Notes under the pieces: model-generated | What the model was told of the DNA's origin: nothing | The model's database searches: none | Seen by the model: only the letters and a program-made list of their open reading frames with translations | DNA from: Candidatus Omnitrophota bacterium | Lineage (GTDB): Bacteria; Omnitrophota; Gorgyraeia; JABMRG01; JAFGKX01 | DNA: 55,391 nucleotides | Direction: 5' to 3' | Assembly (NCBI GenBank): GCA_020354945.1 | Contig: CP070655.1 | Coordinates: 697,119 to 752,509 of the forward strand | Shown: positions 1 through 55,391 of the stretch, in pieces | Layout of the letters: the number at the start of each line of letters is the position of its first letter | Numbering within the stretch: the stretch's first letter is position 1 | Made by a program: the position numbers and the translations under genes

Positions 1-10100: not shown

Positions 10101-10713
10101 CGCGGTAAACCACAGTTCCATCAGGCATAACTATTCTTTCATTCAATACTGCCCTTACTAAACCTCTTTGAAAATATACGATGCTGCCGTCATCTTGTGG
10201 AACATAAGTTGTGCCTGCTTTGTATGCCATCTCGCTGGCATACCTTATGGTGCGCATTATATCCTGATACACAAGGTATGAATCGTATTTATCAAGGAAA
10301 ACACGCTGTTTCTGGCTTTGTTCTCTTACGTAGCTCTTGTATTTTCTGTGCTCAATGAGTTGCTTTCTTCTTAAATTTTCCTGCTGCTGATGTATCTGCT
10401 TCAGTTGCTCAATAGCAGTATAACCTCTTCCGGTGATATATTTCTCTTCTTGCTGATTAAGTGCGCTTAAATCAACGCCTTCATCAACTAAAGACTCTAC
10501 CTTGTCAAGGATTTCTTTCTTATCAAGGACAGGTTTAATTGGTTGGGATTGAGAAATGGCTGCAGGTTTCCCCCAGGTAGTAAAATCAGCTCCCTGAGCT
10601 AATTGCTGCCAGGAAAAGCAAATTATTACAGTCCAGCATATAGTCTTATACATAAGACTGCGGGCATTAAAAAAACTTTTATCTCTTAATAATTGGTTAT
10701 CCTGGGGTTTCAT
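1..10713 (-). CDS. Giant secreted YD/Rhs-type repeat protein, N-terminal 3,571 codons; the 3' end lies beyond the left window edge
   Basis: Absent from the ORF track because it has no stop inside the window. ATG at 10713 (complement). Any in-frame stop would have produced a listed minus ORF ending at 10713, and none is listed. Hand translation of 10713-9050, 8940-6841, 5100-3600 and 300-1 found no stop. The N-terminus MKPQDNQLLRDKSFFNARSLMYKTICWTVIICFSWQQLAQGADF looks like a signal peptide. The body is dense in YxYDxxG(R/K/N) motifs, e.g. CIYDSQGRLIEYTEYIYDEDTGELVGK and EYTYDANGKRVLSST. Confidence 0.85.
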   Translation of the reverse strand, partial: MKPQDNQLLRDKSFFNARSLMYKTICWTVIICFSWQQLAQGADFTTWGKPAAISQSQPIKPVLDKKEILDKVESLVDEGVDLSALNQQEEKYITGRGYTAIEQLKQIHQQQENLRRKQLIEHRKYKSYVREQSQKQRVFLDKYDSYLVYQDIMRTIRYASEMAYKAGTTYVPQDDGSIVYFQRGLVRAVLNERIVMPDGTVVYRDTINMTYNDSILLSSYTTITHQGQTNVGLYDFSEFDPEAGYNRFNFNPDALVSEYGYITETHFWDLRYSDVSVFYASDDTNAVKQLLSYRSSSRTYGTVPDSWYEDDEYQHVREDCIYDSQGRLIEYTEYIYDEDTGELVGKIEVSDVVYDPETGETLTYYQQAYEVDNDGNLELVQEGIVYTSYYVDRAFSVEVEINGDTVTETYRDRDDNVIYTIIRTNCVFDGNGKLIRFDLEKKDGNGNTIYKAHFEFVEEDPEGRREYTGVGLEGSSGNTYTIIEKRNQDGTLAEITNVYVNNTGETVYSTVIYQDGKSQSRTVTKYAEDGALLSAATIDYEYYDDGTIKKYKYSRITYADSGEVSSQITIEIDYDTDGNKTSYERRNFSSGGRLEIVEIDYEYGTDGDNTYVIENKTTTVCSGADDINDTTATATISSQSWETTRKTYNAIHKLISLVRINIKDTGEITETVITNTYDENGNRTFHLQVNKTYNIDKGDVAGVVSSVQANATLEGTDVDIDNPETQSLYAREYVWDEYQDGTETKHRRKKIIYLRVNEDNKATKTTTEYAYNDDGKNVITLRITETYDCGDEDVIGWIIEYQNSDYTFTSDDLETTTLRYTRKEYGVDADNNGELDDEEKGLLKKTTTVTVSDSGEATERITQYGYDENHKKIVTTILTNTYDYGADSTIVNDVDTYLRIDGEIKKESTLDGFAWIEPDSIQLRWTHTEYDAEDRIIKKISVSVNDEGEATETTTEYTYDANGKRVLSSTLTKTYNYSDGDSAIGALTGHAQVMIDDANPEDYDFEADTEGESPLATLDSITYRITQNEYDEDGNLIKRISISVSEDGEVTETINEYTYQEIDGRDRRVLSSTLTNKYNVKVATDENLLGNISAYANTLETQKQGIIDSYSTDPLVLVWLNVDSGSLLEIDSITYRITQNEYNEDANLIKRISISVSEDGEVTETINEYTYQEIDGRDRRVLSSTLTKKYDFGEYSGDVIDDLEGHKDSILADGVIFEEFMQMDQLGLNLDTYRDSISYRSTHNIYNENGSLIKSIKLSISERGDITETVTENVYALDKSGEPTRRVTDTKTTTTAYHFSKEDAENIINQLEVQKCSGTFAYLATSEWNDVNKEIVVTITSGILFDLSLSEREDLGSHLETTAVNKTAKRYNEDGKLIYSGTENKKYDKDGNLLEQSYSHEERAYTDEGDLAWVEKESLSADGAVTVDITVYNEDLNENGTLDDGEDINGDDALTSSGQDRRIAYKSKITFNADGSRQEEETRYAYYTRDEGGRKREGKLKQRTTITKKFNAQDTVNPEYEAIETTHNEYNDDGRLIKSYTTCTLNDVVVGFEVDFDVNNDQVVDGNDKVVSLTENVYDGDKIQERYSKSWKKLGDGTYNENEYTESISKYDEKGKFESSVTLNHHYNNSWEIVATFNTEQDGNKISTTYSIDETGEAKKTQRIYEGKSYKVKKTIEEKGTHTVGLLLDVTSFSEADIAATYTEKYETTIIKRRGYKIINQETEYYHNGVLVHTDTKTNDYQGSKLIRSETTRDYEDSAQDQRVALTINEYSGSKRISTYQFDTDREGNVTVSVLLHEDDADIFTANDDLFTKSITFKTADTSVLYALSSSDDEIKINIADIDKQTGQAFGLGIVELNYSDLDSNDDILNISIYQRDNEKPDDMKRLKSYYTKSTQIEDGIIREKSINYYSYENDNSRGRVTDSWDRAYNEDGDLLTYLEIHNTYSLDNDKAYVSHSEMVQITYDLDRETKTVTETRDFNKHSQVVSSTTTTQYSANQYAGMAITHIYERIEKAYSEGLLTNCDIYYSSEGDADVNVTNALLIDESNKGITNLSNSTHGPLNVYDIVFAIHLAPVQVAIASLNRWYQDTGLELPEEGELGEEVEQKIEEEIDKASQGKNITAESIKQTYGIDITGAFSQIGLWLLDNVFKVLPKSIIELVKSFNFLGAGAQPQEGVMAEATKEGDVNFFWNLKDLVRARVKYAIDSLSTTAGLIAKAVEDTVKYSIQKWATTIFHEVAHLVDFTENTILNTVKKARFALLNAFSKQIADFASRYGQISKEEDFSTVAESYAKDTRALFDTTSNILTQKALIVADMFSFKEGEQDKTYIFNIADDGTITAEAVNIQRNSQGNVTLIEGIDIEKPETKDTVVITVDDILKDGISRTVTRSDIITDPAGNTTSYTDTYTDEDGNTITDHIVGLEYNDYGNMTSFYRIHSEPVTGEIKIDAGSVTYWHNASYDGHKLLYFEEEGYTDFKGTIFDEKGYKLTLTDIDPNQAAFYSFSRTIDAWDSHNRATHYTETGNREATGDYEKEWWGTYEDKEEGARLTYYKEDLTGANGVTITTERWITYPSNEGQMISYHEVVTDPVGNQTITDWEGTYDGKDRLIEYHKTVLDTAIGATIEVDWYGSYNNLGQLKSETYLETDAETGKTQSRYLYNIRYNILGKQVSFTEKLVDDTGAILLRYRSGEPLEGDERGTIRYDNAGRMNHYRDLILDEWGNLTTVIWDALEFDQAGRVKHYKEVSRYPQEYMTQERDVSNITYTPYGKMMGFTDTTETYTFEKPTHTAGEYPDYFTGEPVSTFTKTITRSGATLDSNRDLYSYTDTTILEGYDNEADESVLDKQIITTRISTEYEGHLEKSYQELGYETTGTGERISPEKNITVTDISYNAFRKITGYNESARIYGTASDDATALDYTVYTTRDQIRYDLSGRIRGYIDEIASEDKPELTETVDMSQMAYNAMNQLITYKQISTKKEGDGEDDYLITTTVRNNMQYNGFDQVIYYHDTSEVVRDAGTLFVERENKDIHYNLYGQTKGYAEYEHKYDGAEYDTEIISEVSDMLYNNLGLSKEYKIKTISEAEEFTTDRVNYAVVKQQYNNNTIGRISRIETYNTESDYQIKQRLGQDVDYSKKYDIEYDTYAKITGYTTENAKESGLKSYTKAVEIDYTGSIDGQATYMKTENYNHNWRLESETELDRRFDVTRILAYKTVDKLTKPDDGERITEYLDYDSDGNVKESKDYKGITTDYTYIDNEKRDLEYTETRSELEDILSTTYYERLVRFDDLLMASYTIDGYTGRITEYLEYDLFNPERLNENLIKSRDFKNYITTYEYDDDNDMTISTTNNGTIDITRTYYGRVNNGQIATADGDVIEVDATEGALLAAKAVDLRVEDTTTVSGYRETTYLAYNKYDALVKSRDFKGYITEYVYKNNGNGALDYSLTQNPAGVYISRTDYARVGEVADLEGHEGALLAYQATDLRTGRITTYDVYDVDRDNLIQSTDFKDYVTSYSYKESGENIDDIDYAETKNGVAVDAISKTYFDRRYDNRLLAYKVADLRIVDTSTDSGYRETTYDA
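3730..4760 (-). other. Non-repeat ~340-aa insert in the giant protein carrying a gluzincin signature (HEVAH ... YGQISKEEDFSTVAESY)
   Basis: Hand translation gives ...KWATTIFHEVAHLVDFTENTILNTVKKARFALLNAFSKQIADFASRYGQISKEEDFSTVAESYAKD... HEVAH is encoded at 3997-4011. The candidate third-ligand Glu is at 3871-3873, 7 residues after the Tyr of RYGQ. YD-type repeats resume on both sides. Confidence 0.6.
6841..8800 (-). repeat. At least 7 tandem 89-112-aa modules (conserved ~60-aa YD core plus variable spacer) inside the giant CDS
   Basis: Translated cores: DSITYRITQNEYNEDANLIKRISISVSEDGEVTETINEYTYQEIDGRDRRVLSSTLTKKY, DSITYRITQNEYDEDGNLIKRISISVSEDGEVTETINEYTYQEIDGRDRRVLSSTLTNKY and DSIQLRWTHTEYDAEDRIIKKISVSVNDEGEATETTTEYTYDANGKRVLSSTLTKTY. 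Nucleotides 7175-7275 and 7511-7611 are almost identical, with an offset of 336 nt (112 codons). Confidence 0.8.
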
Positions 10714-10843
10714 TTTATTCTCTATTTCTACTATATATAACACATAAAAGTGGGGAATATTCCACTTTTTTTTGCATAATCAAAAAGTTTTTTAAAGCTT
10801 TAAATATGTGGGGTAAAAAAATAGCCCTTTTCATTACACTATA

Positions 10844-10872
10844 AATATACACTATATAAGGGAAAAAGTCAA
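10844..10872 (-). promoter_or_regulatory. Candidate sigma70-type promoter of the giant gene (TTGACT-17-TATATT)
   Basis: On the minus strand, TTGACT lies at 10872-10867 and TATATT at 10849-10844, with a 17-nt spacer. This leaves a ~125-nt leader that contains the hairpin aaaagtgg/ccactttt (about 10748-10771). Confidence 0.4.
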
Positions 10873-10940
10873 GGGTGAGGGGTGATTTTTTAGGGGTGGT
10901 TATTTCAAGCTCAAAATGCCAAAAACGCATCTAGCGAAGA

Positions 10941-11076
10941 AGATTTTGCATGCTTGCCGGAGCGACTGTCAAAAATTGCGAAAACAAACGCGAAATAAGT
11001 GAGCAATTTTTGCCACAGCGAGCGAGGGCCGCGTTTTGCCCGAGCGAGCGACAAACGGAGGCAAGTATGCAAAATT
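10941..11076. repeat. Compound imperfect palindrome (nested inverted repeats) 3' of GH94 gene 1
   Basis: The outer arms gattttgcatgcttgcc (10941-10957) and ggcaagtatgcaaaattc (11059-11076) are reverse complements apart from a few mismatches. The inner arms are ctgtcaaaaattgc (10965-10978) and gcaatttttgccacag (11002-11017). The element is rich in GAGCGA/GCGAA words. Confidence 0.6.
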
Positions 11077-11136
11077 CCTGAGTAACCTCGCTGGGGATTT
11101 TTTGCGGCCCTACGAGAATTGTTACATATCCGAACG

Positions 11137-11181
11137 CAACCGTATCATAACCGTATCATCAAGCACAAAATAACCGTATCA
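11137..11181. repeat. Three direct copies of the 11-mer AACCGTATCAT
   Basis: Exact copies at 11137-11147, 11148-11158 and 11171-11181, just downstream of the GH94 stop codon (11205). A related aaccatttggt follows. Confidence 0.8.
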
Positions 11182-11204
11182 TTTGGTGTAACCATTTGGT
11201 AGGC

Positions 11205-13712
11205 TTATCGTTGAGGGGGTTTACCCATCGTAACCCGCACATAGTGGGTCTTTTCATCTTTAAAAATAGGCAGGATATTGGATTTTACACTTTTGCCGTC
11301 AACTCCTATCTCAACTATGCCAGATGAGACATGCTTGCGGTTGATAACGTCTATAATATATTTTGTTCCTCTAAATGCCCTGTAGACCTTAAATAATCGC
11401 CATCTTTTCGGTATGCAGGGCTCTATAAGCAAACCTTTATAAGTAGGTTTTATGCCCAAAATATGTTCAATTAAAATCTTATTTAGCCAGAAGGCACTCC
11501 TCCCATACCAGGAATAGCTGGCCTTCCCAAATTTGCCAGCATCCGGGCCATCTATATAACAAGAGGCCACAAACGGTTCCATTTCGTATATGTCTGCCCG
11601 GTGGGCTCTATGGACCGGATTTAATCTGGAATATATATCCCAGGCATTGTATGCCCTGTCTAATATAGTTTCTGCCCAGGCTGCCCAGCATGCAAATTCT
11701 ATATTAGTGCCGCCATTTTCTTCTGTGCCTGGAGGCAAGTAGCTTAAAGTGCCGATATTGGAATCCGCCGATTCATACGAGGGAGAAACTGCTATAGGTC
11801 CGTGATTTTTGTAAAGATGCTTAGCGGTGGTAATCAAAAGTTTCCTGGCATCATCACCTTTAATTAAACCGCTTATTACAGCCCAGGTTTGCGGATTTAA
11901 AAATATTATGCTGTTTTTTCTGCCAGATTTTCCTATAATAGCGCCTTTTGATGTTATGGCCCTTGGATACCATTCGCATTTTTTGGCAAGCTTATTTATA
12001 TTGTCTTTTATTTGATTGGACCGTTTTATAAAATCAGATGCTATTTTCCCTTCTTTTAATATGTTGCAAATAATAGAAAATTCGTCCATTATATAGCAGG
12101 CGAATTCTCCGAGCCACACAGAAGAACCCTTGCTATCTGTGCCTATTGCATCGAGCTTTTGATTACAATCACCTTTCATAATTAACGGCAGGCCTTTCTT
12201 TGGAGTTGTGGCCAGGACTTTGTCCATGGCTTTTAGGCAATGGTTAAAAATTGTATCGGTGGAAGCTCCAACATATGCTACCTTCTCTTTAAGAATAGTT
12301 AAATCGGCAGTCTCTTTTATATACTCAATGACTGCAAAAATAAGCCATAGGGGTTCATCTGAAAAATGGGATGGTTCTACTTTTGCCGTAGTGGCCCCTT
12401 TTGCAAAAACAGAACCGTCCCCTTTTTCAATTGGGTCCCAATATGTTAAAACATTGCCATCTTGAAATTGCCTTTTTGCGCATTCTATAATATTTTTCTT
12501 GCAGATCTGGGCATCGATAGGAAGAAATGTAAGGCTGTTCAGGATGAAATCTTTAAACTTAACTATTCCTTCTGCGTTATAATAACAGCCCTTAGCAGAT
12601 AATCCGGATGATATCACCTGATACCTGAACCAATTGTTATTAAGGATATTGGCTCCTTCATCCGGCGTTTTTATATTCATAGACCTTTTAAGATATCCTC
12701 CCCAGCGGCTGCCCATATTCGAAAATTCACCTTCTACCTCTTTTATCTTCTTATATTTTTTTATCAAGTCTTTAGCGGTCTTTTCATCAGGGACAGCTCC
12801 TGCAACAAAAATGAGCTCTCGCTCGCCTCTTGCCTCAATGTCTAAATCAATATGCAAGCAGGCCATAGGGTCAACATATCTTCCTTGCTCTTTAAAACAC
12901 ATACCTTTCTCAACAGAGCGAGGATTGGATGCATCCCTGTAAACACCCAAAAATGCCTTTTTGTCCGTAGTAAAACTATTTACTCGTTTGTTTACAGAAT
13001 GAAATTTCACTTCATCTTTTACCGAATAAGCAAAAATTGCAGACAGCTCCTCGTTAAAAGAAGTCCTTAAAAAGGACCTTGCCTGCCGGCAGGCAGGCTT
13101 TTCTTTATTATTCTTATCAAAATCCCATTGAAGATAGCTAAACACACTTATACTCCTTGGTTCATCCAGAATATTTCTTATTCGCAACTGCCATACCTCA
13201 ACCGGTTCCTCTTTTGCAACAAAACATATCACGCTGCTTATTATATCTGCATATCTGTTAGTTATATTTGTATAACCGACGCCATATCTAACTTCATAAA
13301 ATTCAGGTTTTCTGCACACCGGGCCCCAGGTCGGTGACCAAAATTCCTCAGTTTTATTATCTCTTATATAAAAGAATTTTCCGTCTCTATCGGTGTTTAT
13401 GTCGCCGCTCCATGCTGTTATTTTATCGGAAACACTCCCCTTAAAACTAAACCCTCCTCCGGCCTGGGTTACTATAAACCCATAATTATCATTTGTTATT
13501 ATGTTAGCCCACGGAGCCGGTGAATCCGGAGCAGTAATAACATATTCTGAACCATCGTATAGGAAAAACCCATATCTGGTTCTGAATACCTCTTTTACCT
13601 TCTCAAGCGGCAGGAGCAAAGAGGCCATATGCTTCATTTTGGCTTTTGGCCTTTTCTTTTTTGGTTTTTTCTTTTTCTTCATTTTCTTTCTCTTCATTTT
13701 TTTTCTCTTCAT
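11205..13712 (-). CDS. GH94-family glycoside phosphorylase (cellobiose/chitobiose-phosphorylase-like) with a ~27-aa poly-Lys/Arg N-terminal tail
   Basis: 835-aa ORF. From about residue 45 it parallels the in-window paralogue (RYGFFLYDGSEYVITAPDSPAPWANII versus KYGHFSKDGKEFIIINPATPRPWINYL), which is the typical GH94 N-terminus. GGAGG at 13721-13725 lies 8 nt upstream of ATG 13712. Confidence 0.85.
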   Translation of the reverse strand: MKRKKMKRKKMKKKKKPKKKRPKAKMKHMASLLLPLEKVKEVFRTRYGFFLYDGSEYVITAPDSPAPWANIITNDNYGFIVTQAGGGFSFKGSVSDKITAWSGDINTDRDGKFFYIRDNKTEEFWSPTWGPVCRKPEFYEVRYGVGYTNITNRYADIISSVICFVAKEEPVEVWQLRIRNILDEPRSISVFSYLQWDFDKNNKEKPACRQARSFLRTSFNEELSAIFAYSVKDEVKFHSVNKRVNSFTTDKKAFLGVYRDASNPRSVEKGMCFKEQGRYVDPMACLHIDLDIEARGERELIFVAGAVPDEKTAKDLIKKYKKIKEVEGEFSNMGSRWGGYLKRSMNIKTPDEGANILNNNWFRYQVISSGLSAKGCYYNAEGIVKFKDFILNSLTFLPIDAQICKKNIIECAKRQFQDGNVLTYWDPIEKGDGSVFAKGATTAKVEPSHFSDEPLWLIFAVIEYIKETADLTILKEKVAYVGASTDTIFNHCLKAMDKVLATTPKKGLPLIMKGDCNQKLDAIGTDSKGSSVWLGEFACYIMDEFSIICNILKEGKIASDFIKRSNQIKDNINKLAKKCEWYPRAITSKGAIIGKSGRKNSIIFLNPQTWAVISGLIKGDDARKLLITTAKHLYKNHGPIAVSPSYESADSNIGTLSYLPPGTEENGGTNIEFACWAAWAETILDRAYNAWDIYSRLNPVHRAHRADIYEMEPFVASCYIDGPDAGKFGKASYSWYGRSAFWLNKILIEHILGIKPTYKGLLIEPCIPKRWRLFKVYRAFRGTKYIIDVINRKHVSSGIVEIGVDGKSVKSNILPIFKDEKTHYVRVTMGKPPQR

Positions 13713-13875
13713 TTACACTTCCTCCAGTTTTTATGGAAACGCCACAAGCGAAAAGCATTGTGGAGCGAGACATAAGAAATTTTTTGCCAAAAACCACTTA
13801 AAACGAAGAACATTGTTAGCAAAACAATTAATTTTTTTCGCCAAAAAACGCCTCAAGCGAAGTAATTACCTATGA

Positions 13876-14039
13876 GCAGCAATGGCATTTTTTAGCATTT
13901 TGCGAACGAGAATGAACGAGGTTTGCAGAGGCAAACCGAGCGAAGGAAAGTTTGTGTTTAAGCCCGAACATATCGTAAGATGTGAGGGCGAGTTAAACTT
14001 TCCCGAAGTGAGCAAAATGCGTAAAAAAATGCGTGCTGC
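13876..14039. repeat. Compound imperfect palindrome (28-nt closing arms, two internal hairpins) immediately 3' of leuS
   Basis: The arms are gcagcaatggcattttttagcattttgc (13876-13903) and gcaaaatgcgtaaaaaaatgcgtgctgc (14012-14039). Internal hairpins are ggtttgc-agag-gcaaacc (13920-13937) and ggaaagttt...aaactttcc (13945-14003). It shares the word AAGTGAGCAA with the 10941-11076 element. Confidence 0.65.
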
Positions 14040-14059
14040 GAATAGGTAATTTCTGAGCG

Positions 14060-16522
14060 CTACACCACTATATTGACCAGGTGCTTAGGCACAACGATAA
14101 CTTTTTTATATTTTTTATCGCCAATCCATTTTTTTACAATTTTATCCTGGAATACCTTTTCTTTAAGCGCTTCCTCGTCTATATCAGCCGGCACGATAAC
14201 TTTGGAGCGCAGTTTACCGTTAATCTGCACCGGTATAGTAAGCTGCTCTTCTTGTATCAAATCCTTATCGAATTTGGGCCATCTCTGTTTAAATATACTT
14301 TCGGTGTTGCCAAGATTCTGCCATAGCTGCTCGCATATGTGCGGGGTAAATGGTGATAGTAATAATATAACCATTTTGGCTGCTTCTTTTATGGTGCTGG
14401 GGTCCTGGTTTTCATCAAGCGCAATATAAGAATCGTTCACAAGTTCCATAATTGCGCTGATAGCGGTATTAAATTTAAATCCTCCTTCAATATCATCCGT
14501 AACCTTTTTTATGGTTTGGTGTATCTTGCGTGTCAAGTGTGAAGTTTCTGGCGACTGGCGACTGACGACTGACGACTGATTTTTCACCTGTTCCGCCAGC
14601 CGCCAGACTCTACCCAAGAATCTATATGACCCTTCTACGGCTCTATCATTCCATTCTGCATCTCTCTCCGGAGGCCCTATAAACAGCGTATATAATCTAA
14701 CTGTATCCACTCCATATTTTTTGATTAATTCATCGGGGCTTACTACATTTCCTTTTGACTTAGACATCTTGGCACCATTCTTTATTATCATCCCTTGAGT
14801 AAATAATCTGCTAAACGGTTCTCCAAAACTGGTATATCCTAAATCAAAAAGCACTTTGGCAATAAACCTGGAATATAAAAGATGCAGAATGGCGTGTTCC
14901 ACGCCTCCGATATATTGATCTACCGGTAGCCATTTATTTACCAATTTTGAATCAAAGGCCTTGGTATCATCGTGAGCAGATAAATAGCGCAGATAATACC
15001 AACTTGAATCTACAAATGTATCCATAGTATCGATTTCTCGTTTAGCCTTGCCTTTACATTTTGGGCATTTAGTATTTATAAATTCTTTACAATCTGCCAG
15101 AGGCGATTTTCCGTATGGTTTGAATTTGATATTCTCCGGTAGCAAAACCGGCAGGTCTTTTTCAGGCACAGGCACGGTTCCGCATTTCTCGCAATATATT
15201 ACCGGTATAGGCGCTCCCCAATAGCGTTGTCTGGATATGAGCCAGTCTCTTAATTTAAAATGGACGGTTCTTCTGCCTATTTTTATATCCTCCATCCAGT
15301 CAGCTATTTTCTCCATAGCCGTGCGATTATCGAGACCGTCAAACTGAACAGAATTTACCTGGATTCCATCTCCTTCATATGCCTCTTCCAATTCTTCTGG
15401 CGGCTGGCGGCTGGAGGCTGGAGGCTGAATCACAATCTCTATTGGTAAATTATACTTTTTGGCAAATTCGAAATCGCGTTGATCATGGGCAGGTACTGCT
15501 ATAACCGCACCGGTTCCATATTCAACTAAAACATAGTTTGCTAGCCATAGAGGAATCTTTCTTTTATTTGCAGGGTTTATTACATATCTCTGGGTAAATA
15601 TTCCTTCTTTTTCAATTTCAACGGATGCGCGCTCTTGTTTATTCTGCGCTTTTACCTTTTTTATAAAAGAGTATATCTTTTCTTTATCAGGGGAATCTTT
15701 AATGAGGTCTCTTATCCGGGGGTGTGACGGAGCAAGGACCATATATGTTGCGCCGAAAATAGTATCTACTCTTGTAGTGTAGCAGGTCAGAACAATGTCT
15801 GAATCAACCACAGGAAAATCTATCTGAACACCGGTTGATTTCCCTATCCAGTTGGTCTGCATAATCTTAACCCGTTCCGGCCAGTGTTCCAATTTTGAGA
15901 TATCATCTAATAGCCGTTGGGCATAATCGGTAATCTTAAAAAACCACTGCTCTAAATCCTTTTCCCCGACCTTTGTATCGCAGCGTTCGCAGCGGACTCC
16001 CACAACCTGCTCATTGGCCAAAACTGTCTGGCAGGAAGGGCACCAGTTCACAGCAGCCTTTTTCTTATAGGCGAGCCTTTTCTCGTATAATTTTAAGAAT
16101 ATCCACTGGGTCCATTTATAATAATCGGGGTAACAAGAAGTAATCTCTCTATCCCAATCATATCCTATTCCCCATCTGTGAAGCTGTTTCTTCATAATCT
16201 TTATATTATCTTCTGTCGATTTTTTGGGATGGAGCTTCCCTTTTATGGCAGTATTTTCTGCGGGAAGGCCAAAGGCGTCCCAGCCTATCGGAGAAAGGAC
16301 ATTTGCTCCCTGCATAATCTTATAACGGGTTACGCAATCTCCTAATATATAGTTTCTGCCATGGCCTACATGTAATGCCCCTGAGGGATAAGGAAACATC
16401 ACCAGGCAGTAGTATTTGTCTTTTGTTTTAGAAACATCGCACGAAAAAAGTTTAATATCCTGCCAATGTTTTTGCCATTTCGGCTCTATCTCATCAAACG
16501 GATATTGTTTCACCTGGGCCAT
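14060..16522 (-). CDS. leuS: Leucyl-tRNA synthetase
   Basis: 820-aa ORF containing the class I motifs HVGH and KMSKSKGN, and an N-terminus typical of LeuRS (YPFDEIEPKWQKHWQD). GAGGAG lies ~9 nt upstream of the ATG. Confidence 0.97.
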   Translation of the reverse strand: MAQVKQYPFDEIEPKWQKHWQDIKLFSCDVSKTKDKYYCLVMFPYPSGALHVGHGRNYILGDCVTRYKIMQGANVLSPIGWDAFGLPAENTAIKGKLHPKKSTEDNIKIMKKQLHRWGIGYDWDREITSCYPDYYKWTQWIFLKLYEKRLAYKKKAAVNWCPSCQTVLANEQVVGVRCERCDTKVGEKDLEQWFFKITDYAQRLLDDISKLEHWPERVKIMQTNWIGKSTGVQIDFPVVDSDIVLTCYTTRVDTIFGATYMVLAPSHPRIRDLIKDSPDKEKIYSFIKKVKAQNKQERASVEIEKEGIFTQRYVINPANKRKIPLWLANYVLVEYGTGAVIAVPAHDQRDFEFAKKYNLPIEIVIQPPASSRQPPEELEEAYEGDGIQVNSVQFDGLDNRTAMEKIADWMEDIKIGRRTVHFKLRDWLISRQRYWGAPIPVIYCEKCGTVPVPEKDLPVLLPENIKFKPYGKSPLADCKEFINTKCPKCKGKAKREIDTMDTFVDSSWYYLRYLSAHDDTKAFDSKLVNKWLPVDQYIGGVEHAILHLLYSRFIAKVLFDLGYTSFGEPFSRLFTQGMIIKNGAKMSKSKGNVVSPDELIKKYGVDTVRLYTLFIGPPERDAEWNDRAVEGSYRFLGRVWRLAEQVKNQSSVVSRQSPETSHLTRKIHQTIKKVTDDIEGGFKFNTAISAIMELVNDSYIALDENQDPSTIKEAAKMVILLLSPFTPHICEQLWQNLGNTESIFKQRWPKFDKDLIQEEQLTIPVQINGKLRSKVIVPADIDEEALKEKVFQDKIVKKWIGDKKYKKVIVVPKHLVNIVV
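14548..14580. repeat. Heptanucleotide tandem repeat inside leuS (ctggcga x2, ctgacga x2, ctgat)
   Basis: Read directly from the sequence. It encodes the linker segment NQSSVVSRQSP. Confidence 0.9.
15397..15431. repeat. Heptanucleotide tandem repeat inside leuS (ctggcgg x2, ctggagg x2, ctgaatc)
   Basis: Read directly from the sequence. It encodes QPPASSRQPPE and has the same 2+2 architecture as 14548-14580. Confidence 0.9.
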
Positions 16523-16718
16523 ATCTTCTTGCTCCTCATCTGACTATCAAGCTTTTTACTTCTCTCAAATTCATAACATCATCTTTAAACAATCTTTTAG
16601 GGGCCTCTAAATAAATGTCAAGTCTTTCAGCTTAGCAAGACTCTTTGCCCTGTCAACTGCTTTATAAATTTTACCTGCTATAGAAACCTGAACCCCTAAC
16701 CGCATTATCGATTCAACG

Positions 16719-16747
16719 TTGACAAATCTTTTTTATAATGCTATAAT
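16719..16747 (+). promoter_or_regulatory. Consensus sigma70 promoter for tRNA-Ala (TTGACA-17-TATAAT)
   Basis: TTGACA at 16719-16724 and TATAAT at 16742-16747, with a 17-nt spacer. The tRNA starts 14 nt downstream. Confidence 0.75.
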
Positions 16748-16760
16748 TTTTTTCACGCAT

Positions 16761-16835
16761 GGGGCTGTAACTCAGTGGGAGAGTGCGACACCGGCAGTGT
16801 CGAAGTCGAGGGTTCAAATCCCTCCAGCTCCACCA
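16761..16835 (+). tRNA. tRNA-Ala (anticodon GGC), CCA encoded
   Basis: Cloverleaf folded by hand: acceptor GGGGCTG/CAGCTCC with G3:U70 and A73; D stem ACTC/GAGT; anticodon stem CGACA/TGTCG with loop CCGGCAG; T arm GAGGG-TTCAAAT-CCCTC. Confidence 0.9.
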
Positions 16836-16892
16836 TATTCTTCGCTCCCGCCAACAAGTATCAATATCTTAAAACATCGTTAAAAAATCAAG

Positions 16893-16942
16893 CCCCGTTA
16901 GAAATAATATGTAGCCATTATATTACATAATTTCTAACGGGG
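16893..16942. terminator. Long hairpin downstream of tRNA-Ala
   Basis: The arms ccccgttagaaataatatgta and tacataatttctaacgggg pair. A T-run (gctttttttt) follows about 20 nt later. Confidence 0.45.
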
Positions 16943-17116
16943 CAAGCAAAATAGTGCTTTTTTTTACAATTTTTTGTTATTTTTCACATAACTTCTTATT
17001 TTATATTAAGTTATGCAAATAAAATCATAAATATTGCAATATTTCAAATGGGAAGCTATAATAGTATATAATTTAAGCTTTAGGGGACACTTACCCGAAC
17101 AAAACCGTAAACGGTA

Positions 17117-18370
17117 CTAAATTACGGTGCCGGTGGGAATCGTGGTATTTTTAGGGATGATTATGATACTATCTTTTATTGCGTAGGTATCGGATTCAAA
17201 AGAATCGAGGCCTTTTCTGTTTACTATTTTAGACCCATCGCCTATTCGCACATTTTTATCGATTATTGCCTTTTTTATCACACAACCTTTGCCTATGCCG
17301 ATAGGCGCAGTTTCAGCCTTTTTATCCTGCTCAATATCTTCTATCGACTGATAGAAATCAGCTCCCATAACTATTGAATCTTCGACCACTGCAGATTCTG
17401 CTATTCTGCTTCTTAGCCCTATTATTGAATGGGAAATCTGGCACCTGTCCACTATCGAGCCTTCACCAACTATTGCTCTATCAAGTTTGCTTTTCCTTAT
17501 TTTGGCCGGCGGAAGGTGACGGTGCCTTGTAAAAAATTGCCATTGCTCATCAAACAAATTCATCGGAGGAACCACTTCTGTAAGAATCAAATTCTCCTCA
17601 TAAAATGTTTTGATTGTGCCGATATCTTTCCAGTATCCATCATGAATATACGCATAGCTCATCTTTTGGGAAAAAGAATCGGGAATAACCTCTCTTCCAA
17701 AATCTGCCTTTCTGTTAGCAATCAAAATTTCCGCTAATGTATCTTTGTTAAAAAGATATATTCCCATAGATGCAAGATAGAATCTGTTTTTATCTATTTT
17801 AACCTGCATACCTTTAACCTGTTTTTCGGTGGAGGGTTTTTCGATGAACCTATTAATTCTTCCGTTTTCATCTGCGCACATTATCCCATAGTCGATGATA
17901 TGCGTTGGCTCTACGGGATTGCAGGCTATGGTTATCTGGGATTTCTTTTCAATATGGAATGATAAAAGTTTTCTGAAATCCATTTTATAAAGCTGGTCCC
18001 CTGAAAGCACAAGGACGTATTTTATGTGGGGGTCGTTAAAGTGCTTAAGGCATCTCCTTACCGCATCCGCTGTGCCTTGAAACCAATCAGCGCTCTCCAT
18101 AGACTGCTCAGCCGCCATTATCTCGACAAAGCCTTTAGAGAATGTATCCAATTTATATGTCCGGCTGATATGTTTATTTAATGATTCGGAATTGAATTGG
18201 GTAAGCACATATATACGATTAAATCCTGAATTTAGACAATTGCTTATAGGTATATCTACCAGCCTGTATTTTCCCGCAAACGGCACAGCCGGCTTACACC
18301 TTTCTTTTGTAAGGGGGTAGAGCCTGGTTCCCCTTCCTCCCCCTAATACTAAACACAATATCTCTGTCAT
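17117..18370 (-). CDS. glgC: Glucose-1-phosphate adenylyltransferase
   Basis: 417 aa. The N-terminal LGGGRGTRLYPLTKERCKPAVPF motif and a C-terminal left-handed beta-helix region are typical of GlgC. Confidence 0.93.
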   Translation of the reverse strand: MTEILCLVLGGGRGTRLYPLTKERCKPAVPFAGKYRLVDIPISNCLNSGFNRIYVLTQFNSESLNKHISRTYKLDTFSKGFVEIMAAEQSMESADWFQGTADAVRRCLKHFNDPHIKYVLVLSGDQLYKMDFRKLLSFHIEKKSQITIACNPVEPTHIIDYGIMCADENGRINRFIEKPSTEKQVKGMQVKIDKNRFYLASMGIYLFNKDTLAEILIANRKADFGREVIPDSFSQKMSYAYIHDGYWKDIGTIKTFYEENLILTEVVPPMNLFDEQWQFFTRHRHLPPAKIRKSKLDRAIVGEGSIVDRCQISHSIIGLRSRIAESAVVEDSIVMGADFYQSIEDIEQDKKAETAPIGIGKGCVIKKAIIDKNVRIGDGSKIVNRKGLDSFESDTYAIKDSIIIIPKNTTIPTGTVI

Positions 18371-18385
18371 CTTGATTATATTATA

Positions 18386-20359
18386 TCACGATATATGGCG
18401 GTTGCTACAATTTTCTAATAAATTTATACCAACAGAAACGATTTTTTCATTCCCTGGCAATAGTTTCAAGGGCCAGCTAAACAGCATAGAAGTCCCTTGA
18501 TAGATATATTTATAGCCTTTTTCTGAACGCGATATTGTATTAATAGGACATATCCAGATTCGTGATTTTGGCTTGATATGAAAATCCAAATTTATACCGC
18601 CTGTTTTGCTCTTTATATTAAGATTTGATGCCGATTTAACTCGGGTGTAAGCTTCTAAATTCCGGGGAGGATTTCCGTCCGGCATAATAATATTGAATTC
18701 TATGCCAAAACTTATATCTAAGGTGCTGGCTGATATATTTTTTACCGAATAATCTGCTCTTATATCGGCTGCTTTTTTATGCAGGGCTATTTTCTTTTCA
18801 ATAGATACTTTATCCGATAAAGCTTTTAGAATTATCATCCTGCCATCTTTGCTGTTTTTAACCTTATATGAATAGTTTCTGTTTATAAAATCTAACCTTT
18901 CTTTAAGATGACCTGCCTTAAATTGCCTGTATGTGCTTTCTTTTGATATTATATGGTCCAAAAATGAGTATTTCTGATAAGAATCGTAGATAAATTTTTT
19001 CTTTTTTACTGAGCCACCGCGCACAGCGGCTGGGTTTATTCCTTTATGATAGGCCTCCTTTTTTCGGGACAGGGTATTTATCAAATTTACAGAAAGCGGC
19101 TTATAATCTAATTCTAAAAGAGCCCCTCCTTTTCTTGGGCTAAAATAAGCAGATATTAATCTGTTCGAAAATATTATTTCTTTGTAGTTATCGCAGTTGT
19201 AATCTATTATTTGTATATTTGAGATTGCGCAGCAAAGTTCGCAATGGCTACAGAGAACTTCGGCTTTTATAAGATTTTCATAAATAGCCGCTCTTAAGTT
19301 AAAAAGATAAAGGCCTCCAAAGAGCCCATGCCAATATCCACAGTTAGACTCAGCCTTATAAAGATGTTCAGTAGCTAAACCGAGCAATTTTTTCATTTTT
19401 TCTCCGGACGCCTTCTGCCTCAGGCAGCTGATTCTTTTGCTAACCAACATCATCTTTTTGTGCATCTGATTCGATTCAGGGTATTTAGTCAAAAAATTCC
19501 GGAAGTCCCCGCCTGACCATTTTAACATTTCATCATAAGAAGCCGAAGGAACGTAAATTCTACCCAGGGGCGTGCGTTTGGCCAATGCCTGCTTTAAAGT
19601 AACGGTCTTAAGCCATGAACTATTATCAATAAGCACCTTAAAGAAATTTTCGAGCCATCTGTTTTCATAAACTAATCTGTAAGTCCCCGGCCATTCTCCG
19701 AATTTTTCAGCGTCGTCTCCGTAGAAAAAAATGGCTTTTGGATTATTTCTGGTTACCCTTTTTATGTAGTCTATTGTCTGTTTTGGTTTCTTAAAGGGGA
19801 TAAAATATCTTAAGTTCTTATCCGAGCCAAAAAGCGCTATCTTTTCTGAATTATACTCAGCCATATAATAACCATAAATTCCGGATTTATCCAGGCCGGC
19901 TTTTATAAAATGGGCATCATCGACAATAGCATATTTTATCCCGGCTTCCTTTAAAGTAGATACAAGCTGCGGCTCCCAAACTCTCTCCGGTATCCAGGCC
20001 CCTATCGATTTAAATTTGAAATTTTCCTTTATATAACTGGTGAGCATCTTTATCTGCCCTATTGCGTCCTCTTCTCTAACGATAGGTAATATCGGTTCGT
20101 AAAACCCGCCGCTTATAATCTCTATCTGACCGGCTTTTATTAATTTTATTACTATATTAAAAAATTCAGGATGATTTTCTTCTATCCAGGACAGGAGGCT
20201 GCCGGAGAAATGCAAACTCATTTTAATCTCAGGATACCTTCTCAATAACTTTAAAAATTTAAGATAACACCTGTTATAAGCTCTCTCGAAAATTTCATCG
20301 AAGTTTCCGATGGGCTGGTGGAAGTGTAATGCTATTGCGAAGTCTGTTGTGGCAGGCAT
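18386..20359 (-). CDS. GH57-family alpha-glucan-active enzyme (4-alpha-glucanotransferase/branching-like)
   Basis: 657 aa with GH57 signature regions: LHFHQP, GQIEIISGGFYEPIL, WIPERVWEP and YGDDAEKFGEWPG. Confidence 0.88.
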   Translation of the reverse strand: MPATTDFAIALHFHQPIGNFDEIFERAYNRCYLKFLKLLRRYPEIKMSLHFSGSLLSWIEENHPEFFNIVIKLIKAGQIEIISGGFYEPILPIVREEDAIGQIKMLTSYIKENFKFKSIGAWIPERVWEPQLVSTLKEAGIKYAIVDDAHFIKAGLDKSGIYGYYMAEYNSEKIALFGSDKNLRYFIPFKKPKQTIDYIKRVTRNNPKAIFFYGDDAEKFGEWPGTYRLVYENRWLENFFKVLIDNSSWLKTVTLKQALAKRTPLGRIYVPSASYDEMLKWSGGDFRNFLTKYPESNQMHKKMMLVSKRISCLRQKASGEKMKKLLGLATEHLYKAESNCGYWHGLFGGLYLFNLRAAIYENLIKAEVLCSHCELCCAISNIQIIDYNCDNYKEIIFSNRLISAYFSPRKGGALLELDYKPLSVNLINTLSRKKEAYHKGINPAAVRGGSVKKKKFIYDSYQKYSFLDHIISKESTYRQFKAGHLKERLDFINRNYSYKVKNSKDGRMIILKALSDKVSIEKKIALHKKAADIRADYSVKNISASTLDISFGIEFNIIMPDGNPPRNLEAYTRVKSASNLNIKSKTGGINLDFHIKPKSRIWICPINTISRSEKGYKYIYQGTSMLFSWPLKLLPGNEKIVSVGINLLENCSNRHIS

Positions 20360-20362
20360 AGT

Positions 20363-21805
20363 CTAAAGAAATAGTCTCTCATAAAGTTTGATATACTCTT
20401 GGGCGGAATTCTTCCAGGAAAAATCAAATCCCATTGCCCTAATCATCAGTTTCTGCCAATCTCCTCTATTTTTGTAAACAGAAACCGCTCTTTTTAAGGC
20501 AGAAAGGAAATCTTTCGGATTCGCTCCTTTAAATTTAAAACCGTTTCCGTCTTTTGGATTTTGGGTATAGTCAATTATTGTATCATCTAAACCGCCTGTT
20601 GCCCTTACTACGGGTATGGTCCCATATTTTAAGCTATACATTTGATTTAACCCGCATGGTTCATATCGAGAAGGCATAAGAAACATATCGCATCCTGCTT
20701 CTATTTTGTGGGCAAGGGGATTATCAAATGCTATTCTTACAGCTAGATTCTTCTGGTATTTTTCCGCTAAAGCAGTTAATAACTTTTGATATTTCTCATC
20801 GCCCGCTCCTAAGATAATTAGATTGCAGCCCAATTTTATTATATCTTTCATGCTGTCTGCAATAATATCTATGCCCTTTTGATATGCTAATCTGCCTACT
20901 ACTCCGAGTAAAGGCGCATTAAGCGGAACATCGAGTTTCATTTGCTCAAGCAGGTCTTGCCTGCATCCGGCCTTATTCTGCAGGGATTTTTTATCATAAG
21001 GGGTTTTTATAAACTTATCGGTTTCTGGATTCCACTGTGAATAATCAACTCCGTTTATTATTCCATAAATATCGCCTTTGCGAAGTTTAAGCAATCCTTC
21101 CAAGCCGCAACCATGCTCTTTAGTGAGTATCTCTTCTGCATACCCTTTGCTTACAGTGCTTATTGCATCAGAATAAAGCAGCCCTGATTTTATAAAACTA
21201 AAATTTCCATAAAATTCAAGTGTATCCATAGTAAAAAATTCATAACTTACACCTGCCTGCGGCATTGTCTCTTTTGCAAAAAGGCCCTGATAGGCCAGGT
21301 TATGCACTGTAAAAAGTGTCTTTGTATCCTTAAAAAAATCCAAATCTTTAAGTTTGTATTTTAAATAAAAAGGGATAAGCGCTGTCTGCCAGTCATTGCA
21401 GTGTATTATATCCGGCTTAAAATTTAAAGTTTGCGCACTGCGCAAAACGGCATTTGCAAAAAATGCAAATCTAACAGCATTGTCCGGATAATCACCGGAA
21501 GGCGTTCCGTAAAGAAAGTCCCGGTTAAAGAATTCTTCCCTTTCGATAAAATAGAAATCAACCCTGTCTTTTTTGCAATGATAAAGTGAGAAGTCAAAGC
21601 TGGCATTTCCCACTTCGGTCTTGATGTCTTTTTTGATAAGTTTTATATTAAAACCGCCTTTTTTAGTTTGGCGATAATAAGGCGTGAAAACCTTTGTATC
21701 GCATCCTAATGATTTAAGGGCTAAAGGTAAACTGCCGGAAATATCCGCCAGGCCACCTGTTTTTGCAAATGGCGCTACCTCTGATGATGCCAGTAATATT
21801 TTCAT
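20363..21805 (-). CDS. glgA: Glycogen synthase
   Basis: 480 aa. The N-terminus MKILLASSEVAPFAKTGGLADISGSLP is the canonical GlgA KTGGL motif. Confidence 0.95.
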   Translation of the reverse strand: MKILLASSEVAPFAKTGGLADISGSLPLALKSLGCDTKVFTPYYRQTKKGGFNIKLIKKDIKTEVGNASFDFSLYHCKKDRVDFYFIEREEFFNRDFLYGTPSGDYPDNAVRFAFFANAVLRSAQTLNFKPDIIHCNDWQTALIPFYLKYKLKDLDFFKDTKTLFTVHNLAYQGLFAKETMPQAGVSYEFFTMDTLEFYGNFSFIKSGLLYSDAISTVSKGYAEEILTKEHGCGLEGLLKLRKGDIYGIINGVDYSQWNPETDKFIKTPYDKKSLQNKAGCRQDLLEQMKLDVPLNAPLLGVVGRLAYQKGIDIIADSMKDIIKLGCNLIILGAGDEKYQKLLTALAEKYQKNLAVRIAFDNPLAHKIEAGCDMFLMPSRYEPCGLNQMYSLKYGTIPVVRATGGLDDTIIDYTQNPKDGNGFKFKGANPKDFLSALKRAVSVYKNRGDWQKLMIRAMGFDFSWKNSAQEYIKLYERLFL

Positions 21806-21809
21806 GGTA

Positions 21810-21867
21810 GGGACGTTTCCAAAATCGTTCGGGAACCTGCCCCATTTTCAATCGGGAACCTGTCCCC
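21810..21867. repeat. 58-nt dispersed intergenic element, copy 1 (inverted relative to copy 2)
   Basis: The reverse complement, ggggacaggttcccgattgaaaatggggcaggttcccgaacgattttggaaacgtccc, differs at only a few positions from 23523-23580. It contains two CAGGTTCCCGA units 23 nt apart and ends 4 nt from the glgA ATG. Confidence 0.85.
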
Positions 21868-21881
21868 TGAAGAATAATGGG

Positions 21882-22910
21882 TTAACATTTTTGTTCTTTT
21901 AGGAATTTTGCAGCTTCTTCCGGAGAGGTGGGGTTGATATAAAAACCGCTGCCCCACTCAAAACCTGCTACTCTGGTAAGCCTCGGAAACAATTCTATAT
22001 GCCAGTGAAAGTCCTGCTCTATTGTCTTCCAGTAATCTCTACGGGCAAAGCGGTTTGGCGCAGTGTGAATAATATAATTATATTCAGGGTCATCCAGCAC
22101 ATTGCTAAGTTTGCTCAATATAACTTTAAGCATTCCTGCCAACGGCTTTATCTTATCTTTAACTTTCCGGCTATAAAAATCTATGGAATGGTCTTTGGGT
22201 AGAATCCATACTTCGAAGGGAAAACGCGACGCATAGGGGCAAAAGCTGATAAATGCATCAGTTTCGTGAATTATTCTTTCGCCCCAGGATTTCTCCTGTT
22301 TTATCAAGTCGCAGTATATACATCTTTCTTTTAACTTATAATAGTTTTCTGCGCCATGAAGCTCTTCTCTTACTCTTTTAGGAGTAATAGGAAGCCCTAT
22401 TATTTGATAATGCGGATGCCTTATTGAAGCGCCGGCTTCTTTGCCTTTATTCTTAAAGATAAGAATGTAGCGAAATCTTTCATCTTTCTGCAACTCCTCA
22501 ACCCTATATTGCAGCACCCTAATTACGTCTGATATTTCGTCAATAGTTTGATCTTTTATATCTCTGTCATGGTCGGGGGTTTCAATTATAACTTCATGCG
22601 CGCCGAAACTGCTCATCATATCATGAACACCATAGCCTCTCTTTTCAAGCTCTGTCTCTGTATTTAACGCAGGGAATTTATTAGGAACAACCCTTACCCG
22701 CCAATCTGGCTCATCAGGTTTTGTGTTGGGGGCTCTTAAGCTGTAAATCTCAGGCGGGGTCATCTTTTCCCTGCCTTCGCAGAAAGGGCATTTATCCTTA
22801 TTGTCTTCTGTCTTCTCCTTTTCCTTAACAAAAGAGTCTGGCCGCTTGCTGCGCTCCGTAGATATTATTACCCATCTTCCTAAAATCGGGTCTTTCCTGA
22901 GCTCTCCCAT
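21882..22910 (-). CDS. galT: Galactose-1-phosphate uridylyltransferase-family (HIT-like) nucleotidyltransferase
   Basis: 342 aa with the CPFCEG zinc motif and the active-site HPHYQI (HxHxQ) motif. GGAG lies upstream of the ATG. Confidence 0.85.
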   Translation of the reverse strand: MGELRKDPILGRWVIISTERSKRPDSFVKEKEKTEDNKDKCPFCEGREKMTPPEIYSLRAPNTKPDEPDWRVRVVPNKFPALNTETELEKRGYGVHDMMSSFGAHEVIIETPDHDRDIKDQTIDEISDVIRVLQYRVEELQKDERFRYILIFKNKGKEAGASIRHPHYQIIGLPITPKRVREELHGAENYYKLKERCIYCDLIKQEKSWGERIIHETDAFISFCPYASRFPFEVWILPKDHSIDFYSRKVKDKIKPLAGMLKVILSKLSNVLDDPEYNYIIHTAPNRFARRDYWKTIEQDFHWHIELFPRLTRVAGFEWGSGFYINPTSPEEAAKFLKEQKC

Positions 22911-22933
22911 AAAATTTCACTCCGTAAAATTTA

Positions 22934-22968
22934 GTTGTAAGTCGTAAGTTTTAAGTCGTAAGATGACA
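22934..22968. repeat. Heptanucleotide tandem repeat in the galT leader (gttgtaa gtcgtaa gttttaa gtcgtaa gatgaca)
   Basis: Read directly from the sequence; located 24-58 nt upstream of the galT start codon. Confidence 0.8.
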
Positions 22969-23008
22969 CAAGTATAGCAAAAAACATATTAGGCGTCAAT
23001 TAAATTGC

Positions 23009-23037
23009 TTGACTAGGGCTTGTATTACTTATAGAAT
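23009..23037 (+). promoter_or_regulatory. Sigma70-type promoter for tRNA-Leu (TTGACT-17-TAGAAT)
   Basis: TTGACT at 23009-23014 and TAGAAT at 23032-23037, with a 17-nt spacer. The tRNA starts at 23047. Confidence 0.7.
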
Positions 23038-23046
23038 AAAAACGAT

Positions 23047-23133
23047 GCCGGAGTGGCGGAATTGGCAGGCGCGCCGGATTCAAAATCCGGTGGTAGAAAT
23101 ACCGTGTGGGTTCAACTCCCACCTCCGGCACCA
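23047..23133 (+). tRNA. tRNA-Leu (anticodon CAA), type II with long variable arm, CCA encoded
   Basis: Acceptor GCCGGAG/CTCCGGC; anticodon stem CCGGA/TCCGG with loop TTCAAAA; variable arm GGTA-GAAA-TACC; T arm GTGGG-TTCAACT-CCCAC. Confidence 0.92.
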
Positions 23134-23155
23134 GACAAAAACACAGGAGCTTACC

Positions 23156-23521
23156 ATGAAAAAGAAGGTATTAGGGGCAGTAGGAGCACTGGAGATAGAA
23201 CTTGAGGGGACCGAAAATATCATGCTTATGGTTCTCTCAGGGCAGATAGATAACTATACTTCAGAAGAGATAGCTAAAATAATAAATGAGCATATCAGCA
23301 AAGGAAATTTAAAGATTATAGTTGACTTAACCAAAGTAGACTATCTAGATAGCGCAGGGCTAAGTTGCCTTATCAATGCAAAAATAAGGCTTTCAAAAAG
23401 AAACGGCGGCCTTCGCCTTGTAGGATTAAAAGGGAAGGCGCGGGAGGTATTCGATCTGGCAGGTTTGACTCAGATGTTCGATATTCATGAGAACCGCGAG
23501 GCTGCCTTTGAGGGATTTTAA
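23156..23521 (+). CDS. STAS-domain anti-sigma-factor antagonist (SpoIIAA/RsbV-like)
   Basis: The track ORF 23009-23521 overlaps the tRNA. The real start is ATG 23156, with AGGAG at 23145-23149. The 121-aa product carries the phospho-acceptor motif VDYLDSAGLSCL. Confidence 0.85.
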   Translation: MKKKVLGAVGALEIELEGTENIMLMVLSGQIDNYTSEEIAKIINEHISKGNLKIIVDLTKVDYLDSAGLSCLINAKIRLSKRNGGLRLVGLKGKAREVFDLAGLTQMFDIHENREAAFEGF

Positions 23522-23522
23522 A

Positions 23523-23580
23523 GGGGACAGGTTCCCGATTGAAAATAGGGCAGGTTCCCGAACAAAACCAGAAACGTCCC
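23523..23580. repeat. 58-nt dispersed intergenic element, copy 2
   Basis: ggggacaggttcccgattgaaaatagggcaggttcccgaacaaaaccagaaacgtccc fills the entire gap between the convergent STAS and PP2C genes. Confidence 0.85.
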
Positions 23581-25514
23581 TATTTCGCTTTCAGCACAAT
23601 TATAGTGATATCGTCATGCTGGGGTGCTTTTCTGGTAAATTTCTTTAGTGTTTTGTAAATATGTTCTATAATCTCTTTTGCGCTTTTGTTCCTGCATTCT
23701 GAAAGCGCTTGTTTTATCCTGTTTTCACCAAATTCTTCTTTTTTGACATTCCGTGCTTCTGTAACACCATCTGTGTATAGCAAAAATATATCTCCGCTAC
23801 CAAAAGGGGTCTGCCTTTCCGTATATTCTGTCCCTTCCATAATTCCTACTGCCATACCGCCTTCTACCTTAAGGGTTTCTACTTCAGCGTTCGGATGTGC
23901 AATAATTAAGGGTAGATGGCCTGCATCTGCGAGCTTTAAAATTTTCTTTCTTACATCAGCTATCAAATAATAAACTGTTACAAAAAGGCCTGATGTTGAC
24001 TCCGCTGATATCTGATTGTTTAACCGGGCCATTACATCGGCAGGTTGGTTTCTGCCCCTTGCGTGAAATCTGAAATTGCTCACCGTCATTGCCATAAATA
24101 GAGCGGCAGGGACGCCTTTTCCGGAAACATCGCCGACCATAATGCCTATCTCATCGGCTGATATATCTACAAAATCATATAAATCTCCGCCAACTGCCTT
24201 TGCTGCATCCATAATAACAGCGATATCTAAGCCTTCTTTTTCTGGCGGGGTTTCCTTTAGGAAGCTTTTCTGAATCCTCCTGGCAATATCCAGTTCTCTC
24301 TCTATAAGCATTCGCTTATTCCTTTCAGAGATGTACTTATAAAATGTGGTAAAAAGATAAACCAGTGAAACGAGCAGCAGTGGATAAAAAAGGTCCAGCC
24401 AGGTTTTAAAAAATGCAAAGACAACATACGAAAATAAAGTAAAAACAAATAACAGCCCCACTATCATCAGCAGGCTCTTAAGAGGCTTAAGTTTCAAAGT
24501 TAAAAAACTAGCAACCAAACCAAGAAATATAAGGATTATAATATTGGTGAGTTTTCCAGCTCGATGTATAAAGTTATTGGTGAGAATAGAATTTATAATA
24601 TTTGTGTTAACGCCAACCATTGGATAATCCGCCTGCAATGGGACTGGATTTAAATCGTGTGTGCCCACAGCTGTAAGGCCTACAAGGCATATTTTATCTT
24701 TAAAAGTTTTAAGAGCCAACCTTGGCTTTTCGTTGTTTTTTAACTGAATATACGATTTTAATATATCTATAAAAGAATAATGCTTAAAGGCCTTACCCCA
24801 TCTATCAGCAAAATTTATAAGCATCTGGCCATCCTCGTCGATGCGTATTTTGATACCAGAGTCAATCTGGACAAACTTCTTATCTATCTTTACGGTATCT
24901 TGCGATTTTCCTAAATAATCACAGGCAGCTAAAAAAGAAAGCTGAGGATAAAGTCTGTCTTTATAATCGATGAAAACAGGGGTGCGCCTTAGCTTTCCAT
25001 CTATATCCGGGATTACGTTTATATGCCCGATGCCGTAGGCCGCCTTATCAAGGCTTGAAAACGGAGATGCCTCTAACTCCTGCGCTTGCGGAAAGGCGGA
25101 ATCTCCCACTTCTTTTGTGAGCCTGAATGCCAGGGCAAGATATACTCTTTTTGAAGCTGCAACTGAATTTACTAGTTCCTCATCCGAAAGCTCATTCTGC
25201 TTTTGTGCGAATATGACATCGAATATTATAGAGCGGGCACCAAATTCAGTCAATATATCTATCAGGCGTGCGTAAAATTCTCTATCGATGGGCCAGGTAC
25301 CAATTTGCTCTAAGGTATCCCGGGCTATTTCTATTATGGCTATTCTGTCCGAAGTTCTCTGGGCAGGCCTTAACTTAAACCTTAAATCTAAGGTGGCTAA
25401 TTCATATACATCAAATATTCTAAAATAGGAAATTAGAATTATCAGTGCGCTTATAACCAGTGCTGCGATTATCCCAATGGGCCGCTTGCTTATATAGATT
25501 GATTTGATAGGCAT
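23580..25514 (-). CDS. CHASE2 sensor-domain / PP2C (SpoIIE-type) serine phosphatase
   Basis: 644 aa. An N-terminal TM segment is followed by CHASE2-like DLRFKLRP...IAIIEIARDTLEQIGTWPIDREFYARLIDIL...IIFDVIF. Three TM helices and the PP2C motifs GGDLYDF, GDVSGKGVPAALFMA and YTDGVTEA follow. Confidence 0.85.
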   Translation of the reverse strand: MPIKSIYISKRPIGIIAALVISALIILISYFRIFDVYELATLDLRFKLRPAQRTSDRIAIIEIARDTLEQIGTWPIDREFYARLIDILTEFGARSIIFDVIFAQKQNELSDEELVNSVAASKRVYLALAFRLTKEVGDSAFPQAQELEASPFSSLDKAAYGIGHINVIPDIDGKLRRTPVFIDYKDRLYPQLSFLAACDYLGKSQDTVKIDKKFVQIDSGIKIRIDEDGQMLINFADRWGKAFKHYSFIDILKSYIQLKNNEKPRLALKTFKDKICLVGLTAVGTHDLNPVPLQADYPMVGVNTNIINSILTNNFIHRAGKLTNIIILIFLGLVASFLTLKLKPLKSLLMIVGLLFVFTLFSYVVFAFFKTWLDLFYPLLLVSLVYLFTTFYKYISERNKRMLIERELDIARRIQKSFLKETPPEKEGLDIAVIMDAAKAVGGDLYDFVDISADEIGIMVGDVSGKGVPAALFMAMTVSNFRFHARGRNQPADVMARLNNQISAESTSGLFVTVYYLIADVRKKILKLADAGHLPLIIAHPNAEVETLKVEGGMAVGIMEGTEYTERQTPFGSGDIFLLYTDGVTEARNVKKEEFGENRIKQALSECRNKSAKEIIEHIYKTLKKFTRKAPQHDDITIIVLKAK

Positions 25515-25517
25515 TAA

Positions 25518-26489
25518 TTAGAAGAATATATGTATGCCTGCAGACGATATGGAATCAGAATATCTATTCGTGGGTTCGTTAGAATAAGTCTGGGTATAGG
25601 TATAACCTGCGCTTATATAGGCTGATTTATATATATTATAATAGACTGTTGCGCCTAAAACAAAAGTCTTTTGTGTCTCTGTGGCATTCAGGTCTATATT
25701 TTTTCTTGTATCAAAATCTTTATATCTGTAGCTTCCGTGGCCTACTAAATACAAGACTTTAAAAACAGGCATACTTATAAAAGCGCTTGTTTTATACGAT
25801 ATATAATCGTAGTAATCCATATATTCATCATTAGAATCATTAAAATCTATTTTTTCTTCAACCTTGACTAAGAGGTCTTTTATATACCTGCCTATATTTA
25901 CAAAATCGCCTACGCCAAAAGTCATACTATGCATGCAATCCTCTCTGTTAGTACTTAAAGTTTTACCTGTGCCATCTTTAATTTTTCTTTTATCATAATC
26001 GTATTCTTTAAATTCGTAAGCGCCTGTTAAAAATAGATCCTTGTTTATGTAATATTCTATTTCAGCTAAAGGGCCTTGGGTAAAGTATGTCCCGTCTTTA
26101 TCGTGTGGATACCAGACTGAATCTAATACATACCCTGTCTTTATTGAAAAACCGTCTTTTAGATAATACTTAAAGAAAGCCCGCCCTTCATTATTTACAA
26201 GGTTTAAGTCTGTAAATTCGTTATAAGAAAGGTTTATAAAATCATACTCTACGCCAACGGCTAATTTATCGGTTATTTTATATTCGCCTTCTGCATAAAT
26301 ATCAGTTTCTGTAAACCAGTCTCCTTTTCTGGAAGAGTCTAAAAATACATTACTTTCAAAGCCTTCTTTTATTGCAGCTGCTATCTTTAAACCAAATGGA
26401 TTGAATTTTGATTCTTCGGCATCGGCTAAAGAGGGATTTAATAAAACAGTTATAAAAGACAGAATAACAAAAATTTGTAGTATTTTCAT
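25518..26489 (-). CDS. Outer-membrane beta-barrel protein, function unknown
   Basis: 323 aa. It has a signal peptide (..LNPSLADA), alternating aromatic/hydrophilic strand patterns and a C-terminal ..GIHIFF. Confidence 0.65.
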   Translation of the reverse strand: MKILQIFVILSFITVLLNPSLADAEESKFNPFGLKIAAAIKEGFESNVFLDSSRKGDWFTETDIYAEGEYKITDKLAVGVEYDFINLSYNEFTDLNLVNNEGRAFFKYYLKDGFSIKTGYVLDSVWYPHDKDGTYFTQGPLAEIEYYINKDLFLTGAYEFKEYDYDKRKIKDGTGKTLSTNREDCMHSMTFGVGDFVNIGRYIKDLLVKVEEKIDFNDSNDEYMDYYDYISYKTSAFISMPVFKVLYLVGHGSYRYKDFDTRKNIDLNATETQKTFVLGATVYYNIYKSAYISAGYTYTQTYSNEPTNRYSDSISSAGIHIFF

Positions 26490-26544
26490 AAGACGCTTCT
26501 TGTAATTAAATTATATTTTTACAATGGATTACGGTGGCTACTAC

Positions 26545-27342
26545 TCAAGATGTGCTCAGATCTCTCGTCACCTCTTCTCGTTTTTCCTGTTCTCTTTTTT
26601 CAAACCTGTCTTGTCGTTGTATCTCGATTCTTTTATCAGATCTATCCTGTAACTTCTTTATCCTGTCTATAATCTTTCTTTCCTCGCTGCGCATTTCTCC
26701 CTTTAACCGTTCCAGGAGTTTGCTAAGCTCTTCTCTGAAACGTGACCATTCTTTCTGCTCAAACCTTGTTAATGCAATTAACGGGCCAGGAGCCTTAAAT
26801 TTTCCAATTGTGCACGTGTGGCCTTCTTTTATTATTCTTTCTGCCGTCAGAGAACCATCTTTTTTTATGCCTTTTGCATATGCTTCATCTTCATGGCAGC
26901 CTGCGGTTGTTTTATTTCCGTCGGTATGTACAAATATGCCTGAGCCGGCTACCCCGCAGACAGCTGTAGGAGTGTGGACCTCAAAGCTCGAACCAGGCTC
27001 AAGCGCTTCTAATAAAGCGAATACTTTGCCCCTGAAAAGTTTGTGTTTATTAACTGCTATTCCTTCAAACAAGAATTCGCTTTCTTGTTCTATTCTTATT
27101 ACATTCTTTGCATCCTTATCAGTGGCAATCTTTACTGCAGAAAATTTGAAAGTTCTTATTCTGTCACCCCTCTTTATAGCCATTCCTTCCTTAGCTACAA
27201 TCCAATTGGTATCTTTTGCCCTTTGTAACTTAACCTGGCCCTTAAGATATATAATCTTTGCATCTGCGCCATCCGCAAATGTTAATGATATTGATAAATT
27301 CAAAAAAAACATACATACTAAAAATATTAATATTTTTCTCAT
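26545..27342 (-). CDS. Periplasmic FecR-domain protein with a ~70-aa highly charged C-terminal helix
   Basis: 265 aa. Signal peptide; FecR-like GQVKLQRAKDTNWIVAKEGMAIKRGDRIRT...FEVHTPTAVCGVAGSGIFV; tail EELSKLLERLKGEMRSEERKIIDRIKKLQDRSDKRIEIQRQDRFEKREQEKREE. Its start overlaps the mlaD stop (ATGA). Confidence 0.7.
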   Translation of the reverse strand: MRKILIFLVCMFFLNLSISLTFADGADAKIIYLKGQVKLQRAKDTNWIVAKEGMAIKRGDRIRTFKFSAVKIATDKDAKNVIRIEQESEFLFEGIAVNKHKLFRGKVFALLEALEPGSSFEVHTPTAVCGVAGSGIFVHTDGNKTTAGCHEDEAYAKGIKKDGSLTAERIIKEGHTCTIGKFKAPGPLIALTRFEQKEWSRFREELSKLLERLKGEMRSEERKIIDRIKKLQDRSDKRIEIQRQDRFEKREQEKREEVTRDLSTS

Positions 27343-28013
27343 TTTTTCTCCCTACTTCTACCTTTTTCCGGCTTCTTCTTCTCCTTTGTCTTAATGAGAA
27401 GCTTCCAGGGATATCGTCTTATATCATCTGAAAATGCTTCGAAATTAGCAGCAGTGGTTTTAAGTTTACCTATTATAAAATCTATGTCTTCTCTGTTTTC
27501 TAGCACAAGTTTATCTAGATTATTTATGAGCGAGCGCATATCTGCCATCGTAGATTCAACCCCTGTAGCAACCTTTCTCCCAATGTTAATAAGTTCTTCC
27601 GTCATAGTTGGGTCTTCTCCGGTTATAACAGAACCTGGTTTTAAAAATGGTGCTCCCGGAGGCCCATCGGTTAGCTCGACATATTTCTCGCCCATCATCC
27701 CCAGCATGCTGACATATGCTTTGGTTCCTTCTCTTACCTTGGCTTTCTCCTTTAAAAGCAACGTCAATAAAATCTTAGTCTCATCGCCTCTGTATAAAAT
27801 CTCTACGTCTTTTACCTCGCCCGCCTCGACGCCACGTAATCTCACCGGTGCATGTTCTTCAAGGCCGCCTACCCAATTAAACATTGCCTTTAATTCATAT
27901 GTCTTTTCTATGCCCATAAAATTAGTTATTGCAAGAGTAAAACCTGCCAATATAATTAAACATAACAGAATTAAAAGTCCTGTCTTTATCTCATTAGCTA
28001 TTCTTTTCGCCAT
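27339..28013 (-). CDS. mlaD: MCE-domain protein, MlaD-like
   Basis: 224 aa. N-terminal TM anchor, MCE core FNWVGGLEEHAPVRLRGVEAGEVKDVEI, and a Lys-rich tail. Confidence 0.85.
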   Translation of the reverse strand: MAKRIANEIKTGLLILLCLIILAGFTLAITNFMGIEKTYELKAMFNWVGGLEEHAPVRLRGVEAGEVKDVEILYRGDETKILLTLLLKEKAKVREGTKAYVSMLGMMGEKYVELTDGPPGAPFLKPGSVITGEDPTMTEELINIGRKVATGVESTMADMRSLINNLDKLVLENREDIDFIIGKLKTTAANFEAFSDDIRRYPWKLLIKTKEKKKPEKGRSREKK

Positions 28014-28028
28014 TTTCTCCTCCGTTCC

Positions 28029-28829
28029 TCATTCCGTTAACTGTTTTAAATAATCGTCTCCCTCTTGAAAAAATCTTATTGGGCCTTCGGGGCTTCCTTT
28101 TATAAACTGCTGCACTCTGGCATCTGTCGAATTTCTTATTTCATCAGGCATGCCTTCTGCTATTACCTCTCCTTCATAAAGCATTGCTATTCTATCGGCG
28201 ATACTAAAAACGCTTTGCATATCATGGGTTACTACCACGGAGGTAATCTGTAACTTCTTACTTAAATCAAGGATAAGTTTATTTACAACGCCTGCAACAA
28301 TAGGGTCTAATCCTGCGGTCGGCTCATCATAAAAGACCATTTCAGGGTCCAGCGCTATTGCCCGGGCTAATCCCACTCGTTTCCTCATTCCTCCTGAAAG
28401 CTGAGACGGCATAAGTCTTTCAAAACCTCTTAAGCCCACTAATTCCAATTTCATCTTTACCATAATCTTCATAATATTCTCATCGAGCTTGGTATGCTCT
28501 CTTAAAGGCAGGGTTATATTATTTTCTACACTCATTGAGTCAAAAAGGGCTGAACTCTGAAAGACCATACCAAATCTTTTTCTTATCTTATCAAATTCGC
28601 TTTCAGGAAGCTGAGTTATATCCTTGCCTTTTATAAAAACCTGGCCAGAATCAGGCATATGCGAACCTACTATATGACGAAGGAGTGTAGATTTACCGCA
28701 GCCACTTCCCCCCATGATTACCATGGTCTCGCCTTTATAAACTTTGAGATTAACCTTATTTAACACACGCCTTCCGTCAAAACTTTTGACCAAATCCTTA
28801 ATTTCTATTACTGCTTCTTTTTCTTGCAT
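28029..28829 (-). CDS. mlaF: ABC transporter ATP-binding protein, MlaF-like
   Basis: Walker A GGSGCGKST, signature LSGGMRKRVGLARA and Walker B VFYDEPTAGLD. The track start at 28838 is TTG; ATG 28829 (MQEKEAV..) is preferred. Confidence 0.9.
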   Translation of the reverse strand: MQEKEAVIEIKDLVKSFDGRRVLNKVNLKVYKGETMVIMGGSGCGKSTLLRHIVGSHMPDSGQVFIKGKDITQLPESEFDKIRKRFGMVFQSSALFDSMSVENNITLPLREHTKLDENIMKIMVKMKLELVGLRGFERLMPSQLSGGMRKRVGLARAIALDPEMVFYDEPTAGLDPIVAGVVNKLILDLSKKLQITSVVVTHDMQSVFSIADRIAMLYEGEVIAEGMPDEIRNSTDARVQQFIKGSPEGPIRFFQEGDDYLKQLTE

Positions 28830-28913
28830 TTCGTTCAATTTTACAGAAAAATTTCCTTTTTATATAATTTTTGTGCTGTAAAGTATCCCCTTGGGACCTG
28901 GTCCCTAAATAAA

Positions 28914-29711
28914 TTACATATTTGAGAAATAGAATATCCCGGTCAGAACACAATCTGCTAATATAATAAGGATAAAGCTGGCAACCACACTCACAGTGGT
29001 AGAATTGCCCACTCCTTCAGCGCCACCTTTTGTGCTTAATCCCATGTAACAACCGATTGTAGAAATTATTCCGGCGAAGACAAATGATTTAAAAAGACCA
29101 GTATAGATGTCCCTCAGCTCCAGAAATTCTATAGTCTTATCAATATACATACCGCTACTTAACCCTAAATTAAACACGCCTATTAACCAGCCGCCAAACA
29201 TTCCTACCAGATCAGAAAAAATAGTGAGGCATGGCAGCATAATCAAAAGGGCTATAATGCGAGGAACAGCCAGATACCTTACTGGATTAAGGGCCAGTGT
29301 TCGAAGCGCTTCTATTTGATCTGTGACATTCATACTACCCAATTCAGCTGTAATGGCTGCCCCTACCCTGCCTGCAACCACTAAAGCAGTCAATACCGGA
29401 CCTAATTCTCTGGCAATAGAAACCGCTACTAAGCTAGCCACATACATTGTCGCACCCAATTTTTCCAACTGATAGGCGCTTTGCATAGCAAGAACGATTC
29501 CAGTAAAAAGACTGACAAAAAAGACTATCAAGGTGCTCCTTACCCCAGAAAATACCATCTGTTCAAATAGACTCCTCCTGGATACAATCTTTCCTTTAAA
29601 CGGGCCTATAATGAGCCAGTAAAAAACCTGAGCGAGCAAAATGGTAATGCCTACTATGTGTCTTTTTGTCTCAATACCAAAACGCCCTATAATTGCGACT
29701 GGATTTGCCAT
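28914..29711 (-). CDS. mlaE: ABC transporter permease, MlaE-like
   Basis: 265 aa, multi-TM, with the MlaE family motif VVAGRVGAAITAELGSMNVTDQIEALRTLALNPVRYLAVPR. Confidence 0.9.
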   Translation of the reverse strand: MANPVAIIGRFGIETKRHIVGITILLAQVFYWLIIGPFKGKIVSRRSLFEQMVFSGVRSTLIVFFVSLFTGIVLAMQSAYQLEKLGATMYVASLVAVSIARELGPVLTALVVAGRVGAAITAELGSMNVTDQIEALRTLALNPVRYLAVPRIIALLIMLPCLTIFSDLVGMFGGWLIGVFNLGLSSGMYIDKTIEFLELRDIYTGLFKSFVFAGIISTIGCYMGLSTKGGAEGVGNSTTVSVVASFILIILADCVLTGIFYFSNM

Positions 29712-29720
29712 AATTTCGTC

Positions 29721-30053
29721 CTAAAAACCCGCTACAGCCTGTTCAGCAGTATCATATATTTGGAATATTTTTTCAAGCTTGGTTATTTCGAATAAGGCCT
29801 TTACCTTATCTGCCAAATTGGACAATCTAAGTCCGCCTCCATAAATTTTTATCTTCTTAAGCATCTCTACCAGCGTAGCTAAACCAGAGCTATCGATATA
29901 AGAAACCTCCGCAAGGTTTATGACTATCTTCTTCTGATAAGAGGCGGTCAATTCAGCAAAAGTCTTTCTTATGTCAGGGGAAGAATTAATATCTATATCT
30001 CCGTTTATATGACATATTACTACGCCTTGCTGGGTGGTTTTAGTTATCTTCAT
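29721..30053 (-). CDS. STAS-domain protein (anti-sigma antagonist / MlaB-like)
   Basis: 110 aa with the conserved phospho-acceptor context SYIDSSGLATLVEML. Its start overlaps the kinase stop (ATGA). Confidence 0.88.
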   Translation of the reverse strand: MKITKTTQQGVVICHINGDIDINSSPDIRKTFAELTASYQKKIVINLAEVSYIDSSGLATLVEMLKKIKIYGGGLRLSNLADKVKALFEITKLEKIFQIYDTAEQAVAGF

Positions 30054-30517
30054 CCTTCCTCCTTAAGATATTTTATCATCGTAACTCTATTTCCGTCCTT
30101 GTTAAAAAATACTTCGTTCATAAGATGCTTCATCAGGTATATACCTCGCCCTTTTGTCTTTAATAAATTCTTCCTAACAGTAGGATCTGGCAAGTGTTTA
30201 TAGTCAAAGCCGCTGCCTCTGTCTTCTATAGATACCTTAAACATCTCATCTGAGATAGAATAGTCTATTTTTACAAGCAGATTTCCATTATTTTTATTAC
30301 CGTGTTTTACTGCATTTATCAGGGCCTCTTCTAAACATAACCTTATATCAAAAGATGTAGATTTATTAATTCCTAAAGAGTGGAGTAATTTCAATATATT
30401 CTGAATGAGCTTGTTAACTTTGCTTAAACGGCTGGGTATCTGAACAGTATAAGATCTATTCACCCCGTTAGAAATATTGTTTCTAGGGAGGTTTATAAAA
30501 TTTCTAACTTGGTTCAT
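30050..30517 (-). CDS. Anti-sigma-type serine protein kinase (RsbW/SpoIIAB-like HATPase_c)
   Basis: 155 aa. N box [11 protein letters not shown] and G boxes EDRGSGFD and [10 protein letters not shown]. It overlaps the accA 3' end by 14 nt. Confidence 0.85.
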
Positions 30518-31466
30518 TAAAAATGCCTATTTTTCTAAACTTTTCATAGCGGGTTTTAAGCATCTCATCCTTATCCAGGGCGGAAACCTCCTTAAGATTT
30601 TTTATCATCGAGGCCTTTACATTCTTCATTGCCTGTTCAGGATTTCTATGCGCCCCTCCTAATGGTTCTTTTATAACTTCGTCAATTATTCCCAGCTCTA
30701 GAAGTTCATCAGCAGTTATTTTTAGAACCTTTGCTGCTTCAGGGGCTTTGGTTCTATCTCTCCATAATATAGCAGCGCATCCTTCCGGAGAAATGACTGA
30801 ATAATAGGCATTTTCCATAACGCATATTTTATCGCCTACGCCTATGCCTAAGGCCCCGCCACTGCCGCCTTCTCCTATCACAACTATTATAATAGGCACA
30901 GCTATCTGGGCCATCTCGTGTAAATTATATGCAATAGCCTCCGCCTGGCCCCTCTCTTCTGCGCCAATCCCGGGATAAGCTCCGGGCGTATCTATAAAAC
31001 AAAAAACAGGCACATCGAACTTTTCAGCGAGTTTCATAACCCTTATGGCCTTCCGGTAACCTTCCGGATGGGCACTTCCGAAATTGCGCTTTAAATTCTC
31101 CTTAATGTCCCGCCCTTTTTGATGGCCGATAATCATAATCCTAAAATTATTCAGCTTGGCCAGGCCACAGGCAATAGCCCTATCATCAGAAAAACTCCTG
31201 TCTCCGTGTAATTCTATAAAATCTGACATAATTGTCCGGACGTAATCTAATGTATAAGGCCTTTTGGGATGGCGGGATATCTGCACTCTCTGCCAGGAGG
31301 ATAGATTATTAAAAACTTCGCGTTTTACCTTTTCCAGTTTGTCTTCGAGTTTTTTTATTTCAGACTGCAGATTTATCTTTTCGGAAGTAGTAAATTTTTT
31401 TAACTCTTCTATTTTTCTTTCGAGTTCCAAAATAGGTTTTTCAAAATCTAAACCACTGCCGTTCAT
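30504..31466 (-). CDS. accA: Acetyl-CoA carboxylase carboxyltransferase alpha subunit
   Basis: 320 aa. [28 protein letters not shown] and [22 protein letters not shown] are typical AccA motifs. Confidence 0.95.
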
Positions 31467-31470
31467 ATTT

Positions 31471-31505
31471 CAGTTCTCAGTTATTAGTTTTAAGTTATCA
31501 GTTGG
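31471..31505. repeat. Heptanucleotide tandem repeat in the accA leader (cagttct cagttat tagtttt aagttat cagttgg)
   Basis: Read directly from the sequence; begins 5 nt upstream of the accA ATG. Confidence 0.8.
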
Positions 31506-31513
31506 ATCATTGC

Positions 31514-31531
31514 CTGCCTGCCGGCAGGCAG
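31514..31531. repeat. Perfect 18-nt GC-rich palindrome ctgcctgccggcaggcag
   Basis: Perfect palindrome. Its 16-nt core tgcctgccggcaggca recurs at 13080-13095 inside GH94 gene 1. A shorter relative, ccctgccggcaggg, lies at 42327-42340. Confidence 0.9.
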
Positions 31532-31542
31532 TGGTTGTTGGG

Positions 31543-32373
31543 TCAATCAATAATTACCACTTTAGCGCCGCGGGGTACTATTGCATAAAGTTCTTCTGCG
31601 TCAGCGTTGTACATTCTTATACAGCCCTCGGTGCTTTGATAACCGATAGTATCTGGGTTGTCTGTGCCATGAATCCCGTATCCGGCTTTGTCAATGCCTA
31701 ACCATCGTGTGCCTAATACATTCTCCGGGCTGTCAGGGGGTATGACTCCTTTAGCGCTATACCACGGAGGGTTTATAAGCTTATTTACTATCTTGAATGT
31801 TCCGACAGGAGTAGAATTACCTTTACCCGTAGAAACTGTGTATACCTTAATTATCTCTTCGCCGGAAAATAAAGTAAGGGTATTCTGGGATTTGTCTACT
31901 ACTATAGAAAAGCTCTCCTTTTGAACCTTCAATTCCATGCCCGGCTTAATTAAATTTCCGCTTAAGTTATTGGCCTTTTTGATAAGCTCTATTGTGGTAT
32001 TAAATTTTTTGGCTATCTTCTCCAGAGAATCTCCCGGCGCTACTTCATATAATTTACTATCGGAAGTAACCGTCGGAGAAAATAGTATTTTTATATTTAA
32101 TGATAAAATCTTATGTTGTATTTTTTGAAGGTTTTCTGCGGTTGGGTAATCGGAGAAGAGTTTCTGATAGGTCTGCTTCGCTGCAATAAGTTTTCCCTGT
32201 TTCTCTAAAATTTTAGCTTTTTTAAACAGTGCTGCCGTCTCCGATTGAAAAACTCCGCTAGATGCAGAAGATTTTGCTTTGTTGCCTGCGTACCTAAACA
32301 AAGAGAAAGACACTGCAATAAAAACAACAATAACAGCGGCATAAACGGCTATTTTGATAAAAGATTTTTTCAT
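31543..32373 (-). CDS. LysM-domain L,D-transpeptidase (YkuD family)
   Basis: 276 aa. TM/signal anchor, LysM (YEVAPGDSLEKIAKKFNTTIELIKKANNL) and the YkuD catalytic motif GIHGTDNPDTIGYQSTEGCIRM. Confidence 0.9.
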   Translation of the reverse strand: MKKSFIKIAVYAAVIVVFIAVSFSLFRYAGNKAKSSASSGVFQSETAALFKKAKILEKQGKLIAAKQTYQKLFSDYPTAENLQKIQHKILSLNIKILFSPTVTSDSKLYEVAPGDSLEKIAKKFNTTIELIKKANNLSGNLIKPGMELKVQKESFSIVVDKSQNTLTLFSGEEIIKVYTVSTGKGNSTPVGTFKIVNKLINPPWYSAKGVIPPDSPENVLGTRWLGIDKAGYGIHGTDNPDTIGYQSTEGCIRMYNADAEELYAIVPRGAKVVIID

Positions 32374-32379
32374 CCTGTT

Positions 32380-32447
32380 AAATAGGGACAGCTACCATTT
32401 AATGGGTGAAAAAAGGCAGCTTCCGTTAAATGGTAGCCGTCCTTATT
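32380..32447. repeat. Long hairpin (23-nt arms) between the PAP2-like and YkuD genes
   Basis: The arms are aaatagggacagctaccatttaa and ttaaatggtagccgtccttattt. The arm sequence is related to the hairpin at 49055-49091 (GG(G/A)ACAGC(T/A)ACC(A/G)TTTA). Confidence 0.7.
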
Positions 32448-32461
32448 TAATTGCTATTTAA

Positions 32462-32914
32462 TTATAATATATTATACAAAATATATGCGCATATAATTCC
32501 CAATGCTACGCCGGCAAAAACCTGTATAGGAGTATGGCCGATGAGTTCTATAAGGCGGTCTTCTCTAATGGGTTTTTTAAAATAGAAATCTTCAAACATC
32601 TTATTTAATATCTCCGCTTGTCTACCGGTAGAGCGGCGTACTCCCCTGGCATCAAATATTGTAATTATTGTAAGTATAAGCGAAACGGCGAATATGCTTG
32701 TATCATAGCCGAAACGCATTCCCACGGAAGTTGCCAGTGCAGTTACGCCGGCGCAATGAGAACTTGGCATGCCACCGGTTCCAACGAACCATTTAAAATT
32801 AAATTTCTTCTCTCTAATTATCCCGATTATTACTTTTATAAATTGCGCAATGGCCCAGGTCAAAATTGTTATTATGAATATTTTGTTTTTGCCTAACGCA
32901 ATAAAGAAATTCAT
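32462..32914 (-). CDS. Divergent PAP2-family membrane protein (DUF212 / acid phosphatase-haloperoxidase related)
   Basis: 150 aa, multi-TM, with the motif GGMPSSHCAGVTALAT ... FDARGVRR. Confidence 0.7.
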   Translation of the reverse strand: MNFFIALGKNKIFIITILTWAIAQFIKVIIGIIREKKFNFKWFVGTGGMPSSHCAGVTALATSVGMRFGYDTSIFAVSLILTIITIFDARGVRRSTGRQAEILNKMFEDFYFKKPIREDRLIELIGHTPIQVFAGVALGIICAYILYNIL

Positions 32915-32932
32915 GCCTCAGCTTTCGTGTAT

Positions 32933-33361
32933 TCACTCCTCGCCTTTAAACATCCTATTTAAACTGTCTAAAGGTGAAGGATTGACACCTTTATAATTCT
33001 CTGCCGTGGAATAGGCAATTATTTTACCCATTGCAATAGGATTTGTTTCCAAAAACTGTATACCGGTATCATAATAAGCTGAAAGGGCGTCGCCTTCACC
33101 GGTTATTTCTATCCTTCTGGTCCAGGCTACTCTCCCCTTTATATTATAGTCTTGCGGTTTTGTCTTTGGGGCAATTATATTTATGTTAAGCCTGGTATCC
33201 GGCAGAAGTTTCTCAAGCAACGAAAGGCAAATTCCGCCACCGCTTACATTCTTACTTACAGCCTTTTTTACATCATGCGGCCTGGTAGAGACTTCGTAAT
33301 TGACCTTTATGGGAAGGCTTAACCTTTCATAAAGGCGGTCTTCTGTAGGCTTTTCATCCAT
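32933..33361 (-). CDS. Stand-alone PilZ-domain (c-di-GMP receptor) protein
   Basis: 142 aa with RLYER (RxxxR) and NVSGGG (D/NxSxxG) motifs at the expected spacing. Confidence 0.75.
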   Translation of the reverse strand: MDEKPTEDRLYERLSLPIKVNYEVSTRPHDVKKAVSKNVSGGGICLSLLEKLLPDTRLNINIIAPKTKPQDYNIKGRVAWTRRIEITGEGDALSAYYDTGIQFLETNPIAMGKIIAYSTAENYKGVNPSPLDSLNRMFKGEE

Positions 33362-33502
33362 ACATTTTCCCCTCCGGGCCTACGGCCCTCTCCGAGTCTA
33401 CCGACTCCTAGAGTCATCAGACGTATGGCCTTTAGGCCTTCGGTTTTCATGAGAAGACATTATATCATATATTATATCACATAAAATTAAACACGTAAAT
33501 AT

Positions 33503-34060
33503 TTATTTTCTTATCAACGAAAGGGTTTCTGCTCTCGTTTTTGCACTTTCTTTAAATACGCCCCTTACCGCACTTGTTACAGCAATGGTGCCGGGCTTTT
33601 TTACCCCCCTCATTGACATACAAAGGTGTTCCGCCTCTATAACTACTAACACGCCTAATGGCCTGAGTTTTTGCATGATAATATCTGCTATTTGGGTAGT
33701 AAGCCTTTCCTGCACCTGCAGCCTTTTAGATAAAATCTCCACCACTCTTACCAACTTGCTTAAGCCGGTGACTCGGCCCTGTTTAGGAATATAGGCAATA
33801 TGAGTCTTGCCTATAAATGCTAAAAGGTGGTGTTCGCAGGTCGAGTAGGTAGGAATATCCTTTACCAATACAATCTCACTATGCTTTTCTCCTAATATTA
33901 TCTCAAGCTCTTTTTTAGGGTCTTTTTTTATTCCGCTGAATATCTCTTCAAACATCCCGGCTACACGCTTAGGTGTCCCTCTTAAATCAGGCCGGTTAGG
34001 GTCATCGCCTATAGCTTTTATTATATCTTTGACTGCTTGTTCTATTTTCTTCTTGTCCAT
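33503..34060 (-). CDS. folE: GTP cyclohydrolase I
   Basis: 185 aa with typical FolE motifs: [10 protein letters not shown], the CEHHLL zinc motif and HLCMSMRGV. Confidence 0.95.
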
Positions 34061-34160
34061 TTTTTCTCCTGGCTGGGGACGTCCTATTTTGGGACACCCT
34101 GCGTGCGTAAAAATGAGAAAAATTCAATCGGGTGGGGTGTCTCCCTGTGTGGTGTTCCCA

Positions 34161-35603
34161 TTACTTCCCGATACAAAACTGCGAAAATATCCTATCCAGC
34201 AAATCGCCTGTGAAGTTTTCGCCTGCAATAATGCCGAGTTCATTCCGGGCATCTTTTAAATCAACCGCTATTAACTCCATTCCTATATTATCGGCAATGC
34301 CTGATTTAGCGGATTCTAAATGGTGCAGCGCCTTTTCTATTGCAGCTGCATGCCTTACATTTGTAAGTGCACCTTGATGCGAAGAGTCTATGCTGCCCGA
34401 CCATATCATATTATATATTGCATCATATAGCCTATTCAGGCTTTTGTCTTTTTTGGCAGAAATTCTGATAATCTTTTTATTGAGAAGACGCTTCTTTACT
34501 TCATTTATTTGCAGCCTTTCGGGAAGGTCGGTTTTGTTTATTATCACTACTATTTTTTTATCTTTCACGGCATCGATGCTATCTATGTCTTCTTTAGTAA
34601 GTTCGTCGCTGGAATCGAGAACTAATAAAATTAAATCTGCCGACTCCATATATTTTTTGCTTCGCCGGACCCCTTCTTTGGACGGTTCATCTTCCGCATG
34701 CATAATGCCGGCGGTATCTACTATTTTCAAGGGGATACCTCTTACATTGACAATCTCTTCAATGGCGTCTCTGGTCGTGCCCGGAAGGGGTGTCACAATA
34801 ACCCGTTTTTGTTTTAGGAATCTGTTCATAAGCGTGGATTTGCCGACATTGGCCTTACCGCATATAACAGTAGTGATACCTTCACGCAAAACCCTGCCGT
34901 TTTGATATCCATCTAAAAGTTGTTCAAGTTCAACGATAATCTCAGCTAACTTTACTTCGATAGTAGCATATTCAAAGGTCTGTAACTCTTCATCCGGAAA
35001 ATCTAAGCTTGCCTCTGCATTTGCCTGAATTTCCAAAATAGCATCTGTTATCTTCCTAATCAAACCGGATAATTCACCGCCGAGCTGCCTTCTGGCTGCC
35101 CTTAGGCCGGCTTCCGTCCTGGCAGTTATTACATCAAGGACAGCTTCAGCCTGGGAAAGGTCTATTCTGCCGTTTAAGAATGCCCTCTTTGTAAATTCAC
35201 CGGGTTCTGCTAAGCGCCCTCCTTTCGACACTACCAAATCTAATATTTTGCGCAAGCAGGTTATGCCTCCGTGGGCATTTATTTCGATTACATCCTCTTT
35301 GGTGTAGCTTTTAGGCGCCCGCATTATGGTCAGGAGAACTTCGTCAATTACTTCGTGATTCGTGATTCGTGATTCGTGATTCGTTGACGATTCACGATTC
35401 ACGAACGACGAACGACGAACAATGTGTCCGTAATGGACAGTGTAACCCGGCAGTTGCGACGGCCTTTTTCCATTTTTTGGCATAAAAATTTCATCTGCTA
35501 TTCTTAATGCCTTCTTGCCGCTTAACCGCACTATGCCTATTCCAGCCTCACCTACCGGCGTTGAAATTGCACAAATGGTATCTTTTAAGCTTGGATTTTT
35601 CAT
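34161..35603 (-). CDS. mnmE: tRNA modification GTPase MnmE/TrmE
   Basis: The track ORF over-extends to 35738. ATG 35603 (MKNPSLKDTICAISTP..) overlaps the folC stop (ATGA). G domain GKANVGKSTLMN and DTAG; C-terminal FCIGK. Confidence 0.93.
   Translation of the reverse strand: MKNPSLKDTICAISTPVGEAGIGIVRLSGKKALRIADEIFMPKNGKRPSQLPGYTVHYGHIVRRSSFVNRESSTNHESRITNHEVIDEVLLTIMRAPKSYTKEDVIEINAHGGITCLRKILDLVVSKGGRLAEPGEFTKRAFLNGRIDLSQAEAVLDVITARTEAGLRAARRQLGGELSGLIRKITDAILEIQANAEASLDFPDEELQTFEYATIEVKLAEIIVELEQLLDGYQNGRVLREGITTVICGKANVGKSTLMNRFLKQKRVIVTPLPGTTRDAIEEIVNVRGIPLKIVDTAGIMHAEDEPSKEGVRRSKKYMESADLILLVLDSSDELTKEDIDSIDAVKDKKIVVIINKTDLPERLQINEVKKRLLNKKIIRISAKKDKSLNRLYDAIYNMIWSGSIDSSHQGALTNVRHAAAIEKALHHLESAKSGIADNIGMELIAVDLKDARNELGIIAGENFTGDLLDRIFSQFCIGK
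35352..35421. repeat. Ten consecutive heptanucleotide units inside mnmE (ttcgtga x4, ttcgttg, acgattc x2, acgaacg x2, acgaaca)
   Basis: Read directly from the sequence. It encodes the loop insert RRSSFVNRESSTNHESRITNHE. The left and right halves are partly self-complementary. Confidence 0.9.
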
Positions 35604-36928
35604 TTTCGCAATATCCTCATCGCATCGCCTACTAAAAATAACGAGCCGGTAATTAAAATAATACCATCCTTGGAGGTTAACCCCACGGCGGTTGAAAGTG
35701 CGTATTTTGGCGTTTTGGCGACATATGAATTGGCGCAATTTTTAGAGAGCAACTTTGATAGAAGGCCAGGAGAAGCTGCTCTTAGTGAAGAAGATTTTGT
35801 AAAAATTACATTTTCAGCCAGCGGGCACAAAATAGAACCTATCCCTTTTATATCTTTATCGATTGATATGCCCAAAATGAGAGAGCCTATCTTGCTTCTA
35901 CCTATTAAACCGACCAATGTCTGCCTGAGAACTTTTGCTGAATCTCTGTTATGCGCGCCATCGGCTATTATACATGGGGCTTTTCTTAAAATATCAAATC
36001 TACCCGGCCAATCCACTTTTTTAAACCCTCTATCTATACTCGCCCTGTCGATGTGGAAGTAAAAACAGCGTTTTAATATTTCAATAATAGCCAGGCTAAC
36101 TGCCCCATTTTGGGCCTGGTGCTCACCCGCTAAAAAAAGATTCATATTTTTGTAATCTTCATATATGCCCCGGTAATCAAAAGCTGTTTTATAAAAATCG
36201 GCCCGAGAACACCTATACCTTATATCCTTTCCGACCATAAATAATTTATTAGCTCTTTTGCGAGATGCAACTTTTACAATATCGGCAACTTCTTTCTTTT
36301 GTGGCGCGCTAACGGTGAAAGAGTTTTCTTTGATTATCCCTGACTTTTCTTTTGCAATCTTTGAAAGCGATTTGCCGAGCAAATGGGTGTGGTCATAACT
36401 TATATGGGTTATAGCTGAGACTAAAGGATAAACAATATTGGTAGCATCAAGCCTTCCGCCTAATCCTACCTCTATTACTGCAAAATCTACTCTTTTTTTT
36501 GAAAAATATAAAAAACAAACAGCAGTTAATATTTCAAAATATGTAAGATTCTTATATAATGGAATATCTTCGGCTTTTGCATGTTTGATAGACTCTTTTA
36601 TCTTTTCTATTAGTTCTTGAAATTCCCTTTTATTTATAATTCTTTTATTTACCTTTATCCTTTCTCGTAAGTCCAGCATATGGGGGGAGGTATAGAGGCC
36701 TACTTTGTAGCCGGCCTCAACCAGCACAGAGTGCAAAATAGCGCAAACTGAACCTTTTCCTTTTGTGCCGGAGATAAGAATAGACTTAAAATCGGCAAAA
36801 GGCTTGCCTATGATATCGCAGAGCTTAGAGAACCCTTCTAAATTATAGGCCTTGCCATAATCATAGAATGGCATCTTTTCAAAATCCCGAAAAGAATTCA
36901 GGTATTTAATGGCTTGATTGTAGTTCAT
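35600..36928 (-). CDS. folC: Folylpolyglutamate synthase / dihydrofolate synthase
   Basis: 442 aa with the Mur-ligase family P-loop ISGTKGKGS and typical FolC length and order. Confidence 0.9.
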   Translation of the reverse strand: MNYNQAIKYLNSFRDFEKMPFYDYGKAYNLEGFSKLCDIIGKPFADFKSILISGTKGKGSVCAILHSVLVEAGYKVGLYTSPHMLDLRERIKVNKRIINKREFQELIEKIKESIKHAKAEDIPLYKNLTYFEILTAVCFLYFSKKRVDFAVIEVGLGGRLDATNIVYPLVSAITHISYDHTHLLGKSLSKIAKEKSGIIKENSFTVSAPQKKEVADIVKVASRKRANKLFMVGKDIRYRCSRADFYKTAFDYRGIYEDYKNMNLFLAGEHQAQNGAVSLAIIEILKRCFYFHIDRASIDRGFKKVDWPGRFDILRKAPCIIADGAHNRDSAKVLRQTLVGLIGRSKIGSLILGISIDKDIKGIGSILCPLAENVIFTKSSSLRAASPGLLSKLLSKNCANSYVAKTPKYALSTAVGLTSKDGIILITGSLFLVGDAMRILRK

Positions 36929-36950
36929 AGTAAAAAGTCGTGCCTCTAAT

Positions 36951-36977
36951 AAAAAGTCGTGCCAAGCACGACTTTTT
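36951..36977 (-). terminator. Rho-independent terminator after purH (symmetric A-tract/hairpin/T-tract)
   Basis: aaaaa-gtcgtgc-caa-gcacgac-ttttt; a partial copy (aaaaagtcgtgcc) lies just upstream. Confidence 0.7.
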
Positions 36978-36987
36978 AGACGACTTT

Positions 36988-38739
36988 TTAATGCCTAAAA
37001 TGCCGCATACCAGTAAAGACCATGGCGAGCCCACGCCTATCAGTTGTTCTAATTATCTCTTCGTCAGCCTTTGAACCGCCGGGCTGAATTATTGCAGTAA
37101 CGCCGGCCCTTGCAGCAATTTCTATGGCGTCGGTCTTCGGGAAAAATGCATCGGAAGCCAAAACACTGCCTCTTGCAACTTTGCCCGCTTTGTAGGTTGC
37201 TATATGCACTGAATCGACCCTGCTCATTTGACCTGTACCTATTCCAACGGTCCTGGTATCTTTAGCCAACACAATAGCATTGGACCTTAGGTGTTTTACA
37301 ATCTTCCAGGCAAAAAGAAGCGAATCGACTTCTTCGGCTGACGGCTTCTTCTTAGTAACTATTCGCAGCTGGGTTCTATCTAAACTTTTCAAATCTCTAT
37401 CTTGTATAAGCATACCTCCCGTTACTTTCCTCATAGAATATTCTAAAGTTTCTCGCTTTTTGCTAAAAGAAGGTATCTCTAAGATGCGCATATTTTGTTT
37501 GATTTTGAGTCTTTCAAGCGCCGCATCATCATAACCTGGGGCAATTATACATTCCACAAAACCTGAAGAAAGGATGGCTTCAGCTGTATTTATATCTACC
37601 GTTCTGTTTAAACCAACTATACTCCCATAAGCGGAGATTCTATCGCATTCAAGAGCGTCGGTATAAGCTTTGGTAAGGGTCTCCGATACTGCAGCGCCGC
37701 AGGGATTGGTGTGTTTTATTATGCTTGCTGCCGGTTTATCAAACTCTTTCACAACTTCTAATGCTGCATCCATATCCATAATATTGCAAAAAGAAAGCTG
37801 TCTTCCGTGCAGCTGCCTTGCGCATGGAACAGAAGATTCTTTTGAGTTTTCGTCTTTATAAAAAGAGGCCCTTTGATGTGGATTTTCGCCATATCGCAAA
37901 TCTTCTATCTTCTTAAGGCTGATATTAAAAATTGAAGGAATTGTAATGGCGCCTTCCGGGGTTATTTCAGGCTGTGCCCCCTCCGGGAACTTCGCCTGTT
38001 CAGGGTGTGCCTGTTCAGGTTTTGCTTGTTCAGGTTTTGCCTTCTCAGGCAGAGGTATTTCTTGAGGCGTTTCTTCTTTATGAATTTCTTGCACAGGTTT
38101 TATCTCCTCAGCTTTTTCAGCTTCCTTTTCTTCTTGCGAAGGATGTAAAATCTTACTGCCAAGATAAGCATTGATTGATTTATCATATTCGGATGTAAGT
38201 TTAAAGGCCTCCACAGCTAATACTGAAAGGGTTTGATCAGATATAAGAGCTCTATGCGTCTTCATCTCTTCAAGCACAGGGCCATATCTGGAAGGATTAC
38301 TTATAACTGCCACCGAACGATAATTTTTAGCAGCGGAACGCAATAAAGATGGGCCGCCTATGTCTATGTTTTCTAAAACCTCCTCTATCTTTACGCCAAG
38401 TTTAGTTACCGCCTCCTGAAACGGATATAAATTCACAACAACCATATCTATCATTTCTATGCCGTGGGTTCGGGCTTCTGCCATATGGGCGTGGCTTTCT
38501 CGCAAAGAAAGCAGCGCACCGTGAACTTTAGGATGCAGGGTCTTTACCCTGCCGTTTAATATCTCCGGAAAACCGGTCAAATCCGATATGCTCCTTGCTT
38601 CTATGCCCTGTGATGTTATAAATTCAGCAGTGCCGCCGGTCGATATAATCTCAACCCCAAGCTCCTTTAATCCCTTAACGAATTCGGTGAGCCCTGTTTT
38701 ATCATACACACTTATCAGCGCTCGTTTGATTTTAACCAT
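36988..38739 (-). CDS. purH: Bifunctional AICAR transformylase / IMP cyclohydrolase with a ~70-aa acidic Pro/Glu/Lys linker insert
   Basis: ATG 38739 (MVKIKRALISVYDKTGL) is preceded by AAGGAG. The track start at 38775 lacks an RBS. The C-terminus is ..GMRHFRH. Confidence 0.93.
   Translation of the reverse strand: MVKIKRALISVYDKTGLTEFVKGLKELGVEIISTGGTAEFITSQGIEARSISDLTGFPEILNGRVKTLHPKVHGALLSLRESHAHMAEARTHGIEMIDMVVVNLYPFQEAVTKLGVKIEEVLENIDIGGPSLLRSAAKNYRSVAVISNPSRYGPVLEEMKTHRALISDQTLSVLAVEAFKLTSEYDKSINAYLGSKILHPSQEEKEAEKAEEIKPVQEIHKEETPQEIPLPEKAKPEQAKPEQAHPEQAKFPEGAQPEITPEGAITIPSIFNISLKKIEDLRYGENPHQRASFYKDENSKESSVPCARQLHGRQLSFCNIMDMDAALEVVKEFDKPAASIIKHTNPCGAAVSETLTKAYTDALECDRISAYGSIVGLNRTVDINTAEAILSSGFVECIIAPGYDDAALERLKIKQNMRILEIPSFSKKRETLEYSMRKVTGGMLIQDRDLKSLDRTQLRIVTKKKPSAEEVDSLLFAWKIVKHLRSNAIVLAKDTRTVGIGTGQMSRVDSVHIATYKAGKVARGSVLASDAFFPKTDAIEIAARAGVTAIIQPGGSKADEEIIRTTDRRGLAMVFTGMRHFRH
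37994..38053. repeat. 4 x 15-nt tandem repeat inside purH encoding (PEQAK)n
   Basis: Units gcctgttcagggtgt / gcctgttcaggtttt / gcttgttcaggtttt / gccttctcaggcaga; protein PEKAKPEQAKPEQAHPEQAK. Confidence 0.85.
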
Positions 38740-38972
38740 TGTGTCGGCTCCTTTTATTTGGGAAAGTGTCACCATTAATAATATAGGAGCGGCCTCTGGC
38801 CGCGAATAGCTTAATAAGGAATATAAATTTTACCAAAAAAGCACCAAAAAAGCAAATAAAAACAGACGTTTGAAAATCGTTCGGGAATCTATTTTTAGAG
38901 TACAATAAAAATTTTCTAAGGAGGGGGCAGGTGGGCGAACAAAATCCAACCCGGTGGTTCTATACGATGGTT

Positions 38973-40052
38973 CTATACGCTGAATCGGAAGTAGATGATA
39001 TCGCCGTCTTCTACTATGTAGTCTTTGCCTTCTAACTTCAGTTTACCTTCTGATTTTACCTTATTCATATCAAAATCGCAGGCTGTAAGTTCTTTAAAAT
39101 TAACAAGTTCTGCTTTTATAAACCCGCGCTGGATATCCGAGTGTATCTTCCCTGCAGCCACATAAGTGGTTGAACCTCTTTCTATGAGCCAGGCCTTTGA
39201 TTCTTCGCCTTTTACCGTATAAAATGTTATTAAATCGAGCAAGGAGGAATTTGCCTTTATAAATTTTCCCCTGGCTGTCTCGGTTATGCCCAAATCCTGC
39301 ATGAATGAGCTTTTTAGTTCCTCATCATCCAGCCGGGCTATCTCTGCCTCTACTTTTCCACAGAATGCTATATGCGATATGCCTAATCCCTCTGCAGTAT
39401 GGGCAAATCTATCCGGCTCGCCTGTTTTTATGTGCCCTTCGTCTATATTAGCTAAAGCAAGCATAGGCTTTTTACTCAAAAGTTGAAATCCCCTTAACAT
39501 GGCATTCTGTTCTGAATCAAATTTAAGCTCTCTTAACGGTTTTTCTTTTGAAAGATGCTCCTGGCATTTTTTCAGCATATCCAATTCTTTTTGATTTTCC
39601 TTTTTGCCTCTTTGAAGTTCCTTTTGTATTCTTTCGATTCTTGTTTCAACTACATTTAAATCCAGCAATATAAGTTCCGTATTAATTACTCTAAGATCCC
39701 GCACCCCGTCAATATCTCCGTAAGGGTGGGGGACTTTATCATTTTTAAAAAATCTTATCACGCAGACAAGGGCGTCAGTATCTTTTATCGGGGTGAGGTC
39801 TATCTCTTCTGCCTTTGCATCCTTTGATATACCTACCATATCTACAAAATCTATTGTGGCAGGAGTAATCTTTTTCGGCTTAAAAATATCTGCCAGCTTT
39901 TGCAATTTTTCATCGGGTATCTTTACAGCGCCTAAATTTGGCTTTGTCTTACCGCCGGAAGAAAATTCCTTAACCTCAGCGTTTAAGCCCGTTAACGCAT
40001 TAAAAACGGTAGATTTACCGCTTAACGGAAGCCCTATAATGCCTATTTTCAT
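38973..40052 (-). CDS. ychF: Ribosome-binding ATPase YchF
   Basis: MKIGIIGLPLSGKSTVFNALTG at ATG 40052 is the typical YchF start (the track start 40079 adds 9 aa). A C-terminal TGS-like region is present. Confidence 0.92.
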   Translation of the reverse strand: MKIGIIGLPLSGKSTVFNALTGLNAEVKEFSSGGKTKPNLGAVKIPDEKLQKLADIFKPKKITPATIDFVDMVGISKDAKAEEIDLTPIKDTDALVCVIRFFKNDKVPHPYGDIDGVRDLRVINTELILLDLNVVETRIERIQKELQRGKKENQKELDMLKKCQEHLSKEKPLRELKFDSEQNAMLRGFQLLSKKPMLALANIDEGHIKTGEPDRFAHTAEGLGISHIAFCGKVEAEIARLDDEELKSSFMQDLGITETARGKFIKANSSLLDLITFYTVKGEESKAWLIERGSTTYVAAGKIHSDIQRGFIKAELVNFKELTACDFDMNKVKSEGKLKLEGKDYIVEDGDIIYFRFSV

Positions 40053-40060
40053 TTCGATAA

Positions 40061-40125
40061 AAAAGGGGACAGTCCCCATTTTTGCTTAAAACACACTATT
40101 GGCAAAAATGAGACAGTCCCCTTTT
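40061..40125 (-). terminator. Long hairpin with flanking A/T tracts after the TM-helix gene
   Basis: The arms aaaaggggacagtccccatttttgc and gcaaaaatgagacagtcccctttt pair, followed by a T-run. It contains the 13-nt palindrome GGGGACAGTCCCC. Confidence 0.6.
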
Positions 40126-40139
40126 TTTTAGCTCTCGCT

Positions 40140-40814
40140 TTATTTTTCCTTCAGCTTATTAATCAGGTCGGAGACATACTTTCCGGCTATGTCCTTACAA
40201 CCAACGCCAAAGGCTATTGCCACGCCTAATCCTATGGCTGCCAGGATGATCTGCACTGCGCTGGCTATGATTATCTTACCAATGTTTAATTGCTCGAGCG
40301 CAATGACCACCGCAAAAATAACCACTACCACCTGAGTTATCTGTCCTAATAATCTTGCTTGCTTTATTCCGGCATTACTAGCGGCAGTGCGAACTACTCC
40401 GGCCAGGACCGCAGAGACGAACATACCTATCACTAATACAAAAACAGCGACGATGATATTGGGTATGAATGCGACAACCTTGTTTAACAATTCAGCAGCC
40501 ACTGTCCATTGCAGGGCATTTAAAGCGGTCATAATCACAATAAGCATTGCAGTCCAATATGCAAGGACTCCTAACAATTCAGAGAGTGTATATTTTATAC
40601 CGCCCTTTGCCAGAAAATTACTCGTTCCTGAGCGCTCCGATAAGGTATCCAGCCTAATAAGTTTCAAAACCCTTACTATTACTAACTCGATCAACTTGGC
40701 TATAAGCCAGCCGATTATGAGAATCAGTAATACGCCTATTAGGCGTGGGATAAAAACCCCTACTCGGGTAAGCATTTCTCGAACTGAATCCATTACAACT
40801 ATGTTCCAGTTCAT
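40140..40814 (-). CDS. Membrane protein with repeated conserved-TM-helix motifs (mechanosensitive-channel-associated type)
   Basis: ATG 40814 is preceded by AAGGAGGTG. About 224 aa with four or more TM helices and internally repeated ...LIGVLLILIIGWLIAKLI... type segments. Confidence 0.6.
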   Translation of the reverse strand: MNWNIVVMDSVREMLTRVGVFIPRLIGVLLILIIGWLIAKLIELVIVRVLKLIRLDTLSERSGTSNFLAKGGIKYTLSELLGVLAYWTAMLIVIMTALNALQWTVAAELLNKVVAFIPNIIVAVFVLVIGMFVSAVLAGVVRTAASNAGIKQARLLGQITQVVVVIFAVVIALEQLNIGKIIIASAVQIILAAIGLGVAIAFGVGCKDIAGKYVSDLINKLKEK

Positions 40815-40889
40815 GAACCCACCTCCTTTTATTGCCCATAAGGGCAAGTTTTTGCTAAAGATAACAAAAAATCTCTTATGAAAAGCTTA

Positions 40890-41468
40890 TCATAAAAAAA
40901 TACCCGTGTCAAACACAAATCCTTTATTTTTTAATTTTTTCATAATAATTTCCAAAGCAGCGGTTGTTTCTCGCCTGGGCCTTGCCTGCCTTATATTTGA
41001 GCCGTCATGTAACACTATGATGCTTTTATGTTTGGCTTGGGATATTACTCTCTCAGCTATAATCTTTGCAGGCGGGTTTTTCCAATCCTCCGGGTCGATG
41101 TCCCAGTTTACAATTCTGTATCCTCTTTTTTTAATAATATCTTCCGCTTTTTTATCGTAAAAACCATAGGGGGCGCGAAAAAATGCGGGTTTTATGCCAA
41201 GCACACCTAAAAATACCTTTTCTGCTTCTATTATCTGCTTTTTAATCCCGGTTTTGGGGAGTTTCTTCAGGTCTTTATGGGAAAAGGTGTGATTGCCTAT
41301 TATGTGGCCTTCCTCTTTAATCATTAAGGCAACCTTAGGGTGAAGTTTAACATTATGGCCTAATAAAAAGAAAATGGCCTTTATCCTGTATTTTTTAAGG
41401 ATATTCAGGATGATGGATGTATAAGGCGGATTGGGCCCATCATCAAAGGTAAGGATTATGCGCTTCAC
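40890..41468 (-). CDS. Polysaccharide deacetylase (NodB homology domain, CE4)
   Basis: 192 aa with TFDDGP, the HTFSH motif, and RAPYG and LHD motifs in NodB order. Confidence 0.88.
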   Translation of the reverse strand: MKRIILTFDDGPNPPYTSIILNILKKYRIKAIFFLLGHNVKLHPKVALMIKEEGHIIGNHTFSHKDLKKLPKTGIKKQIIEAEKVFLGVLGIKPAFFRAPYGFYDKKAEDIIKKRGYRIVNWDIDPEDWKNPPAKIIAERVISQAKHKSIIVLHDGSNIRQARPRRETTAALEIIMKKLKNKGFVFDTGIFL

Positions 41469-41530
41469 AGGAGTTATTGTAGCGGAATAATCTTAGAAAG
41501 TCAATCTCAGTTGTAGGCGTTAGATTAGAG

Positions 41531-41566
41531 GCAAATAAAAATGGGGACGCGCTTGAGCGCGTCCCC
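41531..41566 (-). terminator. Rho-independent terminator after the 835-aa gene
   Basis: 10-bp GC stem ggggacgcgc-ttga-gcgcgtcccc, followed on the minus strand by ATTTTTATTT. Confidence 0.8.
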
Positions 41567-41607
41567 TTCATCGGTGGGCCTTGACTAAATAAGGTGCATC
41601 TTGCGGT

Positions 41608-44115
41608 TTATACTGCCTCGAGAACGATTTTTCTCATTCTCTTGCGAGAATCATACTTGTCTTCTTCAGGCTCAACTGTAGTCCCGCGAATCTCTGTAGA
41701 ATTTTCAACCGCCTTTCTAAGAACCTCGAGTTGATCTCTAGATATCATGCCTTCCAAAGTTTCAATAGCATTGATAAGCGACTTGCGATGTGAAATATAC
41801 TGGCCTTCCGATGGCCGCATAATAACCTGAACTAACATACCAGCAATGTTTGGATTTGCGGCAATCGCAGCAATCAAGGCTTTGTTTTGTTCTGCCATAC
41901 GGAATAGCACCTCATTAGGCAGAGCGCCTGCCCTTTTGCCTACCGCAGCAACTGCATTTTGAACTTCAGGCGCAATCTCACCGGCAAGTGCTCCAATGTC
42001 AAACAATAAAATTGGTATACCTGCTTGTTGCAATACATCAACTATCTCTTCAGGAGTTTCAAACCTGTTGCTATAAACTGCTCTGTAGTATCTTTGTTTG
42101 CCGCCTGCAGTTTTAATCTCTGCCAATGTATTTAAGTCTGCTATTATACTTACTGCAAAATCAGTCGGCGCATATACTATCTCGCCGGTCTCAGTTTTTC
42201 CAACTTCAACCACTAAAGCATCCAAATCTGTAATTATAAGTTTAGTCTGATTATCAGCCGTTACTATTGGAAGAGATTGCTTGACTTCAGTAGCTTCAAA
42301 AGCACCCTCCTGCTGGATTAAAAGTGCCCTGCCGGCAGGGGTCGGTACTTCTACTGTTTCCAATTCCTCGCCAATTCCAGATATTGCTTCAGCAGGCTCC
42401 ATTAACGCTGATACTTCTTTTACAGGTTCAACAGTAGCAAGCTCACGAAGAACTTCTTCTTCCTCTAATCCCGCCGGGATAGACACTAGCTCAACCTCTT
42501 CCTCTAATGGCGCCGTAATACCAAGCTCTACTTCTTCAGTTGTTACTTCTCCAGTTCCTGAATCTTCTAGATAAATCACTCCTGTGCCAATCCTAATAAT
42601 TTGGGATGTAATACCTTCCCCGGCTGGCAACAGAAGGTCATAAACATTCATTGGAGCCATAAGCGTTACACCTGGAGTGGTCCGCACTCCAGCAAATGCC
42701 TCTTTAAGGTGGGTTATCTGTTCAGGCGTAATCTGGGCAATGTGCTCCGTCACCTTAGCTAGCTCATTTGAAACCTTAACAACTTCGCTATGGGTGGGTG
42801 TTTTTTCGTAGGCGTTGAACATATAAAGCACAATGGCCTCGTGAACTGCAGCATGCGCGAATTCTTGCTGTAATTTCTCACTAGATGCCTCCTCGGTTTC
42901 AGGATTGCCCATTAATCTAATCCTCCTGCTCTTAAAACCAACCTTTCCTGCAAAAGGTTTTAACCCTTTGCTAAATGCCTCTGTACCTTCATTCATGGCT
43001 GTTTTATAAGCTGGTACAGTTACATAGCCTGAAGAAAAAAGTTTAAGCATATAGGAGTAAAAATTTTCTCTTTCTGCTTTAACTTGCTGTTGGGTCGGTA
43101 GCGCACCAGTAGTCAGCTCTGCTAAGCCTTTATAAAATCTGCTTGATTCTGTGCTATTTAAGGCCAGTAAAAGGCGCAACAATGGTACAACCTCTGCTTG
43201 ATTTCCAATCTCAGTTACATTAACTTTGCCTTTTAATAATTCAGGTATATTGATAACATGCTCATTCGCTTCGCCTCTTTCAACAAATGGATTGATAAGA
43301 ACTCTACGCAAGGCATGTGCTGTCTCTCTAACCTTACCAGCTTCTTCAGTTGTAAGGCCTATGGGCACTTCCATAGCTTTCCCAAGCTTTGTTGTTTTTA
43401 TATCGATAGCCATTTCACCGTATATTTTTTGTGCTATAACAGGGCCAAGTTTATTTAAAAGTGTCTGCGTTATAATATTTAATTGCTCATGTTGGGGTGT
43501 AGGGAAAAATACTCTTATAAACTCATGTATAGACATTTTAGCCGCTGACTCTGGCAATAGCGTAACATCTGTTGGAGTTTCCGGCTGGGCCTGGGCTAGC
43601 TTAATTATTCCCGCTGGTGTAAGCTTGCCCGCAAGATTTGCAGGGATTCCGAGTTGCTCCCTTTGCAATGCTTCGGGTAATTGATTGATTGCTGCAGCAT
43701 ATAATGCGCGTTCTTCCTGGGGCCTGGTAGCCAAAGCTGCAATAAGTCCTGGCTGGGCCTGTTCCGGAGCAGTCTCCACTGCCACAACACTTTCTATTCT
43801 CTCCTGTTCCGGATTAGGAACAATGGCGTATAGAAAAGGCTGTTTGGGAACTTCTGGATTTATAGCCACGGCATAATATGTATTCCCTTCTGGTATTGCT
43901 TCTGTGACAAACTCGCTCATATCAGTAATAGCCTTAACTTGTTTATCAAGGTCTGCGCCGCGCTCAGCGGCTGTTTGGGCTGCTTTTAGATCTGAGCGAA
44001 AGTCAGCATTGTATATCGTTTCCACAACAGGGTTATAGCTAAACCCTGCCATCAACAACGCCGCTATAAACACTGCTTCCAAAGATAATATCACTTTCAT
44101 TCTATGCTTTTTCAT
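41608..44115 (-). CDS. 835-aa Ala/Glu/Pro-rich envelope protein with N-terminal membrane anchor, function unknown
   Basis: ATG 44115 lies 3 nt after the upstream stop and is preceded by AGGGGA. TM/signal KVILSLEAVFIAALLMAG; acidic stretch EEVELGITAPLEEEVELVSIPAGLEEEEV. No motif recognised. Confidence 0.7.
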   Translation of the reverse strand: MKKHRMKVILSLEAVFIAALLMAGFSYNPVVETIYNADFRSDLKAAQTAAERGADLDKQVKAITDMSEFVTEAIPEGNTYYAVAINPEVPKQPFLYAIVPNPEQERIESVVAVETAPEQAQPGLIAALATRPQEERALYAAAINQLPEALQREQLGIPANLAGKLTPAGIIKLAQAQPETPTDVTLLPESAAKMSIHEFIRVFFPTPQHEQLNIITQTLLNKLGPVIAQKIYGEMAIDIKTTKLGKAMEVPIGLTTEEAGKVRETAHALRRVLINPFVERGEANEHVINIPELLKGKVNVTEIGNQAEVVPLLRLLLALNSTESSRFYKGLAELTTGALPTQQQVKAERENFYSYMLKLFSSGYVTVPAYKTAMNEGTEAFSKGLKPFAGKVGFKSRRIRLMGNPETEEASSEKLQQEFAHAAVHEAIVLYMFNAYEKTPTHSEVVKVSNELAKVTEHIAQITPEQITHLKEAFAGVRTTPGVTLMAPMNVYDLLLPAGEGITSQIIRIGTGVIYLEDSGTGEVTTEEVELGITAPLEEEVELVSIPAGLEEEEVLRELATVEPVKEVSALMEPAEAISGIGEELETVEVPTPAGRALLIQQEGAFEATEVKQSLPIVTADNQTKLIITDLDALVVEVGKTETGEIVYAPTDFAVSIIADLNTLAEIKTAGGKQRYYRAVYSNRFETPEEIVDVLQQAGIPILLFDIGALAGEIAPEVQNAVAAVGKRAGALPNEVLFRMAEQNKALIAAIAANPNIAGMLVQVIMRPSEGQYISHRKSLINAIETLEGMISRDQLEVLRKAVENSTEIRGTTVEPEEDKYDSRKRMRKIVLEAV

Positions 44116-44118
44116 TTT

Positions 44119-45783
44119 TTATTCCCCTGCTTTTTCTTTGCTTAAATTTTTAAATATTAACTTATGCGCATCGGCAAAGTATTTTGCCGCCTGCTGAAAT
44201 ACTATTGCGTCAGGATTACTCCTTTTATTCCTTGTTAGCTGTTTATGCAGATGTTCCTCAAACGGGGTTCTTTCATTCATAAGCACTGATATATAAGGGT
44301 TATTTTCTTCGTCTAATTCATTCACTTTTGGAGTTACTACCAGGTAAGAGATACCCTTTTTCTTTAAAGCATCGATTATCCCTTCTGTGTGAAATCCTCC
44401 TGCTACTAAAATCGCCTGCTTTATATTAATCTGATTCATTTTATTTACGGTATTATCGACCAGTATTTTGTCTCTCTCTAAGGCCAAACTATAAAATTTT
44501 TCTAAATCCGGAAGCCGGGCATCAATCTTTCTAAATGCAGGATTGATGGTATATTTTATTCTATATTTGGGCGCATTTTCAGTAATAAAATTTATAAAAT
44601 TTGATGCCAGAAATTGGCTTCTGTTTTTTCTGTAATAATCCAGAGTCTTCGTTGTCAGTTTAAGGTTGGCTAAATTTTTCAAAACTTCAATATTTTTAGA
44701 TAATCTATCTATATCCCGTTCTATTTCCCTCATAAACTGCTTATTTTTAATCGCATCCTGTATCCTGTTAATCTCTTCAAAAAGCCCCATATGTTTAATA
44801 TCATTATATACTAATATATAATCTATATATTTTCCAAGCTCGGGATAATCTTCAAAATTAACCCTGGAGGCGTTATCGACAACTTCTTTTAGATATGAGT
44901 AAAATTCGACCGCTCCAATATCTGCTGTCTTAAAATGAAGGCTCATATCCAGAAGTTTTGACAGGTTTTCATCCTTTAATCTTTTGCTTAACTTCTCTAT
45001 GCATTTTGAGCGCTGGGTGTCAACCAGAGTAAAATCTATATCTTTTTCAAGCTCAAGCACCATTATAAGCTTGTTAAAATTACGCCAATTTTCCTTTTCT
45101 ATTTTATATCCAGCAATAAGCCCATTTAAATAAACTGCAAATTCTCCAAAGGAAACTTCTTCATTTTTATATGCTTGAATTTGATTATCGAGCATCAAAA
45201 GCTTTTTGTTATATGCCTTTTGTTTGAATTTACCCAGAATCGATTTTATATTGCCGCAGAAGGCATTGTTTTCGGCTCTGGTGTCTAATGAGCCCCTAAA
45301 GGCTTCTGCATTTTGTTTATACAGAGTTGTATTATCTGCCCCCCAGAATGCAAATGAACTCTTATTCATTATATGGGCATATGCAGCCCCGTCAATTCTT
45401 CCTCTCTTTACAAAGTAGCGGGCTACCTTTGCCTTAATCTCTTCGTCCGGGTAATTAGAAAAAGGCGCAGTCTCTAATCTACCGACAGAACCTTCTACCG
45501 TAACCAGTTTAAAATCGTGTTCATTTACTAGCTTATCTAGCATTTTATATATACTCTGCTGTGCATCGTAATTGCAATGCAAATCCTGAATATGAACGAT
45601 TAACAAATCGCTATAATTGTTGATATACTTATCTTTTATGGTGCCGAAGTTGTCAGGTATTGATAAATTAGAAAGAGATTTTACCTCTTGTATTCCATCA
45701 GCGCTTATAGCAATAGCGCTATTTATGCCTATAAAGCATAGTATAGCTATTATAACTATAAAATATCGTTTAAAATTACCCAT
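44119..45783 (-). CDS. Membrane-anchored protein, possibly of the TIKI/TraB/ChaN-type superfamily; function unknown
   Basis: The track start 45822 is TTG; ATG 45783 (MGNFKRYFIVIIAILCF) is preferred. IVHIQDLHCNYDAQ...LVTVEGSVG near the N-terminus and AILVAGGFHTEGI near the C-terminus resemble the paired GxxH/E motifs of that superfamily. This is from memory and is a weak call. Confidence 0.6.
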   Translation of the reverse strand: MGNFKRYFIVIIAILCFIGINSAIAISADGIQEVKSLSNLSIPDNFGTIKDKYINNYSDLLIVHIQDLHCNYDAQQSIYKMLDKLVNEHDFKLVTVEGSVGRLETAPFSNYPDEEIKAKVARYFVKRGRIDGAAYAHIMNKSSFAFWGADNTTLYKQNAEAFRGSLDTRAENNAFCGNIKSILGKFKQKAYNKKLLMLDNQIQAYKNEEVSFGEFAVYLNGLIAGYKIEKENWRNFNKLIMVLELEKDIDFTLVDTQRSKCIEKLSKRLKDENLSKLLDMSLHFKTADIGAVEFYSYLKEVVDNASRVNFEDYPELGKYIDYILVYNDIKHMGLFEEINRIQDAIKNKQFMREIERDIDRLSKNIEVLKNLANLKLTTKTLDYYRKNRSQFLASNFINFITENAPKYRIKYTINPAFRKIDARLPDLEKFYSLALERDKILVDNTVNKMNQINIKQAILVAGGFHTEGIIDALKKKGISYLVVTPKVNELDEENNPYISVLMNERTPFEEHLHKQLTRNKRSNPDAIVFQQAAKYFADAHKLIFKNLSKEKAGE

Positions 45784-45855
45784 TTCCCCATTCCCCGTTT
45801 TCACGTAGGCAAACTTTTCCAAAACTTTATTTCATATTTTTAAAATTACAACAAA

Positions 45856-45884
45856 AGTATACCATAAAAAACCCTTTTTGTCAA
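45856..45884 (-). promoter_or_regulatory. Near-consensus sigma70 promoter (TTGACA-17-TATACT) ahead of the 567/835-aa genes
   Basis: On the minus strand, TTGACA lies at 45884-45879 and TATACT at 45861-45856, with a 17-nt spacer. Confidence 0.55.
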
Positions 45885-45930
45885 GGGAAAAGTCTAATTT
45901 TTTTACCCCACGCAATGCATCGGCTAGGGG

Positions 45931-48900
45931 TTAAAATTTGCCCTTGTATATCAATCTTACTATATGCTGGGTATCTAAAGGGCCTATAGAGGTATATTCC
46001 TCGTAGTATTCTTTACCGTAACCTGTGTATTCACCAAACATTATGCTAAATGTTTGGTTAGGATTTAGAGCGTAATCAGCAGCTAAAAATACATTGTGGT
46101 GTCCGTCAAAATTTTCCCCTTCTCCGCCAATGGTATCTCTGTAGAGGTCTCTTATCATAGTATAATAATAAGACAAGCCCAATGTAAGTTTATTATCCGG
46201 CTTATATTCAAAGTTAATCCCTGTATGATTTACATTGTCATCTATTGTAGTGGCAAATCTATTTTCATTATATACATAGCTGGGTTCTATTTTCAGGGCA
46301 TCTATAGGATGGCATGCCAACCTTAATTTGTAGATATTGTAGTAACTATAAGGTGGCTGGTCGAATGAACTCTGGCTATATAAAAATGGCACTATCTTAT
46401 CGCAGAGAACCCCATCTCTGGTCTCTTGAGTTACCCACCCATTATTAAGAAGCCCTCTTGGCATATCCAGAGGATCATTTGTGACCTCATATATTGCCTG
46501 CAAAGATAGATTTTTCAATGCATCGTATTTTAAGCCAAGCGAAAAAGTTCCTATTGAAGGATCTTTTCCTTCTTCTATGATGTCGTTTTTCAGCCATACA
46601 TCCTTGTCGCTAAAATAATCGGTAAATGCTATATATGAAGTTTTTGCATTTATTAATGGGTCAATTCCTTCTTCGGTTTCCGGCAAATGTTTATATCTCA
46701 CCATACCTTTTGCCGTAAGTTTTGGAGTCCATTTATATTCTGCCTCCACCCTGGTGACATCTTCGATAAAATTCCCGCTGTCCGAACGGACATCTCTCCA
46801 GTCTAATCTAGTTATTAAGTCATTATTAGGTAAAAGCATAGGAAAAATTACTTTCGCATTTACATTGACAGCAATCCTATCTATATCGATGCCATTACCG
46901 AGCATTTCAGCCTCATTTTCAGGCTTTAAGTCATCAAAATAGATATGTTTTGCGTATATAGAATCCTTTCTTGTCATTCTATAGTTCGATAATCCCGGCA
47001 AGAAGTTATCATTCATATGGGCAAGACTTAAATTAAGCTCATAATGATCTCCAAAAGGGCGCAAATTGCCTTTGTTTTTAAACCCGATTGTGTAACCTGC
47101 GCCCCAGTAATCTCTATCATAATCATTTGCCTCTTCTATATTCGTAAAACTAAAAGCGCATTCTCCGTATATGCTTGTATCAGGAGAATATAAATACTGA
47201 CCGTCAGCGCCTATTACCTGATTCAATGCCTCTATATCCTGTTTATAAATGCCTAACTTTGTTGTGTATATACCAGCCAGTTTGGTATCGCCCATAGCGG
47301 GCAATTTTACCCTAACAGCCCCGGGAACGCTGCTTACCTCATCATAATAATCCCATAAGTTTCTTGGGGCAGCAAATGTAGACTCAATCGATAAAGCGTT
47401 ATCATAATTAGCAGAGGCGCTAATCCCTCTTAAAAATGTCAATCTTTCATAATCGCTATCCTTTGCTACAGATGAAAGCCTTCTTATCCACTGTCCCTGT
47501 TTTACAGGATTACCCGTCCTTGTAAAAACCCTGCTTGGTTCATATTCATCAAGCCAGGGGCTTTCTTCCCACCAGGCCTTATTGTTGGATAAACGCAGGG
47601 GGTCATCGCTGGTTAATGCCTCATCCTGGTTTGCCATAGGAAATAGTCTTATATGATAAGGCCCGTTGTCATAATCGACCCATAACTTCCTTATAGGGAC
47701 ATACATCCTATCTATAGTAGTTTCAGGGACAGTATATGTAGCCGGTCCCCAATCATTAAGGCCAAGATAGGCCTCTTCCGAGGTCTTGCCATCTATTACC
47801 TTGCTTTCCGACAAATTAACAATGTCTCCATTGTCAGCGCGATATGTCTCATTAAGAATCCTTCTTGCATTTGACCAATATTTCAAAGTCATATCTACAT
47901 TGGCGCCGCTTGAGCCTGTAACGGTTACGTCTTTCCTCCCGACAAATGTCCATGGGTCAACCACAATCTCTGAATAAGCGCTTAAATTTTGAGTAACCGG
48001 GCCTTCTGCCTCAACTCTAAGTCTTGAGTATATCTTTCTATCATACATATTATACATACGCTCGCCAAAAAGATATCGCCAGTTCTTCTCGCCTGGCACG
48101 CCGACATGATCGGCATTGGCGTCCTTCCATATAACATCATCTGATGTAAAACCTAATGCGGTTCTATATTCACCGCTTATTTTACCGGGCGCTATGCCGC
48201 TATTTATCTCTTGTGTTCCCTGCTGTATACTCTTGTCAATACCATTACTAAATTCTGCCGGGTCTAAATATTCACGATAAAAAGATTTCATTCTTTCCAT
48301 ACCGGAGACTTCATGGCGAACATGTTCTGGTGGAACTTCCTTAGCTATCCTTTTAGGCTTTTCTATTCTACGCCTTCTTTCAACATGCCGAGGTTTTTCA
48401 CGGACATATTCCGGTGGGGCTTTTTCTGCTTTTGCTGGTTTTTCTATCTCAGGAACTTTTTCTACTCTTTCTGGTCTTTTTACCATTTTCGGTTTTCTTG
48501 CCAGCTCTAGTTTTTCTTTTAAGCGCTCCCTTAACTCCTTAATAGGTCTTCTCCTAACAGGTCTTCTTGCAAGCGGCTTTCTGAATCGCCTCTTTTCAAC
48601 ACGCTCAAGAGCTACTGAGATAGCCTCTTCTCTCTCTCTGGCCATCTTTGACCTCTGCCTTTTTTTTAGCATCTTTTTTATGTACTCTATTCTTTGCTTA
48701 GCTTCCTTAGAAATAGGCTGCACCATTAATGCCTTTTTATATGCTTCTAAAGCAGCCTCTGGCTGATCGTTAACCAAATAGTCTTCCGCTTTCTCTATAT
48801 AATACTGATACACCTGTTTATGCTGGCAAGGCTGGAAGAAATTTGTTGCAACCTCTGCTCCGTAAGAAAAAGGGGTAGAGCTTAACAGAAAAGTAAAAAT

Positions 48901-48936
48901 AAGCCCTACCCTAAATAATTTTTTAATTACCTGCAT
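45931..48936 (-). CDS. ~1,000-aa outer-membrane protein: signal peptide, TPR-like helix pair, ~110-aa basic Pro/Lys/Arg/Glu linker, very large beta-rich C-terminal domain
   Basis: ATG 48936 (MQVIKKLF..) is preceded by GGGAGGTG; the track start 48951 is GTG. The linker reads RRPVRRRPIKELRERLKEKLELARKPKMVKRPERVEKVPEIEKPAKAEKAPPEYVREKPRHVERRRRIEKPKR. The C-terminus ..RLIYKGKF is typical of BAM substrates. Confidence 0.7.
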   Translation of the reverse strand: MQVIKKLFRVGLIFTFLLSSTPFSYGAEVATNFFQPCQHKQVYQYYIEKAEDYLVNDQPEAALEAYKKALMVQPISKEAKQRIEYIKKMLKKRQRSKMAREREEAISVALERVEKRRFRKPLARRPVRRRPIKELRERLKEKLELARKPKMVKRPERVEKVPEIEKPAKAEKAPPEYVREKPRHVERRRRIEKPKRIAKEVPPEHVRHEVSGMERMKSFYREYLDPAEFSNGIDKSIQQGTQEINSGIAPGKISGEYRTALGFTSDDVIWKDANADHVGVPGEKNWRYLFGERMYNMYDRKIYSRLRVEAEGPVTQNLSAYSEIVVDPWTFVGRKDVTVTGSSGANVDMTLKYWSNARRILNETYRADNGDIVNLSESKVIDGKTSEEAYLGLNDWGPATYTVPETTIDRMYVPIRKLWVDYDNGPYHIRLFPMANQDEALTSDDPLRLSNNKAWWEESPWLDEYEPSRVFTRTGNPVKQGQWIRRLSSVAKDSDYERLTFLRGISASANYDNALSIESTFAAPRNLWDYYDEVSSVPGAVRVKLPAMGDTKLAGIYTTKLGIYKQDIEALNQVIGADGQYLYSPDTSIYGECAFSFTNIEEANDYDRDYWGAGYTIGFKNKGNLRPFGDHYELNLSLAHMNDNFLPGLSNYRMTRKDSIYAKHIYFDDLKPENEAEMLGNGIDIDRIAVNVNAKVIFPMLLPNNDLITRLDWRDVRSDSGNFIEDVTRVEAEYKWTPKLTAKGMVRYKHLPETEEGIDPLINAKTSYIAFTDYFSDKDVWLKNDIIEEGKDPSIGTFSLGLKYDALKNLSLQAIYEVTNDPLDMPRGLLNNGWVTQETRDGVLCDKIVPFLYSQSSFDQPPYSYYNIYKLRLACHPIDALKIEPSYVYNENRFATTIDDNVNHTGINFEYKPDNKLTLGLSYYYTMIRDLYRDTIGGEGENFDGHHNVFLAADYALNPNQTFSIMFGEYTGYGKEYYEEYTSIGPLDTQHIVRLIYKGKF

Positions 48937-49054
48937 TCTAGCACCTCCCACCGATACACCGTTGCAAGACGAAGCCTAAGCAATCAGATGCCGTTTTTTT
49001 ATTATAGCATACTTTATAAAAAAATCAACCTCTATTTTATTATATTATTAAATA

Positions 49055-49091
49055 GGAACAGCAACCGTTTATTTTAAACGGTCGCTGTTCC
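49055..49091 (-). terminator. 17-bp hairpin overlapping the stop codon of GH94 gene 2
   Basis: ggaacagcaaccgttta-ttt-taaacggtcgctgttcc, followed by A/T-rich sequence on the minus strand. Confidence 0.6.

Positions 49092-55391: not shown

Follow-up and report, generated by a model that had tools for sequence, protein, structure and literature searches.

The MlaFEDB lipid transporter of Escherichia coli and Acinetobacter baumannii (PDB 6XGY, 6XBD, 7D06) carries a single-domain STAS protein, MlaB, which is encoded at the end of the operon and bound to the ATPase MlaF. Thr52 of MlaB sits at the centre of the interface, the phosphomimetic change T52E weakens the binding, and phosphoregulation of MlaB was raised by the authors as an open question (PMC7367683); no kinase is known for the E. 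coli protein. A STAS partner is absent from most Mla systems, which work without one (PMC10665443).

STAS proteins are also the antagonists of partner switches, such as RsbU-RsbV-RsbW-SigB and SpoIIE-SpoIIAA-SpoIIAB-SigF of Bacillus, where the usual gene order is STAS-kinase. In Chlamydia trachomatis, a PVC bacterium like the one studied here, the membrane phosphatase of the Rsb system (RsbU, RsbV1, RsbV2, RsbW) carries a periplasmic sensor domain other than CHASE2, and there are two STAS paralogs; no dedicated alternative sigma factor stands beside the module, and RsbW is reported to form a complex with sigma-66, the housekeeping sigma factor (PMC11619594). Outputs other than sigma factors do exist. 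In Anabaena HenR/All4160 and Vibrio fischeri SypE/SypA the phospho-state of a STAS protein governs a non-transcriptional target (polysaccharide synthesis or biofilm), no ABC transporter being involved and the switch not lying within the operon of its target.

The stretch that we have analyzed, hereafter the window, comprises 55,391 nucleotides of a Candidatus Omnitrophota MAG (locus tags JSW18_). It contains a gene cluster, conserved in Omnitrophota, in which the genes of the core lipid ABC transporter, MlaEFD, are framed by a switch made up of an RsbW-like kinase, a STAS protein of the SpoIIAA type (STAS1) and a CHASE2-PP2C phosphatase. ORF calls and domain searches placed eight minus-strand genes and a convergent second STAS gene (DSAGL) as the first-pass annotation had described them, in the same order from kinase to phosphatase:

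30504..31466, minus strand: accA, acetyl-CoA carboxylase carboxyltransferase alpha (ACCA 2e-151), upstream of the eight genes
30050..30517, minus strand: RsbW/SpoIIAB-type GHKL serine kinase, 155 aa (HATPase_c_2 1e-25)
29721..30053, minus strand: STAS1, single-domain STAS protein with predicted phospho-acceptor Ser55 in Y-I-D-S-S-G-L-A-T (STAS 7e-23)
28914..29711, minus strand: MlaE permease (PF02405 1e-79; TIGR00056 250.6 bits, above cutoff)
28029..28838, minus strand: MlaF ABC ATPase, TTG start at 28838, first ATG at 28829 (MlaF PRK11831 3e-81)
27339..28013, minus strand: MlaD, with N-terminal TM helix (residues 11-29), MCE domain and C-terminal helical and Lys-rich tail (PF02470 5e-16)
26545..27342, minus strand: secreted FecR-domain protein with long charged C-terminal helix (FecR 5e-5, signal peptide)
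25518..26489, minus strand: 14-stranded outer-membrane beta-barrel, 323 aa (AF2 model and Foldseek)
23580..25514, minus strand: membrane sensor phosphatase with TM1, periplasmic CHASE2, TM cluster and cytoplasmic PP2C of the SpoIIE family (CHASE2 3e-53, SpoIIE/PP2C 5e-50)
23156..23521, plus strand: STAS2, second single-domain STAS protein, convergent with the phosphatase gene (STAS 3e-20)

The genes are tightly packed. Both the kinase/STAS1 and the mlaD/fecR junctions are ATGA overlaps, and the spacing is 9 nt from STAS1 to mlaE, 15 nt from mlaF to mlaD, 55 nt from fecR to the barrel gene and 3 nt from there to the phosphatase gene. Between mlaE and mlaF there are 75 nt from the TTG start or 84 nt from the first ATG, the latter agreeing with the limit of 84 nt given in the first-pass annotation. 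The stop codons of the convergent STAS2 and phosphatase genes are 58 nt apart; a tRNA-Leu immediately precedes STAS2. Since accA and the start of the kinase gene share 14 nt, the co-directional array reaches further upstream than the eight genes, and almost all genes between 11 kb and 55 kb of the window are read from the minus strand.

MlaE, MlaF and MlaD are clear homologs of the MlaFEDB subunits, and here too a single-domain STAS gene belongs to the operon. Unlike in MlaFEDB, this gene lies upstream of mlaE, its product is a full-length SpoIIAA-type protein, and a kinase and a phosphatase are encoded alongside it. Neither MlaC nor MlaA is present in the window. The three switch families and their catalytic and acceptor motifs are those of the Bacillus switches, but the order is kinase-STAS, there is no sigma factor gene next to them, the input domain of the phosphatase is a periplasmic CHASE2, and an ABC lipid transporter separates the kinase/STAS pair from the phosphatase. 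Linkage to Mla genes has not been described for the chlamydial system, which is otherwise similar in its periplasmic sensor and paired STAS proteins.

The case made by the first-pass annotation depended on the arrangement recurring in some relative. We found the order kinase-STAS-MlaE-MlaF-MlaD in 45 related loci (42 species-representative genomes and three metagenome contigs) with varying flanking genes, and this recurrence is beyond chance. Kinase identity to the window protein ranges from 39% to 56% over these loci, and that of MlaE over related loci from 58 to 83%. Of the 33 loci where 7 kb or more of downstream sequence is available, 31 have a CHASE2-PP2C phosphatase after the Mla genes. 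In a neighbour-joining tree, all Mla-linked kinases fall into a single clade, within which two loci with a rearranged order and two whose contigs are cut short are nested; the sister clade is made up of Planctomycetota kinases in the order STAS-kinase, without Mla genes. Across all six families the pairwise distances agree with one another (r = 0.59-0.89), as would be expected of genes inherited together. Within this one kinase clade, the link between the switch and mlaEFD is close and old. The linkage has exceptions. In one locus (L025) the order is accA-kinase-STAS-CHASE2/PP2C, the Mla genes being absent from between the parts of the switch, and in another (L039) the Mla genes are about 6 kb from the switch; therefore, the switch can be positionally uncoupled from Mla.

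Kinase, STAS1, phosphatase and MlaF appear functional by their motifs, each about 98-100% conserved and including the metal-binding Asp residues of PP2C and the Walker, SGGM and H-loop motifs of MlaF. The module is complete, as first annotated, and its catalytic or acceptor residues are intact. The N-box N68, the G1 box G101/G103 and the G2 box G123-R-G of the kinase, whose top solved-structure matches are SenB, RsbW and SpoIIAB, are 100% conserved in 46 orthologs, and D54-S55-S56-G57 of STAS1 is invariant in as many. The same holds in 32 orthologs of the phosphatase for D462, S464-G-K-G467, D582-G583 and D634-D635 (its TM helices are 13-31, 322-340 and 348-366, the third of the cluster, at about 370-392, being read by eye). 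Across 42 MlaF orthologs, Walker A K49, the SGGM signature, D171-E172 and H205 never vary, and the C-terminal extension is retained. The top NCBIfam match of the window MlaF (PRK11831) falls below the equivalog cutoff; with E-values between 4e-75 and 8e-66 the protein matches the MlaF structures of A. baumannii, Pseudomonas aeruginosa and E. coli, and by its LSGGM signature and C-terminal extension it is classed as a true Mla-type ATPase. The extension proves nothing about a STAS partner, because the MlaF of Veillonella parvula retains one without MlaB (PMC10665443).

STAS1 is, by sequence, a SpoIIAA/RsbV-type antagonist rather than an MlaB. It scores 90.6 bits against the ant_ant_sig model and 30.9 bits against the MlaB model, below the cutoff of 90; it matches TM1442 (1e-17), RsbV and SpoIIAA at 1e-17 to 1e-10, and MlaB structures only at E ~0.01. 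Residues 43-92 align with MlaB 40-89, which places Ser55 at the position of E. coli MlaB Thr52, at the start of helix 2. Two sequence-based tests looked for a further partner of STAS1. The STAS:kinase divergence ratio is 0.89 for Mla-linked pairs versus 0.87 in the sister clade, which gives no hint that STAS1 is under additional constraint, and a mirror-tree signal between STAS1 and MlaF (partial r 0.34) carries no weight, since pairs known to interact come out near 0. STAS2 is 31% identical to STAS1 over its full length; its orthologs (66-74% identity) were found downstream in the same orientation in five loci only (L005, L007, L008, L010 and L017).

The FecR-like and barrel genes behave differently from the rest. 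The FecR match is marginal (24.1 bits, cutoff 24.0), homologs of the protein carry PF04773, and its AF2 model is poor (pLDDT 56.6), with a beta-rich part at 28-180 and a helix at 193-261. The outer-membrane barrel predicted in the first-pass annotation is borne out by an AF2 model with 14 strands (pLDDT 76.8, pTM 0.70), a C-terminal Phe, and top Foldseek matches to outer-membrane proteins (OmpC, chitoporin, FadL, OmpG, CymA), its Pfam matches all being sub-threshold and PF10082 appearing in two homologs. Among the 33 complete loci, the FecR-like gene was detected in 23 and the barrel gene in 21, while both are missing from eight, and the close relatives L028 and L040 differ by this pair; the two genes are an optional cassette. 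A secreted FecR-domain gene also stands beside a CHASE2 sensor in the Burkholderia BiofilmReg operon and in Campylobacterota CHASE2 cyclase clusters, and in Sinorhizobium meliloti NsrA-CyaD1/D2/K an outer-membrane beta-barrel is needed for signal perception by the CHASE2 enzymes; the outputs of these systems are histidine kinases or adenylate cyclases, versus PP2C here. These known FecR-CHASE2 pairings and barrel-to-CHASE2 signalling, along with the patchy distribution, make the proposed role as MlaC/MlaA-type partners probably wrong, and the pairings lend precedent to a possible role as input to the CHASE2 sensor. Two loci (L003 and L023) keep FecR after mlaD without a nearby phosphatase, so an MlaC/MlaA-like role may still apply.

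What the switch acts on is the main question, and some functional coupling to the Mla transporter is, in our judgement, likely. We tentatively favour, at slightly less than an even chance, partner switching with the transporter itself as output, since one face of STAS1 would bind either kinase or MlaF. Unphosphorylated STAS1 would take the role of proteobacterial MlaB, its helix-2 face binding MlaF and stabilising or activating MlaF2E2D6; phosphorylation of Ser55 by the kinase would expel it, and an envelope signal at the periplasmic domain, perhaps relayed by the FecR-like protein and barrel where present, would make the CHASE2 phosphatase strip the phosphate. Regulation would thus be post-translational rather than through a sigma factor; phosphorylation, binding, direction of the effect and nature of the signal are all inferred. 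The first-pass annotation had named the transporter as output: the conserved Mla linkage and the alignment of Ser55 with Thr52 speak for it, and the failure of STAS1 against the MlaB model speaks against it. Antagonist-like sequence would suit a switch whose output runs through the kinase, which would bind and inhibit, or phosphorylate, MlaF or another Mla subunit until dephosphorylated STAS1 captures the kinase and frees the subunit, just as anti-sigma and anti-anti-sigma factors work. The same Mla linkage fits such a scheme, and in classical partner switching it is the kinase that holds the target. Nothing here tells the two apart; we consider the kinase route distinctly unlikely. No RsbW-type kinase is known to us to bind an ABC ATPase. 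The STAS-MlaF complex, in contrast, has been solved (PMC7367683).

A classical transcriptional switch, in which the kinase holds a distant and possibly housekeeping sigma factor, with STAS1 and STAS2 as antagonists and Mla co-transcribed or in the same envelope-stress regulon, we regard as unlikely. Its components would be typical, STAS1 and the kinase resembling RsbV/RsbW and SpoIIAA/AB proteins; the STAS pair parallels RsbV1/RsbV2 of Chlamydia, which has a periplasmic-sensor RsbU and no SigB (PMC11619594), so that a sigma factor encoded elsewhere is possible, and L025 retains the switch with no Mla genes inside it. As first annotated, however, no sigma factor is nearby: no sigma-70-family domain occurs in any main ORF of at least 100 aa in the window, the Pfam-annotated flanks of L001-L003 show none apart from a weak GerE match about 9 kb off in L002, and none follows the sampled sister-clade kinases, so that no sampled member of either clade has a sigma factor beside it. 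As a rule, gene order is seldom maintained by co-transcription alone once proteins have diverged to 40-50% identity, and a distant sigma factor leaves unexplained why kinase-STAS stands directly upstream of mlaE at 45 loci with differing flanks. An unlinked or upstream target, such as acetyl-CoA carboxylase or a second-messenger enzyme, with Mla as a neighbour in a lipid/envelope homeostasis locus, seems improbable. Enzymes are under STAS control elsewhere (e.g., an S. meliloti diguanylate cyclase, as cited in PMC11619594), and the gene immediately upstream of the kinase is accA in 22 of the 39 Mla-linked loci with upstream room, accA accompanying the switch in L025 as well; it is missing from the other 17 of the 39, its linkage being limited to one subclade whereas that of Mla covers the whole kinase clade. 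That the genes merely adjoin in a long co-directional array, as the strand bias would allow, is very improbable given the order kept in 45 loci, the monophyletic kinases and the translational-coupling overlaps.

These observations suggest that the Mla transporter of this lineage may be switched by phosphorylation, an idea that was proposed for E. coli and never tied to an enzyme.

All nine open reading frames of the cluster, eight on the minus strand and a convergent second STAS gene (STAS2), lie where the first-pass annotation had placed them, the junction spacings agree with its description of genes linked by ATGA overlaps or gaps of 84 nt or less, and family scans concur with the domain label of every protein. 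The stops of STAS2 and of the phosphatase gene face each other across 58 nt. Extra to that account is accA (30504-31466, minus strand), which overlaps the start of the kinase gene by 14 nt. Two database entries (JSW18_03815 and JSW18_03820) are identical to proteins of the window.

Genes of the cluster, with best domain matches and junctions
30050-30517, (-), kinase: HATPase_c_2 (PF13581), 1e-25; ATGA overlap with STAS1
29721-30053, (-), STAS1: STAS, 7e-23; TIGR00377, 90.6 bits (cutoff 53.45); 9 nt to mlaE
28914-29711, (-), MlaE: PF02405, 267 bits, 1e-79; TIGR00056, 250.6 bits (cutoff 212.2); 75 nt to mlaF from its TTG start, 84 nt from the first ATG (the first-pass figure)
28029-28838, (-), MlaF: top NCBIfam match MlaF, 3e-81, 272.9 (equivalog cutoff 441); 15 nt to mlaD
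27339-28013, (-), MlaD: PF02470, 59 bits, 5e-16; TM helix at residues 11-29; ATGA overlap with fecR
26545-27342, (-), FecR-like: PF04773, 24.1 bits, at the threshold (cutoff 24.0), homologs being annotated PF04773; 55 nt to the barrel gene
between the fecR and phosphatase genes, (-), 323-aa barrel: Pfam matches all below threshold; 3 nt to the PP2C gene
23580-25514, (-), phosphatase: CHASE2 (PF05226), 181 bits, 3e-53, residues 23-333; SpoIIE/PP2C (PF07228), 5e-50
from 23156, (+), STAS2: STAS, 3e-20; tRNA-Leu just before

Hydropathy indicates that the kinase and STAS1 are soluble, that MlaD has one anchor helix and that the FecR-like protein and the barrel carry signal peptides. The phosphatase has the layout of a CHASE2 sensor, with a periplasmic CHASE2 domain between TM helices and a cytoplasmic PP2C output: TM1 is followed by about 290 aa of CHASE2 outside, then by a cluster of TM helices, and the PP2C domain lies on the inner side (TM helices at residues 13-31 and 322-366, the latter stretch probably reaching about 392 when read by eye; PP2C at 454-643). 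Promoter and terminator scans gave counts equal to the shuffle background.

The surroundings of the cluster have features of their own. An intergenic repeat of about 60 nt is found in two near-identical copies, 23522-23581 (+), between the stops of STAS2 and the phosphatase gene, and 21809-21868 (-), directly upstream of the start of the glycogen synthase gene glgA. In each, CAGGTTCCCGA half-sites occur as a direct pair, 23 nt apart (four exact copies of CAGGTTCCCGA, with 0.3 expected by chance). On the strand that the copies share no RNA fold was significant, Rfam gave no match, and none of the 84 related loci described below has a copy; the repeat could be a tandem site for protein binding. 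A set of glycogen genes (glgC, GH57, glgA and a galT-like gene) adjoins the cluster, and the window also holds two GH94 phosphorylases (11205-13712 and 49069-51522, minus strand), two PilZ-domain proteins (32933-33361 and 51570-53507, minus strand), a giant gene encoding 3571 aa or more and running past the left window end (1-10713, minus strand) and three successive large ORFs of 835, 567 and 1006 aa (41608-48951, minus strand), the giant gene and these three having no Pfam match.

The partner-switching module is complete, as had been proposed, with intact catalytic or acceptor residues in kinase, STAS protein and PP2C phosphatase alike. The kinase is a GHKL serine kinase in which N68, G101, G103 and G123-R-G (N, G1 and G2 boxes) are conserved in 100% of 46 orthologs. 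In STAS1 the stretch D54-S55-S56-G57 is invariant in 46 orthologs, within an equally invariant Y-x-DSSG-x-AT, and in the phosphatase D462, S464-G-K-G467, D582-G583 and D634-D635 (metal-binding D462, D582, D634 and D635) are found in 100% of 32 orthologs. The solved structure nearest to the kinase is PDB 9qih, 'SenB' (304 aa, E 1.6e-12), which ranked above RsbW and SpoIIAB; our literature search found no paper on SenB. The transporter has the Mla core, namely an MlaE-family permease, an MlaF-type ATPase whose closest PDB and NCBIfam matches are MlaF, and an MCE-domain MlaD with an N-terminal TM anchor. MlaF residues K49, S148-G-G-M151, D171-E172 and H205 are conserved at about 98-100% in 42 orthologs (SGGM at 100%). 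As far as can be judged from sequence, the parts of the cluster are functional. All 42 MlaF orthologs also retain an extension at the C terminus, about 22 aa long, which we considered as a sign of a STAS partner and rejected, a similar extension being present in V. parvula without MlaB (PMC10665443).

Kinase relatives numbered 88 in the database, those with names being Omnitrophota, and at least 590 when one genome per GTDB species was taken. With the window proteins we mapped 84 loci, including the best 80 of these at least 590 species-level relatives (numbered L001, L002 and so on). The arrangement is conserved, so that the first reading passes its own test of conservation in relatives: kinase-STAS-MlaE-MlaF-MlaD was found in 45 of the 84 (42 species representatives and three metagenome contigs). 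In 32 loci, from Gimesia, Gemmataceae, Phycisphaerae and other Planctomycetota, the order is reversed, the STAS gene preceding the kinase gene, and Mla genes do not adjoin; the other 7 are truncated or rearranged.

Four of the related loci, with identity of their kinase to that of the window
L001, 56%: eight genes complete, in the same order; flanks unrelated
L002, 49%: cluster without the barrel
L003, 45%: kinase-STAS-MlaEFD with a weak FecR-like gene; phosphatase absent
L004, 35%: arrangement differs (STAS, kinase, rhomboid)

Genes after mlaD in the 33 Mla-linked loci that extend 7 kb or more downstream
FecR, barrel and CHASE2-PP2C: 18
FecR and CHASE2-PP2C: 3
barrel and CHASE2-PP2C: 2
CHASE2-PP2C alone: 8
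FecR, by itself or with the barrel, phosphatase absent: 2 (L003, L023)

The CHASE2-PP2C phosphatase is thus present in 31 of these 33. A neighbour-joining tree of the kinase cores sets the two arrangements cleanly apart, with all 45 Mla-linked kinases in one clade, together with L025, L036, L039 and L047, and all 30 sister-type kinases of the tree in the other. Since L025 (accA-kinase-STAS-CHASE2/PP2C, uninterrupted by Mla genes) and L039 (CHASE2/PP2C-kinase-STAS, with MlaEFD some 6 kb upstream) both fall inside the Mla-linked clade, they are secondary rearrangements; in L025 accA stays beside kinase-STAS-PP2C where the Mla genes are missing. Pairwise distances were congruent across six protein families (r = 0.59-0.89), as expected under vertical inheritance of one unit. 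Local expansions were also seen, with two tandem CHASE2-PP2C genes in L012 (14584-18174) and three FecR-like paralogs in L048 (5448-7801). Eighteen loci within L006-L058 come from TPA assemblies labelled 'uncultured Planctomycetia/Planctomycetales' and have the Omnitrophota-type cluster; these labels are probably naming artefacts, because the 18 interleave with Omnitrophota-labelled loci in the kinase tree.

By sequence, STAS1 reads as a canonical phosphorylatable anti-sigma antagonist (matches to TM1442 at 1e-17, RsbV at 2e-12 and SpoIIAA at 1e-10). It fails the NCBI MlaB model NF033618 (30.9 bits against a cutoff of 90), and the MlaB of the PDB aligns with it at E ~0.01 only. In this weak match, residues 43-92 of STAS1 lie on MlaB 40-89, which would place the predicted acceptor Ser55 on MlaB Thr52. 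In the MlaB-MlaF complex Thr52 occupies the middle of the interface, and binding is weakened by the T52E change (Kolich et al., PMC7367683); the same authors left phosphoregulation of MlaB open as a possibility, with no evidence. No MlaB kinase or phosphatase is reported in the literature that we found, including a 2023 review and later papers, and our searches returned no paper with both MlaE and RsbW and none that combined partner-switching with MlaB in a way that matters here.

Taking these observations together, we consider it likely that the three-part phospho-switch is functionally coupled to the Mla transporter in some way. The specific route, with STAS1 acting like MlaB on MlaF under the control of the kinase and the CHASE2 phosphatase, is put forward tentatively, at slightly less than even chances. 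We infer that unphosphorylated STAS1 would bind and act on MlaF as MlaB does, that the kinase would turn it off by phosphorylating Ser55, and that the CHASE2 phosphatase would turn it back on, triggered by a periplasmic or envelope cue. More tentative still is the fuller version, in which the phospho-state of the STAS protein would directly gate Mla assembly or ATPase activity through this dedicated kinase and phosphatase, the latter maybe fed by the barrel via the FecR-like protein. Coevolution data add little here: in a mirror-tree analysis of 32 genomes the STAS1-MlaF partial correlation (0.34) was the best of STAS1, but the known partners score about zero (kinase-STAS1 -0.06, MlaE-MlaF -0.02), so that these values are unreliable. 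Nor was there a sign of extra-partner constraint on STAS1, the STAS/kinase divergence being 0.89 in Mla-linked pairs against 0.87 in Planctomycetota pairs, a comparison biased by the sister-clade segments being tblastn cores only.

The classical target of such a module is a sigma factor, which the kinase holds and the antagonist releases. The claim that none is nearby held: a domain scan for the sigma-70 family found none among the main ORFs of at least 100 aa in the 55-kb window, which also lacks an ECF sigma factor, and none adjoins the kinase relatives in the neighbourhoods sampled. Downstream of the sampled sister-clade kinases, too, no sigma factor was seen; the genes 3' of them encode an integrase, MutS, a rhomboid, Nramp, an epimerase and a transglutaminase-like protein. 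The rhomboid protease gene lies directly 3' of the kinase in two unrelated sister-clade loci (L004, 4658-6884, and L083, 9730-11446), possibly another non-sigma pairing. In this sample the kinase family as a whole is without a neighbouring sigma factor, and such neighbourhoods are equally compatible with a target of another kind and with a sigma factor at a distance. In Chlamydia, which also belongs to the PVC group, the Rsb module is an orphan that includes two RsbV paralogs, and its RsbW binds sigma-66 (PMC11619594). We regard a distant sigma factor as unlikely in our cluster. Improbable is also an output through the kinase instead of the STAS protein, and less probable again is some other target, such as acetyl-CoA carboxylase. 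accA is found upstream of the kinase in 22 of the 39 loci with room upstream, in one part of the clade only, and its overlap and linkage hint that fatty-acid synthesis may be tied to the switch in that subclade. With the linkage conserved across the Mla-linked loci, mere adjacency of switch and transporter is a very poor candidate.

The weakest part of the first-pass annotation was the suggestion that the FecR-like protein and the barrel replace MlaC and MlaA. MlaC (PF05494) and MlaA (PF04333) had no match in the window ORFs scanned or in the flanks of L001-L003. MlaEFD alone is the ancestral core and MlaA, MlaB and MlaC are sparsely distributed (Grasekamp et al., PMC10665443), so that their lack here is ordinary; missing MlaA and MlaC are usual outside Proteobacteria (PMC10665443). 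The FecR-barrel pair itself is missing from a quarter of the complete loci, and close relatives differ (L028 without it, L040 with it). That the 323-aa protein is an outer-membrane barrel was borne out by an AlphaFold2 model (pLDDT 76.8, pTM 0.70) in which 14 long strands run antiparallel and a signal helix is present, and whose structural neighbours are all outer-membrane barrels (OmpC, chitoporin, FadL, OmpG and CymA). The modelled fold is a generic, 14-stranded, porin-like one, with no Plug or TonB-receptor domain. The model of the FecR-like protein was of too low a quality to support a fold comparison (pLDDT 56.6). The FecA-FecR-FecI system shares the FecR domain, but its FecR is usually a membrane-anchored anti-sigma factor whereas ours is secreted, and its plugged TonB-dependent receptor and ECF sigma factor have no counterpart in the window. 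Independent studies in Burkholderiales and Campylobacterota connect genes with a FecR domain to CHASE2 sensors, and the outer-membrane barrel NsrA of S. meliloti feeds CHASE2 cyclases. We lean towards the FecR-like protein and the barrel being an optional signal-input cassette of the phosphatase, although FecR follows mlaD without a phosphatase in the flank in L003 and L023 (the latter also with a barrel); a lipid route seems doubtful.

The component families are each known, and partner-switching modules with non-sigma outputs have already been described; the new element is that these parts are joined, in a conserved way, to an Mla operon. The post-translational regulation of Mla lipid transport is an open question, for which the MlaFB structure paper proposed possible STAS phosphoregulation (PMC7367683), a hypothesis that has been without enzymes since 2020. 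The cluster, from uncultivated organisms, provides in one operon a candidate kinase, phosphatase, acceptor serine at the equivalent position and envelope sensor, which makes the hypothesis testable with recombinant proteins. If the fuller version is true, a bacterial lipid ABC transporter would for the first time be seen to have a dedicated Ser-phosphorylation switch, and the phosphoregulation hypothesised for MlaB would have a natural case; this would suggest that MlaB and the anti-sigma antagonists are opposite extremes of a single regulatory continuum. A membrane transporter would also join the few known outputs of partner switching other than sigma factors, and the CHASE2 domain, so far poorly understood, would gain a defined physiological setting.

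What the first reader, a model, noticed from the sequence alone, without database searches (positions are those of the whole stretch)
41608..48936. Three-gene envelope operon of large unknown proteins: a ~1,000-aa OM protein with a polybasic linker, a TIKI/TraB-like membrane protein and an acidic 835-aa protein
The three co-directional genes are as follows.
- The first encodes a signal peptide, one TPR-like helix pair, ~110 aa of KRPE-rich repeats and a ~750-aa beta-rich domain ending in ..YKGKF. It is far larger than usual porins.
- After a 147-nt gap containing a TTGACA-17-TATACT promoter comes a 554-aa membrane-anchored protein. Its HIQDLH...VEG and GGFHTEG motifs are reminiscent of TIKI/TraB/ChaN-type metallo-enzymes.
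- Three nucleotides later an 835-aa Ala/Glu/Pro-rich anchored protein begins, with visibly higher G+C than its neighbours.
A CE4 polysaccharide deacetylase follows. None of the three has a function I can recognise. The TPR + linker + giant barrel layout recalls exopolysaccharide export porins (BcsC/PgaA type), with the deacetylase paralleling PgaB, yet no synthase glycosyltransferase is present.
Basis: partly seen in the sequence, partly recalled or inferred. Interest (0 to 1): 0.6.

Follow-up and report, generated by a model that had tools for sequence, protein, structure and literature searches.

The report
Sugar-locus barrel beside split giant-protein pair
In a tiny uncultured Omnitrophota bacterium, a very large outer-membrane barrel from a sugar-uptake gene cluster sits beside a two-gene, miniature version of the phylum's puzzling giant modular proteins, which could be a small model for studying them.

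Summary
They are probably two units, not one envelope operon.

**Gene 1** (1001 aa) has a signal peptide, one TPR pair, a disordered K/R/P/E linker and an outer-membrane barrel of about 30 strands. Its family is Omnitrophota-specific. In about 20 of 23 loci it sits among sugar-capture and sugar-uptake genes. It is most likely an outer-membrane oligosaccharide channel.

**Genes 2 and 3** have their own promoter-like site and terminator.
- Gene 2 (554 aa) is a free-standing copy of a ~520-aa "head" domain. That domain forms the N-terminus of long and giant Omnitrophota proteins (open frames up to 14,309 aa).
- Gene 3 (835 aa) is an anchored "body plus tail" built from shuffled modules.

The head has an invariant His/Asp/Glu/Arg set, so a hydrolase role is plausible. 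Membership of the TIKI/TraB family could not be shown.

Gene 1 and the head occur independently across 201 genomes. The three-gene order holds only within one order. The BcsC/PgaA-PgaB analogy fails on strand number, on the missing synthase and on the leaderless CE4. Gene 3's higher G+C reflects its amino-acid composition, not foreign origin.

The parts
49001..49028 (-). Promoter-like site (TTGATT-16-TATAAT with TG) upstream of gene 1. It lies just after a 15-bp hairpin that overlaps the GH94 stop codon.
   Evidence: This is a consensus match only.
45931..48936 (-). Gene 1: a 1001-aa outer-membrane protein (signal peptide, TPR pair, long helix, charged linker, ~30-strand barrel, C-terminal Phe). 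The longest ORF starts at a GTG at 48951.
48721..48828 (-). Gene 1 residues 37-72: the TPR-like helix pair.
   Evidence: Weak Pfam TPR_1 hit. A profile of the family matches designed TPR proteins. AlphaFold2 predicts helices here.
48238..48594 (-). Gene 1 residues 115-233: a disordered K/R/P/E-rich linker.
   Evidence: pLDDT is below 50. In relatives the linker runs from about 20 to over 300 aa and is basic or acidic.
45934..48183 (-). Gene 1 residues 252-1001: a beta-barrel domain with 32 DSSP strands of at least 6 residues and a near-invariant terminal Phe.
   Evidence: Foldseek matches 22-30-strand barrels at E = 2.5e-11 to 1e-7.
45856..45884 (-). Promoter-like site TTGACA-17-TATACT (TG-extended) for genes 2-3. 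It overlaps a weak hairpin plus T-run at 45887..45872.
44119..45783 (-). Gene 2: a 554-aa free-standing 'head' module. It has an N-terminal leader or anchor (residues 8-26), an alpha/beta core (about residues 47-150 and 455-485) and a ~300-aa helical insert. Q66, D67, H69, E97, G98, R437 and G462-G-F-H-T466 are invariant; H64 is near-invariant.
41608..44115 (-). Gene 3: an 835-aa anchored modular 'body + tail'. It starts 3 nt after the gene 2 stop.
42646..43563 (-). Gene 3 M module (about residues 185-490). It is flanked by DVTLLPES (read by eye, around residue 183) and DLLLPA (residue 493). P0197, P0199, P0202, P0203 and P0205 share it.
41611..42360 (-). Gene 3 C-terminal 'tail' module (about residues 586-835). 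P0196, P0198, P0200, P0201, P0204 and P0206 share it.
41543..41566 (-). Intrinsic-terminator-like hairpin (10 bp, 9 G-C pairs) plus a T-run after gene 3.
40890..41468 (-). Neighbouring CE4 deacetylase (192 aa, no signal peptide) with its own promoter-like site at 41504..41476. It is probably a separate transcription unit.

Best explanation
The stretch holds two Omnitrophota-specific units that lie side by side.

**Unit A is gene 1.** It is a Sec-exported outer-membrane protein. Its periplasmic part is one TPR pair, a long helix and a disordered charged linker. Its membrane part is a barrel of about 30 strands that ends in Phe. It belongs to the phylum's sugar-capture and sugar-uptake cluster and most likely lets beta-linked gluco- or chito-oligosaccharides cross the outer membrane. 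Secreted GH-A hydrolases and a CBM-like protein would act outside or in the periplasm. Cytoplasmic GH94 phosphorylase, ROK kinase and possibly CE4 would finish the breakdown. This follows the logic of a polysaccharide utilisation locus.

**Unit B is genes 2 and 3.** They are a translationally coupled pair, and they form a split, miniature version of the giant modular proteins of Omnitrophota.
- Gene 2 is the ~520-aa head that otherwise forms the extreme N-terminus of proteins of 1.6 to over 14 thousand residues.
- Gene 3 is a membrane-anchored body plus tail, built from modules that are shuffled among relatives and bounded by short junction motifs.

The head is probably a metal-dependent hydrolase on the outer face of the cytoplasmic membrane. 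It may act on, or mature, its partner protein, possibly at the junction motifs.

**Shown:** the domain anatomy, the family distributions, the gene neighbourhoods, the N-terminal position of the head, and the recurrence of fused and split forms.

**Inferred:** the direction of sugar transport, the catalytic activity of the head, any cleavage, and the topology.
For: **Gene 1**
- The AlphaFold2 model shows the leader, TPR, linker and barrel.
- Foldseek matches large barrels: TonB-dependent receptors, LptD and Deinococcus SlpA, at E = 2.5e-11 to 1e-7.
- More than 120 homologues were found, nearly all labelled Omnitrophota. The gene is single-copy in this genome. Full-length copies occur in 45 of 201 genomes of the phylum.
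- In 20 newly fetched loci plus 4 others, the usual neighbours are a solute-binding protein with two permeases, GH2/GH72-like GH-A hydrolases with leaders, a conserved secreted ~200-aa protein, GH116, GH94, a PilZ-toroid protein, ROK and MFS_2. Gaps to the upstream hydrolase are often only 2-25 nt.
- The window's GH94 is closest to cellobiose phosphorylase (E = 2.7e-145) and chitobiose phosphorylase (E = 4.6e-131).
- West-Roberts et al. (10.1101/2023.11.21.568195, section 11) describe PilZ genes, solute-binding proteins, permeases and glycoside hydrolases downstream of giant genes.

**Genes 2 and 3**
- A profile of 50 homologues finds the head domain in 149 of 201 genomes, with up to 14 matches per genome. 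Of the 150 best places, 62 lie in open frames over 3000 aa (maximum 14,309) and 28 in frames of 750 aa or less.
- In four long ORFs the domain occupies residues ~12-532 or ~52-571.
- In 80 loci from GTDB species genomes the domain always sits at the ORF's N-terminus. The median distance from the upstream in-frame stop is 36 aa (n = 78). In 47 of 70 informative loci the ORF runs on for at least 300 aa; 22 stop within 40 aa.
- Fifteen of the 22 stand-alone loci have a long ORF (at least 420 aa) starting within 82 nt downstream, and nearly all of these begin with a basic plus hydrophobic N-terminus.
- Fused bodies carry PGM and CofD domains. Gene 3 relatives carry galactokinase, cupin GPI, GHMP-kinase and transaldolase domains.
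- Modules are shuffled: the M module occurs with two different tails.
- Junction motifs are enriched: KASSAG-like 16 observed against 0.06 expected, DLLLPS-like 13 against 1.5.
- The head has an invariant polar set, and its model is confident (pLDDT 91.2).
- The pair has its own promoter-like site, a 3-nt spacer and a terminator.
Against:
- The direction of transport through gene 1 is not shown.
- A 30-strand barrel is far larger than known sugar channels.
- In sister genomes a GspC-like PDZ protein and a PKD protein lie directly upstream of gene 1. In other genomes T2SS-F and pilus-type genes lie nearby. This hints at protein export or surface display instead.
- The window's own cluster has no ABC importer next to it.
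- The head has no significant match to any hydrolase family or solved fold.
- The junction motifs were defined after seeing them, and cleavage is untested.
- Gene 3 itself has no KASSAG motif and no recognisable enzyme domain.
- The positive-inside rule places cytoplasm-type sugar-phosphate enzymes of relatives outside the cytoplasmic membrane. This paradox remains unexplained.
- Some stand-alone heads, including this genome's own paralog, have no large partner gene.
Confidence: 0.55

Rival explanations
1. The three genes, together with the GspC-like PDZ and PKD proteins in sister genomes, form one secretion or surface-display unit. The ~30-strand barrel would be the outer-membrane translocon or usher. 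It would carry gene 3-type and giant modular proteins, or PKD/SdrD-like surface proteins, out of the periplasm. The gene 2 head would prime or process them.
For: - The 1-2-3 order is kept in five loci of one order even though the upstream context differs.
- A GspC-like PDZ protein lies directly upstream of gene 1 in L001, L002 and L010.
- In G067 and G039, head-bearing long proteins lie on the same contig as the gene 1 cluster, on its upstream side.
- T2SS-F and a protein with a pilus N-terminal domain lie near gene 1 in other families.
- Single-chain barrels of 26-36 strands are known from established work to handle large cargo (LptD, SprA).
- Every gene 3-position protein ends in a hydrophobic tail of the kind PDZ domains bind.
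Against: - The two families are distributed independently across 201 genomes: both present in 22, gene 1 only in 23, head only in 127, neither in 29.
- Outside one order no head gene lies next to gene 1.
- The window genome lacks the PDZ/PKD pair.
- The dominant neighbours are sugar-catabolic and importer genes.
- Separate promoter-like and terminator-like signals surround each unit.
Confidence: 0.2
2. One reading: an exopolysaccharide export apparatus. Gene 1 would be a BcsC/PgaA/PelB-type TPR porin, the CE4 a PgaB-like modifier, the upstream PilZ protein the c-di-GMP switch, and GH94 possibly working in the synthetic direction.
For: - The TPR plus barrel layout.
- The PilZ-TM-toroid protein and GH94 directly upstream.
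- CE4 downstream in the window, L001 and L010.
Against: - The barrel has about 30 strands, and the best fold matches are 22-30-strand barrels, not 16-18-strand exporters.
- No glycosyltransferase was found among the neighbours annotated.
- ABC importer, ROK, MFS and GH116 genes in the conserved context argue for uptake.
- The CE4 has no signal peptide and sits behind a strong terminator with its own promoter-like site.
Confidence: 0.08
3. Gene 1 is mainly a structural outer-membrane protein, either a general porin or an envelope tether like Deinococcus SlpA. It would have a periplasmic coiled or charged stalk that reaches the cell wall. Its position near sugar genes would be incidental.
For: - SlpA (the 30-strand SDBC barrel, 7zgx and 8agd) is among the fold matches.
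- A long helix and a charged linker precede the barrel.
- No LptD-family match was found anywhere in the genome.
Against: - The family is present in only about 45 of 201 genomes of the phylum.
- The linker's charge and length are not conserved.
- It has no SLH, OmpA or other wall-binding domain.
- Linkage to glycan genes is tight and recurrent.
Confidence: 0.07

Closest known systems
Giant modular ('Archaeovorin' / multi-enzyme metabolic) proteins of Omnitrophota (West-Roberts et al. 2023, bioRxiv 10.1101/2023.11.21.568195; bioRxiv 10.64898/2026.06.07.730766)
   Same: The same phylum. An N-terminal leader or anchor is followed by an unannotated N-terminal region, which I identify here as the gene 2 head. 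Bodies are built from interchangeable modules, including sugar-phosphate enzymes. The genes lie near PilZ, solute-binding protein, permease and glycoside hydrolase genes.
   Different: Here the head is a separate 554-aa gene and the body is only 835 aa, with no recognisable enzyme domain. Neither paper, as far as I could read, defines the head domain or its conserved residues. I did not test whether the head tops the proteins above 30,000 aa.
SusC/SusD-type and other outer-membrane glycan uptake channels of polysaccharide utilisation loci
   Same: An outer-membrane barrel is encoded among secreted glycoside hydrolases, a carbohydrate-binding-like protein, an inner-membrane sugar importer and cytoplasmic finishing enzymes.
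   Different: There is no plug domain, TonB box or SusD partner. The barrel has about 30 strands, not 22. It carries an N-terminal TPR and a charged linker. It has no sequence homology to these channels.
TPR-porin exopolysaccharide exporters (BcsC, PgaA, PelB, AlgK/AlgE)
   Same: A periplasmic TPR is followed by an outer-membrane barrel, with a PilZ protein and a CE4 enzyme nearby.
   Different: Those barrels have 16-18 strands and sit in operons with a synthase and a periplasmic modifier. Here the barrel has about 30 strands, no synthase was found, the context is catabolic, and the CE4 has no leader.
TIKI/TraB/PrgY/ChaN/erythromycin-esterase superfamily
   Same: The motif order fits: H-x-Q-D-x-H on an early strand, a Glu at the end of the next strand, an Arg, then G-G-F-H before a helix. 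The alpha/beta core is interrupted by a helical domain. The protein is membrane-tethered.
   Different: No significant sequence, profile or fold match was found. The first motif is QDxH, not GxxH or GExxH. The helical insert is far larger (~300 aa).
Large single-chain barrels LptD (26 strands), Deinococcus SlpA (30) and SprA (36)
   Same: The size class of the barrel, and generic fold matches to LptD and SlpA.
   Different: It has no OstA/LptD, SLH or T9SS features and no sequence similarity to them. Its gene context is different.

Membership tests
BcsC/PgaA/PelB-type exopolysaccharide export porins | A C-terminal barrel of 16-18 strands | tested here: not met
   The AlphaFold2 model has 32 DSSP strands of at least 6 residues between residues 252 and 1000. 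The top 50 Foldseek matches are 22-30-strand barrels.
BcsC/PgaA/PelB-type exopolysaccharide export porins | An operon with a polymer synthase (glycosyltransferase) | tested here: not met
   No GT family appeared among the window neighbours or the cluster representatives that I scanned. Not every neighbour was scanned.
BcsC/PgaA/PelB-type exopolysaccharide export porins | A long periplasmic multi-TPR domain | tested here: inconclusive
   This protein has one TPR pair. Some relatives have several TPR hits. A profile of the family matches designed TPR proteins.
PgaB-like periplasmic deacetylase partner | An exported (lipoprotein or signal-peptide) CE4 enzyme co-transcribed with the porin | tested here: not met
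   The CE4 begins MKRIILTFDDGP with no leader. It scores only 25 bits against the PgaB model, whose cut-off is 322. A terminator and its own promoter-like site separate it from gene 3.
TonB-dependent receptors / SusC | An N-terminal plug domain and a TonB_dep_Rec barrel signature | tested here: not met
   No Pfam or NCBIfam hit other than weak TPR. The fold matches are generic, with TM-scores of 0.19-0.39.
LptD | An OstA N-terminal jellyroll and the LptD C-terminal family signature | tested here: not met
   No PF04453 match anywhere in the genome, gene 1 included. The N-terminus is a TPR plus a disordered linker.
TIKI/TraB/PrgY/ChaN/Ere superfamily (gene 2) | Significant sequence or profile similarity to PF01963, PF04187 or PF05139 | tested here: not met
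   No Pfam hit for gene 2. ChaN matches 2 of 50 members at E = 0.037. hhalign against an Omnitrophota TraB gives probability below 1%. PDB profile searches of the whole domain and of the core alone find nothing.
TIKI/TraB/PrgY/ChaN/Ere superfamily (gene 2) | The conserved catalytic pattern in order: (G)xxH, Glu, Arg, GxxH | tested here: inconclusive
   Invariant Q66-D67-x-H69 (H64 near-invariant), E97-G98, R437 and G462-G-F-H465 lie in that order. By eye they line up with LLGSIH...VLVLE...VRNRE...VVGAGH of the TraB in L035. The match is not statistically supported.
TIKI/TraB/PrgY/ChaN/Ere superfamily (gene 2) | Fold similarity of the alpha/beta core | tested here: inconclusive
   Foldseek with the whole model puts EreC (6xcq) at rank 4 (E = 0.56, probability 0.14) and 2rad at rank 11. 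No hit has E below 0.3. The core alone could not be searched.
Omnitrophota giant modular proteins | The shared head domain at the extreme N-terminus behind a leader | tested here: met
   The gene 2 domain heads ORFs of 1648, 3107, 3678 and over 6239 aa and lies at the N-terminus in 78 of 78 loci. In the window it is a separate gene.
Omnitrophota giant modular proteins | A body of interchangeable modules, including cytoplasm-type enzymes | tested here: inconclusive
   Gene 3's relatives carry galactokinase, GPI, GHMP-kinase and transaldolase domains, and its modules are shuffled. Gene 3 itself has no recognisable enzyme domain.
Omnitrophota giant modular proteins | Very great length (at least 10,000 aa in the 2026 catalogue) | tested here: not met
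   Genes 2 and 3 together encode 1389 aa. The largest ORF in this genome is 4593 aa.

The most novel reading that the evidence does not exclude
The gene 2 head is a membrane-tethered, metal-dependent processing protease, possibly a very divergent TIKI/TraB fold. It would cut exported Omnitrophota polyproteins at lineage-specific junction peptides, here DxLLLP(S/A) and, in sister genomes, K(A/T)SS(A/S)G. The window's 554-aa plus 835-aa pair would then be the smallest natural trans-acting version of the system, and a tractable model for how the phylum's giant proteins are matured.
Probability: 0.2. Interest if true: 0.8.

Novelty: new variant of a known kind. Interest (0 to 1): 0.55.

Why it matters
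Giant proteins of Omnitrophota (up to about 147,000 aa in the 2026 preprint) have no known mechanism. Their N-terminal regions are described in print as lacking identifiable domains.

This work shows that a defined ~520-aa domain with invariant catalytic-type residues heads many long proteins of the phylum. It also exists as a free-standing gene coupled to an 835-aa partner in a 1.14-Mb genome. That gives a small, expressible pair for testing whether the head cuts, docks or exports the body.

Separately, gene 1 defines an unannotated family of ~30-strand outer-membrane barrels tied to sugar-uptake clusters. If it is a glycan channel, it would be a new answer to how these ultra-small, possibly predatory cells take up large oligosaccharides.

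Tried and rejected
- **Pfam and NCBIfam on all three proteins:** nothing above cut-off.
- **PDB sequence and profile searches:** gene 2, its core alone, gene 1 (TPR hits only) and the gene 3 tail all gave nothing useful.
- **Foldseek of the gene 2 model:** no hit with E below 0.3.
- **hhalign of the gene 2 profiles against the single canonical TraB found in 81 Omnitrophota genomes:** not significant.
- **Pfam on ten divergent gene 2 homologues:** no TIKI-clan hit.
- **Word-indexed homologue search for gene 3:** it found only itself. The exhaustive search found 12 relatives.
- **The other 835-aa ORF in the window (11205..13712):** tested as a possible paralog of gene 3; it is unrelated.
- **Horizontal origin of gene 3:** rejected on GC3.
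- **A PDZ protein binding the gene 3 C-terminal tail in this genome:** the genome has no orthologue of the PDZ/PKD pair.
- **The gene 3 M and tail modules inside sampled giant ORFs:** not found.
- **P0101, an apparent GH116-gene 1 fusion:** it is two adjacent genes called as one ORF, with an internal signal peptide.

Full report
**What is there**

All genes in 38-55 kb of the window lie on the minus strand. Three ORFs match the finding:
- Gene 1, 45931..48951. The collection's record of this protein is 1001 aa, which puts the start at the ATG at 48936.
- Gene 2, 44119..45783 (554 aa from the ATG).
- Gene 3, 41608..44115 (835 aa).

None of the three reaches a Pfam or NCBIfam cut-off. The flanking genes are recognisable:
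- Upstream lie a GH94 phosphorylase and a PilZ protein with a glycosidase-like toroid.
- Downstream lie a 192-aa CE4 deacetylase, an MscS-like membrane protein and YchF.

The genome is a single 1.138-Mb contig.

**Transcription signals (consensus scans only)**

- A TG-extended TTGATT-16-TATAAT precedes gene 1. It follows a 15-bp hairpin that overlaps the GH94 stop codon.
It was the best promoter match in the region scanned.
- Gene 3 starts 3 nt after the gene 2 stop, behind an SD-like GGGGA.
- A 10-bp G+C-rich hairpin with a T-run follows gene 3. CE4 then has its own TTGACT-17-TACAAT.

I read this as three likely transcription units: gene 1, genes 2-3, and CE4.

**Gene 1**

With a 52-sequence alignment, AlphaFold2 gave pLDDT 79.6 and pTM 0.71. 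The model shows:
- a leader helix;
- helices 37-72 (TPR);
- a long helix 77-115;
- disorder over 115-233;
- then 32 strands of at least 6 residues up to residue 1000.

The terminal Phe is nearly invariant. Foldseek matches large barrels: TonB-dependent receptors, LptD and the 30-strand Deinococcus SlpA. E-values run from 2.5e-11 to 1e-7, but TM-scores are only 0.19-0.39. The similarity is therefore generic.

The linker is 31% K+R here. In relatives it runs from about 20 to over 300 aa and may be acidic instead, so a polybasic linker is a lineage trait.

The family has more than 120 members, almost all labelled Omnitrophota. It is single-copy in this genome. Full-length copies (E below 1e-100) occur in 45 of 201 sampled genomes of the phylum.

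**Context of gene 1**

I fetched 20 loci around homologues from many families, clustered the neighbouring ORFs and annotated representatives.

The recurrent order is:
- SBP_bac_8 solute-binding protein;
- two BPD_transp_1 permeases;
- a ~780-aa GH2/GH72-like (clan GH-A) protein with a leader;
- a conserved secreted ~200-240-aa protein;
- a ~410-aa GH72-like protein;
- gene 1;
- ROK;
- MFS_2 or other genes.

Variants carry GH116, GH94, a ~1070-aa GH94-like protein and the PilZ-toroid protein. The upstream hydrolase often ends 2-25 nt before gene 1.

About 20 of 23 distinct loci hold such genes. The window has a reduced version: GH-A, the secreted protein, PilZ-toroid, GH94, then gene 1. Its GH94 is closest to cellobiose and chitobiose phosphorylases.

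This is the logic of a sugar-utilisation locus. It matches the "carbohydrate import systems" that West-Roberts et al. describe downstream of giant genes. I therefore favour an outer-membrane oligosaccharide channel.

Some facts point another way:
- The barrel is much larger than known sugar channels.
- In the sister family a GspC-like PDZ protein and a PKD protein precede gene 1.
- T2SS-F and pilus-type genes occur nearby elsewhere.

A translocon or usher role therefore remains a serious rival.

**Gene 2**

Seventy-four length-matched homologues were found. Nearly all that carry a source name are Omnitrophota, with a few labelled Elusimicrobiota or Endomicrobiales. Fifty of them were aligned. 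Q66, D67, H69, Q75, E97, G98, R437, G462-G-F-H-T466 and P485 are invariant, and H64 is conserved in at least 90%.

The model is confident (pLDDT 91.2). It shows an N-terminal helix, a small alpha/beta core (strands 47-53, 61-67, 93-96, 145-149, 456-462 and 479-485) and a ~300-aa helical insert.

The key result came from searching whole genomes with the profile:
- The domain is present in 149 of 201 genomes, with up to 14 matches per genome.
- Of the 150 best places, 62 lie in open frames over 3000 aa (maximum 14,309) and only 28 in frames of 750 aa or less.
- In four long ORFs that I inspected it occupies residues ~12-532 or ~52-571.
- A pattern scan of one genome per GTDB species gave 560 confirmed loci.
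- In the best 80 of these the domain always lies at the N-terminus of its ORF. Forty-seven of 70 informative loci run on for at least 300 aa, and 22 stop within 40 aa.
- Fifteen of the 22 stand-alone loci have a long ORF starting within 82 nt downstream. Nearly all of these begin with basic residues and a hydrophobic helix, as gene 3 does.

Gene 2 is therefore the free-standing form of the head of the phylum's long and giant proteins. West-Roberts et al. state that giant-gene N-terminal regions "generally lack identifiable domains". The 2026 preprint does not define such a domain in the passages I searched.

**Is the head a TIKI/TraB/ChaN enzyme?**

- The motif order fits. By eye it lines up with the one canonical TraB I could find in the phylum.
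- No significant match appeared by Pfam, by PDB profile search, by hhalign or by Foldseek.
- The weak pointers are EreC at Foldseek rank 4 (probability 0.14) and ChaN matching 2 of 50 members at E = 0.037.

Membership is unproven. A metal-dependent hydrolase remains the most natural reading of an invariant His/Asp/Glu/Arg set.

**Gene 3**

The exhaustive search of 1.8 billion representative proteins found only 12 relatives. Gene 3 consists of:
- an anchor (residues 8-26, with a mid-helix Glu where relatives have Gln or Glu);
- an N-terminal region;
- an M module (~185-490), shared with P0197, P0199, P0202, P0203 and P0205;
- a 24%-Glu linker;
- a tail (~586-835), shared with P0196, P0198, P0200, P0201, P0204 and P0206.

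The M module also occurs with a different tail in P0197, so modules are shuffled.

Relatives embed galactokinase, cupin GPI, GHMP-kinase and transaldolase domains. Head-fused long proteins embed phosphoglucomutase and CofD domains. This matches the "multi-enzyme metabolic" class in the 2026 preprint.

Modules are bounded by short motifs:
- DxLLLP(S/A) flanks the M module.
- K(A/T)SS(A/S)G punctuates the sister-family proteins.
- Observed against expected counts are 13 against 1.5 and 16 against 0.06. I defined the motifs after seeing them.

Gene 3's raised G+C (z = +1.46) comes with a normal GC3 (z = -0.56). It therefore reflects Ala/Glu/Pro/Gly-rich composition, not foreign origin.

**Are the three genes one system?**

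The order 1-2-3 is kept in the window, L001, L002/L003, L009 and L010. All belong to one order, and their upstream contexts differ. No head gene lies next to gene 1 in the 18 other loci from outside that order.

Across 201 genomes the counts are:

| Gene 1 family | Head domain | Genomes |
|---|---|---|
| present | present | 22 |
| present | absent | 23 |
| absent | present | 127 |
| absent | absent | 29 |

This gives no positive association. This genome's second head copy has unrelated neighbours. The two units are at most loosely linked as parts of the same giant-gene and sugar-gene neighbourhood. In G067 and G039 a head-bearing long protein lies on the same contig as the gene 1 cluster, on its upstream side.

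**Earlier notes of this scan**

I consulted these notes after reaching the points above. They describe, in other genomes, a ~540-aa protease-like head, a conserved ~500-aa partner protein, a shared C-terminal tail, genome-specific junction peptides, and a GspC-like protein next to a large TPR barrel. They agree with what I measured, but they are not independent evidence.

**Open problems**

- By the positive-inside rule, both gene 2 and gene 3 face away from the cytoplasm. Relatives nevertheless carry ATP- and sugar-phosphate-dependent enzymes.
- No expression data could be consulted.

Noticed in passing
window 1..10743 (-), extending to about 3 kb before the window start: A 4593-aa ORF, the largest in this 1.14-Mb genome. 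It and a 1696-aa protein elsewhere in the genome both end in ...ERII. The genome-wide profile search found the gene 2 head only at gene 2 and its paralog, so this ORF does not carry it.
   Followed up: partly
G000:C1:626788-628650 (-), outside the window: A 620-aa paralog of gene 2 with the same IHIQDAH, LLEG and GGFHT motifs and a ~60-aa C-terminal extension. Its neighbours are unrelated (an RND-type transporter, a rubrerythrin-like protein), and no large partner gene follows it.
   Followed up: partly
window 53561..54163 (-): A secreted ~200-aa protein with no Pfam family. It is 65-68% identical across distant Omnitrophota families, which makes it the best-conserved member of the sugar cluster around gene 1. 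It could be a binding partner of the barrel.
   Followed up: partly
window 49058..49090 (-): A 15-bp hairpin (GAACAGCGACCGTTT / AAACGGTTGCTGTTC, with one G-U pair) overlaps the GH94 stop codon, directly before the promoter-like site of gene 1.
   Followed up: no
window 42456..42537: A 39-nt tandem repeat (2.2 copies, 76% matches) inside the Glu-rich linker of gene 3, at about residues 527-553.
   Followed up: no
whole genome G000: No match to the LptD family (PF04453) at E <= 0.01 anywhere in the genome (89% complete), although the same search matched E. coli and Caulobacter controls.
   Followed up: no
L001 323-3572; L002 1600-4837; L010 12049-16652: In the sister family a PKD-domain protein (850-1301 aa) and a GspC-like PDZ protein (216-231 aa) lie directly upstream of the gene 1 homologue. 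The window genome has no orthologue of either.
   Followed up: partly
L009 14090-16147; L010 3555-6110: The gene 3-position proteins of the sister family consist of repeated ~80-100-aa helical modules. Each starts at K(A/T)SS(A/S)G, four per protein. They end in ...QALAALIAA.
   Followed up: partly
window 11205..13712 and 14060..16522 (-): Two more ORFs of 835 and 820 aa. The first contains an IEPCIPKRW stretch like the IDPCIPKKW of the GH94 at 49069..51522, so it may be a further GH94-type phosphorylase. I did not scan either ORF.
   Followed up: no
P0193 (Endomicrobiales record): A distant gene 2 homologue (22% identity) lies in a 937-aa partial protein that also has a PduL (phosphate propanoyltransferase) domain.
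   Followed up: no
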